DNA from: a bacterium
GTDB lineage: Bacteria > Patescibacteriota > Patescibacteriia > Patescibacteriales > GWC2-42-12
DNA length: 48,853 nt
Assembly: GCA_030655095.1 (NCBI GenBank)
Contig: JAURWF010000062.1
Location: 1 to 48,853, forward strand
Reading direction: 5' to 3'
Part shown: piece by piece, positions 1 through 48,853 of the stretch
Numbering within the stretch: position 1 is the first letter of the stretch
Layout: each line of letters starts with the position of its first letter
Notes under the pieces: model-generated
Databases searched by the model: none
What the model saw: only the letters and a program-made list of their open reading frames with translations
Told to the model about the DNA's origin: nothing
Made by a program: the position numbers and the translations under genes

Positions 1-141
1 AATTGGATTAAAAAAGAGAATAAAGATATAAAAAAATTACAATTAGCTGCTTTAATGAGGCTACCAGCAATGGTCTAAGGGCAAAATAGCCTTAATTTGT
101 CTGATTTATTAAATTGTTAAAGGGCTTTTTAGACAGCCTGC
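1..141. repeat. Left copy of a perfect terminal inverted repeat (partner 48714..48853)
   Basis: The reverse complement of nt 2..141 equals nt 48714..48853 base for base. Identity ends abruptly at 142 and at 48713. Confidence 0.95.
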
Positions 142-225
142 GGAGTCATAAAGCGGGAATCCAGGGGTGAGTAGTAGAAAGTTTAATTATTAAAATTAAT
201 AAAAAAAGAAAATTAATAAGAAAAT

Positions 226-1620
226 ATGAAAATTCTATATTTTGGAGCTGGGTTTGTTGGCGCTTGTTCAGCGGTTGTTAATGCTGATAGTGGGCACGAT
301 GTTTTGGTTTATGATGTTAATCAAGAGTTGGTCAATAATTTGTCGTCTTTAGACAAGGATAAAATAGAATCAAGTTTAATGGAAAGAGGTTTAGGAGAGT
401 TGATTATAAAAAATCAAGCAAGAATTAAATTTACTTTTGATTTAGCTGAAGTAGAAAAATTTATTGATTTAGCTGAAGCAGTTTTTATGTGTTTGCCAAC
501 GCCTGAAAAAGATAACACAGGCGAGACTAATTTAATTTTTTATGAAATAGCCGCAAAAACTTTAGGCAAGATTTTGCTTAAAAGAAATAATAATAATCAA
601 ACACAACATGTTTTGTTAATTAATAAAAGCACCGTTCCAGTTAATATGATAAATCAGACTCAGAAAATTATGGAGAACATTGGAGTTAAAAATTTTGGAG
701 TTGGCTCTAATCCTGAATTTTTAGTTGAAGGTCAAGCTATTGAAGGTTCGGATCATCCATCTCGTGTTGTTGTTGGAGCTTGGAATGAAAAAGATTTTGC
801 TATTTTTAGAAATATTTACAGTCGTTTTGTTGGGTCGCCGACTACTGATTATATAGAAGTTAATCCGTTAGAGGCGGCTGCTAGCAAATTGTTGGCTAAT
901 TATATGTTGTTTAGTCGTTTGGCAAATTGTTTTGATGTGGTAGGACGGGTTTGTGAAAAATTTGATGGTTTAAATTTTGAAAATATTCGTAAAGTTTTAA
1001 TAACTGATAAGCGAATTGGTGGGTGGGGGCTTTATGATAGTTTATTCGCCGGCGGAAGTTGTTTTATTAAAGATGCTCGTTCATTATTTTATCAATTAAA
1101 AAGCCAAGGTGTTAATACTGATATTATTGATAGTATTTTAACAGCTAATCAACGACAGTTGGATAGTTTTTTAGCTAGAGCTAAAGAAGAATTAAATTTT
1201 GATTGGAAAGGCAAAACAGTTGGAATTTTAGGATTGGCTTTTAAGCAAGACACTAATGATGTTCGTAATTCCGCGTCTTTAAAGGTAACTGAATTTTTAT
1301 TTGATAAAAATGTTGCAAAAATAAATGCTTTTGATCCTACAGCTGGAAATAATTATTTAAAACATTTTGTTAGTAATAAAGATAGTAATAAAATTAATTT
1401 AGTTGATTCTGAAATTAAAGCGATTTCTGGAGTTGATGTTTTAATAATAACTACTGATTGGCCACAATTTAGAGAATTAACTCAGCTAATAAAAAAGAAT
1501 TTACCAAAAGGTGCGATTATTATGGATGGTAGAAGAATACTTCAGCATAAATATGAAGAATTAGCAGAGGCTGGATATAATATTATTGCTGTTGGCTCGC
1601 CGTTAATTAAAGTCGTTTAA
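226..1620 (+). CDS. ugd: UDP-glucose/GDP-mannose dehydrogenase family protein (UDP-glucose 6-dehydrogenase-like)
   Basis: 464-aa ORF. It has an N-terminal Rossmann GAGFVG, an NPEFLVEG motif and the GGSCFIKD catalytic-Cys motif typical of this family. Confidence 0.85.
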   Translation: MKILYFGAGFVGACSAVVNADSGHDVLVYDVNQELVNNLSSLDKDKIESSLMERGLGELIIKNQARIKFTFDLAEVEKFIDLAEAVFMCLPTPEKDNTGETNLIFYEIAAKTLGKILLKRNNNNQTQHVLLINKSTVPVNMINQTQKIMENIGVKNFGVGSNPEFLVEGQAIEGSDHPSRVVVGAWNEKDFAIFRNIYSRFVGSPTTDYIEVNPLEAAASKLLANYMLFSRLANCFDVVGRVCEKFDGLNFENIRKVLITDKRIGGWGLYDSLFAGGSCFIKDARSLFYQLKSQGVNTDIIDSILTANQRQLDSFLARAKEELNFDWKGKTVGILGLAFKQDTNDVRNSASLKVTEFLFDKNVAKINAFDPTAGNNYLKHFVSNKDSNKINLVDSEIKAISGVDVLIITTDWPQFRELTQLIKKNLPKGAIIMDGRRILQHKYEELAEAGYNIIAVGSPLIKVV

Positions 1621-1627
1621 TTGACAT

Positions 1628-1672
1628 AAATTTCCTGATAATATACAATATTTGTATATTATCAGGAAATTT
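1628..1672. promoter_or_regulatory. Perfect 20-bp-stem palindrome, a candidate operator or transcript-end hairpin
   Basis: aaatttcctgataatataca (1628-1647) and tgtatattatcaggaaattt (1653-1672) are exact reverse complements with a 5-nt spacer. The palindrome ends at the base before ATG 1673. No U-tract follows. Confidence 0.5.
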
Positions 1673-2326
1673 ATGAATAATAGAAAAAATAAAACAACAT
1701 ATTCAAAAACAGTAAAAAATATTGTTTCTGATTTGCCTTTTTTTAGAGTTGAGAATCTTGTCAATATTGATATAGAAAAAAAATATATAAGAGTATTACT
1801 TCATAGATTTTTTGTAGCAGGTGAAATACTAAGGCTAAAAAAGGGGATTTATGTTTCAAAAAAATATTTAGATAAAATTGAAAAAGCGAACAGAATGAAC
1901 TCGTATTTAGAGTTTATCGCGATTACTTTATATGATCCAGCATATTTAAGCGCGGAATATGTTTTATCTGAACATAGTGTATTGACTGAAAACATTCAAG
2001 CATTTACATTGATAAGTAAAAATAGAACAAGAAAATTTGTAAATTCACTCGGTGCATTTAATTATAAGCATATAAAAGAAGATCTTTTCTCTGGATTTAA
2101 GATTATTAAAAAAAATGATTTTTTTATAAACAAGGCGACTATCGCAAAGGCATTGTTTGATTTTTTATATTTAAGAAAAAACATTATTACGGATAAAAGC
2201 GCTTTTTTGGCATTGCGTTTAAATGTAGAGAATTTTAAAAATCAGGATTTAAAAGAATTTAAAAAGTATATTGAAATTGAAGGTTCAGAAAAAATGAAAA
2301 ATATATTGAGTTGGCTACAAAAATAG
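1673..2326 (+). CDS. AbiEi-like antitoxin (type IV toxin-antitoxin, transcriptional regulator)
   Basis: The ORF track starts at TTG 1652 inside the palindrome, so ATG 1673 (MNNRKNK) is preferred. The segment GEILRLKKGIYVSKKYL fits the G-x-L-x-R-L-x-x-G-x-Y helix of AbiEi N-domains. It lies 25 nt upstream of an AbiEii-type toxin gene. Confidence 0.6.
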   Translation: MNNRKNKTTYSKTVKNIVSDLPFFRVENLVNIDIEKKYIRVLLHRFFVAGEILRLKKGIYVSKKYLDKIEKANRMNSYLEFIAITLYDPAYLSAEYVLSEHSVLTENIQAFTLISKNRTRKFVNSLGAFNYKHIKEDLFSGFKIIKKNDFFINKATIAKALFDFLYLRKNIITDKSAFLALRLNVENFKNQDLKEFKKYIEIEGSEKMKNILSWLQK

Positions 2327-2351
2327 TTTTGCAACCATCTCGTCATTATTT

Positions 2352-3179
2352 ATGGGAACAGAAAAAACAATTTTAAAAAATATTATTGAAGAGAATTTTG
2401 ACAAAGCAATTTTTTATAAAAGAAATTTGTTAAAAGAGTATCTTCAAATTTTGGTTTTAGATTTTATTTATTCAAATGAAAAATACAGTCCATTAGTTTT
2501 TTATGGCGGATCTTGTCTCGCGCATTGCTTTGGGCTTCAGAGACTTTCCGAGGATCTTGATTTTGTTGATACTAAAAAAGAAATTAATTTGGAAAAACTA
2601 GCCGTTGATTTAGAAATTTTCTTTAAAAAAAATACGGATTTGCCAGTTGAGTTTACAGTTCAGAAATTTAGAATTCATTTAAAGTTTCCTATTTTAAAGG
2701 AGCTTGGCTTAAGCGTTGAGCCGGAATCTGATATATTAATTTTAAAATTAGAAATTTTTAGCGACTTTGATTTTTGCCAGAAATATCAGACGCAAATAAA
2801 GCCATTGTTTAAATTTAATAAATCAATTTTGATTAAAACTTTTGATTTGCCAACATTAATGAGTACGAAAATAAGGGCTTTGCTTTATAGAAAATGGGAG
2901 AAAAAAAATAAAGACGGGAAAGTTTTAATAAATGTAAAAGGTCGTGATTATTTTGACTTGATGTGGTATCTCGAAAAAGATATTGAGCCTAATTTTGATT
3001 GTTTGGAGATTAAAACAAAAGACGAGCTAAAAGAAAAATTATTGGATTTGGTAAATAAGGTTGACGAGAATAGCATAATTTTAGATCTCGAAAATTTTAT
3101 TGCTGATAAAAAATTTGTGATTGGACTTGGTAAAAATATAAAAAATATATTAAGAGATATGATAAACAAGAAGTTTTAG
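2352..3179 (+). CDS. AbiEii/AbiGii-family nucleotidyltransferase toxin (DUF1814)
   Basis: N-terminal LKEYLQILVLDFIY ... VFYGGSCLAHCFG..RLSEDLDF is the nucleotidyltransferase core of the family. A paralog lies at 46730..47506. Confidence 0.75.
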   Translation: MGTEKTILKNIIEENFDKAIFYKRNLLKEYLQILVLDFIYSNEKYSPLVFYGGSCLAHCFGLQRLSEDLDFVDTKKEINLEKLAVDLEIFFKKNTDLPVEFTVQKFRIHLKFPILKELGLSVEPESDILILKLEIFSDFDFCQKYQTQIKPLFKFNKSILIKTFDLPTLMSTKIRALLYRKWEKKNKDGKVLINVKGRDYFDLMWYLEKDIEPNFDCLEIKTKDELKEKLLDLVNKVDENSIILDLENFIADKKFVIGLGKNIKNILRDMINKKF

Positions 3180-3245
3180 TTTTACTAGAGTCTCTTGTTG
3201 CGGAGCCCTAATATTTTAATATTGAATAATAATAAATAAATTCGT

Positions 3246-4166
3246 ATGTCAAAAATTTTAGTTACTGGTGGGGCAGGTTTTATTGGTTCAAATTTAGTTG
3301 ATAAATTAATTAATCAAGGCAATGAAGTCGTTGTTATTGATAATCTGTCAACTGGAAAAAAAGAGAATATTAATCCTAAGGTTAAATTTTATAATGCTGA
3401 TATTTGTTCATTGGCAATTGACGAAATTTTTAAAAATGAAAAGTTTGATTATGTTTTTCACTTGGCAGCGCAGATTGACGTAAGAGTTTCTGTTGCTAAT
3501 CCAGAGTTTGACAATAAAGTTAATGCAATAGGCAGTTATAATATTTTTAAAAATTGTGGATTAAATAAAATCAAAAAAGTAGTTTTTATTTCTACAGGTG
3601 GCGCGCTTTATGGCGATTGCTTAAAGCCAGCATCTGAAAAAACTTTAATTCAACCCGTCTCTCCTTACGCGATCCATAAATATTCTGCTGAAAGATACTT
3701 GGAGTTATGTTATGATTTATATAATTTAGACTATGTTGTTTTAAGGCTGGCTAATGTTTTTGGTCCCAGACAGTACAGCGGGGGAGAATGTGGCGTTATT
3801 GGGTTATTTACATATAACATTGCTAATAATAAATCTAGTACGCTTTATGGTGATGGATCAAAAACAAGGGACTTTGTCTATGTGTCTGATGTTGTAGTCG
3901 CTTGTTTAAAGGCTATTACAGTTAAACAGCGAGGAGTTTTTAATATTGGAAATGGAAAAGAAATTAGTATTTTACAAATTATTAATGTTATAAAAAAAAT
4001 AGCTGGTAAAAAATTTATTTATAAACAAGAAAAAAATAGAATTGGCGAAGTGCAAAGGAGCGTTCTTGATAGTGCAAAGGCGAAAAAAATATTAGACTGG
4101 GAGCCGAGAGTAAAGCTTGAGCAAGGTTTAAAAAATACGATTGATTGGGCGATGAAAAAAAGTTAA
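3246..4166 (+). CDS. galE: NAD-dependent sugar epimerase (UDP-glucose 4-epimerase-like)
   Basis: VTGGAGFIGSNL Rossmann motif and SPYAIHKYSAE (YxxxK) of the extended SDR family. 306 aa. Confidence 0.8.
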   Translation: MSKILVTGGAGFIGSNLVDKLINQGNEVVVIDNLSTGKKENINPKVKFYNADICSLAIDEIFKNEKFDYVFHLAAQIDVRVSVANPEFDNKVNAIGSYNIFKNCGLNKIKKVVFISTGGALYGDCLKPASEKTLIQPVSPYAIHKYSAERYLELCYDLYNLDYVVLRLANVFGPRQYSGGECGVIGLFTYNIANNKSSTLYGDGSKTRDFVYVSDVVVACLKAITVKQRGVFNIGNGKEISILQIINVIKKIAGKKFIYKQEKNRIGEVQRSVLDSAKAKKILDWEPRVKLEQGLKNTIDWAMKKS

Positions 4167-4284
4167 AATTATGTTTGTAAGATTGTGTGGTATTAAAATA
4201 TACCAATTTTGTAGTTACGCTTGCATTAATTGGCATATTTATGATAGTGCGCAAGTATTTTTTAAAGTATAATATGTAATAGTC

Positions 4285-4312
4285 TTGACTTTTTAATATT
4301 ATACTATATAAT
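4285..4312 (+). promoter_or_regulatory. Sigma70-like promoter candidate (TTGACT-N16-TATAAT)
   Basis: ttgact at 4285-4290, a 16-nt spacer, then tataat at 4307-4312, about 225 nt upstream of the GT4 gene. AT-rich background makes chance matches common. Confidence 0.35.
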
Positions 4313-4450
4313 AGTCATATTTTTCTATTGCAGGGAATGATAGTTTATAAGCGACACAAATTGTAAAAAATTTAAAAAGAGAAAAACAATTGGACTTGAT
4401 TAAAATAGTAAAAGCGGAAAATTATCTTAAAGAGTTATATTTATAAAAGA

Positions 4451-4531
4451 CAAAAAAATATTAAGCTGGAAGTCAAAGAAAAATTTAAGCAAGGCTTGAA
4501 AAATACAATTAATTGGGCGATGAAAAAATAA
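4451..4531 (+). pseudogene. Relic of the 3' end of a second galE-like epimerase gene
   Basis: Nt 4463-4531 translate as KLEVKEKFKQGLKNTINWAMKK*. The intact galE C-terminus (4080-4166) reads WEPRVKLEQGLKNTIDWAMKKS*. A stop lies just upstream and no N-terminal part is present. Confidence 0.7.
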
Positions 4532-4537
4532 AAGTAT

Positions 4538-5644
4538 ATGAAAATATTTCTTGTAATTACCACTGGGGATTTAGGCGGAGCGCAAAATTTTCTTATTAAT
4601 TTGGCTATTGGTCTTAAAGCTCAAGGGCATCAAGTTTTTGTTGGTTTTGGTGATGGCGAGTATTTAGAAAAAAAATTAGTTGCTAGCGGAATTAGTTATC
4701 AAAAGTTTCCTTATTTAAAAAGAACCAATAATCCTTTTAATAATTTATTATTTATTTGGCAATTAAAAAAATTTTTAGATTGTCAACAATTTGACGTTAT
4801 TCATTTTAATAGTTCAAACGCTTTATTGGGAGCTATTAGCAACTATTGGTCAAAAAATAAAGCTCGTAGCGTTTTTACTGTTCATGGCCTGTCGCTTTTG
4901 GATAATCAATATCAAGCAGCAAGAATCATTAAAAAAATTTATTTATTATTATTTAAATTATTACTGAAGTTAATAGATAAAATAGTTTTTGTCAGCCAGA
5001 ATAATTTAAAAGTAGCTAATAAAATCGGCTTAACTAATAAAGGCGAGGTTATTTATAATGGTTTGGATATAGAGCGTTTAAATTTCTACCAGAAAGATGA
5101 GGCTAGAAAAAGATTATCGGAAAAAATTAGTCAAGATTTATCTGTTGCCTACCTAATCGGTTCCATTGGTCGTCTTAGCGCGCAAAAAAATTATTCTTTT
5201 TTAATTAATAATTTTCGCGCTATTTTAGAAATAAAACCAAACGCCAAATTAGTAATTATCGGGACAGGTCCAGAAGCGGAGCTTTGTCAGAGGTTAATTA
5301 TTGGTAATAATTTGTCTAGCTACATTTTTTTGGTCGGCACTCTGCCAGAGGCGCATCGCTATCTAAAGGCTTTTGATTTATTTGTTTTGCCATCAATTTA
5401 TGAAGGTTTGCCTTTAGTTTTAATTGAGGCTCAAGCAGCTCAGATATCAATTTTAGCCACAGATGTGGGCGGTAATAGTGAAATTGTTTGTCAAACAGAG
5501 AAATTATTCAAAGTTAATAATGTTAATGATTTTATTAATAAATTTCAAGCCCAATTTTTAACTTCGCATATAGTTGAACATTTAGATGAAAAATTTATGT
5601 TAGATAAAATGATAAAAAAATATATTTCTACTTATCAAAATTAA
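4538..5644 (+). CDS. Glycosyltransferase family 4 (GT-B, retaining type)
   Basis: 368 aa. N-terminal GDLGGAQNF and C-terminal EGLPLVLIEAQAAQISILATDVGGNSEIV (E-x7-E region). Confidence 0.8.
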   Translation: MKIFLVITTGDLGGAQNFLINLAIGLKAQGHQVFVGFGDGEYLEKKLVASGISYQKFPYLKRTNNPFNNLLFIWQLKKFLDCQQFDVIHFNSSNALLGAISNYWSKNKARSVFTVHGLSLLDNQYQAARIIKKIYLLLFKLLLKLIDKIVFVSQNNLKVANKIGLTNKGEVIYNGLDIERLNFYQKDEARKRLSEKISQDLSVAYLIGSIGRLSAQKNYSFLINNFRAILEIKPNAKLVIIGTGPEAELCQRLIIGNNLSSYIFLVGTLPEAHRYLKAFDLFVLPSIYEGLPLVLIEAQAAQISILATDVGGNSEIVCQTEKLFKVNNVNDFINKFQAQFLTSHIVEHLDEKFMLDKMIKKYISTYQN

Positions 5645-5645
5645 T

Positions 5646-6545
5646 ATGAATTTTAGCGTTGTGATACCAACATATAATCGTCCAGACGATTTAAATAGAT
5701 GTTTAGACTCAATTCTTGGGCAATTGGTAAAGCCTGTTGAAATTATTATTGTGGACGATGGGAATCTGCCTGATATTGTTATTAATAATTTAAAAATAAA
5801 AATAGAAGATAAAAAAATAAATTTTATCTATTACAAAAAAAATCATAAATATGAAAGACGCGGATCATCAGAATCAAGGAATAAAGCGTTAGAATTGTCT
5901 CGCAATAATGTTGTTTTTATTTTAGATGACGATGTTATTTTAGAAGAATATGATTTTTTTGAAAAAATTATAAAAATTTGGAGTCAAAATACAGATAAAA
6001 ATTTAATAGGAATAGGTGGAAAAATAAAAAATGAAAGAAAAATAAATAAATTAGAAAATATATATAATCATATATTCGGCTTAATTGGAAAATGCAAATG
6101 GGATGTGAATAATGTTGGATTTCAAGTGTGGGATCAATCTATTAAAAATGTAATAAAAAGTTATTATGTGCATGGAGGAGTGTGCTCATATAATAAAAAA
6201 CTAACTCAAAAAATTGGCTTTACTACTTTCAATGAAGGGCGGACAGCTTTAGAAGATGTTGATTTTTGTTTAAGAGCAAAAAATCAAGGATATTTTTTTT
6301 TGCTTGAACCAAATGCACGAGTTATACATAATCAAAGTCTTGTTGCACGGGAAAAAGAATTTGTAAGTGGATTTAAAGAAGAAATAAATAGAAGAATAAT
6401 TTTTAAAAATAATTGTAAAAAAAATATTAAAAATTATCTCTGGTTTGTATGGGCTAATATTGGTTGGATTCTTAGACAATTTTTAGCAGGACATTTTATT
6501 AAAGGCGTTGGAATGATTAAAGGATCGTTGCCTAATTTAAAATAA
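5646..6545 (+). CDS. Glycosyltransferase family 2
   Basis: FSVVIPTYNRPDDLNRCLDSIL, VDDGN and LDDDVIL (DxD) motifs. Confidence 0.8.
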   Translation: MNFSVVIPTYNRPDDLNRCLDSILGQLVKPVEIIIVDDGNLPDIVINNLKIKIEDKKINFIYYKKNHKYERRGSSESRNKALELSRNNVVFILDDDVILEEYDFFEKIIKIWSQNTDKNLIGIGGKIKNERKINKLENIYNHIFGLIGKCKWDVNNVGFQVWDQSIKNVIKSYYVHGGVCSYNKKLTQKIGFTTFNEGRTALEDVDFCLRAKNQGYFFLLEPNARVIHNQSLVAREKEFVSGFKEEINRRIIFKNNCKKNIKNYLWFVWANIGWILRQFLAGHFIKGVGMIKGSLPNLK

Positions 6546-6563
6546 AAAATATAAAAATATTAA

Positions 6564-7340
6564 TTATTCATCGTTATAATCACTATCTTCTAGTTTATAT
6601 AATTTCCAGTATTTACTTGTTAAACACATGTTTTGAGTTAAAGGCGGGCCATTATATTCTGATAAATTTATTGGTAAAACGTCGCTGCCTCCTGCTTTTG
6701 CATATTCATACATAGAAATTTTTCTACTCCCGCAAATATGAATTATAGGATTGTTAGGTTTAAATATAACAACATCTTTTAATCCTTTTGCAACGCCTTG
6801 CGCAAATAAATAAGTTCCATATCTGTCTGTAAAAGCCTTGGGATATTCCCATGGCATGCTAGTAAAATTAGTTCTTATAACAGTAGTTTTCATTTTATCT
6901 GAGTTAAAAGATTTTACTATTTCTTCTGCTAATAATTTTGTTAGACCATAAAAATGTTTTGGATATGGGATACTGTCTTCGTCTTCCATTATATTATCAT
7001 TATTGCCAGGAAATACGCATGCTGTGCTTACATAAATAAAATGTTTTACTTCAGCATTTAAAGCTTCTTTTATTAAATTTCTTGTTCCGTTAACATTAAT
7101 ATCATACGCTTTTTTTTTATTTTCTTCACAAAAAGGTATGCTAGTTATTGCTGCTAGATGAATAATTGTTTCAACTTTATTTTTTTTAAAATACTTTTTA
7201 ATGCTATTTAAATTTTGTAAATCTATTTCATTCCTAGTTGAAAATTGGGCTTGTGGCATTATTTTTTTGCAAGCTTTGCCTAATTTTCCAGACGATCCTG
7301 TTATTAAGATTTTAGATTTATTAATTAGCATAAGCAACAA
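6564..7340 (-). CDS. RmlD-like NAD(P)H-dependent 4-keto-sugar reductase
   Basis: ILITGSSGKLG Rossmann motif, STACVF and YGLTKLLAE (YxxxK). Size and layout match dTDP-4-dehydrorhamnose-reductase-type enzymes. It is the last gene of a dehydratase / 2-epimerase trio. Confidence 0.65.
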   Translation of the reverse strand: MLLMLINKSKILITGSSGKLGKACKKIMPQAQFSTRNEIDLQNLNSIKKYFKKNKVETIIHLAAITSIPFCEENKKKAYDINVNGTRNLIKEALNAEVKHFIYVSTACVFPGNNDNIMEDEDSIPYPKHFYGLTKLLAEEIVKSFNSDKMKTTVIRTNFTSMPWEYPKAFTDRYGTYLFAQGVAKGLKDVVIFKPNNPIIHICGSRKISMYEYAKAGGSDVLPINLSEYNGPPLTQNMCLTSKYWKLYKLEDSDYNDE

Positions 7341-7347
7341 TTAAAAA

Positions 7348-8334
7348 CTATTTTATAAATTTAGACTTTTTTAACATTTCTTTAATTTCTTGCTCAGACA
7401 TTAATTTATCTGCAGAAGAATATTCTTGAAAATTTACTTTTGGCAGATGCTTGTATTTGTCTTCAAGTCCATCTATTTTTAATTGAGGTAATATAACATA
7501 ATAATTTTCATCATACTGATAAGTGTTTGGTGATTCATATCTTGAAACCAAAATTTCATCAATTTTTTCTCCTGGTCTACAACCGATTTCTTGAATATGG
7601 ACAGAATTACTTGCTATTTCTTTTATTAAAACTTTGGCTAAGCTAAGAATTTTACAAGACGGCATTTTCATTACAAATGTTTCGCCACCATAACTTTTTT
7701 CAGCCGCTTTAAATAATAGATGAATAGCATACTCTAATGTTAAAAAATATCTTGTCATTCTTTTATCGGTAAGATTAATTTTTTTAAAATTTTTAATTTG
7801 TTCTATAAAATAAGGAATTACACTGCCGTTTGTTCCAATGACATTTCCTCCTCTAATACAGACAAATTTTGTATCGCTTGATTCAACATTAGCTTGAATC
7901 ATAAGACGCTCTCCTATTGCTTTTGTCATTCCATAAAGATTTAATGGATCAACCGCTTTATCAGTAGAAACATCAATTACTTTTTTAACTTTATTAATTT
8001 TCGCAACTTGGATAACATTTTTAGTTCCAACAATATTTGTTTTTATTGCTTCATATGGTTGTTCTTCGCATATAGGTACATGCTTAAGAGCAGCTAAATG
8101 AAAAATATAATCTACGCCTTTTGTGCATTCAAGTAGGCGATCTGAATCTCTTATGTCTCCAAGTAAAAAAAATAATTTAGAGTTGTTAAATTTTCTCATC
8201 ATATTTACTTGATGAAGTTCGCTTCTTGAATAAATGATTATTTTTTTAGGGTTTTTTTTAAGAAGTTGTTTTGTAAGCTCTTGTCCCCATGAGCCTGTTC
8301 CGCCAGTAATGAGAATTGTTGAATTGTAAAACAT
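7348..8334 (-). CDS. UDP-N-acetylglucosamine 4,6-dehydratase (short CapD/PseB/FlaA1-like)
   Basis: ILITGGTGSWGQEL, STDKAVDPLNLYGMTKAIGE (YxxxK) and GNVIGTNGSVIP. 328 aa. Confidence 0.75.
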   Translation of the reverse strand: MFYNSTILITGGTGSWGQELTKQLLKKNPKKIIIYSRSELHQVNMMRKFNNSKLFFLLGDIRDSDRLLECTKGVDYIFHLAALKHVPICEEQPYEAIKTNIVGTKNVIQVAKINKVKKVIDVSTDKAVDPLNLYGMTKAIGERLMIQANVESSDTKFVCIRGGNVIGTNGSVIPYFIEQIKNFKKINLTDKRMTRYFLTLEYAIHLLFKAAEKSYGGETFVMKMPSCKILSLAKVLIKEIASNSVHIQEIGCRPGEKIDEILVSRYESPNTYQYDENYYVILPQLKIDGLEDKYKHLPKVNFQEYSSADKLMSEQEIKEMLKKSKFIK

Positions 8335-8346
8335 ATTTTTAATTTA

Positions 8347-9417
8347 TTACAGACTTCTTGCTAAAATTTTTATTATTTTATCAGAAATATCTTTATCTTG
8401 ATAATCAAGAGGTATGTTTCCGATTTTTAAATTAAGTATCATTTTAAAAGCATTATATATTGCAAGACTCTCTGTTCCGCTTAATATCATTGAATTATTT
8501 TCTAAAAGTTCAGGCCTTTCCGTAGATGTCCTTATTAAAACGGAAGGAATTTGTAAAAGCGAGCATTCTTCGGGAACTGTGCCACTATCAGTTAAAACAA
8601 TTTTTGTATTTTCCATTAATGTTATGAATTCTTTAAAGCCGAAAGGATCGCATTTAATAATATTTTTTTCTAAATTTATATTAAATTTTTTTAACATTAC
8701 ATCTAATTTAGGGTGTACACTTAATAAAATTATATATTCTTCTGAGATTTTATTTAACGCGTTACATATTTTTTGTAGAGATATTTTATTAGTAATATTT
8801 TCTGTACGATGTAATGTAGCTAAAATATATTTTTTATTTTTTACTTTATATTTTTTAAGTATTTTTTCGCTATTAATATTATTGCTATATTTATATAATA
8901 CCTCGGTGATTGGATTTCCTATAACAATAATCTTATTTGGTGGATAATTTTCTATCAATAATTGTTCTCTGCTTCTTTGAGTATAAGCTAATAAATATTC
9001 ACTGCATGAGTCAATAATTCTTCTATTTACTTCTTCTGGAACATTATCATCATAACATCTATTCCCAGCTTCCATATGAAACACGGGAATATGCATTTGC
9101 TTACAAATATAAGAGGCAAGCCCTGAATTTGTATCTCCTAAAATTAATGCTCGATCAGGTTTTTCTTTAATTAATACATGTTCAATATTAATAAGCATTT
9201 TGCTTATAAAATTAAAACCGGTTGTTTTTTCTTTTAAATTAAATTGGTAATTAGGCAATCTTAAGCCTAGGTCATTAAAGAAATTCTCTCTTAAGTTGAT
9301 GTCAAAATTTTGGCCTGTATGTACAAAAATATGATCAAAATAAATATCAAGTTTTTTGATAATTTCGCTTAATCTAATCAATTCTGGTCTAGTGCCTACT
9401 ATTGTAAGAATTTTCAT
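8347..9417 (-). CDS. UDP-N-acetylglucosamine 2-epimerase (WecB/FnlC-like, non-hydrolysing)
   Basis: KILTIVGTRPELIRLSE, HMEAGNR and LTDSGTVPEE motifs. Confidence 0.8.
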   Translation of the reverse strand: MKILTIVGTRPELIRLSEIIKKLDIYFDHIFVHTGQNFDINLRENFFNDLGLRLPNYQFNLKEKTTGFNFISKMLINIEHVLIKEKPDRALILGDTNSGLASYICKQMHIPVFHMEAGNRCYDDNVPEEVNRRIIDSCSEYLLAYTQRSREQLLIENYPPNKIIVIGNPITEVLYKYSNNINSEKILKKYKVKNKKYILATLHRTENITNKISLQKICNALNKISEEYIILLSVHPKLDVMLKKFNINLEKNIIKCDPFGFKEFITLMENTKIVLTDSGTVPEECSLLQIPSVLIRTSTERPELLENNSMILSGTESLAIYNAFKMILNLKIGNIPLDYQDKDISDKIIKILARSL

Positions 9418-9426
9418 ATAGAGTAA

Positions 9427-10611
9427 TTATACTTGATTTATAATATTTTGCAATAATCCAGCATTTTTAATAACATTATGATTTTTATAAAAAAGTTTTG
9501 TGGCGTTTTTAATTAATGTTTTAGAGTATTGAATATCAAGTAACAATTTTTTAATGCTTTTTTGTAATAATTCAATGTTTTCCTCTTCAACAACATGAGC
9601 AAAATTATATTGATGAGCGTATTGGCTAATATAAGCATAATCAGGTGCATGAATTAATATTGGTCTCCCAGTAATTAAATAATCAGTCAGCTTTCCTGGG
9701 CTTGCCGTTTTAATTATATCAGGAGCAGAAGTGTCCCATGATAAAGGTAAAAATAAAATATCAGCCTTGCTTTGAATTTGTGGCATTTCTTCTTGAGGAG
9801 CGCTTTTAAATTCAATTTTTTTGTGCGATTTAAATTCTTCAATAAAATCGTTCGGAGGGCTTGGCACATATAACGCAAATTTTACATCAATGTCATTTAT
9901 TTTATCTATTGCTTTAATTAAATTTCTAATACTTTGTTTTTGAGGCCAATATATGTGACCAGTAAATAATATAGTATATGGTGGTAATGGGCTGTAATTA
10001 GTTTGGTATTGTTCATAAGACGTGTTAAATGCAGAATTATGGATTACTTTAATTGAAATTTTATTTTTGTATTGTTCTATATAATATTTTTTTGTTCCTT
10101 CGTTAGTTACGATTATTTGAGAAGCAGATTTAAATAAAATTGGCTCAAAAAAAATTGAAAACATTTTTCCTAGTCCAAAAAATTTATTTCCCCTATAAAG
10201 ATCAAATAAAAAGAGTATATATGGCTTTCTTGTTAATTTGGAAAGTATAAATGTTAGTAGAAAAGAAAATCCACCATCAGATATTCCCATTAAAATATCA
10301 ATTTTATTATTTTTAATTATTTTTTTTCCTTTTATTATGGCCAGTAATATTTTTAAAAATTTAAAGCCCATATTTTTTTTAGTAAAAGAAAAAACATTAT
10401 TAAAGAAAAAGTATTTGCAAGGCAATTTTGAGCCAGTATGTTTTGTATCTTTTGTAGTATTTATTTGATCAGTTAGAAAAAAATAGTCATTAGATTGAAT
10501 ATTAATAAATAAATTATATAAAAATTGAGGCCCTCCAATTGCGGGAGGCGCCCATTGTGATAAAAGAAGTAATTTTTTATTTAGTTTTAATAAATTCTTC
10601 ATATATTTCAA
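9427..10611 (-). CDS. Glycosyltransferase (GT-B fold, GT4-like)
   Basis: The C-terminal half (ILFTGHIYWPQK ... ADILFLPLS ... SPGKLTDYLITGRPILIHAP) resembles a GT-B nucleotide-sugar binding domain. The N-terminus is divergent. Confidence 0.55.
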   Translation of the reverse strand: MKYMKNLLKLNKKLLLLSQWAPPAIGGPQFLYNLFINIQSNDYFFLTDQINTTKDTKHTGSKLPCKYFFFNNVFSFTKKNMGFKFLKILLAIIKGKKIIKNNKIDILMGISDGGFSFLLTFILSKLTRKPYILFLFDLYRGNKFFGLGKMFSIFFEPILFKSASQIIVTNEGTKKYYIEQYKNKISIKVIHNSAFNTSYEQYQTNYSPLPPYTILFTGHIYWPQKQSIRNLIKAIDKINDIDVKFALYVPSPPNDFIEEFKSHKKIEFKSAPQEEMPQIQSKADILFLPLSWDTSAPDIIKTASPGKLTDYLITGRPILIHAPDYAYISQYAHQYNFAHVVEEENIELLQKSIKKLLLDIQYSKTLIKNATKLFYKNHNVIKNAGLLQNIINQV

Positions 10612-11820
10612 TAAATTTATATTTTAAATTATTGCTTTGAAATTTTAACGAAGTCTGATAAGCAGCTTTTCCCATTTTTTTTCTTAATTTTGAATTACTC
10701 AATAAAATATCTATTTTTTCAACTAATTGATTTAAATGGTCTGGGGATATGATAAAAGCTTCTTTATTATTTTTAATATACTCTGTGATGCCAATATTTT
10801 TAGTGCAAATAAAAGGTTTTCCTGCACTCATTGCCTCTAAACACGCCATAGAAAAACTATCGATAATACTAGGATGAACTAAAAAATCACAAATTGTATA
10901 ATATGACATAATTTCATGTGGAGCTACTTCACCAACGATGTAAACTTGATTTTTTAGTCTATTGTCTTTAATAATTTTTTTATAAAACTGTTCTAATTCT
11001 CCACGTCCTATAATTAAAAGAACAAACGAATCTTGATGTTTTTTTAATTTTGTAATAGCGTAAATTATTTGTTCAATTTTTTTTGCTTCTGTAAAAAACC
11101 CAACTGTTAAAATAACTTTTTTATTTTTAATAATATTTTTCCATTTTTCGGGGAGCTGTCCAACTTTTTTTTATTAATAATATTTGGTATAATTTCATAA
11201 TTTTTTATAGATAAGCCATTTTTTTGATATGAATTTAGAGAGATTTTTGATACAGCTAAAATCTTATCTGCTTTGTTTAAATTTTTAATAATAAGTCCCA
11301 TTATTTTCTCCCCCCATCCCAATTTATGATATTCATAAATTCCATGGATTGTAATAATTGATGGCACGTCTAACTGGCGTCCGATATATCCAGCTTCATC
11401 ACCAATATAACTTTCATGTCCATGGATTAAGAGGAAATTATATTTTTTATGTAATTTTTGAGCCAATTTTAATATTTTTTTTCTTATTAATAGTTTATTA
11501 ATATAAGCTACTGTTGATGATTTTAGAATTCCTAATTTGCGACAGATTAATAAAAAAAAAGAATATTGTCTTATATAATATATATTTACATTATCTTGTT
11601 GTTTTGATATTTGTTTTTTTATACTAAAACCAAAAAAACGTGGCACAATTATAATAAAATTATATTTTTTTTTCAATGCTTGAATTTGATTAACAACAAA
11701 AGCCCCTATAAAAGAATCACTATCGTAAGGGAAAAGTTCAGTAATTATTAATACGGTTGGTTTTAATGGATTATTTTGCATTTTTAAATATTTTAGACTT
11801 AAGTTGATTTTTGAGGGCAT
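10577..11820 (-). pseudogene. GT4 glycosyltransferase interrupted by one frameshift in an A8/T8 homopolymer
   Basis: The N-terminal part (ORF 11107..11820) runs through ...YEIIPNIINKKK. After the T8 run at 11165-11172 the family-typical sequence VGQLPEKWKNIIKNKKVILTVGFFTEAKK... continues in another frame. That frame joins the C-terminal ORF 10577..10909 (FVHPSIIDSFSMACLEAMSAGKPFI). Confidence 0.75.
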
Positions 11821-11859
11821 GAAAATTGGATTTTTTGATATATTAAATAAAATATAAAC

Positions 11860-14592
11860 TTAATCTTTTGTTATTTTAAGTAAAATTTTTTGTATAATTT
11901 TTCTTATTTTTTTAACAATATTTATAAGTTTTAATTTTTTTAAAAGGGTATATATTAATGTGTATGTTGAATTTGTAATATCTAAATTCTCACGACCGAT
12001 AATTTTTTTTAAAATCTTCTTCCTGATATAAATTTCCAATTTATATTTCCAATATAAATTATTATTTTTTGAAAAAGATTTTTTGTTATTTAAAGTTTGA
12101 ATATTAATATCTAAAATAACATTTTGAAGCAATCTGTGCCATTTTTTTAAAGAGTCTTGAATGGTTAATCCTTTTGTTAAAATTAGATCTCTTGGATAAA
12201 ATTTATTTTTTAATATTTTATCGATTCCTAATTTTAAATTATCTCCAAAAACTCCTAATTTAGATTTTTCGTTTTCCGAAAATTCTTTAAAAATTCCGAT
12301 ATTTGGCATAACTAATGGGACATTGCAAAAACAAGCTTCTAATGCGGCTAAACACTGCGTCTCTATTGGCGATCCAATTATAAAAAAATCAGCACAGTTT
12401 AGCAATTCAGATAATAATTTTTGAGTAATTCTATTATAAACTCTAACATTTTTTGCTTCATAGTAATCATTTTTGTGTTTAGATATTAATATCCAAGTAA
12501 TTTGAGGATATGTGTTTATACACTCTTTAATTTTTGACCACCCTTTGGTCTCCGTAAAACTGCCAACAAAAATACCAATTTTTTCATCTCCGAATTTATG
12601 TTTTGTTTTTATTTTATTTTTATCCATTGGTTTGAATAGACTATGATCAATTCCAATCGGAATAATTTCGCAATCGTAATCAGAATAAGCAAGGGCTGTT
12701 TGCATTGAATTTACAACTATTTTATTAGCTATTTTTAAATTAGCTTCTTGATGAATTGATGTTTTTCCCATAGATCTTAAATCGTCTTGCAAAAACATAA
12801 TTGCATATCGACTGCTATCAATAGTTTTGATAAAACTAGCATTTTGAATAATTATTTTAGTATCAACATGATTTTTATTGATATATTCCCTTGCTTTTTG
12901 TTCAAAATTTTTCTCTTCTTTTACTATTTTTTTATCAACACCATAAGCGCCTTGCAGATTTTCAATTAAATAATCCCATAAAACTTTTTCTCCCATTGTG
13001 CCTGTTGTCAAGTCATTACAAATAGCAATTTTTGTATTTTGGTTTTGAATGTTATTAACTTTTTTTTCATCTCGTTCCCCGCATTGGAAGTGATAAACCA
13101 TTGAATTAAATGAAGTTTGATGATTTATATTAATTGTTTTTAATTTTTGTATTAATACATTGTCGCCAGATATTATATTAGTTTCTCCCTTTTCGGCAAT
13201 TTGAGGATTGAAAATATTGCTATTTAATTTTATGTTTCCCTCAGGATAACCTCCTACATTTTCAAAATGCTCTTTTTTAATAAGAAGAGGCATAAATAAG
13301 CCGTTATTTTTTATGCTTTTTTCGCTAATTAATTGGGCATATTGCTGAAACTCAGCTTCTTTATAGGACGAGATATTTTTTCCAAAATTTTTTTCTATTC
13401 CATAATTACCAGCTGATAATTTGCCTGATTCTATTAATCTTGAAGCAATGCAATTGTAGCCGTTATAATTTGAGATTAAATTTTCAAACCAATTCGGGCT
13501 AAAAGCCATATCTGAATTAATAAAAACAATAAAGTCGCCTTTAGCTACTTTTGCTGCATAATTGTATGCTCTATAAACATTATTAATGTACCATTCTTGT
13601 TTTTGTTTATCGGTATTATTAAAAATATAATATGGAATATAGTTATTCTGTAAATAATTGATTACTTCAGGGCAAGCATCATTTGCTATAAAGTAAAATT
13701 CCTTATCATTAAGATTGGTATATTTTAAAATTTGTTCATAAACAAATTTAAGCCAATCAACACTTTTATAAATTAAACAAGCAATTGAATATTTAGGTCT
13801 AAAAACTTTTTCTTTATATTTTTCAACATAGGAAAGGGAGTTTAAAAAATTCATTTTTTGTGGTTTAATTTCATTTTCTTCCCATAAGGCTTTAGGAAAA
13901 AAATTTTGAGAAATCCGCTTTAACTCCAATTTTTCTTCACTTATGAGCCTGTCAAGCATATTATAGCCTCTTTGGCCATGTTTTTTATAAATTAAATATT
14001 TATAAGCTAAAGATTTTTTTGAAGCAAATCCATAATGGATTATTTCTATTTCATAATTTTTTATTATTTTTTTTATAGAGTGCGGATAAAGTCTTTTATG
14101 TAATCCTAATTCAGTTTTTCCGAAATTTAAATAAGGAGTAACTCGCCATAATCTAACAAACCAACCTTCGTTGTACAGACTATCTATTCTATGCCAAGTT
14201 TTACTTCTCCATAAATTTATCTCATGCAAGCTAATCCCGTCCATATTTTTATCAATACATTGTTGACATATTTTTTGTAATTGTTCTTCTGCATTAATAG
14301 TTAGAATTTCATCTGCATCAAGCCATAAAATAAAATTGGGATTCATTTTGAGAGCTTTTTCAAGCATTATATTTTTATGATTACCTTCATCTTCAAAGTT
14401 ATTTTGTGAATTACGAATAACATATTTTGTGTGTTTAAGCGCATATTCATAACTACCGTCAGTGCTGCCATCATCATAAATTACAATTGCATCAACAATT
14501 TGTTTTGTATATTCAAAAAAACGTTTTAAATTACCTTTTTCTATCTCATTATATATTTGACAAATACAAATAATAGAATATTGTTTATTCAT
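11860..14592 (-). CDS. Three-module glycosyltransferase (GT2 + GT2-like + GT1/GT4), candidate glycan polymerase
   Basis: 910 aa. Module 1: YSIICICQIYNE...YDDGSTDGS...WLDADE. Module 2: YSIACLIYKS...FINSDMAF. Module 3: IGIFVGSFTETKGW...GSPIETQCLAALEACFCNVPLVMPNIG. Confidence 0.7.
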   Translation of the reverse strand: MNKQYSIICICQIYNEIEKGNLKRFFEYTKQIVDAIVIYDDGSTDGSYEYALKHTKYVIRNSQNNFEDEGNHKNIMLEKALKMNPNFILWLDADEILTINAEEQLQKICQQCIDKNMDGISLHEINLWRSKTWHRIDSLYNEGWFVRLWRVTPYLNFGKTELGLHKRLYPHSIKKIIKNYEIEIIHYGFASKKSLAYKYLIYKKHGQRGYNMLDRLISEEKLELKRISQNFFPKALWEENEIKPQKMNFLNSLSYVEKYKEKVFRPKYSIACLIYKSVDWLKFVYEQILKYTNLNDKEFYFIANDACPEVINYLQNNYIPYYIFNNTDKQKQEWYINNVYRAYNYAAKVAKGDFIVFINSDMAFSPNWFENLISNYNGYNCIASRLIESGKLSAGNYGIEKNFGKNISSYKEAEFQQYAQLISEKSIKNNGLFMPLLIKKEHFENVGGYPEGNIKLNSNIFNPQIAEKGETNIISGDNVLIQKLKTININHQTSFNSMVYHFQCGERDEKKVNNIQNQNTKIAICNDLTTGTMGEKVLWDYLIENLQGAYGVDKKIVKEEKNFEQKAREYINKNHVDTKIIIQNASFIKTIDSSRYAIMFLQDDLRSMGKTSIHQEANLKIANKIVVNSMQTALAYSDYDCEIIPIGIDHSLFKPMDKNKIKTKHKFGDEKIGIFVGSFTETKGWSKIKECINTYPQITWILISKHKNDYYEAKNVRVYNRITQKLLSELLNCADFFIIGSPIETQCLAALEACFCNVPLVMPNIGIFKEFSENEKSKLGVFGDNLKLGIDKILKNKFYPRDLILTKGLTIQDSLKKWHRLLQNVILDINIQTLNNKKSFSKNNNLYWKYKLEIYIRKKILKKIIGRENLDITNSTYTLIYTLLKKLKLINIVKKIRKIIQKILLKITKD

Positions 14593-15436
14593 AATAAAAT
14601 AATTTTTTAGTTAATAAATTTATTTTATTTTTGGGAAAACAAATTATATTAACGTCTTGCATTTCAGAATTATCTTTTTTTAACTCTCGTAAATGTTGTT
14701 CATTTATAATAGCAAATTGTTTATATTCTAATTTTTCTAAAAAATAAAAACAATTTTTTGCATTATTTGCGTTAATCATTTTATCTAAAATATTTGAATA
14801 TTCATATTGAATAATTGGTTGAAGTTTTTTTATAGACTCTTTGCCTCCCAATAAAACATTATATTCTGATCCCTCTACATCTATTTTAAGAAAGTCAATT
14901 CTTTTAATCTGATTTTTAAAAAATTCATTATCAATTGTGGATGCTAAAACTATCTCTTCAGAAATTTTATGGATTGGAAACGAGATTAAACTGGATAATC
15001 CACGGTTTTCATTGCCATCTCCATCAATCGCTCTTCTTATATTAAACTTTGTTTGTATTGTCTGATTATTGTTTTGAATAGCAATTGGAAATATTTTAAT
15101 ATTATTTAAATTATTGATTTTAATATTTTTTTCAAATTGAATAAAATTTTCTGGATCCGGCTCAAACGCATATACAAAACCATTTGGAACATGATTCTTT
15201 GCAAATACCAAGCTTAATAATCCTACATTTGCTCCTACGTCAAAAATAACGCCATTTTTAGGAATCAAGTCATTTAAGTTATGCGTGATCCATTCTTCAT
15301 ATATCCCATTTTTTAAAATATGATAATCCAATGCAGAATTTGGAACTATTAAGTACTTAATCCCAAATTTACCTTTTTTTATTATTAATTTTTTTTTAAA
15401 ATATTTTTTAAAAAAATGTTTGACTTTATTCATCAT
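14585..15436 (-). CDS. FkbM-family SAM-dependent methyltransferase
   Basis: FDVGANVGLLSLVFA, YAFEPDPENF and DFLKIDVEGSEYNVLLG motifs. Confidence 0.8.
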   Translation of the reverse strand: MMNKVKHFFKKYFKKKLIIKKGKFGIKYLIVPNSALDYHILKNGIYEEWITHNLNDLIPKNGVIFDVGANVGLLSLVFAKNHVPNGFVYAFEPDPENFIQFEKNIKINNLNNIKIFPIAIQNNNQTIQTKFNIRRAIDGDGNENRGLSSLISFPIHKISEEIVLASTIDNEFFKNQIKRIDFLKIDVEGSEYNVLLGGKESIKKLQPIIQYEYSNILDKMINANNAKNCFYFLEKLEYKQFAIINEQHLRELKKDNSEMQDVNIICFPKNKINLLTKKLFYYE

Positions 15437-15453
15437 AAAAATATTTCAATTTA

Positions 15454-16029
15454 TCAAAAATATTTAGTTGTGATTATTTTTTTACGACATAATGTAAGCC
15501 CTGGATGAACTGGTATTGTCATCATTTCGTATTTATCCGTATATTTAGATAATTTTTCTATTGCTTTGTAACAATCTCCACAGTAGCCTTTTTGAGTATA
15601 AAATTTATTTTTAGGATAAGTATCGTGAAAAAGAATAATTCCTTGATTAGATATAAAAGGGAAATAATTTTGAAAATCATTTAAAACTGATTCTTTTGAA
15701 TGATTTGCGTCAATAAAAAGTAAATCAACTTTAATGGGATTTTTTTTTAAATACTGTGCATAAGTATTAGCGTCAGAGCAAATAAATTCTGTTTTGCTTA
15801 ATTTTTTTATATATTTTTCTGATTCGAGCGAAATATCAACGCCTATTAGTTTCTCCGCGAAAGGTATCATTTTATTGAATAATTCGCATTTATATAAACC
15901 TAGTTCTAAATATATTTTTGGACGAAGAAGACTGGCTAAATGTATAATAAAATTTTCATGCCAATTTTCTGCCACGCTTCGGTTGTCTTTAATTGATAAT
16001 GAGTTATATAATCTAGAGAAAATATCCAT
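15454..16029 (-). CDS. Class I SAM-dependent methyltransferase (Methyltransf_24-like)
   Basis: YLELGLYKCE, LIGVDI, LLFIDANHSKESVLNDF and ILFHD. Confidence 0.6.
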   Translation of the reverse strand: MDIFSRLYNSLSIKDNRSVAENWHENFIIHLASLLRPKIYLELGLYKCELFNKMIPFAEKLIGVDISLESEKYIKKLSKTEFICSDANTYAQYLKKNPIKVDLLFIDANHSKESVLNDFQNYFPFISNQGIILFHDTYPKNKFYTQKGYCGDCYKAIEKLSKYTDKYEMMTIPVHPGLTLCRKKIITTKYF

Positions 16030-16051
16030 AATTTAAAGATTTTTAAACATA

Positions 16052-17320
16052 CTATGATTTATATAGCCATTCACAGGGATAGATAATGCCATAATTTACA
16101 TTTAAGTCGTTTTGATTTATTGATTGTTGAATAGTAATATTTAATGCTTCAGGAATCCAGTCTGTAATTTCTTTTCCATTACATCCTAGCCCAATAATAT
16201 ATTGACCAGGTACTAAAAAATTATTATTAAATATAATTTTAAATATAATTTTACCTTTTTTATATGATTTAGGTAAATTATAATCTTTATTAAATGAATT
16301 AAATAAAGGATACCCTAATGATGAATTAATACTAAAGCCAACTAATAAGTTGTCAACGCTATTTTCTAAATAACCTTCTATAATTAAAGAAAATTTTTCT
16401 TTAAAATTAATTTGCGAGGATATTTTTCCATTAGAATTGATGATTGAGCAATGTGTAAATCTGAATAAACTATTTTCCGAAGAATTTTTCCTTAATTTAA
16501 AATCGCTTAAATCTATAAAACCTTCAGAATCTATGAATTGTTTTGATGTGTATGTAGATATTATTTTTTTAGTTTCTCCAATCATTATAATTTTTCCTCT
16601 CTGTAATAAAATACATTTTTTGCATAAATTTTGAATTGCTTCCATATTATGGCTGACAAACAAAATCGTCCTCCCGTCTTTGTTAGTAATCTCATTCATC
16701 TTCCCTAAACACTTTTTTTGAAACTCAGCGTCGCCGACAGCTAAAACTTCATCAATAATTAAAATATCAGGTTCCAAATGAGCTGCTACCGCAAAAGCCA
16801 AACGCACGCTCATTCCAGAAGAATAATATTTAACAGGAGTGTCTAAAAATTTTTCTACTCCTGAAAATTTTACTATATCATTAAATCTATCACTAATTTC
16901 TTTTTTTGTCATTCCCAAAATTGCTCCGTTTAAAAATATATTTTCTCGTCCTGTTAATTCGGGGTGAAATCCAGTGCCTACTTCTAATAAAGAAGCTACT
17001 TTGCCTCGCATTATTACTTCGCCAGTAGTTGGAGGAGTAATGCCAGTTAAAATTTTTAGCAAAGTTGATTTGCCTGCTCCATTAGCACCAATAATGCCGA
17101 CAGCTTCGCCTTTTTCAACAGTAAAATTAACATCTTTCAGCGCCCAAAATTCTTCTTTTGTTTCAAGCCCAACAATCTGTTTTGCTTTGTGTTTAGCAAA
17201 CTGAAAAGGATTTTTAAAAACATTTGTCAAAACATCGCGCAACGCGACATACCCGCCTTGTTGATGGGCGATGTTATATTTTTTACCTAAATTTTTTACT
17301 TCAATAATAGAGTTACGCAT
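16052..17320 (-). CDS. wzt: Polysaccharide/teichoic-acid ABC exporter ATPase with C-terminal extension (Wzt/TagH-like)
   Basis: Walker A GANGAGKST, signature YSSGMSVRLAFA and Walker B ILIIDEVL. About 170 further residues follow the nucleotide-binding domain. Confidence 0.85.
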   Translation of the reverse strand: MRNSIIEVKNLGKKYNIAHQQGGYVALRDVLTNVFKNPFQFAKHKAKQIVGLETKEEFWALKDVNFTVEKGEAVGIIGANGAGKSTLLKILTGITPPTTGEVIMRGKVASLLEVGTGFHPELTGRENIFLNGAILGMTKKEISDRFNDIVKFSGVEKFLDTPVKYYSSGMSVRLAFAVAAHLEPDILIIDEVLAVGDAEFQKKCLGKMNEITNKDGRTILFVSHNMEAIQNLCKKCILLQRGKIIMIGETKKIISTYTSKQFIDSEGFIDLSDFKLRKNSSENSLFRFTHCSIINSNGKISSQINFKEKFSLIIEGYLENSVDNLLVGFSINSSLGYPLFNSFNKDYNLPKSYKKGKIIFKIIFNNNFLVPGQYIIGLGCNGKEITDWIPEALNITIQQSINQNDLNVNYGIIYPCEWLYKS

Positions 17321-17335
17321 ACTAATATACGAATG

Positions 17336-17725
17336 TTACGAATTATACGGATCAATACGAATAATTCTTATGGGTTTTAGATATCTGTTTCGAAAATTAA
17401 CAAGTAAACCGAGTTTTATTTGGGTCTGCTGGAGATAATTCTGGATTTGGCGGTAATTTTCTTTTGTGAGCATTCTTGTATTTTTTAATTCCAATATTAT
17501 TTTATTTTCAACAATAAAATCTAAAATATTTCCTGAGTTTGAAATAGAAACCTCGCGTTTGTAAAGCATTTTCATTTCGTTAAATTTTTTCTCAATTAAA
17601 TCACCATATTGTTTTTCTCTTGCGTATTGTCCTAATTCGTTATGAACAGCAAAAAGTATTCCCGTAATAGTATAAGAAAGTTCGGGATATATAATTTTAT
17701 TTTTTGTATTTATATTCGTATCCAT
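17336..17725 (-). CDS. GxxExxY family protein (PD-(D/E)XK-like, PDDEXK_3)
   Basis: 129 aa. The sequence YPELSYTITGILFAVHNELGQYAREKQYGDLIE is typical of the GxxExxY family. Confidence 0.65.
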   Translation of the reverse strand: MDTNINTKNKIIYPELSYTITGILFAVHNELGQYAREKQYGDLIEKKFNEMKMLYKREVSISNSGNILDFIVENKIILELKNTRMLTKENYRQIQNYLQQTQIKLGLLVNFRNRYLKPIRIIRIDPYNS

Positions 17726-17762
17726 TAGTATATTAGTATAATTCGCATATTTGTATGTTTAT

Positions 17763-18578
17763 CTATATTATATCAGCAAAATATCTTTCTGTTTTTTTAA
17801 AATATATTACTCCAATTATAAAAAGAATTAAAGTAGTGATAAATGAAATTCCAAGAAGTTGCCAGTTGATTGGAGTATTGCCAAACATTGCTGCGTGCGC
17901 TGCTTTGATGACGCCTGTCATAGGGTTTAATGCTAATATCCATGAATATTTTCCAGCAATGCTGGCTGGATAAATTACTGGAGTAACAAACATTAATGTT
18001 TGAATAAAAAATGGCAGGATATAGCGGACATCGCGATATTTAACATTAACAGCAGCTAAGAAAAGCCCTCCGCCAACAGCGGCTAAAAAAGATATAAATA
18101 GTAATAATGGGAGAATTAATAATCCGATTAGATTGGGCGCATAGCCATAATAAATCATCATTCCGACTAAAATTATGGAAGCTATAAAAAAATCTACTAG
18201 TTTTGTAAGTACTGCTGATATTGGCAGGATTAGTCTAGGGAAATATACTTTAGTAATAATCGCTTGATTAGTAATTAAACAGTTGCTGGTTTCTGTTAAA
18301 GCTCCAGAAAAAAATTGCCAAATTAATAGTCCGACATAAACAAAAATAGGGTAGGGGATTCCATCAGATGGCATTTTCGCAAAATTACCAAAAAAGATTG
18401 AGAAAACAATCATTGTAGTGAAAGGTTGAAATAGTGCCCATGCAACACCAATAGCGGTTTGTTTATATCTAACTTTTAAATCACGCCAAGTAAAAAAATA
18501 CATAAGCTCGCGATATTGCCAGAGTTCTTTTATGTCACTCCAAGAAAATGTTTTTTTTGGACGAATTATTGTTTCCAT
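17763..18578 (-). CDS. wzm: ABC-2 type polysaccharide exporter permease (Wzm/TagG-like)
   Basis: 271 aa with about six hydrophobic helices. The N-terminal ELWQYRELMYFFTWRDLKVRYKQTAIGVAWALFQP is the ABC-2 signature region. Confidence 0.8.
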   Translation of the reverse strand: METIIRPKKTFSWSDIKELWQYRELMYFFTWRDLKVRYKQTAIGVAWALFQPFTTMIVFSIFFGNFAKMPSDGIPYPIFVYVGLLIWQFFSGALTETSNCLITNQAIITKVYFPRLILPISAVLTKLVDFFIASIILVGMMIYYGYAPNLIGLLILPLLLFISFLAAVGGGLFLAAVNVKYRDVRYILPFFIQTLMFVTPVIYPASIAGKYSWILALNPMTGVIKAAHAAMFGNTPINWQLLGISFITTLILFIIGVIYFKKTERYFADII

Positions 18579-18664
18579 AAAAATTCAGCTAAATTAAGAT
18601 CCATTTTGTCCAGTAATACCAGTTATAAGCGCTTTTTTTATTTTTTTCATATTTTTATTATTAA

Positions 18665-20017
18665 TTATACTCCTTTCCTACTCAATACAGTGGCTATTGT
18701 TTTTAAAATTATTGATAAGTCTAAATAAATAGATCTGTTTTTTATATAAAATAAATCATATTGTAATTTTTTAAAACTATCTTCTTGTGATGGCGAATGG
18801 TATTCGCCGGAAACTTGATCAGCACCTGAAAGGCCAGGCTTAATCAAAAGTCTTTCGTTGTAAAAAGGAATATGTTTTTCAAGTTCTTTTGCTATTTCTG
18901 GTCTTTCTGGACGAGGTCCAATAAAGCTCATTTCTCCTTTTATAATATTTAATAATTGTGGTAACTCATCAATTCTTGTTTTTCTTAAAAATGAGCCAAA
19001 TTTAGTTATCCGTTGGTCATTAATATGAGTAGGGGAGTAATCATTGTTTTCTTCGCGCATTGTTCTGAATTTAATTAGTTTAAAAATTTTATGATTTTTG
19101 CCTAGTCGTTGCATAATAAAAAAGACCGATCCTCTACTGGTTATTTTTATGATTATAGCAATGATAAGCCAGAATGGCAAAGTTATTAATAAAATAATTA
19201 AAGCTAATAGAAAATCATAAAATCTTTTAAAATAATCAAACCAAATTTTATTATTTTCGTTTAATTTTTCTAAAAACCACATTTGATTAATAGCTTCTAG
19301 CGGCACTTTTTTTGTGATTATTTCGTAAAAATCAGTTAAGCTAAAATAATTTATTTTTAGTGAAAGACAATTAAACAGCGCAGACCGTAATTCAGGTGAT
19401 TGGTGCGGGTCGTTGGTAAAAATTATTTGTGTTATTTTATTTTTTCTAATTAGCTCTGTTAAATCTTTTAGATCTTTAATCACGGGAATGTTGTTAATAT
19501 TTGTATCTTTATCAGTATCATTAACAATCAGAGAAATAATATAGCCTAGATGTGGTTTTTTTTGTAGCTCTTTGATTAATTCTTCTGCTAATTTATTATA
19601 GCCGATAAAAGCTATTTTATTTTTTGGTAAATATGCTTTAAGCGACCAGTTATAAAATTGACGCCAAAGATAAAATAATATTGTAAAAATTATAATATAT
19701 ATAAATAGATTTTTTTTAGGAGCAATTCCGATATTAGGAATTAAATAGAAAAATAATACAGAAGTTAAACTAGCTACAACCAACGCTTTACTGCTTATTT
19801 GAAAGAAAAAGAGATTATTAATAGCTAGATTTAAATTATAAAGATTAGCGATATAAAAAATAATTAACCATAATAAAAAAATTATAGAAAAAGGCCAAAA
19901 ATGTATTTCCAATAATTCTGTATTAAAATAGCGGATTAATAAAGTAAGATAAAGAGAGAAATAGAGAATAACTATGTCTCCACCGAGTAAAATAACTTTT
20001 TTAAATTTATTATTCAT
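18665..20017 (-). CDS. Polyprenyl-phosphate glycosyl-1-phosphate transferase (WbaP/WcaJ-type initiating enzyme)
   Basis: 450 aa. N-terminal transmembrane helices, then a C-terminal sugar-transferase domain with DELPQLLNIIKGEMSFIGPRPERPE. Confidence 0.8.
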   Translation of the reverse strand: MNNKFKKVILLGGDIVILYFSLYLTLLIRYFNTELLEIHFWPFSIIFLLWLIIFYIANLYNLNLAINNLFFFQISSKALVVASLTSVLFFYLIPNIGIAPKKNLFIYIIIFTILFYLWRQFYNWSLKAYLPKNKIAFIGYNKLAEELIKELQKKPHLGYIISLIVNDTDKDTNINNIPVIKDLKDLTELIRKNKITQIIFTNDPHQSPELRSALFNCLSLKINYFSLTDFYEIITKKVPLEAINQMWFLEKLNENNKIWFDYFKRFYDFLLALIILLITLPFWLIIAIIIKITSRGSVFFIMQRLGKNHKIFKLIKFRTMREENNDYSPTHINDQRITKFGSFLRKTRIDELPQLLNIIKGEMSFIGPRPERPEIAKELEKHIPFYNERLLIKPGLSGADQVSGEYHSPSQEDSFKKLQYDLFYIKNRSIYLDLSIILKTIATVLSRKGV

Positions 20018-20076
20018 TGGATTAATATAACAAAAAAAGGCTTAAAAAGCAAAATTATAAAAATATTAATTTAAGA

Positions 20077-20105
20077 TTGACAAAATTTAATCCATTTGAT
20101 AAGTT
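20077..20105 (+). promoter_or_regulatory. Promoter candidate TTGACA-N17-TAAGTT with TGn extended -10
   Basis: ttgaca at 20077-20082 and tgataagtt at 20097-20105, about 65 nt upstream of lysA. Confidence 0.35.
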
Positions 20106-20169
20106 GGGCATATTAAATGAACCTTGAAAAACAGCTTAAAAAGGAAATAAAAAAAGGAGGAAAAAGATC

Positions 20170-21432
20170 ATGATGACAAAAGAATTTGAGGAAAGATTAT
20201 TCTCGCGATTGCCAGCAATCGTTGAGCATTTCGGCACCCCTTTTCATATCTATGATGAAGAGGGAATTATTGAAAACGGAAAAGAATTAAAAAATCTATT
20301 TTCCGGAGTAGAGGGATTTCAGGAGTTTTTTGCAGTTAAAGCAAATCCAAATTTTGAGATATTAAAAATCATGAAAAAATTAGGATTTGGATTTGACTGC
20401 AGTTCTATCCCAGAGCTTATTCTGGCTCGTAAAGCAGGGGCGTTACCTGAAGAGATAATGTTCTCTTCAAACAACACATCCACGGCTGAGTTTATTGAGG
20501 CGACAAAAAACGGCAGTTGTTTGCTGAATCTGGATGATATCAGTATGATCAATAAGGTTCCTGCGTTTCCAGAACTAATTTGCTTTAGATATAATCCGGG
20601 CGAACGACGGACTGGAAATGAAATTATCGGGAATCCGGCAGATTCAAAATACGGAGTTCGCCATGATCAGATTGTTGAGGCTTATAAAATGGCAATGAAG
20701 CGGCAGGCAAAACGGTTCGGGCTGCATACTATGATTTGCTCCAATCAACCGGATTACACTTACATGACGAAAACCGTCAATATGTTGTTGGAAGTCGTAG
20801 AAATGGTTTCTGAAGCCTTGGGAATTAAATTTGAGTTTATCAATGTAGGCGGTGGAATTGGAATTCCATATAAACTTGATGATAAACCGTTTAATATGTC
20901 AGCATTTGCCGAAGAAGCCAAGATATTGCTGGATCAGTTTAATCAAAAGCATGGATATGCGCCAAAGTTTTTTATGGAGTCTGGCCGTTATATGGTTGGA
21001 CCTCATGGCGTATTGGTAACGAAAGTTATTAATCGTATGAGTAAGTATAAAGAATATGTTGGAGTTGATGCTTCTTGCATATCATCAATGATGCGACCAG
21101 CTATTTACTATCCTGAGGGCGGTTATCATCATATTTCAGTGTTTGGGAAAGATAATGGTCCAACTGAGAGGGTGAATGTAGTCGGGTCTGCCTGTGAAAA
21201 TAATGATCAGTTTGGCAGGGATCGTGAACTGCCAAAAATTGTTGAAGGAGATGTCGTTATTGTTCACGACACTGGTGCTCATTGTTATGTAATGGCGTCT
21301 AATTATAACGGACGGCTACGTCTACAGGAGGTGATGTTGCGTAGTAATGGTAACGTGGAATTAATCCGACGAGCAGAAACGCCTGAGGATTATTTCCGAA
21401 CGATGTTTGATTTTGAGCCAAAAACTCTTTAA
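20170..21432 (+). CDS. lysA: Diaminopimelate decarboxylase family (PLP-dependent)
   Basis: FAVKANPN (PLP lysine), GGGIGIPY, ESGRYMVGPHG and GSACENNDQF motifs. AGGAGG at 20155-20160 lies 9 nt before the ATG. Confidence 0.75.
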   Translation: MMTKEFEERLFSRLPAIVEHFGTPFHIYDEEGIIENGKELKNLFSGVEGFQEFFAVKANPNFEILKIMKKLGFGFDCSSIPELILARKAGALPEEIMFSSNNTSTAEFIEATKNGSCLLNLDDISMINKVPAFPELICFRYNPGERRTGNEIIGNPADSKYGVRHDQIVEAYKMAMKRQAKRFGLHTMICSNQPDYTYMTKTVNMLLEVVEMVSEALGIKFEFINVGGGIGIPYKLDDKPFNMSAFAEEAKILLDQFNQKHGYAPKFFMESGRYMVGPHGVLVTKVINRMSKYKEYVGVDASCISSMMRPAIYYPEGGYHHISVFGKDNGPTERVNVVGSACENNDQFGRDRELPKIVEGDVVIVHDTGAHCYVMASNYNGRLRLQEVMLRSNGNVELIRRAETPEDYFRTMFDFEPKTL

Positions 21433-21481
21433 TGCATAAATTGCAAAAGGAGAAAAAATAAAAGTTAAGGAGGTTTAAGAA

Positions 21482-22657
21482 ATGAAAGTTATTGCATCTA
21501 AAAGAGTTCAAAGTATTGGTGGATATGCTTTTGCAGAAATAGACAAAAAAGTGGCAGAGGCAAAAGCAAGAGGGGTAGATGTCATTGATTTTGGCGTTGG
21601 CGATCCGACTGATCCTACGCCAAAATTTATTAGAAATGCTTGCAAGAAAGGCGTTGACAACAGAGCCAGCTCAGGTTACCCGAGCTACATTGGTTCTTTA
21701 GAATATCGCTCAGCTATTGCTACATGGGTGGCAAATCGTTTTGGGATTGTGCTTGATCCTAAAACAGAAATTTGTTCAACAATCGGGGCTAAAGAGGGAG
21801 TATTTCATTTTCCTTTTGGGTTTGTTAACCCAGGAGATTATGTACTCTGTCCTACCCCAGGATATCCGCCGTATAGTCGTGGCACACTTTTTGCCGGAGG
21901 GATCCCTTGGTTTTATCCTCTTTTGGAAAGAAACAATTTCTTCCCAGATTTTAAAAGCATTCCAGAGGAGATTGCTAAGAAGAGTAAAATTCTTTGGCTG
22001 AATTATCCAAATAGTCCTACGGGGGAATGCGCCACAAGGGAAATATATGAGCAAGCTATTGAGTTTGCTCAGCGTTATAACATTATTATTGCTTCGGACG
22101 AGTGTTATAGCGAGATCTATTTTGGTGAAAAGCCAATTTCTATTCTTGAATTAGCTAAAGAGGGGGCGGTAGTTTTTCAGTCATTTTCTAAGCCATATAA
22201 AATGACTGGGTACAGAGTTGGTTGGGCCATGGGTGATAGCAGAATCATAGATGTTTTTAAAAAAGTGAAGACAAATTTTGATTCCGGCACACCCACATTC
22301 ATTCAGGACGCAGCTATTGTTGCCATGGAAGAGTTAACTCATGTGGAATGTGCTCGAGAAGAATATCGGAAACGTCGGGATGTCATAGTTGAAGCTCTTG
22401 TTTCGGTCGGCTTAAAGAGGTGTCAGCCAGAGGGAACTTTCTATATTTGGCAAAAAGTTCCTAAAGGAATGACTTCTGTGAAATTTGCCGAAGTACTTTT
22501 GGAACAATGCGAAATAGTAGTAACTCCTGGTGAGGCTATTTCGGAAATAGTAGCAGACGAAACAAACCCAGGGCGGGACTTTGTTCGTTTTGCTCTTGTT
22601 CCTTCTTTGGAAAGAATCAAAGAAGCTGCAGAGCGAATAAGAAATCTAAAATTTTAG
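21482..22657 (+). CDS. dapL: LL-diaminopimelate aminotransferase-like class I aminotransferase
   Basis: GGYAFAEIDKKV...DFGVGDPTDPTP, LNYPNSPTG and SFSKPYKMTGYRVGW (PLP lysine). It sits between lysA and dapB. AAGGAGG at 21467-21473. Confidence 0.65.
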   Translation: MKVIASKRVQSIGGYAFAEIDKKVAEAKARGVDVIDFGVGDPTDPTPKFIRNACKKGVDNRASSGYPSYIGSLEYRSAIATWVANRFGIVLDPKTEICSTIGAKEGVFHFPFGFVNPGDYVLCPTPGYPPYSRGTLFAGGIPWFYPLLERNNFFPDFKSIPEEIAKKSKILWLNYPNSPTGECATREIYEQAIEFAQRYNIIIASDECYSEIYFGEKPISILELAKEGAVVFQSFSKPYKMTGYRVGWAMGDSRIIDVFKKVKTNFDSGTPTFIQDAAIVAMEELTHVECAREEYRKRRDVIVEALVSVGLKRCQPEGTFYIWQKVPKGMTSVKFAEVLLEQCEIVVTPGEAISEIVADETNPGRDFVRFALVPSLERIKEAAERIRNLKF

Positions 22658-22667
22658 GAGGTGTCAG

Positions 22668-23450
22668 ATGATGATTAAGGTAATAGTAAATGGAGCTGGA
22701 GGGAGTATGGGGAGGCTAATTAGTAAATATCTGTATCCTCAAAATGATATGGATTTAGTAGATGTAGTCGATCCAAAGGGTGGTACTTTGTTACTCAAGA
22801 CAATTAAAGCATCTGTTAAAGATGCGGTTGAAAACAATTGTTGCGACTTAATAGTGGATTTCACCCAGCCTAATGCTGTAAACGCAAATGCCGAGCTTTA
22901 CTGCAAGTACAATATTCCATTTGTAATGGGCACCACTGGCGGAGACAGGGAAAAACTGGCGCAAGTTGTTAAGGACAGCAATGTTTCGGCAGTTATTGCT
23001 CCAAATATGGCAAAGCAAGTTGTAGCCTTTCAGTCCATGATGGAATATGCTGCCGAAACTTTTCCCAACGCTTTTGAAGGATTTTCCTTGGAAATTGTGG
23101 AAAGTCATCAGGAGAGTAAAAAGGATACCAGCGGTACAGCTAAAGCCATGGTGGGTTATTTTAATAAGCTGAGTATTCCTTTTGATCCAGGTCAAATTGA
23201 AATGATCCGAGATCCTGAGGCGCAAAGAGCGATGGGTATTCCTGAAGAAGATCTTGGCGGACATGGTTGGCACACTTACGATTTAGTTTCTGCTGACGAA
23301 ACGGTAAACCTGAAGTTTACGCACAATATCAACGGTCGAGTCCCATATGTTCTCGGCACGCTTGATGCCATTCGATTTCTATATAAAAAGATTCAGGAGG
23401 GATCAAAAGGAGAGGTATTTTCTATGATAGATGTCTTAAAAGGCATTTGA
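22668..23450 (+). CDS. dapB: 4-hydroxy-tetrahydrodipicolinate reductase
   Basis: VNGAGGSMGR Rossmann motif and ESHQESKKDTSGTAKA (compare the E-x-HH-x-x-K-x-D-A-P-S-G-T-A signature). AGGAGG at 22656-22661. Confidence 0.7.
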   Translation: MMIKVIVNGAGGSMGRLISKYLYPQNDMDLVDVVDPKGGTLLLKTIKASVKDAVENNCCDLIVDFTQPNAVNANAELYCKYNIPFVMGTTGGDREKLAQVVKDSNVSAVIAPNMAKQVVAFQSMMEYAAETFPNAFEGFSLEIVESHQESKKDTSGTAKAMVGYFNKLSIPFDPGQIEMIRDPEAQRAMGIPEEDLGGHGWHTYDLVSADETVNLKFTHNINGRVPYVLGTLDAIRFLYKKIQEGSKGEVFSMIDVLKGI

Positions 23451-23476
23451 TCATAGATAGAAGGATTGAAACTTGA

Positions 23477-23526
23477 GACAGGGGAGAAAATGGAAAAAAT
23501 TTTCCAACCCCTGTCCTTTTTTATTT
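23477..23526 (+). terminator. Rho-independent terminator after dapB
   Basis: gacagggg (23477-23484) pairs with cccctgtc (23508-23515). A T-rich run ctttttttattt follows. Confidence 0.8.
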
Positions 23527-23608
23527 AAATTCAATGAATAATAATTAAATTTTTAAAATTTGCTTTTTAAGTTAATAGTTGTTATGATAATAATCACTTA
23601 GAAAAGAG

Positions 23609-23645
23609 ATTGCCGCGTCGCTATGATTACATAGCTCCTCGCAAT
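23609..23645. repeat. Short GC-containing imperfect palindromic element
   Basis: attgc/gcaat (23609-13 and 23641-45) and gctatg/catagc (23620-25 and 23630-35) form a two-tier hairpin. It stands out in AT-rich spacer. Confidence 0.4.
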
Positions 23646-23658
23646 GACAGTGTTGTTT

Positions 23659-23785
23659 GACTTTTTTGATTTTATAGACTTTACAGACTTTTGACTTTTT
23701 TGACTTTACAGACTTTATAGACTTTACAGACTTTACAGACTTTTGACTTTTGACTTTTGACTTTACGGACTTTATGGACTTTTAA
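23659..23785. repeat. Array A: about 14 tandem GACTTT-cored words (7-9 nt period), ending 9 nt before the lepB ATG
   Basis: Units start at 23659, 23677, 23686, 23693, 23702, 23711, 23720, 23729, 23738, 23745, 23752, 23759, 23768 and 23777. Forms are gactttaca, gactttata, gactttt and gactttacg. Confidence 0.9.
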
Positions 23786-23794
23786 CTAATCCCT

Positions 23795-24358
23795 ATGCTT
23801 AAAAATTTTTTTGTTTTTGTTTTTGAATTGACAAAAGTTGTTCTTATTTCTTTAGCTATTATTATTCCTATTAGATATTTTTTAATTCAGCCATTTTATG
23901 TCAAAGGAGCTTCTATGGAGCCTAATTTTCATGATAGTGAATATTTAATTATCGATGAAATTAGTTATCGTTTTAATCAGCCAAAGAGAGGTGATATAAT
24001 AGTTTTTAAATATCCACGCAATCCGCAGGAATATTTTATTAAAAGAATTGTTGGTTTACCAAATGAAAAAGTACAAGTAAGAGATGGCGAAATTTATATT
24101 TTTAATAAAGAAAATCCATTAGGCATTAAGATAGATGAACCATATTTAGCTGATGGAGTAAAAACTAACGGATCTGACGAAGAGGTTATTAGTTTAAAAA
24201 ATGATGAATATTATGTTCTTGGCGATAATAGAAATTTTTCCAAAGATTCCCGTAGTTTTGGTCCTGTAAATAAAAGTTTTGTTGTTGGTAGAGTGTTATT
24301 GCGTGGCTGGCCGTTTGATAAAGTGAATTTATTTCCTGTTCAGCAATATAGTTTTTAG
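23795..24358 (+). CDS. lepB: Signal peptidase I
   Basis: N-terminal transmembrane helix, GASMEPNF (catalytic Ser), KRIVGLPNE (catalytic Lys) and GDNRNFSKDSR. Confidence 0.9.
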   Translation: MLKNFFVFVFELTKVVLISLAIIIPIRYFLIQPFYVKGASMEPNFHDSEYLIIDEISYRFNQPKRGDIIVFKYPRNPQEYFIKRIVGLPNEKVQVRDGEIYIFNKENPLGIKIDEPYLADGVKTNGSDEEVISLKNDEYYVLGDNRNFSKDSRSFGPVNKSFVVGRVLLRGWPFDKVNLFPVQQYSF

Positions 24359-24430
24359 TTAAAAGTCTATAAAGTCTATAAAGTCTGTAAAGTCCGTAAA
24401 GTTAAAAGTTAAAAGTTAAAAGTTTATAAA
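24359..24430. repeat. Array B: the same word family in reverse-complement orientation (AAAGTC/AAAGTT units)
   Basis: gttaaaagtc tataaagtc tataaagtc tgtaaagtc cgtaaagt taaaagt taaaagt taaaagt. Its reverse complement mirrors the 3' half of array A. Confidence 0.9.
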
Positions 24431-24445
24431 TTATAAAATTATATT

Positions 24446-25810
24446 ATGCAAAAATTTATTAGAAATAAGGGGAAAATTGAAGAAATTAAGCCTTTTAAGT
24501 CAAAAAATGGTAAGGTTTTTGCTCGTCTTAGAGGAATGAAAGATGTTTTGCCTGATGAATATAGATATTGGAGTTTAATTAGCAAGAAAATAAATGAATT
24601 AACTAAAACTTATGGTTATAAGAGAATAGATACTCCTATTTTAGAAAATGCTGAGTTATATGAACGTTCAACTGGTAAGACTAGCGATATTATTGCTAAA
24701 GAAATGTTTTCTTTTATAGATAAGAATGATGATAAAATAGCTCTTAGGCCAGAAGGTACTCCAGGAATAGTTCGATCTTATGTTGAGCACGGTATGTTTA
24801 ATTTGCCACAGCCTGTTAAATTGTTTTGGCTTGGGCAAGTTTTTCGTCATGATAAGCCACAGGCTGGTCGTTTTCGTCAATTTACTCAAATTGATTTAGA
24901 ATGTATTGGCGAGAAAGGGCCTGTAATTGACGCTCAATTGATTTTGATTGCTTATAATTTTTTTAAAGAACTGCAGATTGATATAATGATACAGATTAAT
25001 AGTATTGGTTGCTCAGAGTGTCGTAAAGCATATATTAATAAATTGGAAAATTATTATAAAGAAAGAGGTAATAGAACTAAATTATGCAATGACTGTAAAA
25101 GAAGATTGGGTAAAAATAGCCTACGTCTTTTAGATTGTAAAGAAGATCAATGTATTGCCATTAGTGCTGATGCGCCACAGATTATTGACTATTTGTGCGA
25201 GGAATGTAAAAATCATTTTGTCAAAGTTTTGGAATATTTGGATGAAGTTGAAGTACCTTATAATTTAAATTCACATTTAGTTAGAGGACTAGATTATTAT
25301 TCTAAAACTGTTTTTGAGATTTGGCCGATTGATGCTGATGATAGTAATGTTGAAGTAAGTCGTCAATTAGCATTGGGTGGAGGTGGGCGTTATGACGGAT
25401 TGGTTGAATATCTAGGAGGTAGACCAGCACCTGCTTGTGGCTTTGGTATAGGTGTAGAAAGGGTTATTTTAAAAATTAAAGAAAAAAATATCCCACTAAA
25501 AGATGATGATCAGGCTGATATATTTGTTGCTCAGCTCGGTGATCAAGCCAGACGAAAAGCTATGATATTATTTGAAGAATTGCGTCGAGCAGGATTACAA
25601 GTTAGACAGGATTTTTCTAAGGATAGTTTAAAAAATCAGTTAGAAGTTGCTAATAAACTTGGAACTAAATATAGTTTAATTTTAGGTCAGAAAGAAATCG
25701 TAGATGGGACAATTTTGATTAGAGATATGGAATCAGGCATTCAGGAAGTTGTTGATTTTAAAAAAATTAGACAAGAAATTACTAAAAGATTAAATAATGA
25801 GATAAAATAA
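24446..25810 (+). CDS. hisS: Histidine--tRNA ligase
   Basis: LRPEGTPG, FRHDKPQAGRFRQFTQ and GGGGRYD class II motifs. A Cys-rich insertion domain is present. Confidence 0.9.
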   Translation: MQKFIRNKGKIEEIKPFKSKNGKVFARLRGMKDVLPDEYRYWSLISKKINELTKTYGYKRIDTPILENAELYERSTGKTSDIIAKEMFSFIDKNDDKIALRPEGTPGIVRSYVEHGMFNLPQPVKLFWLGQVFRHDKPQAGRFRQFTQIDLECIGEKGPVIDAQLILIAYNFFKELQIDIMIQINSIGCSECRKAYINKLENYYKERGNRTKLCNDCKRRLGKNSLRLLDCKEDQCIAISADAPQIIDYLCEECKNHFVKVLEYLDEVEVPYNLNSHLVRGLDYYSKTVFEIWPIDADDSNVEVSRQLALGGGGRYDGLVEYLGGRPAPACGFGIGVERVILKIKEKNIPLKDDDQADIFVAQLGDQARRKAMILFEELRRAGLQVRQDFSKDSLKNQLEVANKLGTKYSLILGQKEIVDGTILIRDMESGIQEVVDFKKIRQEITKRLNNEIK

Positions 25811-25833
25811 TTATAATTTTTCTAGAAAGGTAG

Positions 25834-26079
25834 GTGGGATTTGTGGTAGAATTTAAAAGAAAAAAAGGAGAAAGTTTTGAAAGTTTTTTGCGTAGATTTA
25901 ACAAAAGACTTCAACAAAGCGGTGATTTAAAAGAAGCTCGTCAGTCTCAACATACTCAGCCAAAAATCAATAAGGCTAAGCAAAAAAAACGAGCCTTGGT
26001 TGGTATGCAATTGCATTCAGAAAGAGAATATTTAAAGAAGATCGGTAAATTAAAAGAAGAACCCAAAAAACGTTGGTAA
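25834..26079 (+). CDS. rpsU: 30S ribosomal protein S21
   Basis: ESFESFLRRFNKRLQQSGDLKEAR followed by a basic tail. The start is GTG at 25834 or 25843, so the exact start is uncertain. Confidence 0.7.
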   Translation: MGFVVEFKRKKGESFESFLRRFNKRLQQSGDLKEARQSQHTQPKINKAKQKKRALVGMQLHSEREYLKKIGKLKEEPKKRW

Positions 26080-26109
26080 AATAGGTAATACAAAATATAA
26101 AAAACGTAG

Positions 26110-26138
26110 GAACAGGGCACTGCCCTGTTCTTTTTTTT
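26110..26138 (+). terminator. Rho-independent terminator after rpsU
   Basis: gaacaggg / ccctgttc stem with loop cactg, followed by T8 (26131-26138). It lies between the convergent rpsU and rel genes. Confidence 0.75.
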
Positions 26139-26189
26139 GCACGACCCTGTTTTTCTGCATCGCTCTGTCCCTACATTTTTTATATTTTT

Positions 26190-27656
26190 TTACATTCCTG
26201 GTATATATTTTTTAAGATTGTTTAATAGTGTGCCTTTTAGAGTTTGTTTTATTCTATTTCTTGCTTTGCCTGTTTTGACAAATCTTAGCCAATCGCGACT
26301 GGGGGTTTTGCGTTTTTTTTCAATGATTATTTCTACTAAGTCACCGTTTTTTAACACCTGACTAAGCGGGGCAATTTTATCGTTGATTCTAACGCCTGTT
26401 GCTTTGTTCCCTATATCAGAATGAACAGCATAAGCAAAGTCTATCGGAGTAGCGCCTTCTGGCAAATCAAAAGCGTCTCCTTTTGGAGAGAATACAAAAA
26501 TTCTGTCACAAAATATATCAAATTTAATTTGTTTAATAAAATCATGAGTGTCTTCAGTTTCATGTTGGATTTTTAATATTTCTCTAATCCATCTTGGTTG
26601 TTCTTTTCGCTTTTCTTTGTTATTATTTTTTGTTTTGTAATTCCAATGAGAGGCAATTCCATATTTTGCTTCTTCGTCCATTTCTTTTGTTCTAATTTGA
26701 AATTCTGTTGTTTTTCCATCTATTCCAAAAACAGTAGTTTGTAAACTGCGATATCCATTGGGTTTTGGCACGGCGATATAATCTTTAAAACGGTTAGCTT
26801 TAGGCGTCCATAATGAATGGATAATTCCTAAAACTTTATAACAATCAGCAATAGTTGGAACAACAACACGTAAGGCAAAAACGTCATAGATTTCATCAAA
26901 TTGATAGTTTTTTTGTTGCATTTTTCTATAAATACTAAAAAGATGTTTAAATCGACTGGTAATTTGGAAATCCATTTTTTCTTTTTTAAGGCCGTCGCCT
27001 AAAATATTTTTTATTTGTTGAATATATTGATTATTCTCAATTTTTTTTTCTACTTCATATTTATATTCTAAATTTTTATATTCTTCTGGTTGTAAATATT
27101 TAAAACAAATATCTTCCATTTGCCATTTGAGCCGCCAGATTCCTAAAAGTCCTGCGACAGGAGCATAGATTTCCATAGTTTCTTTTGCGATCCGTATTTG
27201 TTTTTCAGGTGGCAGAGAGTCTAATGTGCGTAAATTATGTAAGCGGTCGGCAAATTTAATTAAAATAACTCGTAAATCATGAGCCATAGCTAAAAACATT
27301 TTGCGTAAACTTTCTCTATATCTTTCTATGCCACGATATTTTATTTTGCTTAATTTTGTTACGCCTTCTACTAGCATAGCAACTTCTTCTCCAAAATTTT
27401 TTGCAATTTCTTCTAATGTGTATTTGGTATCTTCAGGCACATCGTGAAGTAGCCCCGCGATAATTGTATTAAGATCTGTCTTCATTTGTGCTAAGACAAA
27501 CGCGGTGTGTAAACAATGTTGAATATATTGTTCGCCACTTTTTCTAAGTTGATTATTATGAGCTTTTTGAGCAAATTCAAAAGCTAGTTCTATAAGAGAA
27601 GTGTCTTCGTTAGGATTATTTTCTTTAAATTTATTTATTATTTGATTAATAGTCAT
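26190..27656 (-). CDS. rel: RelA/SpoT-homolog (p)ppGpp synthetase/hydrolase, short form (HD + synthetase + TGS, no ACT/RRM tail)
   Basis: LLHDVPEDT (HD), RFKDYIAVPKPNGYRSLQTTV and FQIRTKEMDEEAKYGIASHW (synthetase), and a TGS-like FSPKGDAFDLPEGATPIDFAYAVHSDIG. Confidence 0.85.
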   Translation of the reverse strand: MTINQIINKFKENNPNEDTSLIELAFEFAQKAHNNQLRKSGEQYIQHCLHTAFVLAQMKTDLNTIIAGLLHDVPEDTKYTLEEIAKNFGEEVAMLVEGVTKLSKIKYRGIERYRESLRKMFLAMAHDLRVILIKFADRLHNLRTLDSLPPEKQIRIAKETMEIYAPVAGLLGIWRLKWQMEDICFKYLQPEEYKNLEYKYEVEKKIENNQYIQQIKNILGDGLKKEKMDFQITSRFKHLFSIYRKMQQKNYQFDEIYDVFALRVVVPTIADCYKVLGIIHSLWTPKANRFKDYIAVPKPNGYRSLQTTVFGIDGKTTEFQIRTKEMDEEAKYGIASHWNYKTKNNNKEKRKEQPRWIREILKIQHETEDTHDFIKQIKFDIFCDRIFVFSPKGDAFDLPEGATPIDFAYAVHSDIGNKATGVRINDKIAPLSQVLKNGDLVEIIIEKKRKTPSRDWLRFVKTGKARNRIKQTLKGTLLNNLKKYIPGM

Positions 27657-27735
27657 AATAATGCGAATAATATTTGTAGTTTATTAATCGGTTATGTTAT
27701 AATAATGTTATTATAAAATAGTGCATTAGTCAAAG

Positions 27736-27763
27736 GACTTTACAGACTTTATAGACTTTTAAC
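27736..27763. repeat. Array C: three GACTTT words ending 7 nt before the ATG of the 560-aa surface protein
   Basis: gactttaca gactttata gacttttaac. The terminal gacttttaac box is the same as at the end of array A. Confidence 0.85.
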
Positions 27764-27770
27764 TTTTTCT

Positions 27771-29453
27771 ATGTTTAATAAATTTAGTAAAAAAAATCAT
27801 AAGATAATTATTGCTTTATTGCTTTATTGCTTTATTGCTTTTTTGTTTATTTTGATTACCCCAAATGTTTTAGCAGCAACAATTGATCCTGGACTAGAAC
27901 AGATGACAGCAACGGGTTTGTCTGATCAAGACATAAGAATAACAATCGCAAATATTATTAGGGCTGTTATTGGGTTTTTAGGAATTATTGCTGTTGGATT
28001 AGTTTTGTATGCTGGTTGGCTGTGGATGACTAGCGAGGGAGAGGAAGATAAAGTTGAGAAAGCTAAATTAATTTTGAAAAATGCTTTAATTGGTTTAATT
28101 ATTATTTTATCATCTTTTGCTATTGTATCTTTTATTTTAAATAAATTAATTGAATCAACTGCTGGTGGCGGTGGTAGTGTTGGAGGCGGACCAGGCGGTG
28201 GTGTAAGTGGCGGGATTGCTGCTTTGGGTAGTGGAATTATTGAATTTCATTATCCTGGCAAAGATCAAAAAGCTGTGCCACGAAATACTAATATATCTAT
28301 TACTTTTAAAGAGGCAATTAATCCTGCTGCTATCATAACTAATAATAAAATAAATACTAGTAATATTAAAATTTATAAAACAAAAGACGGCTTAACTGGC
28401 TCAATGGTTACTGATGTTAATGCTAGCAAAAGTGCAGATAATAAAACTTTTATTTTTGACCCTTCTCAATTTTTAGGTAGCTCTGCTGAAAATTTTTGGT
28501 ACACAGTGGCTTTATCAAAAGATATAAAAACAACAAGAGATGTGTTTGCTTTTGGTGTATTGTCGGGGTTGTTTCCTTATAGTTGGAGCTTTGAAGTAAG
28601 TACTATTGTTGACGAAACTCCGCCAAAAATTGAAAGTATTATTCCTCAACCTAGCGCTACTGAGCCTAGAAATGTTGTTATTCAGATTAATTTTGACGAA
28701 GCTATTAATTCGATGTCAGCTAGTGGCGCGACTAAAAAGGGTTTTAATAATATTGTAGTTAGCGCTTCTTCCACCGGCAATGCTAGCAGTTTAGTCGCAG
28801 GTAATTTTTATTTGTCTAACCAATATAGAACAGTTGAATTTCTTACAGAAGATAAATGTGGGGTTAATTCTTGCGGTTTAGATGTTTATTGTTTGCCTGG
28901 CAATAAAGATATATCTGTTTTAGTTAAAGCAGATGATCCTACGACCTCTCTTTACAATGGAATAGTTGATATGTCTGATAATTCTTTAGACGGTAATAAA
29001 GATGGCGTTGTGCAAGGTCCAACAGCAGATAATTATGCTTGGTTATTTAAGACTAGTAATGACATTGATACTTCTCCGCCAGTAATTACTAAAGTAAATC
29101 CAAATATAAATTCTGACGGAGCAGGTTTAAGCGCTACAGTTGAAGCTGAATTTAATAAATTAATGATGGCTAATAGTTTAAATAGCGATAGTCTTAATTT
29201 GGTTGGCACGCCAGTTATAAATTATTGGATTAGCAAGACTGATGATGCAAGCACTAGTAAAACTACTGTTATTTTTAATCACGATCAATTTAATGAGGAT
29301 AGTAGGTATTCTCCAAAAATTACTTCTGCCGTGAAAGACGTTTACCAAAATTGTTATTTTCCATGTTCAGGCGTAAATGAGACTGGTTCAAATGTACAAG
29401 GCGGTCCGTCTTGTTGTAACGGCGTGGCTAATTTAGGAGCTGTTTGCCCGTGA
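27771..29453 (+). CDS. Secreted/membrane-anchored protein: signal peptide, TrbC/VirB2-like (T4SS-pilin-like) two-helix hairpin, Gly linker, Ig-like (SbsA_Ig/Big-type) domains, Cys-rich tail
   Basis: Residues about 50-128 (IANIIRAVIGFLGIIAVGLVLYAGWLWMTSEGEEDKVEKAKLILKNALIGLIIILSSFAI) form the pilin-like hairpin. GGGGSVGGGPGGGVSGG follows. Repeated P-P-x-I-x-x-x-x-P ... F-x-E-x-(I/M) Ig-type starts are present. Confidence 0.7.
   Translation: MFNKFSKKNHKIIIALLLYCFIAFLFILITPNVLAATIDPGLEQMTATGLSDQDIRITIANIIRAVIGFLGIIAVGLVLYAGWLWMTSEGEEDKVEKAKLILKNALIGLIIILSSFAIVSFILNKLIESTAGGGGSVGGGPGGGVSGGIAALGSGIIEFHYPGKDQKAVPRNTNISITFKEAINPAAIITNNKINTSNIKIYKTKDGLTGSMVTDVNASKSADNKTFIFDPSQFLGSSAENFWYTVALSKDIKTTRDVFAFGVLSGLFPYSWSFEVSTIVDETPPKIESIIPQPSATEPRNVVIQINFDEAINSMSASGATKKGFNNIVVSASSTGNASSLVAGNFYLSNQYRTVEFLTEDKCGVNSCGLDVYCLPGNKDISVLVKADDPTTSLYNGIVDMSDNSLDGNKDGVVQGPTADNYAWLFKTSNDIDTSPPVITKVNPNINSDGAGLSATVEAEFNKLMMANSLNSDSLNLVGTPVINYWISKTDDASTSKTTVIFNHDQFNEDSRYSPKITSAVKDVYQNCYFPCSGVNETGSNVQGGPSCCNGVANLGAVCP
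27810..27841 (+). repeat. Perfect tandem repeat (attgcttt) x4 inside the signal-peptide coding region
   Basis: Copies lie at 27810-17, 27818-25, 27826-33 and 27834-41. The unit length of 8 nt is not a multiple of 3. Confidence 0.95.
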
Positions 29454-29538
29454 TTTATTAGTTAATAAGGTATTTAAATGTAGCTTTGATAACGTTGATA
29501 ATAACTTTAGATAAATACAAAAATTTAATTTTTGTTTT

Positions 29539-30378
29539 ATGATTAATGAAATTACAACAAAAATAGCTTTATTTAAAGGAAAAGAAATCAGAAAAACTAT
29601 TTATCAAAATGAATGGTGGTTTTCTGTTTATGATGTTGTAGGCGCATTAACTGATAGTAAAAACTCAAGAGATTATTTTAATAAAGTATTATTGCGCGAC
29701 GAAATTCTTAAATCAACCTATGGACAATTTGTCCATAGGTTGCCATTAATAGCAGATGATGGGAAAATACGCGATCAAGTATGCGCTAATGCTGAAGGAA
29801 TTTTTCGTATAATTCAATCCATTCCATCTCCAAAAGCTGAACTATTTAAGCGTTGGCTGGCAAAAGTTGGCTATGAAAGAATGAAGGAAATTGAAAATCC
29901 TGAACTTGCTACCAAAAGAACAAGAATGTTGTATAAAATTAAAGGTTATAGTGAAGATTGGATAGAAAAGCGAATGCGTGGAATCGTTATTCGAGAGGAA
30001 TTAACAGATGAATGGCAAAAACGAGGAGCTCAAGAGCAAAAAGATTATGAAATTCTTACGGCTGAAATTTCTAAAGCCACTTTTGGAGTTACTCCAAGCG
30101 AGTATAAAAAAATCAAGGGACTTAAACGAGAAAATTTACGTGATCATATGGATGATTTTGAATTAATTTTTAATATGCTCGGAGAACGCGCGACAACAGA
30201 AATTCACAAGACAGAGGATTCAAAAGGTATGAGTAAACTCCAGAAAGATGCTAAAATTGGCGGTGATATTGCTGGCGGAGCAAGAAGAAAATTAGAACAA
30301 CGACTTAGACGTTCTATAGTATCAAAAAAGAATTTTTTAAATAAGCCAGAAAATAAAAAAATATTAAAAAAATATTAA
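29539..30378 (+). CDS. Bro-N domain protein (DinD / phage antirepressor-like)
   Basis: EWWFSVYDVVGALTDSKNSRDY and FRIIQSIPSPKAELFKRWLAKVGYERMKEIENPE are characteristic of Bro-N/DinD-like proteins. Confidence 0.65.
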   Translation: MINEITTKIALFKGKEIRKTIYQNEWWFSVYDVVGALTDSKNSRDYFNKVLLRDEILKSTYGQFVHRLPLIADDGKIRDQVCANAEGIFRIIQSIPSPKAELFKRWLAKVGYERMKEIENPELATKRTRMLYKIKGYSEDWIEKRMRGIVIREELTDEWQKRGAQEQKDYEILTAEISKATFGVTPSEYKKIKGLKRENLRDHMDDFELIFNMLGERATTEIHKTEDSKGMSKLQKDAKIGGDIAGGARRKLEQRLRRSIVSKKNFLNKPENKKILKKY

Positions 30379-30398
30379 TTTAATAACTAACAGAATCT

Positions 30399-32105
30399 AT
30401 GAAAAAAGCAATTTTTTTATTATCGTTGGTGTTAATTTTAAGTGTGGGATTTTTTTCAACAACAACGCAAATTTTTGCTGAAAGTTTATCTAATAAATTA
30501 AAAGGGAAAATATTATTGCAAGTGGAATCAAGAGGCGAGGCTTGGTATGTTTCTCCTGCTGATGGAAAAAGATATAGTATGGGCAAGCCAAAAGATGCTT
30601 TTGATTTAATACGCAAATTAGGAATTGGCATTAGCAATGATAATTTAAAGAAAATCCAAATAGCAGATGAAAATTTAGTTGGTCTTGATAGTGATAACGA
30701 TGGTCTTTCTGATATGGCGGAAGATTCAATCGGGACAGATAAAAATAATAAAGACAGTGACGGAGATGGATATGATGATAAAAAAGAAGTAATAAATGGA
30801 TATAATCCTATCGGAGCTGGTAAAATATTAATTGATAGTAAGCTCGCTAAACAACAATCAGGAAAAATATTATTACAAGTGGAATCAAAAGGCGAGGCTT
30901 GGTATGTAAATCCGAAGAATAATCAAAGAATTTTTTTAGGCAGACCTACTGATGCTTTTAATTTAATGCGCAAATTAGGTTTGGGTATTTCTAATAATGA
31001 TTTAAGTAAAATTGTTATCCAGTCTAATGCGATAATAGTGCATTCAATTGGTATAAAAGAAGCAAAGATACGGGCAGAAAAGTTTATTAATGAAAAGTTA
31101 TTGTCATCTAATGTAACAGCTACTATTAAAAGTATTGTCTTAGAAGGTGGTTTATATAAAATTATTCTAGAAGTAGGGAATAGTGAATATACTTCTTATA
31201 TGACTAGTGATGGTAAAAAATTTTTTCAAGCAGGTACTGATTTAATTAAAGAAAAGCCTATAGAAATAAACGATTTAGATGTTTGTGATAAGATGCAGGA
31301 TCAAAGTAAAAAATATGAATGTTATTATGAAATTGCTATAGATAAACAAGATTCATCTATTTGTGATAAAATACAGAATCAAGATGATAAAGGCGAATGT
31401 TATTCTTATATTGCGGAAGCTAAACAAGATTTAACTATTTGTGATAAAATACAGAATCAAGATGATAAAGATATGTGTTATTATACAATTGTTATTATTA
31501 AACGAGATTTAGCAGGTTGTGGTAAGATACAAAGTCAAATAATTAAAGGAGGATGTTATACTAGCATAGCTGTAGTTGGGCAGGATTGTGATGAAATACA
31601 GAATCAAGATGATAAAGATATGTGTTATATGGCATATTATGGAAAAGATGTTGCTGAAAATAAAGCTAGAGATGCAAAACGTATTAGCGATATTAAACAA
31701 ATACAGACAGGCTTAGAACTATATTATAATGATATGAGTACATATCCAAACGCTACAAAAATTATTATAAAAGATCTCTGTTTGTCTGCAAACAAGGATT
31801 TAATAACAGGTAATGGATTTTATTCTTCTTGTGTTACTGGCGGTATAAAATATATGAGTCAAGTTCCAACAGCGCCATTGCCAGTTGATGGCAGTTGTAC
31901 TGCTGATAATAACCAATATATTTATCTTTCAACTAATGAAGAAGGTACCGTCATTTGTAAAACTGGAACACAACAAGCTCAATGTCAAAATTATATGTTG
32001 CAATTTTGTACAGGCGAATCTAATGGTTTAATTTCTGCAGGCTTGCATTGCGCCACTTCTAGCGGTATTTCAAATAAGGCATGTTCTTTTCCTGTTATTA
32101 AATAA
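30399..32105 (+). CDS. Secreted chimeric repeat protein (2x unknown ~50-aa domain, TSP3-like Ca-binding repeats, 5x C-x-K-I-Q-N-Q-D-D-K-x-x-C-Y repeats, C-terminal type IV pilin-like globular domain)
   Basis: Signal peptide MKKAIFLLSLVLILSVGFF. KILLQVES(R/K)GEAWYV occurs twice. DSDNDGLSD...DSDGDGYDD is present. ARDAKRISDIKQIQTGLELYYND resembles the end of the pilin alpha1 helix, but there is no prepilin leader. Confidence 0.65.
   Translation: MKKAIFLLSLVLILSVGFFSTTTQIFAESLSNKLKGKILLQVESRGEAWYVSPADGKRYSMGKPKDAFDLIRKLGIGISNDNLKKIQIADENLVGLDSDNDGLSDMAEDSIGTDKNNKDSDGDGYDDKKEVINGYNPIGAGKILIDSKLAKQQSGKILLQVESKGEAWYVNPKNNQRIFLGRPTDAFNLMRKLGLGISNNDLSKIVIQSNAIIVHSIGIKEAKIRAEKFINEKLLSSNVTATIKSIVLEGGLYKIILEVGNSEYTSYMTSDGKKFFQAGTDLIKEKPIEINDLDVCDKMQDQSKKYECYYEIAIDKQDSSICDKIQNQDDKGECYSYIAEAKQDLTICDKIQNQDDKDMCYYTIVIIKRDLAGCGKIQSQIIKGGCYTSIAVVGQDCDEIQNQDDKDMCYMAYYGKDVAENKARDAKRISDIKQIQTGLELYYNDMSTYPNATKIIIKDLCLSANKDLITGNGFYSSCVTGGIKYMSQVPTAPLPVDGSCTADNNQYIYLSTNEEGTVICKTGTQQAQCQNYMLQFCTGESNGLISAGLHCATSSGISNKACSFPVIK
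31362..31628 (+). repeat. Near-identical intragenic DNA repeats (31-42 nt) encoding the CDKIQNQDDK modules
   Basis: tgtgat(a/g)aaatacagaatcaagatgataaag starts at 31362, 31440 and 31587. Copies 2 and 3 extend to 42 nt with one mismatch. Confidence 0.9.
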
Positions 32106-32204
32106 ATTTAGAATTTTATGCCGAATATGATATTCGGCAACAGACTCCTATGTTGTACTAGCGCTAGAATGGACAAAAGGGTGATTTCACATTAAACTAA
32201 AATT

Positions 32205-32603
32205 ATGACTAAAATTAATGAGCAAATTAATTATTGGGAAAAATCTGCTGAGCGAAATTTAAAAACTGCTTTAAGTTTATTTAAAACTAAACATTATGAT
32301 GCTTGTCTTTTTTTCTGTCATTTAACTTTAGAAAAGCTATTAAAAGGATTAGTTGTTAAACAAATTAAAAAAGCGGCTCCGTATATTCATGACTTAGAAA
32401 GATTAACTCTCTTAATTAAATTATCATTTACAAAAGATCAAATTGAAAATATAAAAATTATTTCTGAGTTTAGTCTTGCTGGTCGGTATGATGATGAAAA
32501 GTTTGCGTTTTATAAAAAATGCACTAAAAAATATACAGAAAAATATCTCAATATTTCTAAAGAGTTATATTTATGGTTAAAAGAACAATACCAAAAAAAG
32601 TAA
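32205..32603 (+). CDS. HEPN domain protein (toxin of a HEPN/MNT pair)
   Basis: 132-aa helical protein with YWEKSAERNLKTALSLFKTKHYDACLFFCHLTLEKLLKG, typical of HEPN. It overlaps the downstream nucleotidyltransferase gene by 31 nt. Confidence 0.6.
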   Translation: MTKINEQINYWEKSAERNLKTALSLFKTKHYDACLFFCHLTLEKLLKGLVVKQIKKAAPYIHDLERLTLLIKLSFTKDQIENIKIISEFSLAGRYDDEKFAFYKKCTKKYTEKYLNISKELYLWLKEQYQKK

Positions 32604-32905
32604 AAAAAGAAATTAATAAATATATTAAAATCTTAAAGGCTGATAAATTGCCGATTAAGAAAATTATTTTATTCGGTTCTTATGCTAAAGGAGAACAACA
32701 TGAATGGAGTGACATTGATTTATGTATTATTTCTCCTAAATTTAAAGATGCCTTTGAGGCATTGCAGTATCTTTGGTTAAAAAGAAAAATTTTTGATATT
32801 CAATATGTTATTGAGCCAATTGGTTTTAGTCCAAAAGATTTTAAAGATAAATATAGCTCTCTTGTTTATGAAATAAAAACAACAGGAATTGAAATTTTAG
32901 TATAA
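32573..32905 (+). CDS. Minimal nucleotidyltransferase (MNT antitoxin of a HEPN/MNT pair)
   Basis: LFGSYAKGEQHEWSDIDLCII matches the GS-x10-D-x-D nucleotidyltransferase motif. Confidence 0.7.
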   Translation: MVKRTIPKKVKKEINKYIKILKADKLPIKKIILFGSYAKGEQHEWSDIDLCIISPKFKDAFEALQYLWLKRKIFDIQYVIEPIGFSPKDFKDKYSSLVYEIKTTGIEILV

Positions 32906-33015
32906 TTTTAATATTTTTATTTTTGTTCTTTTATCGGGTTTATAATGTGTGTGGACCTAAAATGCGATAAAATAAAAGATTAAAAGTCGCTTTAAGAGTT
33001 TATGAAAAAAAATAA

Positions 33016-36000
33016 ATGAAAAAAATAATTAAAAAAATATTAATTTTCTTTTGTTCGCTGATAGTTATAATGACAATGGCTCATTTTGCTTTGGCTTTGG
33101 ATCTTGGCATACAATATGGTGAAGCTACTGGATTGGGGCAAGAAGATCCTCGTATTATTGCTGCTAATATTATTAGAATCTTTTTTGGGTTTTTAGGAAT
33201 TATCGCTGTAGGTTTGATAATATATGCAGGTTGGTTGTATATGACTGCTGGCGGAGAAGAAGATAAAGTTGAAAAAGCTAAAAAGATTTTAATGGGAGCT
33301 GTTATCGGTATTATTATTTGCTTGGCGTCTTTTGCTATTGCTAGTTTTATTTTAAATAAATTATTAGATGCTACTGGCGCTGGCGGAGGGAGCGTAAATA
33401 CTGGCGGAGGTGGTGGAGGAATTGGCGGTGGCGGAGTAGGAGCGGCTTGTTATGTTGGGGGCACTGCTAGTAATTGCATTATCGCGAGCTCTACTTGTGA
33501 TATAATAGGATTAGTTTGTGATGCCACTACTTGCAAGTGTAAAAGCTCTGGTTTGCCAGGAGTAGACGAGGCTTGTTTAACAGATGCTTTGGACACAGAT
33601 TGTTCAGCTGGCATTTGTGCAACAGGATTGACTTGCAATAGTAGTGATTGTAAATGTAAAGAAACTAATTTGCCAAGTGCAGGTCAAAATTGTGATGCTG
33701 ATACTGGTCTTGCTGGTTGTCAGGCGACTGATTGTTCAAATAATTTAGTTTGTTCGGCAGACAATAGTTGCACTTGCGTCAAAACACCTTTGATTGCTTG
33801 GATAAGTCCTCTTGATGCTTCTAGTACGCCGAACGGGGCACCAGGAAATTTTATTACTATTGGCGGTCAATATTTTGGGACTTCTACTGGACAAGTGATT
33901 TTTCTTGGGGATACTAGCACTTCAACTGATGATAAAATCGCAACTTTTCCTAATCAAGTTAATTCTCAATGTACTAATTTTTGGCAAGACAATCAGATAA
34001 TTGTAGTAGTGCCTGTTGGCGCTACTACAGGTCCGATTAAAGTCCTTGACTCTACTAATCTTTGGGATACAACTGATAATAATCGCGGTCCTGCTATTAA
34101 TGATTTTACAATAAATAATATCAAACGACCTGGTTTGTGTTTAGTTAATCCAAATGTTGGTTCTTTTGATAACCTTATTGCTTTTTATGGGGTTAATCTT
34201 AATGGAATTAATGAAAAAGCTTTTTTTGGTAATAAAACTAACAATATATTGGCTAATGCTAGAGATTGGTCAAGAGTTTTAGTGCCTAATATTCAAGATG
34301 GTAGAACTTCAGTTTTTGCAACGGTTATATCAGGGAATACAAATTCAGCAGGCAGTACTTTACCCGCAGAAGATTCTAATAGTTTAGGATTTACAGTTAA
34401 AAATAATATTCAAGATAATCCATTTATTGATTATCTTACTCCGATAGAAGGACCAAAAGGTCGGTATATTACTATTTATGGGCGTAATTTTAAAAATTTT
34501 GATTCAGGGAAAAGTGTAGTAAAATTTTATTTGCCAACTGATCCAAATACAAAAATTAATGCCGGAGTAGATTTTCCAATACAGTGTCAAGGTAAATATT
34601 GGAATGATACTTATATTACAATTAAGGTTCCACAAGTAGCACCTCCTGGAGATTATAAGGTAATAGTAATTAATGAAAATAGTAGCACTAGCACTCCAGC
34701 AAATTTTAAAATTACAACAGGTAGTCCTAGTCCAGGTCTTTGTTTATTAGATCCATACAATGGTCCTGTCGGTCAATCTATTAATGCTTATGGTGAATAT
34801 TTTGGTGCTAGTCAAGGAGCTAATGGTCGCGCTGTTTTTTATAATAATGCTTCTAGCTCTCCTACTAGTTGGGCTGATCAAGCGATTAAGACTAATGTGC
34901 CTAGCGGAGCGCAAACAGGACCTTTTAAAATAATTAATAATCAAGTTGGCAATGCGTTGCCTTTTAAAGTTGGCGCTTGCGTTGCTAATACCGATTGTTT
35001 AAATAGTAGTACTGAAGAATGTTGTCCCAGCGGTACTTATAATGCAGGAATTTGTAAAACAGAAGGTGAATGTTCTTTAGGCGGGCCACAAAGTTGTACT
35101 TTTGGTTGGACTTTTTCTACTGCATTAGGAACAAGTACTCCTCTAACTTGCGGTGGTTATAGCGCAGCTAGCGCTTGCTCAGCTGTTGGTATGTGTCCTA
35201 ATGCTCGTGGTGAATGCCAAAGTAGAACTAATATTGAGACAGGATATTGCAGTGATAATAAGTGTAATGAAATCGCTAGCTCCAGTTGCGCTAGTCAGTG
35301 CGCTTATGATAAAGTTTTAAACAAATGTAAATTACTAGGTAAAGTTTGCGATGTGAAAGATACGACTTTAGTTGCCGGATTTACTGCTGAATGTCGTAAA
35401 GTAGGAGCTAAAAATATTTGGCAGATTAACACAAAAGACGCTTCTTGTCCGAATGGGGCTTCTTCACCTATTAATGGTTGGTGTTCTGTTGGCGATTTAG
35501 GCTTTCCGATTGAATGCGTCTCGTCTTCATGTCCAGCAGGTCTTACTTGCCAATCAGGGCAATGCGTAATTTCGTCTTCAGGATGTTCAAATGGATCTTT
35601 TTGCGGTATTGGTGGTAAATGTATAAAAGGATATGGGGTTGGGAGAGAAGATAGTGTTTGCGAATGTTGTTGTCGTGTAGCTAATAGCGCTCAAGATTGT
35701 TGCGCTGGTTTGACTTGCAAAGCAGGTGGTTGTGGTGTTGGCGCGCCAGATTATGGTTTATGTACTGGCTGTAAAGTAATAATTAATGGACAGGTTAACC
35801 AATCTTTAAGTGATCAAACTTGTAATTGCACAGGAAAGACTACTAGATATTGCGATTTAACAGATTTAGCTAATCCATCTGGTGTTTGTAAAGATCAAGC
35901 AGTTGCTGGTCAGAATTGTTATGTTGGTGGTGTTGCTGGTGCTTGCACGGCAAGTTCTACTTGCGCTAGTAGTCTTAGTTGTAATCGAGCGACTTGTAAA

Positions 36001-38457
36001 TGTGAAACAATAAATAATCAATGTGCATCTAATCAAACAGTGTGTAGTTCTTCTTGTTGCACCCAGGGTGAAAGTTGTGATGTTAATGGTAATAGTGGGC
36101 GAGGAAAATGTGGTGATACTTTATGTCAAGGAGCTACTTGTGGCGGTAATTGTTGTGTAGGCGCGACTAGTTGTGCTAGCGGAGCTTGTCCATCAGTCGC
36201 TGGTGCAGCTTGTTATGTTGGTGGTGGTGTCGGCGCTTGTAATATTGCAAGCTCTACTTGCGCTAGTAATCTTAGTTGCAATACAACAAATTGTACTTGT
36301 GAGTCATCCATTTCTTTTCCTCAATTTGGTCAAACTTGCGCTAAAAAAGCAACAACTACAGTAACTTGTGATATTGGTGTTTGCACAGGTTTTTCTTGTT
36401 TAAATGCAACTAGCAGTAGCCCTTTAGCACCATCAAGCTTAGTATCGTGTGGCACTTGTTGTTGTGATCCGACTCTTTCTGCGACTAATGATCAATGTAA
36501 AATCGTTAATCCTAAATTATCTTGTTTAAAAAATAAAGGTAATTGTAGTGGAAGCGGTCGCGGACTTTGTTGTGGCTGTGTTAGAGATGATGAATGTGGT
36601 AATTCTTCTACCGCTGGTTGTAGTAATGATACTTGTTGTAGCGCTAGACCTAGAGTCAATGCACTTACAACCCCAACCAATAATGAAACAGGTGTTTGTC
36701 GCAATACTGTGATAGAAGCAACTTTTGATCAGATTATGGATATTACTAGTTTTAATAATAATATGTTTTTAATTGGTGATTATGGTGCTGATTTATGCCC
36801 TACAGGCACTAAATTTTTAGGAGAAAATATTAGCAAAAAAAGTAATAATATTTTTACAAGAGCTATTAAAAGAATTTTAATTTCTTTAGGAAAAATATTA
36901 AAGCCGATTTTAAGTGAAAAAGTATTAGCAGCAATTAATAGTGCTCATACTTATTGCTTAATCAATGGCGCAATTGGTGGTTATAATGGCGTTGCCAGTA
37001 CAACTGTTATTACTTTTGCTTTGCAAAAAGCTCTTGATGCTGAGCGTGAATATTCTGTTATTATTCAAGGTGATGCTTCTACTACAGATAGTGTTAAAGA
37101 AGGAGTTTTAGGTATTTCTGGCGTAAGTATGAAAGGCACTTCTACTGAAACAATTAATGCTAAAACTTTTACTAATTCTAAAATTTGGTCATTTACTACT
37201 AGCAAAAATATTTGTCAGATAGATAGTGTAATTATTGATCCAATTAGTTATTTATTTCAGACTAGCGAGAATAATCCAGCTGATGATGATTCAGCAACTT
37301 CTACATACGACACAATAAATGATAGTGATAAAGTTTATCGCGCCAAGGCTTTAGCTCTTGATGGCCAGGAAATTTTACCTATTAATAATGTTTATAGCTG
37401 GAATTGGGATTGGACTATTGATAATAAGGAAATAGTAGATTTTAAAAATTTAAATAATACCAATCAACAGACTTTAGTTGCTCAAAATAAAAAAGATGGA
37501 AAAACTGTTGTGTATGCTAAAGCTATTATTACTGACGACAAAGTTATTAAACCGTCTACTGTTAATAAATTTAAAATTGGCAAAGCCAATGTTTATGTTT
37601 TAATGTGCGCTAATCCTTGGCCACCTATTAATAACAGTAATACTTGGTTGCCATGGCGTGATACGTCAGGTAATTGTAGTGCAGGTTTAAGCGGAACGGA
37701 TTGTTTTAATAATAATTTTGAATTTTATTATTGTCGTGATGCTGGTCAAGTAGGCACTGCTGATGATTTGCCAGCAATTTTAAAAGACACAACAGTTATT
37801 AGAGGCAATTATGGAGATCCTAATCCTTTGAAAGAATATTATTTTTTACGCGAGGATGTACCATCTATTACCGTCCTTTCAGTTTATGATCAAAGAAATA
37901 GTGGTAAAGTTGTCGCGGTATGGGAAGCTGTTAATGGAGCATCAGGTTATAAATTGTATTATGGTAAAGACAAAGGTCAATATGATAATTCCGTTGATGT
38001 AAATAATGTAGTTCCTGATGTGAATAATAAAATTTCAAGTCCAGTAATAGGTTTAATTAATAATCAGACTTATTATTTTGCTGTTTCAGCTTATTATAAA
38101 TCAACTGGAGCAGAAAGTATTTATTCTAATGAGGTCAGCATAATTCCGACTGACACTTCTGCGCCATCCGTGCCTACTGGTTTAATTGCTTCTTCAACAA
38201 ATCAAAAAGTAGAATTAACTTGGATAAAAGGCAGTGATGATGTTAATTATTATCGAGCTTTCTATGGCACAGCGAGAGGAGTTTATGGAGCTGAATCTGT
38301 TAAAGTTAGTTTAGCTGATAGTTGTTCAGCGACAATGTGCAAACTTATATTTGAGAATTTGGTTAATAATACAAATTATTATTTTGCAATAAAAGCGTTT
38401 GACGAGTATAATAATGGCAGTGTTGTTAGCGTTGAAGTTAGTGCTATGACGCAATAA
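33016..38457 (+). CDS. Giant (1813 aa) pilin-hairpin-anchored, cysteine-rich surface protein with IPT/TIG, Ig-like and two C-terminal FN3 domains
   Basis: A signal peptide is followed by a hairpin paralogous to that of 27771 (nt about 33127-33366). A poly-Gly linker follows. C-Y-V-G-G...C...S-S-T-C...L-x-C...C-x-C modules lie at 33445-33545, 35911-36006 and 36205-36303. IPT-like ITIGGQYFG, ITIYGRNF and INAYGEYFG are present. FN3-like W-x-x-V-x-G-A-S-G-Y-K-L-Y-Y and YYFA motifs lie at the C-terminus. Confidence 0.85.
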   Translation: MKKIIKKILIFFCSLIVIMTMAHFALALDLGIQYGEATGLGQEDPRIIAANIIRIFFGFLGIIAVGLIIYAGWLYMTAGGEEDKVEKAKKILMGAVIGIIICLASFAIASFILNKLLDATGAGGGSVNTGGGGGGIGGGGVGAACYVGGTASNCIIASSTCDIIGLVCDATTCKCKSSGLPGVDEACLTDALDTDCSAGICATGLTCNSSDCKCKETNLPSAGQNCDADTGLAGCQATDCSNNLVCSADNSCTCVKTPLIAWISPLDASSTPNGAPGNFITIGGQYFGTSTGQVIFLGDTSTSTDDKIATFPNQVNSQCTNFWQDNQIIVVVPVGATTGPIKVLDSTNLWDTTDNNRGPAINDFTINNIKRPGLCLVNPNVGSFDNLIAFYGVNLNGINEKAFFGNKTNNILANARDWSRVLVPNIQDGRTSVFATVISGNTNSAGSTLPAEDSNSLGFTVKNNIQDNPFIDYLTPIEGPKGRYITIYGRNFKNFDSGKSVVKFYLPTDPNTKINAGVDFPIQCQGKYWNDTYITIKVPQVAPPGDYKVIVINENSSTSTPANFKITTGSPSPGLCLLDPYNGPVGQSINAYGEYFGASQGANGRAVFYNNASSSPTSWADQAIKTNVPSGAQTGPFKIINNQVGNALPFKVGACVANTDCLNSSTEECCPSGTYNAGICKTEGECSLGGPQSCTFGWTFSTALGTSTPLTCGGYSAASACSAVGMCPNARGECQSRTNIETGYCSDNKCNEIASSSCASQCAYDKVLNKCKLLGKVCDVKDTTLVAGFTAECRKVGAKNIWQINTKDASCPNGASSPINGWCSVGDLGFPIECVSSSCPAGLTCQSGQCVISSSGCSNGSFCGIGGKCIKGYGVGREDSVCECCCRVANSAQDCCAGLTCKAGGCGVGAPDYGLCTGCKVIINGQVNQSLSDQTCNCTGKTTRYCDLTDLANPSGVCKDQAVAGQNCYVGGVAGACTASSTCASSLSCNRATCKCETINNQCASNQTVCSSSCCTQGESCDVNGNSGRGKCGDTLCQGATCGGNCCVGATSCASGACPSVAGAACYVGGGVGACNIASSTCASNLSCNTTNCTCESSISFPQFGQTCAKKATTTVTCDIGVCTGFSCLNATSSSPLAPSSLVSCGTCCCDPTLSATNDQCKIVNPKLSCLKNKGNCSGSGRGLCCGCVRDDECGNSSTAGCSNDTCCSARPRVNALTTPTNNETGVCRNTVIEATFDQIMDITSFNNNMFLIGDYGADLCPTGTKFLGENISKKSNNIFTRAIKRILISLGKILKPILSEKVLAAINSAHTYCLINGAIGGYNGVASTTVITFALQKALDAEREYSVIIQGDASTTDSVKEGVLGISGVSMKGTSTETINAKTFTNSKIWSFTTSKNICQIDSVIIDPISYLFQTSENNPADDDSATSTYDTINDSDKVYRAKALALDGQEILPINNVYSWNWDWTIDNKEIVDFKNLNNTNQQTLVAQNKKDGKTVVYAKAIITDDKVIKPSTVNKFKIGKANVYVLMCANPWPPINNSNTWLPWRDTSGNCSAGLSGTDCFNNNFEFYYCRDAGQVGTADDLPAILKDTTVIRGNYGDPNPLKEYYFLREDVPSITVLSVYDQRNSGKVVAVWEAVNGASGYKLYYGKDKGQYDNSVDVNNVVPDVNNKISSPVIGLINNQTYYFAVSAYYKSTGAESIYSNEVSIIPTDTSAPSVPTGLIASSTNQKVELTWIKGSDDVNYYRAFYGTARGVYGAESVKVSLADSCSATMCKLIFENLVNNTNYYFAIKAFDEYNNGSVVSVEVSAMTQ

Positions 38458-38509
38458 TTTGTCTGAACCACTGACAGTTTCTGAGGGGCACTGAAAATAC
38501 TGAGAATTT

Positions 38510-38544
38510 CAAATACAAATACAAATTACAAATTACAAATTAAT
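38510..38544. repeat. Array E: tandem ACAAAT/TACAAAT words upstream of the 38570 gene
   Basis: caaatacaaatacaaattacaaattacaaatta. It is preceded by three (c/t)actga words at 38470-38506. Confidence 0.85.
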
Positions 38545-38569
38545 TACTAAAAAAACTAATAATAAATTT

Positions 38570-39322
38570 ATGTTTGATGAAATTAATGATCAGAATGTTA
38601 ATCAAGCGAATGTTCCTACTCCGGGGATTGGTTCTATGCCAAATTTTAATCAAAGTGTTCCTAAGTCTGCTGAAGATATTTTGGCAGGAGTTGATCAATC
38701 AGAAAAGCCAGCGGTTTTTCAACCTAAAGCGCCAACGCCATCAGTAGGCTATGTTCCAGAAAACGAGGAGTCAAAAACAACAGATTCTAAAAAGTTTTTT
38801 GTTTTAGGTGTTATAATCATTGTTATTATTTTAATTATTGGCGTTGGTTATTTGGGTATTAAATTTTATTTGAATTCTAAAATATCAGACAAAGCTTTGA
38901 ATAATAGCAGTAAAGTTGTTGAGCCTGTAGTTAGTCCTATTCCAGAAAATTCAGATATTATTAAAAATCCGATTGTTGAAGTTGAAACTTCAACAGCAAC
39001 ATCTACGGGCATTAATGGAAATTCAATTATTACAGCTACTACTACAATTATCGCCACAAACACAGATATGATTATTGAATCTACAACAATAGTTGATAGC
39101 GATCAAGATGGTTTAATTGATGAAGAAGAAAGATTATTAGGAACAGATCCAAATTCAAGTGATTCTGATAACGATGGGTTGTCTGATCGTGAGGAAGTAA
39201 AGACTTATAGCACAAATCCGTTAAATGCAGATACTGATAGCGATGGTTATCAAGATGGAGCAGAAGTAAAAAATGGCTATAATCCAAAGGGATCAGGAAA
39301 ACTAGAGGTTAAAAGTTTGTAG
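38570..39322 (+). CDS. Single-pass membrane protein with C-terminal thrombospondin-type-3-like Ca-binding repeats
   Basis: Transmembrane helix FFVLGVIIIVIILIIGVGYLGI. DSDQDGLIDEEE, DSDNDGLSDREE and DTDSDGYQDGAE repeats. The protein ends NGYNPKGSGKLEVKSL. Confidence 0.7.
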   Translation: MFDEINDQNVNQANVPTPGIGSMPNFNQSVPKSAEDILAGVDQSEKPAVFQPKAPTPSVGYVPENEESKTTDSKKFFVLGVIIIVIILIIGVGYLGIKFYLNSKISDKALNNSSKVVEPVVSPIPENSDIIKNPIVEVETSTATSTGINGNSIITATTTIIATNTDMIIESTTIVDSDQDGLIDEEERLLGTDPNSSDSDNDGLSDREEVKTYSTNPLNADTDSDGYQDGAEVKNGYNPKGSGKLEVKSL

Positions 39323-39357
39323 CCCTGACCCTGCCCTCTCCCATGTAAAATAATTTT

Positions 39358-40362
39358 ATGTTTAATATTTCTAAGCCAAAAATTAATAAAGAGATTGAGC
39401 AATTACCGGAGGATTTATCATCGGTTCAAGAAGAAGAAACAAAATTAGGTGATGATATAACTATTCATGCTATGCCAGAGCGTTTTCGTTCTAGTCATAT
39501 TAAAGTTGGTCAAGCTAAAAAAACAGGCGTTTTTATTATCGTTGCCGGTATTATTTTTTTAATTATTATTTCTGGCTTATTCTATTATTTTTTCTTTTAT
39601 AACCAATCTAAAAAATCAAATCAAGCATCTGTTGCAACTTCAACGCCTGCAGTAGAACCAGCTAAAATAGAAGTTCCAGTCAAAGAACCAGCGCAAATAG
39701 TTGCTACTACTACGGTTGTTTTGCCTAATATAGAGTCAATGGCTACTTCAACTGCTACTTCTACAGCAACTTCTACTGAAGATATTATTAATCAGCCAGT
39801 TGATTTGTCTGCTGGAATTGACAGCGATAGTGATGGGTTGACAGATAAAGAAGAAAAGATTTTTGGATCTAATCATACTGTTTTGGATTCTGATAATGAT
39901 GGTTATGATGATTTTTCAGAAGTTTTAAATGGATATAATCCAGCAGGGGCAGGAATTTTATCTATTAACAATAATTTACAAAATTATAATAATAAAACTT
40001 ATAAATATAATTTATTGTATCCATCAACTTGGAAGCAGACTACGAGTGGTGGAGATGATTCAATAGTATTTAAGGCAGAAGATGATAGTTTTATTCAAGT
40101 AATTGCTCAAAATAATAAAGAGCAGCAATTAATAAGTGATTGGTATAAACAGCAGTTTAATGTAGATTTTGTTGATCAAAATAATTTAATTACTAATAAT
40201 AACTGGAATGGAATTATTAATTCTGATAGCCTTACTACTTATTTAACGGATTCTAGTAAAAAGTATATTTTTGTTATTACTTATAATCCCGCCTCTTCAA
40301 ACACATTAAATTATCCCAATCTTTTTAAAGCAATGATTAAATCGTTCAAGATTAGTCCATAA
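39358..40362 (+). CDS. Single-pass membrane protein with TSP3-like repeats and a C-terminal domain of unknown function
   Basis: IHAMPERF motif, transmembrane helix VFIIVAGIIFLIIISGLFYYFFF, DSDSDGLTDKEE, DSDNDGYDDFSE and NGYNPAGAGIL. Confidence 0.7.
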   Translation: MFNISKPKINKEIEQLPEDLSSVQEEETKLGDDITIHAMPERFRSSHIKVGQAKKTGVFIIVAGIIFLIIISGLFYYFFFYNQSKKSNQASVATSTPAVEPAKIEVPVKEPAQIVATTTVVLPNIESMATSTATSTATSTEDIINQPVDLSAGIDSDSDGLTDKEEKIFGSNHTVLDSDNDGYDDFSEVLNGYNPAGAGILSINNNLQNYNNKTYKYNLLYPSTWKQTTSGGDDSIVFKAEDDSFIQVIAQNNKEQQLISDWYKQQFNVDFVDQNNLITNNNWNGIINSDSLTTYLTDSSKKYIFVITYNPASSNTLNYPNLFKAMIKSFKISP

Positions 40363-40610
40363 AGTCATTAGATAGTTAAAAGTCAAAAGTCCATAAAGTC
40401 ATTAGATAGTCGAAAGTCAAAAGTCCTTAAAGTCCTTAAAGTCATTTGATAGTCGAAAGTCAAAAGTCCATAAAGTCCATAAAGTCATTTGACTTTAAGG
40501 ACTTTACAGACTTTACAGACTTTACAGACTTTACAGACTTTACAGACTTTATAGACTTTACAGACTTTACAGACTTTTGACTTTATAGACTTTACAGACT
40601 TTATAGACTC
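40357..40610. repeat. Array D: about 250-bp head-to-head word array (12 AAAGTC units, centre at 40488/89, then 14 GACTTT units)
   Basis: The left arm (40357-40486) carries AAAGTC units with interspersed attagatagt/atttgatagt. The centre reads aaagtc-attt-gacttt. The right arm (40491-40610) has a mostly 9-nt period of gactttaca and ends 3 nt before the ybeY ATG. The stop codon of the upstream gene lies inside the first unit. Confidence 0.95.
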
Positions 40611-40613
40611 TTT

Positions 40614-41036
40614 ATGTTAGTTGAAGTTAATAATCAGACTAAAAAAAGAATAAATATATCTTTAGTTAAAAAAATAGCTGAATTATTTTTGCAAACTTAT
40701 CATTTTAATAACAAAGAAATTTCTTTGGCTTTTGTAAATGATCAAATTAGTAAAAAATTAAATAAAACTTATCGTGGCATAGATAAAGCAACTGATGTTT
40801 TATCTTTTTCTATGACCGATGTTGATAATGATAATTTTTTAGGTGAGATAATTATTAATTACGAGCAAATTAAAAGACAAGCAAAACAAGCCGGACATAA
40901 TATTCAACAAGAATTAATTTTTATTTTAGTCCACGGTTTGTTGCATCTGGCAGGTTATGATGATGCGACAGAAAAAGGCGCAGACGAGATGGATAAATTA
41001 GGAAAAAAATTTATAAATTTATGCCAAATATTTTAA
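40614..41036 (+). CDS. ybeY: rRNA maturation endoribonuclease YbeY
   Basis: HGLLHLAGYDD metal-binding motif. 140 aa. Confidence 0.85.
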   Translation: MLVEVNNQTKKRINISLVKKIAELFLQTYHFNNKEISLAFVNDQISKKLNKTYRGIDKATDVLSFSMTDVDNDNFLGEIIINYEQIKRQAKQAGHNIQQELIFILVHGLLHLAGYDDATEKGADEMDKLGKKFINLCQIF

Positions 41037-41596
41037 TTTTTGGAGACAGTATAGTTTATGGCGCATTTGACCCTGAAGCTGGTGGGTGGGCGGATAGATT
41101 AAAAGCTTTTTTCTTTAAAGATGGAAGAAACTATGATTATTTTGTTTATAATCTCGGTATTTCAGGAGATACAACAGAGAATTTATTAGAAAGATTTGAA
41201 TTTGAAACAAAACAAAGATCAGACGAAGACAAAACATCTTTTATTTTTAGCATCGGCATAAATGATTCTGCGTGGATGCATAGCAAAAATAATCACTGGG
41301 TTTTACCAAATAAATTTATTGATAATATTAAAAAATTAATACAACTTGCTCAAAAATTTTCTTCAAAAATTATTTTTGTTAGTTTATCACCAGTAGATGA
41401 AACAAAAACAACCCCAATTCCGTGGAACACAGACTTATCTTATAAAAATGAGTGGATTCAAGAATACAACAAAATTATAAAATCAATTTGCGAAGAAAAC
41501 AAAATTCTTTTTATTGATGTTTTTGAAAAATTTATAAAATTAGATTACACTAAATTATTAGAAGATGGTCTTCATCCAAATTCAAAAGGCCATTAG
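41021..41596 (+). CDS. SGNH/GDSL hydrolase
   Basis: IFGDSIVYG (block I Ser), GINDS (block III) and DGLHPN (block V Asp/His). It overlaps ybeY by 16 nt. Confidence 0.75.
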   Translation: MPNILIFGDSIVYGAFDPEAGGWADRLKAFFFKDGRNYDYFVYNLGISGDTTENLLERFEFETKQRSDEDKTSFIFSIGINDSAWMHSKNNHWVLPNKFIDNIKKLIQLAQKFSSKIIFVSLSPVDETKTTPIPWNTDLSYKNEWIQEYNKIIKSICEENKILFIDVFEKFIKLDYTKLLEDGLHPNSKGH

Positions 41597-41645
41597 AAAA
41601 TTTTTGAAATTGTAAAAGATTATTTTTAAATTTTAAATTTTAAAT

Positions 41646-42665
41646 ATGAAATTTGTTCGAACAAAAAAACTTTTGTTTGCTAATAATAAGGGTGGAGTTG
41701 GCAAGACTACATTGGCTTTTAATACCGCTGTTAAATTTTCAGAAATGGGATACAAAACTGTTTTAATAGATTTGGATCCACAGTGTAATTTGTCCAGATT
41801 AGCGTTAGGTTTATTTGAAGAAACATTATTTTCTAACAGTCAAAAAACAATTTACACTGTTTTGGAAGGAATCATTAAAGGAGGATCTGATATTGACAGA
41901 AGCGTAAGTTTTGAAAAAATAAATAACAATAACAATCTATTCATTTTGCCAGGTAGCCTTAAATTATCTCAATACGAAAATTCATTAATCTCATCTTATG
42001 GAGAAGCAGCACAAGGAGTTGAAAGAGGTTTTTTTATTACAAGCGCGATTGATAGATTTTTAACAGAAAAAGGCTTGAATGAAGAAATTGATATTTTTAT
42101 TATTGATACATCGCCAAGTCTTAATTTATTAAATAGAGTGATATTTTTAGGATCAGATTATTTTATCACGCCTTTAATGCCCGATGCTTTTTCAGTTCAA
42201 GGTATTGAAAATTTGGGAAATACTTTTGAGGAATGGAAAGATAATTGGAAAAAAACAGCGAGAGTTTTAGCAAAAGATAAAGGGATTGCGCATAATAAAG
42301 TTTTGGATGGCGAAGGCTTGTTTATAGGTTATATAATAAATTCGTATAATCAGTATTCAAAAAAACCTATTAAAAGTAATGAAGAATGGATTGCCAAAAT
42401 TCCGAGCTTTATTAAAAAATATTTATCAGAAAAACATTGCAGAAATGGACTCGTTGAAAAATCTTGGAAATTAGAGTTAGCTTTAATTAAAGATTTTGGG
42501 CAATTATCACCATTAGCGCAAATCAAAAATAAGGCAATATTTAATCTTGATCCAACTATCGATGGTTTTGAAAATATAAAAGGAACAAGGGAAAATTTAG
42601 AACAATCACAAAAAGAATTTACTCAACTTTCAGAAAAGATTTTAAAGATATTGTTAGAATATTAG
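41646..42665 (+). CDS. ParA/MinD-superfamily ATPase with long C-terminal extension, no ParB partner in the window
   Basis: Deviant Walker A NNKGGVGKTT and IIDTSPSLN (Walker B region). 339 aa. Confidence 0.7.
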   Translation: MKFVRTKKLLFANNKGGVGKTTLAFNTAVKFSEMGYKTVLIDLDPQCNLSRLALGLFEETLFSNSQKTIYTVLEGIIKGGSDIDRSVSFEKINNNNNLFILPGSLKLSQYENSLISSYGEAAQGVERGFFITSAIDRFLTEKGLNEEIDIFIIDTSPSLNLLNRVIFLGSDYFITPLMPDAFSVQGIENLGNTFEEWKDNWKKTARVLAKDKGIAHNKVLDGEGLFIGYIINSYNQYSKKPIKSNEEWIAKIPSFIKKYLSEKHCRNGLVEKSWKLELALIKDFGQLSPLAQIKNKAIFNLDPTIDGFENIKGTRENLEQSQKEFTQLSEKILKILLEY

Positions 42666-42673
42666 AAAATTTT

Positions 42674-43048
42674 ATGATAAGAATAAAGAGATTGGCTAAA
42701 AGTTTTGTTTATGCATGGCGAGGGCTGTGTAAGGTTTTTAAAGAGGAACAAAATTTACAAATTCAAACAGCGGGTGGTTTGTTGATTTTTATTTTAGCTT
42801 ATTTTTTTCAAATAAGTCGTTGGGAGTGGATAGTGTTAGTTTTAATAGTAATTTTAGTAATTTTAATGGAATTAGCTAATAGTGTTGTGGAAAGAATTAC
42901 AGATGCATTAAAGCCAAGAATAAGTAGTTATGTTAAAGAGATAAAAGATATTATGGCAGCAGGCGTATTAGTGGCCTCTATAGCAGCGCTTATTGTTGGT
43001 TGTATAATTTTTTGGCCATACTTAATAAAATTATTTGGACAATTTTAA
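42674..43048 (+). CDS. dgkA: Diacylglycerol/undecaprenol kinase (DgkA family)
   Basis: 124 aa with three hydrophobic helices. N-terminal RLAKSFVYAWRGL and the ELANSVVERITD motif. Confidence 0.8.
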   Translation: MIRIKRLAKSFVYAWRGLCKVFKEEQNLQIQTAGGLLIFILAYFFQISRWEWIVLVLIVILVILMELANSVVERITDALKPRISSYVKEIKDIMAAGVLVASIAALIVGCIIFWPYLIKLFGQF

Positions 43049-43064
43049 ATAATTTTAGTATAAT

Positions 43065-43099
43065 AAATTTGTAATTTGTATTATTAATAATAATTTGTA
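43065..43099. repeat. Array F: ATTTGTA words (reverse complement of array E words) ending 5 nt before the ftsA ATG
   Basis: The reverse complement of 43066-43082 (aatacaaattacaaatt) equals 38518-38534 exactly, a 17-nt match. A third atttgta lies at 43093-43099. Confidence 0.8.
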
Positions 43100-43104
43100 T
43101 TTTT

Positions 43105-44367
43105 ATGAAAGATGATATTGTAGCAGGTTTAGATATCGGCTCTACTTCTGTTAGATTGGTTGTTGGACAGCGAATGTCTTCAAATGAATCTGGCGAGCAA
43201 TTGCGAATATTAGGCGCTGTTTCTGTTCCTTCAGAGGGAATAAATAGGGGCGTTGTTAATAGTATTGAAGATACTACTTCAGCTATTTCCGCTTGTTTAG
43301 AAAAAGCAGAAAGATTAATTGGCGTGTCTGTTTCTAATGTTTGGGTAGGCATTAATGGACCAAATTTGAAATGTGAAAAAAGTCATGGTGTTGTGGCAGT
43401 TGGTAGGAGTGATAATGAAATTACCGAAGATGACATTGAGCGAGCTGTTGAAGCTGCTCAGGCTTTAGCAGTTCCACCAAATTATGAGATTCTCCATGTT
43501 ATCCCTGTCAAATTTACTGTTGATAATCAGGAAGATATTAAAGATCCATTAGGTATGACTGGTGTGCGATTAGAAGTGGAAATTTTAATTATTCAGGGTT
43601 TGTCTAGTCAAATTAAAAATTTAACAAAAGCTATTTATCGTACTGGTTTGGAAATTGAAGATTTGGTTTTATCGCCACTAGCTGCTTCTGAAGTGGTTAT
43701 TGATCATAAGCAAAAAGAATTAGGTGTAGCCTTAGTTAATATAGGAGCTTCTACTACTAGTTTGGCTGTTTTTGAAGAAGGCGAGCTTTTGCATGCAGCT
43801 GTTTTGTCAATAGGATCAGAGCATATTACTGCTGATATAGCTATTGGTTTAAGGTGTCCTATAAATTTAGCTGAAAGAATTAAATTAGAGCATGGTTATG
43901 CTTGCGCCGAGCAATTTACTAAAAAGGATGAGATTGATATTAGTGATTTGGCTAAAGAAGAAAATGCAAGTGATGAAACAATGATTATTTCTAAAAAATA
44001 TGTTGCTGAAATTATTGAAGCGCGGGTTGAAGAAATTTTTGAGAAAATTGATAATGAGTTAAAAAAGATTGATCGTTCTGGAATGTTGCCTGGCGGTATT
44101 TTTTTGATTGGTGGTGGATCTAAATTATTGGGCTTAATTAAGGTGGCAAAAGATAATTTGCGTCTTCCTGTTTGTCTCGGCGTTAATAGAAATATTATAG
44201 CTACTATAGATAAAATTAATGATACTACTTATTTAACAGCTTTAGGATTAATGGCATGGGGTAATAAATTAAATAAAAGTAAACACGGATCAAAAAGAGG
44301 AAGTAAAGGAATTATTGGTCAGGTAATTAAAAAAATAAAGCAACGCTTTAGTTCCCTTATTCCCTAA
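43105..44367 (+). CDS. ftsA: Cell division protein FtsA
   Basis: Actin-fold motifs GLDIGSTSVRLVVG and LIGGGSKLLG. It lies immediately upstream of ftsZ. Confidence 0.9.
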   Translation: MKDDIVAGLDIGSTSVRLVVGQRMSSNESGEQLRILGAVSVPSEGINRGVVNSIEDTTSAISACLEKAERLIGVSVSNVWVGINGPNLKCEKSHGVVAVGRSDNEITEDDIERAVEAAQALAVPPNYEILHVIPVKFTVDNQEDIKDPLGMTGVRLEVEILIIQGLSSQIKNLTKAIYRTGLEIEDLVLSPLAASEVVIDHKQKELGVALVNIGASTTSLAVFEEGELLHAAVLSIGSEHITADIAIGLRCPINLAERIKLEHGYACAEQFTKKDEIDISDLAKEENASDETMIISKKYVAEIIEARVEEIFEKIDNELKKIDRSGMLPGGIFLIGGGSKLLGLIKVAKDNLRLPVCLGVNRNIIATIDKINDTTYLTALGLMAWGNKLNKSKHGSKRGSKGIIGQVIKKIKQRFSSLIP

Positions 44368-44439
44368 AGGTCTTGAAATATTTTTAATTGTAGTTTAATA
44401 TAAAATTAGTTAACTGATTAACTAATTAATTATCTATAT

Positions 44440-45612
44440 ATGGCAGAAGTAAAACCAGTAGTAGAAACATTTGCTAAAATTAAAGTGATTGGAGTCGGTG
44501 GTGGTGGTGGTAGCGCTGTTAATAGGATGATTGAATTTGGCATTAGAGGTGTTGAATTTATTGCTGTTAATACAGATGTTCAGGCTTTGCATTACAATAA
44601 GGCAAGCAAGAAAATTCATATTGGGAAAACGATTACTCGTGGATTGGGAGCTGGAATGAATCCTGAATTGGGTCGGCAGTCAGCAGAAGAATCGCAAAAT
44701 GATCTCAGAGATGCGTTGAAAGATGTTGATATGGTTTTTGTGACTTGTGGATTAGGTGGTGGAACAGGCACAGGTGCTTCGCCAATTATTGCTGAGATTG
44801 CTCGTGATCTAGGCGCTTTAACTGTAGCAGTGGTAACTAAACCATTTGCTTTTGAAGGAGCGCAAAGAAAAAATATTGCTGAACGTGGTTTAGCGGAATT
44901 GTCTGATAAAGTAGACACAATTATTACTATTCCTAATGATAAATTATTACAAATTATTGATAAAAAAACATCGCTTTTAGATGCTTTTACAGTTGTTGAT
45001 GAAATTTTAAGGCAGGGAGTTCAGGGTATTTCAGAATTAATTACAATACCTGGATTGATTAATGTTGACTTTGCTGATGTTAAAGCAGTAATGTCAAATG
45101 CTGGTAGTGCTTTAATGGGGATTGGTCAGGCTAGTGGAGAAAACAAGGCCATTGAAGCTGCCAAGGCTGCTATTAGTTCGCCTTTGCTTGAAATGTCTAT
45201 TGAAGGTGCTTGCGGTATTCTTTTTACTATAGTTGGTGGTCCAAATTTATCTATGCATGAAGTTAATGAGGCTGCTAAAATTATTACTTCTTCAGCTAAT
45301 GAAGATGCAAAAATAATTTTTGGTGCAGTTATTGATGATAAATATAAAGATGAAATTAAAATAACAGTTGTTGCAACAGGTTTTGATGGTCGTAAAATTG
45401 GAGTAAGTGAAATAATAGCTAATGAAAGGGCATATACCCCTAATGTTTTTATTAGTGCAGAGGAGGATAAAGAGAAGTGGGAGATTAAGAAAAAAAGTAA
45501 AGTTTCTTCTCTAAAACAAGCTCAAGCTGAACCTGCACAAAAAAAAGGATCAGAGTCAGATGAAGAAGACGAACTAGGCATCCCAGCATTTATTCGGAAG
45601 AAGATGATGTAG
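44440..45612 (+). CDS. ftsZ: Cell division GTPase FtsZ
   Basis: [13 protein letters not shown], the tubulin signature [12 protein letters not shown] and the C-terminal peptide [12 protein letters not shown]. Confidence 0.95.
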
Positions 45613-45627
45613 AGAGCAAAGATATTG

Positions 45628-45663
45628 TTTGTATATTATGCAATATTGTGCATAATATACAAA
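45628..45663. other. 15-bp-stem hairpin after ftsZ (no U-tract)
   Basis: tttgtatattatgca (45628-45642) pairs with tgcataatatacaaa (45649-45663), with loop atattg. The arms share TGTATATTAT/ATAATATACA with the palindrome at 1628-1672. Confidence 0.6.
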
Positions 45664-46119
45664 AACACTTCGCATATAAACGAGTTGTTCGAAATAAATT
45701 TTAGCTAGTAAAAACAAAGTTAAATGAGTTGTTTTGCGATAGTTTAATATTTAAAGAAAGGTTTTTATTCTTCAGCTAAAATTTACATCGTACAACAAAG
45801 AATATCTGGTTCAAGAATTTTTCATTAATAATATTAATAAGGAGTAAAAAAATTCTTTCAACCCATATTTTTGCCTCTTTTTCTTTTATAAAATATAATA
45901 AGGAAGTGAGACAAAAACATCAGATATTCTTAGACGTTAGCTGACAGATCTCTAATACAAAATAAACATAAATTGTTTAATAGAGTATTATAATACAAAC
46001 TGTTAGAGTAGAGCATTTCTATTCTCGTTGACATCATCTTATTTTTTGTTGCCAAGATTTAAAATATATGTTATTTTAATTCTAAAGAGTACGAATAATC
46101 GTATTTATTGGAAACAAAT

Positions 46120-46743
46120 ATGCAATATATTGAGTTAAAGGAAAAATTAAACGAATATGTGGTTTTTACTTCGCAAGACATAAATAAGGTTGATGCGTTG
46201 TTTTATCGTTCTCGTTTGAATGATTGGCAAGATAAGGGATATATAAAAAAGATTCGTAGAGGATATTATATGTTTGCTGATCAAAATTTAAATGAAGCTG
46301 TTTTATTTTGTGTTGCTAATAAGATTTATTTACCATCTTATATTTCATTTGAAATGGCTTTATCTAATTATGGGTTAATCCCGGAAAGTGTTTATGGTAT
46401 CACTTCGGCTACCTCAAATAAAACTAATCGCTTTAAAACTGAAATAGGTGAATTTATTTATCATCATCTTAAGCCGGAATTGTTGTTCGGTTATGAGTTG
46501 ATTACGCTCGGCGGAATATCATACAAGATGGCTAATATTGAGAAGACAATTTTAGATTATTTTTATATTAATTCGCATTTAAAGACAGAAGCAGATTTTT
46601 CTGAGTTGAGAATAAACGAAGAAGAATTTAATTCAAAGGTGAATAAGGATAAGTTAATGAAGTATTTAAATTCATTTAATAATAAGAGTTTAGAGCGAAG
46701 AATTAATAAGTTTTTAAAGTATATAAATTATGTTAATGCTTAA
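46120..46743 (+). CDS. AbiEi-like antitoxin, second copy
   Basis: The track starts at TTG 46108, so ATG 46120 (MQYIELKEK) is preferred. DKGYIKKIRRGYYMF is the AbiEi-type helix. It overlaps the AbiEii gene by 14 nt. Confidence 0.6.
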   Translation: MQYIELKEKLNEYVVFTSQDINKVDALFYRSRLNDWQDKGYIKKIRRGYYMFADQNLNEAVLFCVANKIYLPSYISFEMALSNYGLIPESVYGITSATSNKTNRFKTEIGEFIYHHLKPELLFGYELITLGGISYKMANIEKTILDYFYINSHLKTEADFSELRINEEEFNSKVNKDKLMKYLNSFNNKSLERRINKFLKYINYVNA

Positions 46744-47506
46744 AGAAATTGAAAAGCAATATCCGAATAATTTAAGATCATACAAGCGCAATATTTTACG
46801 TGAGTATCTGCAGTACAAAATATTAGAGTTAATTTTTAATTCACCATTGGCGAATAAACTTTCATTTTTGGGTGGCACAGCTTTATGTATTATATATAAT
46901 AATAACAGATTTTCAGAGGATCTTGATTTTGATAATTTTGGTTTGACCGAGGAAGAGTTTATAAAGCTTACAGAGGAAGTACAAAATGGAATGATAAAAT
47001 TGGGCTTTGAAACAGAAATAAGAAATGTATTTAAGGGTGCTTTTCGCTGTTATCTTAAAATTCCAAAAGTGTTATTGGACAATGAATTAGCTGTTATGCC
47101 AGATGAAAAGATGATGATTCAAATTGATACTGCGCCTCATGGATTTAAATATAATCCTGACAAAAAAATTCTGAATAAGTTTGATATATTCACGCAAATT
47201 TTTTCTACTCCATTAGATATATTACTATCACAAAAAATATATACGATTTTTAATCGTAATCGCGCTAAGGGTAGAGATTTCTTTGACACAATTTTTCTTT
47301 TAGGATTAACTAAGCCGAATTATGATTATTTGAAGTTAAAGATGGGAGTTGATAATTGGCCGGATATAAAGAAGAAACTTTTGGAAAAAACGGAAAAACT
47401 AGATTTAGCTGGATTGGTAAAGGACGTTGAGCCATATTTATTTAGTCCGAGTGATTCAAAGAAGATCGCTTTGTTTAGGGAATGCATTGAACAGATAGAA
47501 TCTTAA
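46730..47506 (+). CDS. AbiEii/AbiGii-family nucleotidyltransferase toxin, second copy
   Basis: LREYLQYKILELIF...SFLGGTALCIIYNNNRFSEDLDFD parallels the protein encoded at 2352..3179. Confidence 0.75.
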   Translation: MLMLKEIEKQYPNNLRSYKRNILREYLQYKILELIFNSPLANKLSFLGGTALCIIYNNNRFSEDLDFDNFGLTEEEFIKLTEEVQNGMIKLGFETEIRNVFKGAFRCYLKIPKVLLDNELAVMPDEKMMIQIDTAPHGFKYNPDKKILNKFDIFTQIFSTPLDILLSQKIYTIFNRNRAKGRDFFDTIFLLGLTKPNYDYLKLKMGVDNWPDIKKKLLEKTEKLDLAGLVKDVEPYLFSPSDSKKIALFRECIEQIES

Positions 47507-47735
47507 TTTGTATTTTTTAAAAATAATTAGAAAGTTGGTATTGTTGTTAAATAGCAAGCTAAAAATAATAGTAGATATTCCTCGTCAGCTTATTGCGAGG
47601 TTTCCTTGAGGGAAAGTTTGAAAACCGCAGTGGTTTTTCAAGATAAATTTCTACAATACAGGGCAACTTGTATTATCCGCTGTAATCGGTTATAATCCAC
47701 TATATGTAGTATAGCGTTAACATTTAACTAAGTAT

Positions 47736-48746
47736 ATGGACGACATTATCAAAAAATTTGATCATCGAATAAAAAATCCTGACCCACACATCGTGATTTT
47801 TTTGACTGAGGTTGATGGTATTCGGGGTGAATTTAAATCAAGTTTAAGAATGACTCCACAGGCAATAACTAATCTTCGTAAGTCTACGCTCATTACCTCG
47901 GCCGGTGCATCTAACCGTATTGAGGGAGGAAAACTAAACGATGAAGAGGTTGAGAAGGTTATGTGTGGACTTGCAGTCTCTAAGTTTGCGGATCGTGATT
48001 CTCAAGAAGTACAGGGTTATCTTGAAACGCTTCAGAATGTTTTTGATAGTTTTCAAACTTTGCCACTTCGGGAGAGTGTAATTACTTCGCTCCATAATCA
48101 GCTTCTTAAATACTCTAATAAGGATGATACGCATCGCGGCGGTTATAAAAAGAAAGAAAATGCGGTTGGTGTTCTCGGACCGGACGGTAACGTGGCGCGG
48201 ATAATGTTTGAGACGACAAAAGCATATCTCACTCCTAAAGAAATGCAGGAGCTCGTGGATTGGACAGTTGATGCACTTGAAAAAAATCGCTTCCATCAAC
48301 TTCTTATCATCGCCAATTTCATTGTTGAGTTTTTGAAAATCCATCCGTTTGAAGATGGCAACGGGCGGCTTTCACGTGTGCTTACGAATCTTTTGCTTTT
48401 GCGTTTTGGTTATCAGTTTGTGCAGTATGTCTCACACGAGCAGATTGTTGAACGTCGTAAGGATGAATATTATATTGCACTTCGCAAATCGCAGGAGACA
48501 TTTAAGACTGATCACGACACGATCTCCCCATGGCTCAACTTTTTTCTTTCGGTCGTTAAAGAGCAAGCCACAAAAGCTCTCACATATCTCGAAGAGGAAA
48601 AAATCGAGGACATACTTTCGTCTAAGCAATATGAGGTATGGAAATACCTATCAAGTGTCGAGGAAGCGGCTCCTGGTGAAATCGTTAAAGCGACAGACAT
48701 TGCGCTTGGCACAGCAGGCTGTCTAAAAAGCCCTTTAACAATTTAA
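47736..48746 (+). CDS. Fic family protein (AMPylase-type) with N-terminal inhibitory motif; the C-terminus is suspect
   Basis: HPFEDGNGRLSR active-site loop and SNRIEG, which matches (S/T)xxxE(G/N). The last 11 codons lie inside the terminal inverted repeat, so the real C-terminus may differ. Confidence 0.8.
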   Translation: MDDIIKKFDHRIKNPDPHIVIFLTEVDGIRGEFKSSLRMTPQAITNLRKSTLITSAGASNRIEGGKLNDEEVEKVMCGLAVSKFADRDSQEVQGYLETLQNVFDSFQTLPLRESVITSLHNQLLKYSNKDDTHRGGYKKKENAVGVLGPDGNVARIMFETTKAYLTPKEMQELVDWTVDALEKNRFHQLLIIANFIVEFLKIHPFEDGNGRLSRVLTNLLLLRFGYQFVQYVSHEQIVERRKDEYYIALRKSQETFKTDHDTISPWLNFFLSVVKEQATKALTYLEEEKIEDILSSKQYEVWKYLSSVEEAAPGEIVKATDIALGTAGCLKSPLTI

Positions 48747-48853
48747 TAAATCAGACAAATTAAGGCTATTTTGCCCTTAGACCATTGCTGGTAGCCTCAT
48801 TAAAGCAGCTAATTGTAATTTTTTTATATCTTTATTCTCTTTTTTAATCCAAT
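48714..48853. repeat. Right copy of the terminal inverted repeat
   Basis: Exact reverse complement of nt 2..141. Confidence 0.95.

Follow-up and report, generated by a model that had tools for sequence, protein, structure and literature searches.

The GACTTT-word arrays that bracket lepB in a patescibacterial contig are probably orphan arms of cassettes resembling rRNA intervening sequences

The window, by which we mean the whole 48,853-nt stretch of patescibacterial DNA that was analysed, carries the signal peptidase gene lepB between dapB and hisS, with an array of short tandem words on either side of it (Table 1). Homologues of LepB at 86% identity exist in Patescibacteria; an exact-sequence look-up of the window LepB gave no record. 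After dapB we found a terminator-like hairpin, which was not listed by the scan because its loop is longer than 8 nt and which putatively separates dapB from the lepB transcription unit. It is followed by a promoter-like motif that lies upstream of array A and that is kept upstream of lepB in the window and in relatives L113, L121, L124, L127 and L128. The distance from this motif to the lepB ATG is 206 nt in the window versus 43-144 nt in relatives. Neither sequence reading nor the region scan gave a terminator between array B and hisS, and the window contains no known RNA families (Rfam), rRNA or tRNAs.

Table 1. Coordinates of the arrays and of neighbouring features in the window
Feature	Position	Strand	Description
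Different-word cassette	17321..17762	-	Same architecture with other words; GxxExxY / PD-(D/E)XK gene as cargo
Terminator-like hairpin	23478..23530	+	GACAGGGG...CCCCTGTC then T-run, after dapB; read from sequence
Promoter-like motif	23563..23591	+	TTGCTT-17 nt-TATGAT, TGT in front; promoter role presumed
Array A	23659..23786	+	14 GACTTT words in 7- and 9-nt units; right-arm type, inside presumed lepB 5' leader
lepB	23795..24358	+	Signal peptidase I, 187 aa; Pfam Peptidase_S26, E = 3.5e-44
Array B	24358..24430	-	Left-arm type, AAAGTC on + strand; between lepB and hisS
Array C	27733..27765	+	3 GACTTT units ending GACTTTTAAC; 5 nt before ATG at 27771
Hairpin D, left arm	40354..40490	-	12 AAAGTC words; 34/43-nt higher-order repeat
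Hairpin D, right arm	40491..40609	+	13 GACTTT words; ends 4 nt before ybeY ATG (40614)
Arm word units in RNA form			GACUUUACA / UGUAAAGUC

The exact GACTTT words of array A span 23659-23782 and belong to 9-nt units, in which GACTTT is followed by AYA, ACG or ATG, and to 7-nt units of the form GACTTTT. The head of the array is GACTTTTAAC, which runs to 23786 and is followed by TAA, leaving a gap of 8 nt to the lepB ATG; counted from an earlier end coordinate, 23785, the gap is 9 nt. Array B begins on the G of the lepB TAG stop codon, so that its head shares one base with the stop, and consists of 4 AAAGTC units and then 4-5 degenerate AAAGTT heptamers up to about 24430. From its tail to the hisS ATG (24446) there are 15 nt. 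Tandem Repeats Finder called both arrays with a period of 9 (14.7 and 8.3 copies) and also reported perfect period-7 sub-arrays within them, and inverted-repeat pairs of 38-51 nt are 84-90% complementary. GACTTT occurs 71 times in the window versus 30.7 ± 5.3 times in shuffles, none of 100 shuffles reaching 71, and 46 of these 71 words fall in four arrays that together occupy about 0.5 kb. The mirror-image arrays noticed around lepB in the preliminary description are therefore real and as described there. When the RNA of 23650-24440 was folded, A was paired with B in both the minimum-energy and the centroid structure (z = -6.7), with a duplex of 77 pairs and -81.4 kcal/mol, which upholds the proposal that the two can form a long imperfect stem.

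Two further GACTTT sites lie in the window, at 27733-27765 and 40354-40609, and had been missed earlier. Array C is a solo arm that has no partner. The arms of site D form one long gene-less hairpin of 251 nt (-94.9 kcal/mol, z = -12.3), and its fold is more stable for the antisense than for the sense strand (-107 versus -92 kcal/mol). The first unit of its left arm, AGTCCATAA, supplies the final two sense codons and the stop of the gene upstream, whose product ends in ..FKISP in the window versus ..FKIWN or ..FKVVK in relatives. By this comparison, the hairpin has rewritten the end of a host gene's coding sequence. The spacer before ybeY measures 3 nt in L218, is 53 nt long with other words in L213-217, and holds the 251-nt GACTTT hairpin in the window. 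The window also carries a cassette of the same architecture that is built from different words. Its gene (17336-17725, 129 aa) belongs to Pfam PDDEXK_3 and NCBIfam TIGR04256 and has TACGAAT-type words upstream and ATTCGTA words downstream. The tandem-repeat rows of this cassette lie at 17326-17362 and 17711-17756, and it fits tightly between two host genes of one orientation.

We found that the complementarity of A and B is generic to the word family and not special to the pair at lepB. The pairing energy of A per base pair is -1.12 with the left arm of D (40354-40490) and -1.06 with B, and the right arm of D likewise pairs with B at the same energy per pair as A does; only the order of unit types is common. 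The suggestion that the bracket is a dedicated device for lepB does not stand, since the same arrays occur elsewhere, arms of the family pair with an adjacent arm and not across a host gene, and A pairs with B no better than with an unrelated arm of the family. It is more probable that the bracket arose incidentally, from two elements that are neighbours, than that it evolved to serve lepB, an ordinary, short host gene that happens to have an arm on either side.

Scanning a genome collection with the exact pattern GACTTTAYAGACTTTAYAGACTTT gave more than 112 stretches, which is a lower bound. The 80 loci listed comprise about 48 from Bacteroidota, 25 from Patescibacteria (Candidate Phyla Radiation, CPR) of about 14 lineages, 3 from 'Gammaproteobacteria' MAGs and 1 from Oscillatoria. 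Human-gut isolates of Bacteroides and Odoribacter carry arrays, and the sources include one or more cultured isolates, Odoribacter sp. AF15-53 (L016) being one. The local GC content of array loci ranges from 28% to 60% and the inter-word spacers are the same throughout (ACA 189, ATA 142, ATG 68, C 48, ACG 34, T 23). Arrays A, B, C and D use the units of these more than 112 outside loci, namely tandem units of 7-9 nt with a core of (G/A/T)ACTTT.

Among the matches listed, 158 of 170 arrays are intergenic. Their heads are regular and their tails degenerate, and the median distance from the head to the stop codon of a convergent gene is 5 nt. In the 79 solo arrays the head was nearer the coding sequence in 61 and the tail in 18 (p = 1.3e-6; medians 8 versus 71 nt), and heads also adjoin a tRNA gene (L014) and a tmRNA gene (L023). 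Where two arrays are adjacent, AAAGTC precedes GACTTT in 26 pairs and follows it in 4. These counts across genomes show that the arrays are non-random and oriented to gene boundaries, a point on which the preliminary description had turned. The arrays of the window are placed in the same polar, intergenic way, with the heads of A, B, C and both arms of D adjoining or overlapping start or stop codons. The tail-to-tail order of AAAGTC and then GACTTT is found at 40354-40609 and not at lepB, where the order is GACTTT, lepB, AAAGTC. Neither A nor B has an adjacent partner arm; they are solo arms of two elements, and solo arms and gene-less hairpins are the commoner forms of the family.

Collapse during assembly is unlikely, as the arrays lie inside contigs with unique flanks and recur in independent assemblies and in a cultured isolate. 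A CRISPR array was rejected on the grounds that the units are contiguous, with variable spacers of only 1-3 nt. In relatives, arrays coincide with contig ends.

At other loci the same arms enclose a small gene. This gene belongs to PF05635/TIGR02436, the four-helix-bundle, 23S rRNA intervening-sequence (IVS) or Avd-like family, in 6 of 112 fetched loci (L002, L005, L015, L020, L089 and L099), and all six PF05635 genes in the pattern loci are flanked by arrays. The small genes of L002 and L020 match PF05635 at an E of about 1e-33 and also match TIGR02436. In Bacteroidota, Cyanobacteria and Patescibacteria, few small proteins that lack a characterised function are commoner than those of this family, and to our knowledge the family is known only from rRNA IVSs and as the Avd partner of diversity-generating retroelements. 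PF05635 proteins are Avd-like and pentameric (PMC10053308), and PDB entries 2GSC and 2RLD have 5 chains each. In rRNA IVSs with an S23p (PF05635) frame, terminal inverted repeats give a stem that is cut by RNase III (PMC4990558).

We compared 80 metagenomic loci with homologues of the same PF05635 subfamily (54-75% identity). The 120 nt upstream of the gene contain on average 3.94 AAAGT versus 0.40 ACTTT, and the 120 nt downstream 3.51 ACTTT versus 0.32 AAAGT, the background being 0.25. At least 10 complementary 6-mers were found between the two flanks in 56 of 72 scorable loci, versus direct sharing in 12 of 72, and the flanks of PF05635 cassettes form duplexes of -40.6 kcal/mol versus -23.9 kcal/mol for shuffles. 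The word itself co-varies between the arms, as AAAGTT/AACTTT, AACGTC/GACGTT, CTAAGT/ACTTAG and GTCCAA/TTGGAC. The cassette is co-oriented with both of its neighbours at 39 of 55 loci. As for membership of defence systems, the cargo proteins gave only marginal PADLOC matches. A search of the literature on the array strings and the cargo families found no description of these arrays, and the link between word arrays and PF05635 genes appears to be undescribed so far.

The lepB-hisS spacer of relatives carries elements of the same kind. In L124-126 it holds a PF05635/bAvd gene with TATGAAT/ATTCATA arms and in L128 a gene-less TCTAAAT/ATTTAGA hairpin. The relatives with 86% identity (L113-120) have only AAAGTT heptamers there, which are polymorphic between strains; AAAGTT heptamers directly after the lepB stop are common to these relatives and the window. 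None of the relatives sampled has array A upstream of lepB. Compared in this way, the spacers show lineage-specific gain and loss of arrays. The likeness to the stems that flank rRNA IVSs, proposed when the arrays were first noticed, proves apt, in that the same arrays elsewhere are arms around a PF05635 gene and one relative has such a cassette in the lepB-hisS spacer itself.

Our data suggest that A and B are very likely orphan, that is gene-less, arms of this repeat-cassette family. A complete cassette occupies the spacer between two host genes. Its left arm is made of short tandem words, in the present case [Y][R]TAAAGTC or AAAAGTC, its right arm of the complementary words, GACTTTA[Y]A or GACTTTT, and a small gene may lie between the two. 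The arms point outward, reaching and sometimes entering the adjacent stop and start codons. If the arms are transcribed, they may pair in the transcript as in rRNA IVSs and loop out whatever lies between them, and the long double-stranded stem so formed would be cleavable by RNase III. Looping out and cutting of the stem would allow the insertion to sit in an operon with little harm. At lepB, the complete reading frame would then lie in a loop closed by A and B, and the lepB/hisS junction would be marked for processing. We propose only tentatively, by analogy with rRNA IVSs, that the activity that matters is RNA pairing with subsequent cutting by RNase III, and it seems to us somewhat doubtful. 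Taken as a whole, the account of A and B as orphan arms of IVS-like cassettes that work in this manner is the one we lean towards, by a modest preference.

Several observations bear on how far the cassette account reaches. Neither jackhmmer on all ORFs nor tblastn to an E of 100 detected a PF05635 gene or a remnant of one in the 48.8-kb window, so the link to this family at lepB rests on family resemblance and on the spacers of relatives. The gene was present in only 6 of the 112 pattern loci, and the arrays may therefore be primary, with small genes that settled secondarily where the arms meet; the outward geometry is identical on either strand and so cannot tell which came first. Since most arrays are solo and a solo arm has no local hairpin, pairing is not the whole story. 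Against selection at the level of RNA, the strand test of G-U wobbles versus A-C mismatches gave 43 versus 29 of 72 loci (p = 0.13, not significant) and was mixed for gene-less hairpins, and site D has the better fold as antisense. None of the first 40 of the 80 PF05635 loci lies in rRNA, and one neighbours a tRNA; the tie to classical IVSs consists of the protein family and the architecture only. The ACTTT core is kept across phyla beyond the needs of base pairing, which hints at a sequence-specific recognition that lies outside the cassette model.

A bolder version of the cassette account would take the arrays and small genes to be self-propagating, previously unrecognised 'spacer intervening sequences'. 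The pentameric Avd-like protein would recognise the tandem ACUUU/ACTTT words of its own arms, and the GxxExxY nuclease would take the role of recogniser in sister cassettes. The element would spread between phyla into the spacers of essential operons, its arms extending outward by one unit at a time as far as the adjacent stop and start codons or into them. The gene-less arrays, which number in the hundreds and include those around lepB, would stand to it as non-autonomous offspring, like REPINs to RAYT genes. We regard all of these parts holding together as unlikely. If they did, this would be the first function of PF05635 outside diversity-generating retroelements.

Tandem mRNA sites for S1, a cold-shock protein, CsrA or a similar post-transcriptional factor, or stop-rich buffers beside start and stop codons, would make the arrays cis-regulatory leaders and trailers of host genes, with PF05635 genes merely settling in the same spacers. 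Array heads within a few nt of start and stop codons are what such a role would predict, and TAACTGA repeats, for which the same role was proposed, obey the same placement rule (PMC4679880). The heads end in TTTTAACTAA, and no other word is as enriched as AACTAA in the 35 nt that precede start codons in the window (8 of 43 genes versus 1.0 expected); one TAACTGA precedes the start codon at 44440. Each 9-nt unit of the left arm contains TAA, and the conservation of the ACTTT core across phyla would also fit. However, GACUUU stands before starts and AAAGUC after stops, and a single RNA-binding factor cannot explain both of these opposite sequences. Arrays also adjoin tRNA and tmRNA genes, the word is fully replaceable as long as the arms stay complementary, and at one and the same essential gene some close relatives have an array and others lack it. 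On this evidence, a regulatory role of this kind is improbable. That genes preceded by arrays have no Shine-Dalgarno motif is true and uninformative; the missing motif is not distinctive because only 5 of the 43 window genes have one and 38 do not.

Alternatively, the arrays could act as DNA, as the ends of a non-autonomous mobile element of the MITE or REPIN kind that is moved or cooperatively bound by the protein of a master copy, for which the pentameric four-helix-bundle protein and the PD-(D/E)XK nuclease are candidates. Cooperative binding of a protein to the arrays is possible. The family is patchy among relatives and spans phyla, with cargo proteins that are 65-73% identical, and gene-less copies far exceed gene-carrying ones, as REPINs do RAYT genes. 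The second cargo family, that of the GxxExxY nuclease, has the same architecture in the window. Conservation of the word core beyond the needs of pairing, the lack of a strand bias in the test of RNA pairing and the frequent breaks of relatives' contigs at such spacers point the same way. Against this, no transposase or recombinase was associated with arrays among the adjacent genes and loci examined, and four-helix-bundle proteins have no known catalytic activity. Comparison of filled and empty spacers showed no visible target-site duplication, though turnover of the arms could have erased traces. Among 2.9 million viral contigs the exact pattern gave only 4 matches (the window not among them), so no vector is evident. 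In L213-217 the words look as if they had started from the sequence at the local stop codon, which speaks for growth in situ and not for insertion. We give an element of this sort a low probability.

Functionless minisatellites, in which slippage would expand words in spacers until selection acts at gene boundaries and template switching at quasi-palindromes would keep neighbouring inverted arrays complementary, are less probable still. They would account for the fast turnover of units between paralogous copies and strains, the higher-order 34/43-nt repeats within site D, the degenerate tails and regular heads, the two host-gene codons overwritten by array sequence, and the arrays that differ or are missing in close relatives. 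They leave unexplained the consistent outward polarity and the tight tie to one PF05635 subfamily, and independent slippage would not yield an identical 6-nt word with identical spacers both in Bacteroidota (up to 60% GC) and in Patescibacteria (28% GC).

Finally, we think it very unlikely that the embedded TTGACT words serve as stacked -35 boxes, with A as a lepB promoter and B as an antisense promoter, an idea raised at the outset: TTGACT arises wherever a 7-nt unit follows another unit, a TTGACT-17 nt-TTTTAA stretch sits 8-9 nt before the ATG and the scan gives two minus-strand sites inside B, but the scan gave no plus-strand promoter-like site inside A, the sites of the region (11 in total versus 6.0 ± 2.4 in shuffles, about 2 standard deviations above expectation) make no use of the TTGACT words on the lepB strand, the promoter-like motif conserved in relatives precedes A, most of the family's arrays have 9-nt units only and no TTGACT, and many arrays face stop codons.

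If PF05635/TIGR02436 proteins travel with complementary tandem-word arms into mRNA spacers, these proteins gain a concrete nucleic-acid partner, and the arrays in human-gut Bacteroides and Odoribacter isolates mean that a tractable system exists. A common logic may link the arrays to the unexplained oriented TAACTGA heptamer repeats. In practical terms, arrays break metagenomic contigs, can rewrite the last codons of host genes and could be wrongly taken for promoters, terminators or regulatory leaders. For lepB itself the message is modest, the bracket being probably a by-product, though RNA processing of the lepB-hisS transcript may follow from it.

Among the closest known systems is the rRNA IVS with an S23p/PF05635 frame of Leptospira and Coxiella burnetii (PMC4990558), which shares with complete cassettes the family of the cargo protein. 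Both are tolerated inside an essential transcript, occur in versions with and without the reading frame, and have a sporadic distribution with the look of horizontal acquisition. The rRNA IVSs lie in helix 9, 25 or 45 of 23S rRNA, whereas the word cassettes lie in spacers of mRNA between protein, tRNA and tmRNA genes. The Coxiella stem is a unique 28-bp inverted repeat, whereas the arms described here are made of tandem 7-9-nt words over 30-140 nt. Unlike the ORF-carrying rRNA IVSs, the arms of the window enclose lepB or nothing, with no PF05635 gene, and RNase III cleavage, shown for rRNA IVSs, is only putative for the word arrays.

REP/REPIN sequences with their RAYT genes and the Correia-type MITEs of Neisseria are palindromes of unique sequence, with many gene-less copies near gene ends and a smaller number on either side of a small gene. 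Transcribed together with the genes next to them, they fold into hairpins. RNase III acts on Correia elements, and the master genes of REPINs encode a tyrosine transposase-like enzyme. The word arrays are similar in having many short, gene-less inverted-repeat copies in spacers and few with a small gene. They differ in that tandem words replace the palindrome and a small helical bundle the transposase-type master, with no target-site duplication seen. The STRR sequences of cyanobacteria are tandem heptanucleotide words in spacers with no established function. Like the arrays they are found in the spacers of certain phyla; the words differ, and we know of no description of outward-pointing inverted pairing or of a cargo gene for them.

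In their placement the arrays resemble the TAACTGA heptamer repeats of Beggiatoaceae, Cyanobacteria and Bacteroidetes (MacGregor 2015, PMC4679880). Those repeats are oriented forward to start codons, the largest class ending 1 nt upstream and mostly without a ribosome-binding site, and sometimes stand reversed just after a stop codon (PMC4679880). Both kinds consist of short tandem words that are nearly all intergenic, share one word among distant phyla that include Bacteroidetes, change in copy number by whole units between strains and have no established function. Arrays A and C and the right arm of D have the same orientation to start codons and likewise stop a few nt short of a start without a ribosome-binding site. 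The word itself, GACTTT plus a spacer, differs, and only the array heads, which end in TAACTAA, resemble TAACTGA. Inverted pairs make up 1 of 170 sets of TAACTGA repeats, and a term search of that paper returned no mention of a four-helix-bundle gene or an intervening-sequence protein (PMC4679880). Paired inverted arms and the association with PF05635 are what define the word arrays, unlike the TAACTGA repeats.

The preliminary description placed lepB between inverted arrays of GACTTT-cored words, and direct reading of the sequence agrees. Array A (GACTTT words) ends in GACTTTTAAC at 23786, 8 nt upstream of the lepB ATG (23795). Array B (AAAGTC words) lies between lepB and hisS and reads GTTAAAAGTC TATAAAGTC TATAAAGTC TGTAAAGTC CGTAAAGT, followed by AAAAGTT heptamers to ~24430. 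Each array was called by Tandem Repeats Finder, and an inverted-repeat search returned arms of 38-51 nt with 84-90% complementarity. Unit types succeed one another identically in both: three of 7 nt, one ACG unit, A[CT][AG] units and finally TTTTAACTAA. This points to shared ancestry or gene conversion. The lepB gene is short, with a right-type arm (GACTTT words) on its upstream side and a left-type arm (AAAGTC words) on its downstream side.

Word arrays and other repeats in the window
Feature	Position	Strand	Content
Array A	23659-23782		14 exact GACTTT words; 9-nt units GACTTTACA/ATA/ACG/ATG and 7-nt units GACTTTT
Array B	24358 to ~24430		First base is the G of the lepB TAG stop codon
Three-unit array	27733-27765		Ends in GACTTTTAAC, 5 nt before the ATG at 27771
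Site D spacer, before ybeY	40354-40609		251 nt; 12 AAAGTC words, then directly 13 GACTTT words
GxxExxY cassette	17321-17762	minus	129-aa PD-(D/E)XK gene at 17336-17725
Other short tandem words in spacers	38505-38542, 43066-43080, 41624-41654		CAAATTA/TACAAAT, complement AATTTGT, TTTTAAA
8-nt repeat TTATTGCT	27808-27851		5.6 copies, N-terminal region of Big_5/pilin-like ORF 27771-29453
78-nt tandem repeat	31282-31538		~3 copies, within 568-aa ORF 30399-32105
Window ends	2-141 / 48713-48852		Perfect 140-nt inverted repeat, offset one base

GACTTT occurs 71 times in the window, compared with 30.7 +/- 5.3 in shuffled sequence. Nor are the arrays confined to lepB: 46 of the 71 words fall in four places, and two of these are away from lepB. 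Every GACTTT run in the window is directed at, and touches, a neighbouring gene. At site D, a gene-less hairpin, the AAAGTC words start inside the stop codon of the upstream gene and the GACTTT words end 4 nt before the ybeY ATG; the spacer folds as a single hairpin (-94.9 kcal/mol, z = -12.3). As the preliminary description proposed, A and B pair when 23650-24440 is folded as RNA, in the centroid structure as well as the minimum-energy one (z = -6.7), and the A/B duplex has 77 pairs (-81.4 kcal/mol). This complementarity is generic: per base pair it is the same when A is matched with the left arm at site D, or B with the right arm there. Neither A nor B has an adjacent partner arm, and no PF05635 gene or remnant was found in the window.

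PF05635 (TIGR02436), the 23S rRNA intervening-sequence or Avd-like four-helix-bundle family, is the cargo of complete cassettes in other genomes. At four loci (L002, L005, L020 and L099) outward-pointing arms 340-430 nt apart enclose a small gene, and the nearest solved structures of its protein are 2GSC and 2RLD, both five-chain entries. All six PF05635-type genes among 112 loci are flanked by arrays, and the cargo proteins are 65-73% identical between Bacteroidales and Patescibacteria. As an independent sample we scanned metagenomes with an alignment of the cargo proteins and obtained 80 loci of the same subfamily (54-75% identity). The 120 nt upstream of the cargo gene hold a mean of 3.94 AAAGT and 0.40 ACTTT, and the 120 nt downstream hold 3.51 ACTTT and 0.32 AAAGT, against a background of 0.25 per 120 nt. 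At least three AAAGT were present upstream in 47/68 loci and at least three ACTTT downstream in 41/68; the reverse pattern occurred in only 3/68. The outward-arm geometry is identical on either strand, so what it establishes is that both arms face away from the cargo, not whether arms or cargo came first. The cassette and both its neighbours share one orientation in 39 of 55 cases.

The two arms of a cassette are complementary and co-vary. The flanking words differ in first base (GACTTT, AACTTT, TACTTT) and in spacer, and in some cassettes the word is wholly swapped in both arms together (AACGTC/GACGTT, CTAAGT/ACTTAG, GTCCAA/TTGGAC). At least ten complementary 6-mers are found between the flanks in 56/72 loci, versus direct sharing in 12/72, and the arm-arm duplex energy averages -40.6 kcal/mol compared with -23.9 in shuffles. 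A second cassette type occurs within the window, where a gene matching PDDEXK_3 and the TIGR04256 'GxxExxY protein' family directly abuts a co-oriented gene on each side, with TACGAAT-type words upstream and four ATTCGTA words downstream; these inverted arrays partly overlap the ends of the gene. The architecture is therefore common to at least two unrelated small-gene families. Arrays A and B belong to the GACTTT word-array family, and in all likelihood they are orphan arms of its cassettes.

Searching one genome per species for exact matches to GACTTTAYAGACTTTAYAGACTTT gave >112 stretches. Among the 80 matches listed, ~48 were from Bacteroidota (Bacteroides, Rikenellaceae, an Odoribacter isolate and others), 25 from Patescibacteria (~14 named lineages), 3 from 'Gammaproteobacteria' MAGs and 1 from Oscillatoria; in viral contigs the pattern was nearly absent (4 matches). 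Local GC at array loci ranges from 28% to 60%, yet words and inter-word spacers are identical (ACA 189, ATA 142, ATG 68, C 48, ACG 34, AAG 24, T 23). Left and right arms alternate in series, or GACTTT is mixed with GAAGTC and TCGCTTT, in L105 (4830-5360), L099 (4206-5060) and L095 (5293-5433), which shows higher-order amplification of whole hairpins.

The arrays are polar with respect to genes. A simple ORF call places 158 of 170 between genes. We call the 3' end of a GACTTT run its head; the median distance from the head to a convergent gene's stop codon is 5 nt (interquartile range -1.5 to 10.5), and ~91 nt separate the tail from the next gene. Among solo arrays flanked by genes on either side (n = 79), the head was nearer the gene than the tail in 61 versus 18 (p = 1.3e-6; median distances 8 and 71 nt), in keeping with the earlier expectation of non-random orientation. 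Heads finish in a truncated unit (GACTA, GACTTA), the opposite strand of which often provides the neighbour's TAG or TAA stop. Arrays also adjoin a tRNA gene (L014) and a tmRNA gene (L023), so the boundary respected is any functional gene end rather than a codon specifically. Neighbouring pairs run AAAGTC then GACTTT in 26 cases and in the reverse order in only 4, three of them in one alternating block and the fourth the lepB pair.

We then compared orthologous spacers between the window, which comes from a Patescibacterium, and its relatives. The closest LepB on record is 86% identical to that of the window, and in these relatives (L113-L120) a different, divergent gene lies upstream of lepB and the array is absent there. 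Strong AGGAGG ribosome-binding sites occur in consecutive genes only in the three that end with dapB (20170-23450), the genome otherwise lacking such sites, and this block may have been horizontally acquired; a terminator-like hairpin can be read after dapB, further upstream than array A. A promoter-like motif, TTTG(C/T)C-17 nt-TAT(A/G)AT, is conserved upstream of lepB; its distance to the ATG is 206 nt in the window and 43-144 nt in relatives. Since the motif is upstream of A, the array falls within the presumed lepB 5' leader, and the reading of the arrays as promoter clusters carrying -35 boxes is not supported. Between motif and array lies a GC-rich stretch of 66 nt (23593-23658) with a small imperfect hairpin (-12.7 kcal/mol), no Rfam match and no counterpart found in relatives' lepB leaders.

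In the lepB-hisS spacer, L113-L120 carry AAAGTT[A/T] heptamers, four or five in number, which follow immediately on the stop codon and are polymorphic between strains. Beyond them lies a different palindromic element (TTTTGTCATTCCCGTGAAAACGGGAATCCAGGAG...) with a 21-nt tandem array, where contigs often end. That element also follows ybeY in L213-L217, the 21-nt array having 1 to 4 or more copies between strains, and a motif resembling it, CGGGAATCCAGGGGTGAGTAGTAGAAAG, lies near the window start (~150-180). At 73% identity, L124-126 have a PF05635/bAvd gene here with TATGAAT... / ...ATTCATA arms flush to both neighbours; L128 has a gene-less TCTAAAT/ATTTAGA hairpin and L127 a small hairpin only. 

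The spacer before ybeY is 3 nt in L218, 53 nt in L213-217 and a 251-nt GACTTT hairpin in the window. The 53-nt spacer consists of GGAATTAG GAAGTAG GAACCAG GAATTAG, the first copy covering the upstream gene's last codons and TAG stop, and looks as if it was seeded from local stop-codon sequence. In the window, unit AGTCCATAA took over the upstream gene's last two codons and stop (..FKISP* vs ..FKIWN*, ..FKVVK*). Elements of this kind recur in both spacers, and gain, loss and remodelling of arrays take place within a clade of genus level; the turnover is lineage specific. The AAAGTT heptamers of array B are the older part; between them and the stop codon the window, unlike the relatives, has an insertion of four AAAGTC units. 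Across the family, units are regular toward the head and degenerate toward the tail. Both observations suggest that arrays grow at the end nearest the gene.

Carrying word arrays is a general trait of the spacers in this genome. The window's genes are non-viral, ordinary housekeeping genes of Patescibacteria. Overlapping adjacent HEPN domain protein and nucleotidyltransferase genes (32205-32905) are typical of a toxin-antitoxin pair. The repeat at the window ends is either genuine, as a terminal inverted repeat or an element repeated at each end of the contig, or an artefact of assembly.

In Leptospira and Coxiella, rRNA intervening sequences carry a PF05635 (S23p) reading frame; the inverted repeats at their termini pair into a stem, and the sequences are excised by RNase III (PMC4990558). 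The Avd protein of diversity-generating retroelements is a homologue of PF05635 (PMC10053308). By the same route, the arms would pair in the transcript and loop out the insert, and as an RNase III substrate would allow the element to be tolerated inside operons. Around lepB, pairing would loop the whole reading frame and mark the lepB/hisS junction for processing. We rate RNA pairing followed by RNase III as somewhat less likely than not to be the relevant activity, because G-U wobbles show no significant strand bias (43 vs 29 loci, p = 0.13), the site D hairpin folds better as antisense RNA, most arrays are solo and the ACTTT core is conserved. This conservation exceeds the needs of pairing and points to some sequence-specific recognition.

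The arrays might instead be host regulatory leaders or trailers, as was proposed for TAACTGA heptamers (PMC4679880). The array head ends in AACTAA, and no word is more enriched than this one in the 35 nt before starts (8/43 genes vs 1.0 expected; for example 23783-23788, 44413-44430 and 47715-47730), with its reverse complement found once. A Shine-Dalgarno-like motif precedes only 5/43 window genes, and the spacer before 44440 reads TTAACTGATTAACTAATTAAT, like the TAACTGA repeats. Alternatively, the arrays may be DNA-level mobile or protein-bound ends, as in REPIN elements with RAYT genes, or functionless minisatellites.

Among the papers searched, none gives these array strings or describes PF05635 genes enclosed by word-array arms. 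Intervening sequences whose termini are inverted repeats are already known, as are oriented intergenic heptamers; the TAACTGA heptamers obey the same orientation rule and partly share the phyletic range of the GACTTT arrays (PMC4679880). What appears new is the combination of tandem-word arms, optional PF05635/GxxExxY cargo, placement in mRNA spacers, one word conserved across phyla and many orphan arms.

Follow-up and report, generated by a model that had tools for sequence, protein, structure and literature searches.

A conserved gene pair of Patescibacteria encodes large Ig-like surface proteins that begin with a T4SS_pilin-family hairpin

The window, the whole stretch of 48,853 nucleotides analysed here and a complete NCBI MAG contig, comes from an uncultured, ultra-small bacterium of the Patescibacteria (CPR), a group believed to live attached to other microorganisms. 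It carries two genes, A and B, whose products begin with similar N-terminal modules and continue into very long ectodomains (Table 1). Both proteins are already in the databases under generic names, A as MDO9399745.1, 'Ig-like domain-containing protein', and B as MDO9399750.1, 'hypothetical protein Q7T79_03655'.

Table 1. Positions in the window of genes A and B, their predicted parts and the surrounding features.
Feature	Position	Strand	Residues	Description
Gene A	27771..29453	+	560 aa	signal peptide, T4SS_pilin hairpin, Gly tether, Ig-like stalk
Gene A, predicted signal peptide	27771..27875	+	aa 1-35	basic n-region, h-region IIIALLLYCFIAFLFILIT, then VLA; from hydropathy and sequence
Gene A, pilin module	27876..28148	+	aa 36-126	TM1 62-86, loop TSEGEEDKVEKAK, TM2 100-125
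Gene A, Gly-rich flexible tether	28149..28226	+	aa 127-152	pLDDT about 31
Gene A, ectodomain	28227..29450	+	aa 153-560	Big_5-type Ig-like beta-sandwiches, Cys-rich C-terminus
Gene B	33016..38457	+	1813 aa	
Gene B, predicted signal peptide	33016..33096	+	aa 1-27	MKKIIKK, h-region, ALA; from hydropathy and sequence
Gene B, pilin module	33097..33372	+	aa 28-119	TM1 about 52-76, loop TAGGEEDKVEKAKK, TM2 about 90-113
Gene B, Gly-rich tether	33373..33450	+	about aa 120-145	from hydropathy
Gene B, proximal ectodomain	33451..36597	+	aa 146-1194	Cys-rich modules (aa 146-255 and 661-1194) around IPT/TIG region (aa 256-660)
Gene B, distal ectodomain	36598..38454	+	aa 1195-1813	Big_5, second beta-sandwich, Trp/Cys motif region, two FN3
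Upstream synteny	23795..27656			lepB signal peptidase I 23795-24358; hisS 24446-25810; S21-like 25834-26079; relA/spoT 26190-27656 (minus)
3.56-kb insert splitting A and B	29454..33015	+		window-specific; outside the conserved unit
ORFs of the insert				Bro-N 29539-30378; secreted repeat protein 30399-32105; HEPN 32205-32603; nucleotidyltransferase 32573-32905
Two single-pass membrane proteins with TSP3 (Ca-binding) repeats	38570..40362	+		38570-39322 and 39358-40362

Hydropathy analysis gave exactly three hydrophobic segments in each protein, all of them N-terminal, namely the h-region of a signal peptide, TM1 and TM2. By the -3/-1 rule, the signal peptides would be cleaved after VLA in A and after ALA in B. 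The AF2 model of A (mean pLDDT 82.8) has helices at residues 55-87 and 92-130 and disorder at 130-150, followed by confident beta-sandwich domains. The original prediction of a two-helix hairpin with a short charged loop, followed by a Gly-rich linker, is thus borne out by hydropathy in both proteins and, for A, by the helices and the disordered linker of the model. The pilin module of A opens with a conserved lead-in, GL..QD.RI.IA.IIR, before TM1. The inter-helix loops (TSEGEEDKVEKAK in A and TAGGEEDKVEKAK in B, the latter also given as TAGGEEDKVEKAKK) carry a conserved motif. As their net charge is neutral or negative, the topology cannot be fixed by the positive-inside rule alone. Alignment of the two N-termini showed 59% identity over 110 aa (E 4e-31) and 64% over the 95-aa hairpin module, in good agreement with the earlier estimate by eye of two-thirds. 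The similarity is confined to these N-terminal 110 aa, and the remainder of the proteins is unalignable.

The Pfam family T4SS_pilin (PF18895, gathering threshold 26.6 bits) matched both whole proteins, A with 28.5 bits at aa 58-122 and B with 32.4 bits at aa 49-112, and the isolated modules scored 32.5 and 38.8 bits. TrbC/VirB2 (PF04956, cut-off 27.9 bits) gave no match at E<=10 for either window hairpin, and its matches to the closest stand-alone relatives were sub-threshold (P0005, E 0.0048, 17.5 bits; P0007, E 0.034, 14.8 bits). The hairpin had been described as TrbC/VirB2-like and of T4SS_pilin type; the second designation stands, whereas the first finds no match in PF04956. NF045849 (Mbov_0395/MMCAP2_0565 pilin-like conjugal transfer protein) scored 38.4 bits on A and 31.1 bits on B against a cut-off of 40, and searches of PDB sequences with either protein or with the profile of the hairpin returned nothing useful. 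A profile–profile comparison aligned the hairpin with a pilin-like protein of Pontibacillus over 67 columns (hhalign probability 97.1%, E 6e-11), spanning the whole hairpin including the loop motif. The Pontibacillus protein, 151 aa long, plasmid-encoded (Bacillota) and annotated as an NF045849 member, has as gene neighbours a second pilin-like gene, a TrbL/VirB6-like gene (weak, E 2e-4) and an annotated VirB4-like ATPase. On HMM and profile–profile evidence, the window hairpins are homologous to this pilin-like protein from a VirB6/VirB4 cluster, and the similarity to pilins on which the original prediction depended is significant by both PF18895 and hhalign.

Membrane hairpins are compositionally simple and prone to spurious HMM matches, and the closest word-indexed matches to the isolated hairpin are just 65-156 aa long. 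Both observations would suit an artefact, in which mis-assembly or read-through joined a small pilin gene to a surface-protein gene, or in which a signal peptide and unrelated TM segments mimic a pilin. However, several of the short matches stop inside the Gly linker or are flagged as partial, PF18895 exceeds its curated threshold in both proteins, and the profile–profile alignment covers the entire hairpin. The identical continuous ORF architecture was moreover found in 67 independent assemblies and in every family-A homologue. We consider an artefact extremely improbable, and the recurrence across assemblies refutes it for practical purposes.

The recurrence was established in 77 related Patescibacteria loci, retrieved with the tighter family-A alignment (A2), the broader A1 being too diverse for pattern-based retrieval, and drawn from species representatives; the source genome is not among these, and its best match there is 82% identical. 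A and B are adjacent in 67 of the 77 loci with a median gap of 18 bp, as opposed to the mis-assembled fusion that had been named as a possible weakness. A survey of how often the hairpin is fused to a large C-terminal region, as suggested with the original prediction, found the hairpin in all 116 family-A homologues retrieved, and more than 300 aa beyond it in 70 of the best 100 single-hairpin representatives. These data show that A and B are a conserved adjacent pair across many Patescibacteria and no peculiarity of the window.

In both proteins, conservation peaks in the hairpin. In A, mean identity is 70% in the hairpin, 53% in the ectodomain and 22% in the signal peptide; in B it is 53% in the hairpin compared with 32-38% elsewhere. 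The hairpins of A and B also co-vary within genomes: they are 67% identical within a genome and 55% between genomes, and in 65 of 66 genomes the within-genome value was the higher (Wilcoxon p 2e-12). This within-genome similarity could in part stem from a common amino-acid composition or from gene conversion acting on the neighbouring genes. The two hairpins of the window use the same codon at 40 of their 61 identical residues.

The conserved gene order is lepB-hisS-rpsU-relA, then A-B, then the two TSP3 membrane proteins and ybeY. Homologues of the upstream genes occur in 48-57 of the related loci, and those of the two TSP3 proteins in 29 and 23, downstream of A-B where this was checked; they are possible partners of the pair. 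This core-genome site, between relA/hisS/lepB and ybeY/ftsA/ftsZ, is kept in ABY1-type and some Paceibacteria-type genomes. The neighbouring secreted proteins had been counted as part of the system, a claim that falls for the 568-aa protein between A and B, as it sits in the window-specific insert. A search for repeats at the borders of this insert turned up only a weak AT-rich 33-nt match, and a promoter and terminator scan around the genes performed no better than on shuffled sequence. In agreement with the original prediction, no VirB4, VirB6 or VirD4 family was found in the ORFs scanned in the window. Gene families that recur in several of the 77 loci within 10 kb of the pair were read by their cluster representatives, most of them without a Pfam scan, and none was recognised as a T4SS component. 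The gene context of the pair contains no chaperone-like genes.

The domain calls made for the ectodomains are supported by Pfam and by cysteine content: A matches Big_5 three times (E 2e-21), B matches TIG (E 6e-14), Big_5 and fn3 (26.9 bits, cut-off 25), and 115 of the 117 cysteines of B lie within its ectodomain. A conserved Trp/Cys motif region of B, at aa 1532-1615, falls in a low-confidence part of the model. In Foldseek searches the ectodomains resembled S-layer proteins, titin, FN3 chains and cadherin-type chains, and none of the top matches had an enzyme fold. An enzymatic cargo, to which the NCBI name 'Beta-1,3-glucanase' of one orthologue would point, was ruled out, as Pfam and Foldseek give Ig, TIG and FN3 modules alone. 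The modules behind the same hairpin in relatives include FG-GAP, Laminin_G_3 (ConA-like lectin), TIG and Big_7; the longest relative has 4029 aa. The domain types of A and B are generic and are no proof of adhesion.

The best structural matches of the A ectodomain were the S-layer proteins SbsC (E 4e-9) and Sap, alongside Ig-like domains of Ldt enzymes and titin. Together with the name 'SbsA Ig-like domain-containing protein' on a UniRef orthologue of A, the S-layer matches would favour A and B as constitutive envelope or surface-layer components. Their hairpins would then fasten a housekeeping coat of Ig-like protein to the membrane, perhaps through lateral hairpin–hairpin association, and the role would be structural, with no host-specific adhesion. 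The core-genome position, the fairly conserved A ectodomain (53%) and the two conserved TSP3 Ca-binding membrane proteins next to the pair are consistent with such a coat. However, the TM-scores of the SbsC and Sap matches are low (0.13-0.17) and rest on generic Ig-like domains, and Pfam scans of A and B gave no family for S-layer anchoring or lattice formation, SLH included. Furthermore, B varies strongly between genomes in length (1434-3399 aa) and in module content, a pattern more in keeping with adhesins that face diversifying pressure. We therefore regard a purely structural coat as unlikely.

The reading we favour, with a probability of about 0.5, is that A and B are surface fibrils, adhesin-like or coat-forming, that are held in the membrane by a pilin-type hairpin which keeps specific helix contacts. 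They would be modular surface proteins of the pilin family, inherited vertically as a pair. As predicted from sequence, both would be exported by Sec and lose a long leader to signal peptidase I. Hydropathy, the model and homology show the T4SS_pilin two-helix hairpin at the mature N-terminus. From an external N-terminus, two membrane spans would place the charged loop in the cytoplasm and the C-terminus outside, and the disordered Gly-rich tether would let a long rod project from the cell, built of Ig-like domains in A and of Cys-rich, IPT/TIG, Ig-like and FN3 modules in B. The default state would be a membrane-resident hairpin displaying an adhesin-like or surface-coat fibril. Judged by domain types alone, the two proteins may bind a host cell or surface. 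The hairpin would be no passive lipid anchor, as it would make pilin-type specific contacts with a partner hairpin, with small pilins or with a T4SS platform; such contacts would account for the hairpin being the most conserved segment of both proteins.

Strong conservation of the hairpin and its loop, and homology to a pilin-like protein of a T4SS cluster, are no less compatible with a pilin that polymerises than with an anchor that stays in the membrane. A and B may accordingly be modular T4SS pilins, whose hairpins are extracted by a VirB4/VirB6-type machinery encoded elsewhere and co-polymerise with small VirB2-like pilins, probably at low stoichiometry or at the pilus tip, so that the rods decorate the pilus and are the adhesin missing for CPR T4SSs. 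With their predicted topology, A and B would fit into a T4SS pilus. Every solved conjugative pilus has both subunit termini outside and the charged loop lining the lumen (bioRxiv 10.64898/2025.12.18.695078), and a C-terminal fusion is therefore topologically permitted; the flexible Gly tether straight after TM2 is what such a fusion requires. Membership of the T4SS_pilin family and the conserved loop motif also speak for polymerisation, as do the tandem poly-hairpin proteins found among relatives, in which hairpins are able to sit side by side. Four related genomes that bear the pair have T4SS genes listed elsewhere in them; all four are VirB4-positive, and one has six small VirB2-like genes as well. 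This co-occurrence discriminates little, since VirB4 is present in most CPR genomes. The CPR census detected no PrgB-like adhesins, and the T4SS and the pilin array are essential in one cultured Saccharibacterium. In contrast, no T4SS gene was recognised within 10 kb of the pair among the shared families of the 77 loci or among the window ORFs scanned, while a small pilin gene lies near virB4 in 1135 of 1948 assemblies. The VirB2-like proteins characterised so far are all small, a cargo of 420 to more than 3000 aa per subunit would be sterically demanding, and a CPR T4SS pilus has yet to be seen. On balance, cargo-bearing T4SS pilins are possible but doubtful. Slightly more doubtful is the stronger proposal that A and B are the first modular pilins of T4SS (VirB2) type, drawn into a Patescibacteria T4SS pilus alone, together or among small pilins.

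We compared A and B with known systems. The closest are the small VirB2-like pilins of Patescibacteria, which share with A and B the PF18895 family, the phylum, and a signal peptide followed by a hairpin with a charged loop; in Ca. Southlakia epibionticum ML1, the pilin array is essential (PMC10633639, PMC12102498, PMC12857230). The small pilins are stand-alone proteins, often in arrays of 2-11 genes, often beside virB4, and about 25% identical within an array, whereas A and B have 420-1670 aa of additional ectodomain (more than 3000 in relatives), are fixed as a unit of two genes and stand out by the unusual conservation of their hairpins. PrgF(B2)/VirB2-like proteins of Gram-positive conjugative T4SSs and NF045849 proteins likewise belong to monoderms and have two TM helices and a charged, partly acidic loop (bioRxiv 10.64898/2025.12.18.695078); A and B differ in their size of 560 and 1813 aa and in being chromosomal and outside a T4SS cluster. 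The survey of these Gram-positive proteins searched 50-150 aa proteins only (10.64898/2025.12.18.695078). In the available part of the VirB2 table of the CPR census, the rows for GCA_000997945.1 do not include the A and B orthologues of that genome.

Modular type IV pilins such as PilB of Streptococcus sanguinis (PMC8179133) have the same design, with an adhesion module grafted C-terminal to a polymerisation and membrane module. PilB-type pilins belong to the type 4 filament superfamily and have one N-terminal helix behind a class III signal peptide, whereas A and B lack this fold, and the first 60 residues of each lack a class III signal peptide or prepilin-peptidase motif (G/FTLIE-like); the likeness is an architectural analogy without homology. 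Sortase-anchored Gram-positive adhesins end in LPXTG, a hydrophobic segment and a basic tail, while motif scans and hydropathy found neither a C-terminal LPXTG nor a C-terminal hydrophobic or TM segment in A or B. Pam pili of CPR (bioRxiv 10.64898/2026.03.03.709456) are likewise surface filaments of Ig-like domains exported by Sec. Judged by their description, they are set apart by donor-strand exchange, chaperone-like proteins and C-terminal TM anchors, and their reported occurrence is mostly in Saccharimonadia and Microgenomatia; that paper mentions neither VirB2 nor T4SS (bioRxiv 10.64898/2026.03.03.709456). Patescibacterium danicum (ABY1, PMC11809585), of the same class, has giant FN3-annotated proteins for which its authors propose host adhesion; these are described through FhaB-type domains in a paper silent on pilins and T4SS.

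The fusion of the hairpin to an ectodomain is undescribed in the CPR T4SS census, the Saccharibacteria Tn-seq paper, the 2025 T4SS review and the Gram-positive VirB2 preprint. The architecture had been called uncharacterised, which holds for the CPR T4SS and VirB2 literature searched, while the proteins themselves were already deposited under generic names. CPR are known to have small VirB2-like pilins, and the form with cargo appears to be undescribed. Surveys so far have treated VirB2-like proteins as small. The pair shows that a VirB2-type hairpin is able to bear a very large C-terminal cargo, and it suggests that a class of family members can escape pilin censuses restricted by length or gene neighbourhood. 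In the single lineage in which this was tested, the T4SS and its VirB2-like pilins proved essential; an adhesin has yet to be tied to the system. As a widely conserved core-genome pair in which a pilin hairpin precedes adhesin-type rods with lineage-variable binding modules, A and B are concrete candidates for host recognition in ABY1 and Paceibacteria-type lineages.

Were the pair to be drawn into a T4SS pilus, that pilus would bear its own long Ig/TIG/FN3/lectin adhesins, and the missing host-recognition component of the T4SS that is essential in the cultured Saccharibacterium would be identified. The tandem poly-hairpin proteins would then be pre-linked pilus segments. Read-through of tandem pilin genes was rejected as the origin of these multi-hairpin proteins, which have one signal peptide, short linkers and no internal start or leader.

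A (560 aa) and B (1813 aa) can be aligned only over their N-terminal 110 residues (59% identity, E 4e-31), where the hairpin modules are 64% identical over 95 aa. Hydropathy analysis showed three hydrophobic segments in each protein, every one N-terminal. The first is the h-region of a signal peptide, with a basic n-region before it and VLA (A) or ALA (B) after it. The second and third are two transmembrane helices with a charged loop of 13-14 residues between them, TSEGEEDKVEKAK in A and TAGGEEDKVEKAKK in B, and a Gly-rich stretch directly follows the second helix in both proteins. A C-terminal hydrophobic segment, a C-terminal LPXTG and a prepilin-peptidase motif were looked for in A and B and are absent. 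The original prediction of two proteins that join a pilin-type hairpin to a giant ectodomain was confirmed for both ORFs.

By Pfam search, A has three Ig-like domains of the Big_5 family (E 2e-21), and B has IPT/TIG (E 6e-14), Big_5 and fn3 domains, the last scoring above threshold when its segment was scanned alone. B contains 117 Cys, 115 of them in the ectodomain. AlphaFold2, given 45 homologues, modelled A (mean pLDDT 82.8) with a leader helix followed by a hairpin of two helices (residues 55-87 and 92-130), a disordered tether at 130-150 and a rod of confident beta-sandwich domains. When this model was compared with the PDB by Foldseek, the top matches were Ig-like chains (S-layer SbsC, E 4e-9; L,D-transpeptidase Ig-like domains; titin, Sap and cadherins), with no enzyme fold among them. 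In the B model, which covers residues 1195-1813 only (pLDDT 71.5), an Ig-like domain is joined by another beta-sandwich and by two FN3 domains; the segment also includes a Trp/Cys motif region that is poorly modelled despite its strong conservation. The model matches cell-adhesion ectodomains of the Ig/FN3 type. The Pfam, cysteine and structural results thus bear out the predicted Ig-like, IPT/TIG, Cys-rich and FN3 modules.

The hairpins exceed the gathering threshold of T4SS_pilin (PF18895, 26.6 bits), both in the whole proteins (A 28.5, B 32.4 bits) and as isolated modules (A 32.5, B 38.8 bits). In contrast, the TrbC/VirB2 HMM (PF04956) matches neither hairpin, and it gives sub-threshold matches only in the nearest stand-alone relatives. 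The proposed T4SS-pilin-type hairpin therefore stands as a member of the PF18895 family, and its TrbC/VirB2 label does not. NCBIfam NF045849 (Mbov_0395/MMCAP2_0565 pilin-like conjugal transfer protein) scores 38.4 bits for A and 31.1 for B, with a cut-off of 40. Plasmids gave a single match to the hairpin, a 151-aa Pontibacillus protein that carries the NF045849 annotation and aligns with the hairpin profile over 67 columns (hhalign probability 97.1%, E 6e-11), including the motif Y.G..[WY].TS.G...K...AK. Downstream of its gene are a second T4SS_pilin gene (weak), a TrbL/VirB6-like protein (weak, E 2e-4) and, further on, two more genes, one with the annotation 'VirB4-like conjugal transfer ATPase' and the other for a large peptidoglycan endopeptidase. 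Judged from this gene context and the profile alignment, the hairpin is homologous to pilin-like proteins from monoderm T4SS clusters.

A profile search with the hairpin returned 70,030 cluster representatives at E<=1e-3, a reflection of the large T4SS_pilin family. We inspected the best 159 of these 70,030 (148 from the profile search and 11 earlier matches); 100 carry a single N-terminal hairpin, and 70 of these 100 continue for >300 aa beyond it, with total lengths up to 4029 aa, whereas 16 end <=30 aa past it. There is also a homologous 133-aa stand-alone pilin. The hairpin is present in 116/116 full-length A homologues retrieved, and two same-strand hairpin ORFs occur in 67/77 related loci from GTDB species representatives (median gap 18 bp, maximum 615 bp), most of the other ten loci being truncated by contig ends. 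The first, A-type ORF is the shorter (531-1047 aa); after its linker come the conserved motif G.LG.G.I.S.YP....VPRNT and Big_5 domains. The second, B-type ORF is the longer (1434-3399 aa where complete). B-type relatives carry variable cargo (FG-GAP repeats, a ConA-like lectin domain, Big_7, DUF4215), each with a T4SS_pilin hairpin above threshold. The source records name Falkowbacteria, Uhrbacteria, Buchananbacteria, Komeilibacteria, Nomurabacteria, Paceibacter and 'Patescibacteria group'. This recurrence excludes mis-assembly of separate genes, which would have undone the original prediction, as well as a gene-calling artefact; the hairpin-ectodomain fusion is genuine, ancient and widespread.

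More than one T4SS_pilin hairpin per polypeptide (2-17 matched stretches) was seen in 59 of the same best 159 of 70,030. Each of five such proteins (P0012, P0014, P0016, P0018 and P0021) has a single signal peptide, at the N-terminus, and its short linkers lack any internal start or leader, which rules out a read-through artefact. From their sequences they look like covalently concatenated pilin hairpins, of which we know of no description.

The window, a complete 48,853-bp contig from an uncultured bacterium, has a low GC content (~30%) and a chromosomal gene set typical of Patescibacteria/CPR, with several toxin-antitoxin genes.

Positions of features in the window
Feature	Position	Remark
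Polysaccharide synthesis cluster	0-20 kb	
AbiEii-family toxin genes (two) and Fic/DOC gene	2352-3179, 46730-47506, 47736-48746	
Apparently split GT4 glycosyltransferase	10577-10909 and 11107-11820	minus strand
dapB, lepB, hisS, S21-like gene, relA/spoT		upstream of A-B
lepB (signal peptidase I)	23795-24358	four genes upstream of the pair
A	27771-29453	ORF, 560 aa
A-B gap	29454-33015	3,562 bp
Bro-N domain protein	29539-30378	insert
Secreted repeat protein	30399-32105	insert; 568 aa
Two ~55-aa module copies	30490-31012	in secreted repeat protein; 357 nt apart
Five 78-nt (26-aa) tandem repeats	31251-31628	in secreted repeat protein; paired Cys
HEPN	32205-32603	insert; ORF overlaps nucleotidyltransferase ORF
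Nucleotidyltransferase	32573-32905	insert; paired with HEPN
Weak AT-rich direct repeat, 33 nt	29511 and 32902	insert flanks
B	33016-38457	ORF, 1813 aa
TSP3-repeat single-pass membrane proteins (two)	38570-39322, 39358-40362	directly downstream of B
ybeY, DAG kinase, ftsA, ftsZ		downstream of A-B

Since the genes between A and B in the window have no homologues in the 77 related loci, the 3.56-kb spacer is read from sequence as an insertion, flanked only by the weak direct repeat. Its secreted protein also contains a TSP3 repeat.

Homologues of lepB, hisS, the S21-like gene and relA/spoT surround the pair in 48-57 of the 77 loci, and those of the two TSP3 (thrombospondin type 3, Ca-binding) proteins, ybeY and DAG kinase in 19-37. 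The lepB homologue (52/77 loci) may reflect plain synteny, though A and B would both need leader cleavage. The TSP3 proteins (homologues in 29 and 23 loci; a de novo cluster spans 37) may belong to the same envelope unit as A-B.

The flanking ORFs of all loci were clustered de novo, and no VirB4, VirB6, coupling protein or other T4SS component was recognised among the multi-locus families by reading cluster representatives, most of them judged without a Pfam scan. Four pair-bearing assemblies, all of class ABY1, are VirB4-positive in a published CPR T4SS census (GCA_000997945.1, GCA_000995135.1, GCA_001780275.1 and GCA_001778055.1; PMC12102498, Table S1); the table gives VirB4 for the majority of its CPR genomes, so the co-occurrence is weak evidence. 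In GCA_000997945.1, CDS 209-210 are virB4 and trsD, and six small VirB2-like genes lie within CDS 281-302 (PMC12102498); the A and B orthologues of this genome, KKS35352.1 and KKS35353.1, are absent from its VirB2 entries in the part of the census available to us. KKS35353.1 (L040:9920-17215) is named 'Beta-1,3-glucanase' at NCBI, probably wrongly, as its Pfam content is only T4SS_pilin, TIG, Big_5 and fn3.

The constant separation of the pair from T4SS genes argues against the main alternative, that A and B are truly incorporated into a T4SS pilus, as do the cargo size and the fact that no CPR T4SS pilus has been observed. Every solved conjugative pilus has both subunit termini on the outside and the loop lining its lumen (bioRxiv 10.64898/2025.12.18.695078), so C-terminal cargo on a flexible tether is geometrically allowed, and the T4SS of CPR has no known adhesin; on balance we consider incorporation possible but unlikely.

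Mean identity to the window A within its family is 70% for the hairpin, 53% for the ectodomain, 39% for the linker and 22% for the signal peptide. The B hairpin is alignable in 78/78 loci (53% identity), and the B ectodomain regions in 28-60 loci (32-38%). The variability of B fits poorly with a structural surface-layer role, with which the core-genome position of the pair and the S-layer-like Foldseek matches agree, and which we regard as improbable. Across 66 genomes (65 loci and the window), the A and B hairpins found together in one genome share a mean identity of 66.8%, compared to 55-57% for A-A, B-B and A-B comparisons between genomes, the within-genome value being higher in 65/66 (Wilcoxon p 2e-12); for 50/66 A hairpins, the nearest neighbour is nevertheless another A hairpin. 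The hairpins thus read as two old paralogues in distinct orthologue groups that co-vary within genomes, possibly because interacting hairpins co-evolve, because gene conversion acts between the neighbours, or because both share a compositional drift. Their conservation and covariation are signs of more than a lipid anchor. The best single reading, with a probability of about 0.5, is a membrane-resident pilin-type hairpin that keeps specific pilin-type contacts and displays adhesin-like or coat fibrils. A and B would be exported by Sec and their leader cut by LepB, and the hairpin would lie N-out/C-out with its loop in the cytoplasm and the rods outside the cell, where they would bind some partner.

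Known CPR VirB2-like pilins are small, often arrayed near virB4, and essential in Ca. Southlakia epibionticum (PMC10633639, PMC12102498, PMC12857230). A recent search limited to 50-150 aa led to the proposal that VirB2-like proteins encoded on Gram-positive plasmids form pili (bioRxiv 10.64898/2025.12.18.695078). Modular pilins that bear a grafted adhesion module are established in type IV pili only, e.g. PilB (PMC8179133), and giant adhesin-like proteins of ABY1 were reported without mention of a pilin hairpin (PMC11809585). The newly described Pam pili of CPR assemble by donor-strand exchange and are a different system (bioRxiv 10.64898/2026.03.03.709456). We found no description of the fusion of a T4SS_pilin hairpin to a large ectodomain, or of the conserved A-B pair, in the open-access literature searched; the proteins are already in public databases as 'Ig-like domain-containing protein' or 'hypothetical protein'. 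The pair provides testable adhesin candidates, connected through homology with a secretion system that a cultured member of the phylum requires.

Elsewhere in the window, the two AbiEii-family genes and the Fic/DOC gene add to the HEPN/nucleotidyltransferase pair, which gives this single 49-kb contig several modules of the toxin-antitoxin or abortive-infection kind. Finally, a GT4 glycosyltransferase appears split, with the Glyco_transf_4 N-domain in one ORF and only the last 84 columns of Glycos_transf_1 in a separate 110-aa ORF; gene disruption or a frameshift would probably account for this.

Follow-up and report, generated by a model that had tools for sequence, protein, structure and literature searches.

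In the window (the whole 48.9-kb stretch of DNA that was analyzed), a gene for a membrane protein and the ybeY gene are separated by a spacer consisting of two opposed arrays of the hexamer GACTTT, and further arrays of this word lie elsewhere in the window. The features considered here are as follows.

39358..40362, plus strand: upstream gene for a 334-aa membrane protein with a weak PsbP-like match; its stop codon lies in the first array unit
40354..40488, minus strand: left arm, a GACTTT array on the minus strand, read on the plus strand as 12 exact AAAGTC copies and decayed gactat, aactat, and gactaa
40481..40496, no strand assigned: dyad centre AAAGTC-ATTT-GACTTT, the tip of the predicted hairpin
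40491..40611, plus strand: right arm, 13 exact GACTTT copies and a terminal GACTCT, stopping 2 nt short of the ybeY ATG
40614..41036, plus strand: ybeY, endoribonuclease YbeY (Pfam PF02130, E = 1.4e-35)
23656..23787, plus strand: array of 14 GACTTT units that stops 12 nt short of the signal peptidase ATG (gene 23795..24358)
24359..24430, minus strand: array of four AAAGTC and then four AAAGTTA units, beginning 3 nt past the signal peptidase stop and ending 16 nt before the hisS ATG
27736..27764, plus strand: array of three GACTTT units and decayed AACTTT; 6 nt separate its end from the ATG of the gene that opens a pilin-like/Big_5 surface-protein cluster

Direct reading of the sequence confirmed that the 250-base spacer of two opposed tandem GACTTT arrays is real. 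The spacer (40357-40611) comprises 12 exact AAAGTC copies (40361-40486), the centre aaagtcATTTgacttt (40481-40496), 13 exact GACTTT copies (40491-40602), and one decayed copy, GACTCT (40606-40611), which brings the right-arm units to 14. The preliminary description had given 12 AAAGTC units, an aaagtc-attt-gacttt centre, and 14 GACTTT units, and these counts match, the 14th unit being the decayed GACTCT. It had also placed the beginning of the array inside the last codons of the upstream gene; the left arm does extend over the two final codons (AGT CCA) and the TAA stop (40360-40362), the latter within the first unit. The end of the array was rightly placed just before the ybeY start, but the gap to the ATG at 40614 is 2 nt and not 3 nt. 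For positions 40491-40609, Tandem Repeats Finder returned a period of 9 (13.4 copies, 89% matches), in agreement with the 9-nt period claimed for the right arm. The linkers of this arm are ACA (seven times), ATA (three times, plus the ATA that precedes the terminal GACTCT), AAG (once), and T (once), and because most are 3 nt long (ACA, ATA), the period is mostly 9 nt. For positions 40354-40492, higher-order periods of 34 and 43 nt were returned, matching the ~34-to-43-nt periodicity described for the left arm, which is built of three 34/43-nt blocks, each terminated by ACTATCTAAT or ACTATCAAAT. No ORF of ≥50 aa was found in the spacer. Across the window, GACTTT occurs 71 times compared to 30.7 ± 5.3 times in shuffled sequences (71 was reached by 0 of 100 shuffles), and the excess resides in four clusters (23659-23782, 24362-24394, 27736-27759, and the pre-ybeY spacer), of which the spacer is the largest, as had been claimed.

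Such repeats cause assemblies to break, in other MAGs many of the arrays are found at the ends of contigs, and the contigs that carry close YbeY relatives are short, all of which would fit an assembly artefact (collapse, expansion, or a chimeric join in a low-complexity region). However, the array is internal to a 48.9-kb contig, the gene order on both sides matches that of relatives, and the order of the linkers is heterogeneous, with a longest exact internal repeat of only 43 nt, so that short-read assembly could resolve the array. Moreover, the same architecture was found in at least 64 other, independent assemblies, including the complete genome CP011215 and isolate genomes. We regard an artefact as barely credible.

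Extended -10 boxes, read by eye, are located upstream of the 23656..23787 array (TGtTATGAT at 23580-23588) and upstream of the 27736..27764 array (TGtTATAAT at 27695-27703), and these two arrays would therefore lie in the leader. The signal peptidase gene is bracketed by inverted arrays of the same word, which could pair with each other (computed duplex energy, -81 kcal/mol). TAACTGA/TAACTAA-like words are enriched upstream of start codons in the window, and TAACTAA is the gene-proximal terminal motif of its arrays. A Shine-Dalgarno sequence was lacking before ybeY and likewise before most genes in the window. The median spacer of this streamlined genome is ~25 nt, and a canonical GC-rich terminator is present at 23478-23526. 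Orthologues of the upstream membrane-protein gene gave faint TSP3_bac matches. No Rfam match at the gathering threshold and no tRNA gene were found anywhere in the window.

The preliminary description had suggested that the two arms fold into a very long imperfect hairpin or cruciform and had called for the folding energy to be calculated in silico. As RNA, the two arms together were computed to fold with -94.2 kcal/mol compared to -44.1 ± 4.2 kcal/mol for shuffled sequences (z = -12.0), and as DNA the same spacer gave -52 kcal/mol (z = -10.9), so the hairpin is sound on energetic grounds. The left and right arms alone reached -12.8 and -8.5 kcal/mol, respectively, and each arm by itself is predicted to be unstructured. 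Complementarity between the arms is only ~72%, since it is the 6-nt cores alone that pair, most linkers staying unpaired; the predicted stem is AU-rich and consists of helices of 6 to 8 bp with internal loops, with the U's paired. The linker sets of the two arms differ and the ACTATCTAAT module occurs only in the left arm, indicating separate arrays and not mirror copies. Since the arms are different repeat subfamilies, and since a two-arm spacer in relatives uses noncomplementary words, sequence comparison suggests that the hairpin is incidental, a by-product of two independent arrays that have one word in common. On the other hand, arm lengths at two-arm loci correlate (Spearman 0.52, P = 0.016), and the hairpin could be under selection after all.

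The gene order around the spacer is conserved in relatives on both sides, and the spacer itself is not. In relatives L122 to L124 (YbeY 73% identical) the orthologous spacer is 3 nt, and in relatives L117 to L121, L125, and L127 (YbeY 81% identical) it is 53 nt and built of the 7-nt word GGAATTA; a GACTTT array was absent at this position in the relatives compared. It had been proposed that the finding would be weakened if relatives lacked any array at this and other spacers: arrays of this word are indeed absent here but are abundant at other spacers and in other phyla. At the next spacer upstream, the relatives carry an AAAGTY array after the stop and then a TTCCTAA array before the start, and because these words are not complementary, no hairpin is possible there despite the same two-arm layout. 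The C terminus of the upstream protein reads SP* here, WN* in the 81% relatives, and VK* where there is no array, which shows that the final two codons of the upstream gene, together with its stop, are array derived in each array-bearing lineage. Copy number changes by whole units between near-identical relatives (5.1 units in L117 to L120 versus 6.6 units in L121), and paralogous arrays within L066 have 6 and 16 units. These comparisons point to an expansion restricted to this lineage, most likely by slippage or unequal exchange. The earlier suggestion of a recombination and replication-slippage hot spot thus stands best in its slippage part, given spacers of 3 and 53 nt in relatives and copy changes in unit steps. 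As the orthologous ybeY leader carries no GACTTT array in these relatives, the element looks dispensable for ybeY.

The explanation that we favor, with somewhat better than even confidence, is that two independent arrays were born by slippage in an operon-internal junction and act as an intercistronic stem, the hairpin being a by-product. Each unit consists of an invariant 7-nt core, GACTTTA, plus 0 to 2 variable bases, and the arrays are placed back to back with the 3' ends of GACTTT set against the genes. The arrays would have grown by replication slippage or unequal exchange within the ancestral 3-nt junction between the membrane-protein gene and ybeY, and the region would be transcribed within a polycistronic mRNA. 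The arms would then fold together into an imperfect stem of ~125 positions per arm that loops out the 250-nt insert and sets the upstream stop (inside the stem base) beside the ybeY start (4 nt past the stem base). When a ribosome reached the upstream stop, it would open the base of the stem and free the ybeY start codon, and in this way the insertion would leave the ancestral coupling of stop and start intact. A further effect of the stem could be to retard 3' exonucleases or to attenuate read-through. The stem probably keeps the stop and start codons adjacent; the formation of a hairpin would follow from the use of one word by both arrays and would not be the reason why the arrays exist. Within the spacer, neither a sigma-70-like promoter above background nor a terminator consensus was found.

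The bidirectional terminator or insulator of the preliminary description fares less well. In this reading the head-to-head pair is selected to separate the surface-protein cluster from the ybeY-ftsA-ftsZ cluster, with U-runs always following the AAAGUC...GACUUU stem whichever way it is read. The stem is highly stable, arm lengths correlate, adjacent arrays across the family are ordered AAAGTC then GACTTT in 21 pairs versus 3 in the reverse order (in the frequent order, U-rich sequence follows the stem on the 3' side of either strand), and at four two-arm loci the arrays directly adjoin the stops of the convergent genes on either side. Nevertheless, a consensus scan of 39000-42000 returned 0 sites, the stem is AU-rich, broken every 6 to 8 bp, and has its U's paired, and canonical GC-rich terminators exist elsewhere in the organism, such as that at 23478-23526. 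Most family members are single arms with no hairpin, and the same two-arm layout occurs with noncomplementary words. The junction, with its 3-nt spacer, is operon internal in relatives, which makes the proposal awkward; with no promoter between the stem and ybeY, a strong terminator would silence ybeY. The orientation of the flanking genes at two-arm loci (nine codirectional, four convergent, and two divergent) was rejected as a basis for inferring a terminator, since this split is indistinguishable from ordinary spacer proportions. A selected terminator is, in our view, improbable.

The favored intercistronic stem concerns one locus of a much wider family. The at least 64 other assemblies with GACTTT arrays include at least 29 from the candidate phyla radiation (CPR) and at least 27 from Bacteroidota, a cross-phylum recurrence of the word that is partly ascertainment because the search used that word. 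Arrays range from 3 to 21 units, in which the core GACTTTA (positions 1 to 7) is nearly invariant, positions 8 and 9 and the unit length vary, and units of 7, 8, and 9 nt are freely mixed. Polarity is nearly always such that the 3' end of GACTTT faces the neighboring gene: arrays abutted a gene on the 3' side in 44 cases versus 8 on the other side, 52 of 62 post-stop arrays were in the AAAGTC sense, and the same polarity was observed beside tRNA and tmRNA genes. Family-wide, 47 of 77 stops lay within -2 to +8 nt and 22 of 53 starts within 11 to 30 nt of an array. The majority of members are single arms, which are unable to form a hairpin. Arrays of other words (7 to 9 nt) stood alongside GACTTT arrays in the retrieved loci (227 versus 158), and 120 kb of CPR-like loci unselected for arrays held 2.9 arrays per 10 kb, none of them GACTTT arrays. 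For non-GACTTT words, a purine/pyrimidine strand rule was not significant (66% versus 49% purine-rich, P = 0.19). A cluster of AAGAATT-like words (17 arrays in 13 loci) was observed when CPR and Bacteroidota vocabularies were compared, which may reflect no more than chance. No literature match to six exact array 15-mers was found.

Part of this distribution would suit a mobile or selfish repeat (MITE/REP-like) whose copies or ends insert at gene ends and which some enzyme would spread, possibly between phyla. The distribution is patchy, with very high copy numbers in some genomes (a single Bacteroides MAG has >20 loci, many of them at the ends of contigs); gene-proximal terminal motifs are genome specific (GACTATTAC in MAG SRP332253_co2_34; TAACTAA in the window); array units replace the last codons of a gene; and genes are bracketed by inverted arrays of the same word (the signal peptidase gene here and a 332-aa gene in relatives). 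Against this, the arrays have no set length and lack terminal inverted repeats, target-site duplications, and conserved distal flanks: between array copies of one genome the distal flanks are unrelated, and only the short gene-proximal motifs are common. The arrays are also nearly absent from viral contigs (4 matches in 2.9 million), and a scan of 10 proteins of the 48.9-kb window revealed no transposase-like ORF. We therefore consider a mobile element very improbable.

Polarity set by the gene boundary, whether start, stop, or RNA gene, is what would be expected if the arrays were double-stranded DNA sites for a polar protein (roadblock, boundary, or nucleoid) or a cruciform, marking gene boundaries regardless of gene direction. 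The predicted DNA hairpin is consistent with a cruciform, and tandem heptads are known as regulator sites, e.g., TTTTGAT in the Vibrio cholerae ctxAB promoter (bioRxiv 10.1101/2021.05.14.444153). Yet a footprint of 7 to 9 bp per site is very small, the many words per genome would need many readers and no candidate protein is at hand, and close relatives that share the gene order lack the array. The preliminary description had envisaged a protein platform at about one unit per helical turn, and this idea is weakened because the free mixing of 7-, 8-, and 9-nt units across the family destroys helical phasing. Duplex binding is thus only slightly less improbable than a mobile element.

Pure slippage, as invoked in the favored explanation, does not explain the invariant positions 1 to 7 or the strict gene-facing polarity, and a 250-nt neutral insert in a genome with a median spacer of ~25 nt is itself surprising. 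The invariant core and the polarity leave room for a conserved single-strand-binding reader, which we consider unlikely. The arrays would be multisite platforms for a conserved OB-fold single-strand binder (cold-shock-domain or S1-type), one per 7-to-9-nt unit, with GACUUUA-sense RNA or single-stranded DNA, (GACUUUACA)n, as the target. Bound upstream arrays would keep leaders unstructured, allowing Shine-Dalgarno-independent translation or antitermination, and complementary post-gene arrays would be pairing partners or anti-sites. A near-invariant 7-nt core whose spacing varies by 0 to 2 nt is expected of independent binding to a flexible single strand and not of a phased duplex. ATTGG is the classical Y-box motif, and ATTGG-containing words are present among the other arrays of carrier genomes. 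The host seldom uses Shine-Dalgarno sequences, and the presence of the same word in at least 29 CPR and at least 27 Bacteroidota assemblies would be expected of a universally conserved reader, although this sharing is partly an artefact of searching with the GACTTT word. The unit GACTTT[A/T/C] resembles the Bacillus subtilis CspB optimum, GTCTTT[G/T] (PMC1904285), but position 2 is A here and CspB prefers T. The same binder candidates have been proposed for TAACTGA repeats (PMC4679880). Against such a reader, only one orientation gives pyrimidine-rich RNA, yet 52 of 62 post-stop arrays are transcribed as AAAGUC; dozens of unrelated words in carrier genomes are not explicable by one reader; and the orthologous ybeY leader works without any array. 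A broader version, to which we give slightly less weight still, holds that GACTTTA is a cross-phylum gene-boundary code read unit by unit by a conserved OB-fold protein, and that the head-to-head form is a protein-tunable RNA switch between cistrons. The word would be written in a constant orientation along both borders (5' and 3') of transcription units, those of tRNA and tmRNA genes among them, in bacteria largely without Shine-Dalgarno initiation (CPR and Bacteroidales).

Since the element looks dispensable for ybeY, this locus taken alone matters only modestly. The family holds more interest, in that ultrasmall CPR genomes with a median spacer of ~25 nt tolerate one-word arrays of 100 to 250 nt. 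If a reader protein lies behind these regularities, the arrays would offer a way into translation initiation or transcript punctuation where Shine-Dalgarno sequences are lacking, an old gap in the understanding of Bacteroidetes and CPR. If mutation and purifying selection alone are at work, they would be a useful marker of slippage dynamics, as well as a practical cause of MAG assembly breaks and of remodeled protein C termini. Because cultured carriers exist (Odoribacter sp. AF15-53, Leyella stercorea, and Rikenella microfusus), the question is experimentally approachable.

Several known systems were compared and rejected as identities for the arrays. CRISPR arrays have repeats of 23 to 50 nt with unique spacers, and the units here are 7 to 9 nt, contiguous, and without spacers. 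For DnaA boxes, iterons, or an origin, the unit GACTTTACA agrees with the DnaA box TTATCCACA at 4 of 9 positions (by eye), cumulative GC skew climbs monotonically through the region, the neighbors are a membrane-protein gene and ybeY, and there are many loci per genome. Derivation of the arrays from phages was rejected because viral contigs gave only 4 matches. Self-contained promoter arrays were rejected because TTTACA-16-TAGACT pairs are present but at background counts, and because, by arithmetic, a 9-nt register never puts an A2/T6 hexamer at 17 nt. Complementarity to the 16S rRNA 3' region and similarity to boxA (NusB/S10) amounted to 5-nt overlaps only, in rare linker types only, and were dropped. 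A likeness to the tRNA-Lys anticodon loop (GACUUUUAA) was taken as a coincidence. Rho-independent terminators have a GC-rich stem of 5 to 20 bp, a loop of 3 to 8 nt, and then an unpaired U-tract. Like bidirectional terminators of this type, the spacer, in the orientation that predominates across the family, is a dyad between genes with an A-rich 5' and a U-rich 3' flank; unlike them, it has no compact GC-rich stem and no free U-tract, its ~125 positions per arm are interrupted every 6 to 8 bp, and its family consists mostly of single arms.

REP/BIME sequences are high-copy enterobacterial extragenic elements found just after stops, often as inverted pairs that form mRNA hairpins and can stabilize upstream transcripts. 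The REPs are discrete imperfect palindromes of 20 to 40 nt with a conserved GTAG head and cognate RAYT transposases. The GACTTT arrays resemble them in being extragenic, high copy, placed after stops, and paired in inverted, hairpin-forming fashion, and differ in the tandem 6-to-7-nt word, the open-ended length, and the absence of any RAYT seen in the window; a REP/BIME or MITE element was rejected on the range of 3 to 21 units and the unrelated distal flanks of same-genome copies. The TTTTGAT heptads of V. cholerae ctxAB are also tandem heptamers upstream of a gene with strain-variable copy number, but they are placed upstream of a defined promoter, where they recruit known regulators of transcription to the DNA duplex (bioRxiv 10.1101/2021.05.14.444153). 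The GACTTT arrays, in contrast, lie 2 to 12 nt from the ATG, leaving no room for a promoter, and also occur after stops and beside tRNA genes; a regulator-binding array of the ctxAB type was rejected on this distance and on the count of promoter-like sites (21 where 18.2 were expected across the stretch scanned). The optimum of B. subtilis CspB is 5'-GTCTTTG/T-3', a heptanucleotide site with a strong C preference at position 3 (PMC1904285); GACTTT[A/T/C] resembles it in length (7 nt) and at G1, C3, and T4 to T6, with A2 here versus T2. CspB can occupy consecutive heptamers, one protein each (as summarized in PMC4679880).

The closest likeness is with intergenic heptamer-type repeats, a recognized, sporadic class ascribed to slippage, with shorter spacers free of repeats in relatives and with contig breaks at the repeats (PMC4679880). 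Long simple-sequence repeats with units of 5 to 11 nt (Mrazek et al. 2007, in PMC4679880) and Nostoc heptamers (bioRxiv 10.1101/2022.06.06.494920) are, as here, overrepresented in particular genomes, dominated by heptamer-sized units, located near promoters and starts, and ascribed to polymerase slippage; deletion of the Nostoc recO heptamers alters reporter activity. A polarity rule, an invariant core with a variable linker, and inverted pairing are not described for them in the texts consulted. The TAACTGA repeats of marine Beggiatoaceae, cyanobacteria, and some Bacteroidetes (MacGregor 2015, PMC4679880) likewise are tandem short units in spacers with related variant units intermixed, lie mostly within a few nucleotides of a start and face it (a minority face a stop), occur sporadically across phyla, including Bacteroidetes, in hosts poor in Shine-Dalgarno sequences, and have relatives with the same neighborhood and shorter, repeat-free spacers as well as contigs that end in repeats; S1, Csp, and CsrA have been proposed as their readers (PMC4679880). 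They differ in being strict heptamers, whereas the GACTTTA unit has a fixed core plus 0 to 2 variable bases (7 to 9 nt); most GACTTT-family copies follow stops in antisense orientation; GACTTT head-to-head pairs form long hairpins, whereas only one inverted repeat was reported for BOGUAY (PMC4679880); and the GACTTT hosts are CPR and Bacteroidales. The spacer arrays are tandem units of 5 to 11 nt in noncoding sequence near starts and stops, with rapid turnover and a sporadic distribution together with arrays of other words, and we read them as belonging to this known class of intergenic long simple-sequence repeats, alongside the TAACTGA and cyanobacterial heptamers.

The spacer upstream of ybeY had been read in the preliminary description as head-to-head word arrays, and direct reading of the sequence bore this out. 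An AAAGTC arm, a dyad center, and a GACTTT arm separate the upstream gene (39358..40362) from the ATG at 40614, which belongs to ybeY (Pfam PF02130, E = 1.4e-35). GACTTT occurred 71 times in the window, compared to 30.7 +/- 5.3 expected from dinucleotide-preserving shuffles, and four clusters accounted for the entire excess.

Word arrays in the window (forward-strand coordinates and words)
17326-17362: TATACGAAT x4, spacer array
17711-17756: TATATTAG x5.4, spacer array
23659-23782: GACTTT x14, ending 12 nt 5' of the signal peptidase gene ATG
24362-24430: AAAGTC x4 then AAAGTTA x4, beginning 3 nt past the signal peptidase stop and ending 16 nt 5' of hisS
27736-27759: GACTTT x3, ending 11 nt 5' of the first gene of the pilin-like/Big_5 surface-protein cluster
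38505-38542: AATTACA x5.7, spacer array
39325-39345: CCCTGN x3, C-rich, directly past the stop of gene 38570..39322
40361-40486: exact AAAGTC x12, left arm, between the stop of gene 39358..40362 and ATG 40614
40481-40496: dyad center, AAAGTC-ATTT-GACTTT
40491-40602: exact GACTTT x13, right arm
40606-40611: decayed GACTCT, after the last exact GACTTT of the right arm
41624-41654: TTTTAAA x4.4, spacer array

Tandem Repeats Finder (TRF) assigned the right arm a period of 9 (13.4 copies, 89% matches) and the left arm higher-order periods of 34 and 43 nt, which arise from a module present three times with the terminus ACTATCTAAT or ACTATCAAAT. Counted outward from the center, the linkers were ACA, ATA, one AAG, and one T on the right and ATG, AAG, T, and C on the left. 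The two arms are therefore separate arrays and not mirror copies of each other, and because of these differences their complementarity is only about 72%, with the 6-nt cores pairing and the linkers largely mismatched.

The preliminary description also held that the arms could form a very long imperfect hairpin, and the computed energies agreed with it. The lone arms were nearly unstructured as RNA (-12.8 kcal/mol, left; -8.5 kcal/mol, right); together they reached -93.7 to -94.2 kcal/mol, versus -44.1 +/- 4.2 in shuffles (z = -12.0). At the base of the stem, 40354-40357 is predicted to pair with 40606-40609, so that the stop codon of the upstream gene (40360-40362) would lie inside this base, and the ybeY ATG follows 4 nt past it. 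Folded as DNA, the arms gave -52 kcal/mol (z = -10.9); we give little credence to a duplex-DNA boundary element or cruciform. Consensus scans of the region found no terminators and only a background level of promoter-like sites (21 versus 18.2 +/- 4.3 expected), and the window held no Rfam matches and no tRNA genes. A canonical GC-rich hairpin with a T-run, read by eye at 23478-23526, 3' of dapB, indicated that conventional intrinsic terminators are in use in this organism; the absence of this hairpin from the scan output probably reflects a loop of more than 8 nt.

Comparison with the orthologous spacer in relatives upheld the gene order but not the array. Homologues of YbeY at 81% and 73% identity were preceded by the same genes, encoding a large pilin-like protein, a 252-aa TSP3 protein, and a 332-to-335-aa protein, and yet a GACTTT array was absent from this spacer. 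In the 73% relatives, stop and start are separated by 3 nt (TAAtttATG), too short a gap for a terminator or promoter, so this junction was operon internal; that the array pair is a selected bidirectional terminator is decidedly unlikely. The spacer of the 81% relatives is 53 nt and opens with another 7-nt word array, GGAATTA/GGAAGTA, of which several contigs have 5.1 units and one, L121, has 6.6. The protein upstream of YbeY is conserved through ...KSFK(I/V), after which it ends in SP* here (AGT CCA TAA, an array unit), in WN* in the 81% relatives, whose own array unit reads TGG AAT TAG, and in VK* where there is no array. These lineage-specific endings indicated that the final two codons were remodeled by the arrays, which also provide the stop. 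The studied spacer is thus a lineage-specific expansion within an ancestrally tiny, operon-internal junction, and the locus looks dispensable for ybeY.

The 332-aa gene of the 81% relatives is preceded by a spacer (L117:4864-4948; L121:1695-1779) that carries a post-stop AAAGTY array, which belongs to the GACTTT family, followed directly by a pre-start TTCCTAA array, a two-arm layout built from noncomplementary words. This gene has TTCCTAA on its upstream side and the inverse of that word on its downstream side, which parallels the signal peptidase gene of the window with GACTTT upstream and AAAGTC downstream. Downstream of ybeY, the 81% relatives have a palindrome (L117:6480-6540) that contains long runs of C and of G (cccccccccgcaacttgcgggggggg) and at which several contigs (L118-L120) end.

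We lean, by a modest margin over doubt, toward an account in which the arrays arose via slippage or unequal exchange and the spacer became part of a co-transcribed stem with stop-start coupling. The spacer would be transcribed with its neighbors, and its RNA would fold into a stem, looping out the insert and holding the upstream stop next to the start of ybeY. A ribosome terminating on the upstream gene would then unmask the ybeY start, so that translation of the two genes would be coupled; RNA stability or read-through may be affected as a side effect.

Elsewhere in the window, extended -10 boxes read by eye at 23580-23588 (TGtTATGAT) and 27695-27703 (TGtTATAAT) would place the arrays at 23659 and 27736 in 5' leaders; the promoter scan omitted both boxes because their -35 hexamers are weak. 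The surface-protein cluster is delimited on one side by the GACTTT array at 27736, where it starts, and on the other by the studied array at 40361, where it ends. It includes a cysteine-rich secreted protein of 1813 aa (33016-38457). A 78-nt tandem repeat (x3.3, 73-82% matches, 31282-31538) encodes a 26-residue protein repeat inside gene 30399..32105, and an 8-nt array, TTATTGCT x5.6 (27808-27851), lies in the 5' coding part of gene 27771..29453, where it falls in the signal or transmembrane region of a pilin-like protein with a unit length not divisible by three. GGAGG-type Shine-Dalgarno sites were present in only 3 of the 43 window genes, those starting at 20170, 21482, and 22668 (dapB). 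All lie within 20170-23450, the GC-richest stretch (0.36-0.41 versus about 0.28-0.30 elsewhere), which may have been horizontally acquired. RACTRA words (TAACTAA/TAACTGA-like) had about 4 times their genome-wide density in the sequence ahead of start codons (9 sense versus 1 antisense) and occurred within 40 nt upstream of 8 of the 43 genes, for example, TTAACTGATTAACTAATTAA at 44404-44439, 5' of the FtsZ-like gene at 44440. They may represent an initiation-related motif in this organism with few Shine-Dalgarno sequences.

The arrays are real, an assembly artefact being scarcely credible, and belong to a widespread family. An exact scan for GACTTTAYAGACTTTAYAGACTTT, with one genome per species, returned at least 112 stretches, which, counted by record title, were carried by at least 29 candidate phyla radiation (CPR)/Patescibacteria and at least 27 Bacteroidota assemblies, at least 3 metagenome-assembled genomes (MAGs) labeled Gammaproteobacteria, at least 1 Oscillatoria MAG, and at least 4 unclassified assemblies. 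Among the matches listed, CPR carriers comprised Magasanik-, Morani-, Falkow-, Campbell-, Yonath-, Berkel-, Doudna-, Roizman-, and Gottesmanbacteria, Paceibacteria, Saccharibacteria, and Gracilibacteria, one being a complete genome (CP011215); Bacteroidota carriers were mostly Bacteroidales and included Odoribacter sp. AF15-53, Leyella stercorea, and Rikenella microfusus. Dozens of arrays, many at contig ends, were present in some of the listed carrier MAGs. Viral contigs contributed only 4 matches, and we place very little weight on a mobile repeat. In one Bacteroidales MAG (L105:4836-5352), a head-to-head module of AAAGTC x4 then GACTTT x3-7 is tandemly repeated four times.

In 112 listed arrays with at least 4 cores, 456 of the 640 inter-core segments were 3 nt long (ACA 218, ATA 102, ATG 62, ACG 39, AAG 21), 73 were 1 nt, 41 were 2 nt, and about 70 contained a decayed core, so that the unit is GACTTT-A-Y-R or a shortened form. 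Positions 1 to 7 were nearly invariant, and positions 8 and 9 and unit length were variable; core invariance is partly ascertained because arrays were defined by exact cores, an effect of which position 7 is mostly free.

When all listed runs were oriented as GACTTT and genes were taken as crude open reading frames of at least 90 aa, the 3' side abutted genes tightly and the 5' side loosely. A convergent stop lay at -2 to +8 nt from the 3' side in 47 of 77 cases and a co-oriented start at 11 to 30 nt in 22 of 53, and arrays not filling their spacer abutted a gene on the 3' side 44 times versus 8 on the 5' side. Post-stop arrays were AAAGTC-sense in 52 of 62 cases (84%), with the final unit usually decayed and fused with the stop codon (TAAGTC, TAGTC). 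Adjacent opposite runs were ordered AAAGTC then GACTTT 21 times versus 3 times in reverse, all 3 within one higher-order tandem repeat in L105. Simple binomial P values for these splits were below 1e-3 to 1e-6 and overstate significance, since same-genome arrays are not independent. The same polarity held beside RNA genes (n = 4), with GACTTT-sense arrays ending 12 to 24 nt 5' of tRNA-Lys (L014), tRNA-Leu (L086), and tRNA-Val (L103) and an AAAGTC-sense array beginning 13 nt past tmRNA (L023); therefore, stop-codon seeding alone cannot explain it. In two-arm loci, arm lengths were correlated (Spearman 0.52, P = 0.016), and flanking genes (9 co-directional, 4 convergent, 2 divergent) did not depart from ordinary spacer proportions.

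Slippage with a coupled stem does not cover the polarity rule or the invariant core. The main rival, a conserved single-strand-binding reader of the 7-nt core, would account for that core, for the variable distance between cores, and for the range of phyla involved, but it fails on most arrays being transcribed in the complementary sense and on the abundance of other words in carrier genomes, and we consider it possible though unlikely. Indeed, TRF found 385 arrays (period 6 to 10, at least 3 copies) in all fetched loci, 158 of GACTTT type and 227 of other words, including ATTGGTA, GTAAATG, GATTTGC, AGAAGTA, TATTGGTAG, ACCTATA, and GACCGCAA, often with different words side by side within one spacer. 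Thus, GACTTT is one locally dominant word of a wider habit, and the search for that very word explains part of its recurrence across phyla. In 120 kb of CPR-like loci, chosen for distant YbeY and not for arrays, there were 2.9 arrays per 10 kb and no GACTTT arrays. Long other-word arrays in carrier genomes, some adjoining GACTTT arrays, included GACCGCAA x15.5 (L024:482-605), TTTACCA x24 (L059:2918-3101), GTAAATG x17 (L072:36-157), and GTGAAAGT x23 (L108:1328-1510). The family-level regularities are the part worth pursuing, which the cultured Bacteroidales carriers make feasible.

Long simple-sequence repeats with 5-to-11-nt units, as the work of Mrazek et al. (2007) is summarized in PMC4679880, are sporadic in bacteria, most commonly heptameric, and ascribed to polymerase slippage. 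The heptanucleotide favored by B. subtilis CspB is GTCTTTG/T, in which position 3 is C and positions 2, 4, and 6 are T (PMC1904285); GACTTT[A/T/C] matches this optimum at five of six core positions, with A at position 2, a likeness that may serve as a lead only. Among described cases, the nearest is the TAACTGA heptamer repeat, present in Beggiatoaceae, cyanobacteria, and a few Bacteroidetes, which the upstream RACTRA words of the window also resemble. Most of those repeats point toward a nearby start codon and some toward a stop codon; they are missing from relatives and break contigs, and the readers proposed for them are S1, Csp, and CsrA (PMC4679880). In Nostoc, deleting heptamer repeats upstream of recO reportedly altered reporter activity, with no partner identified (preprint 10.1101/2022.06.06.494920). 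The GACTTT array pair is an addition to this already known class and not a new kind of element.
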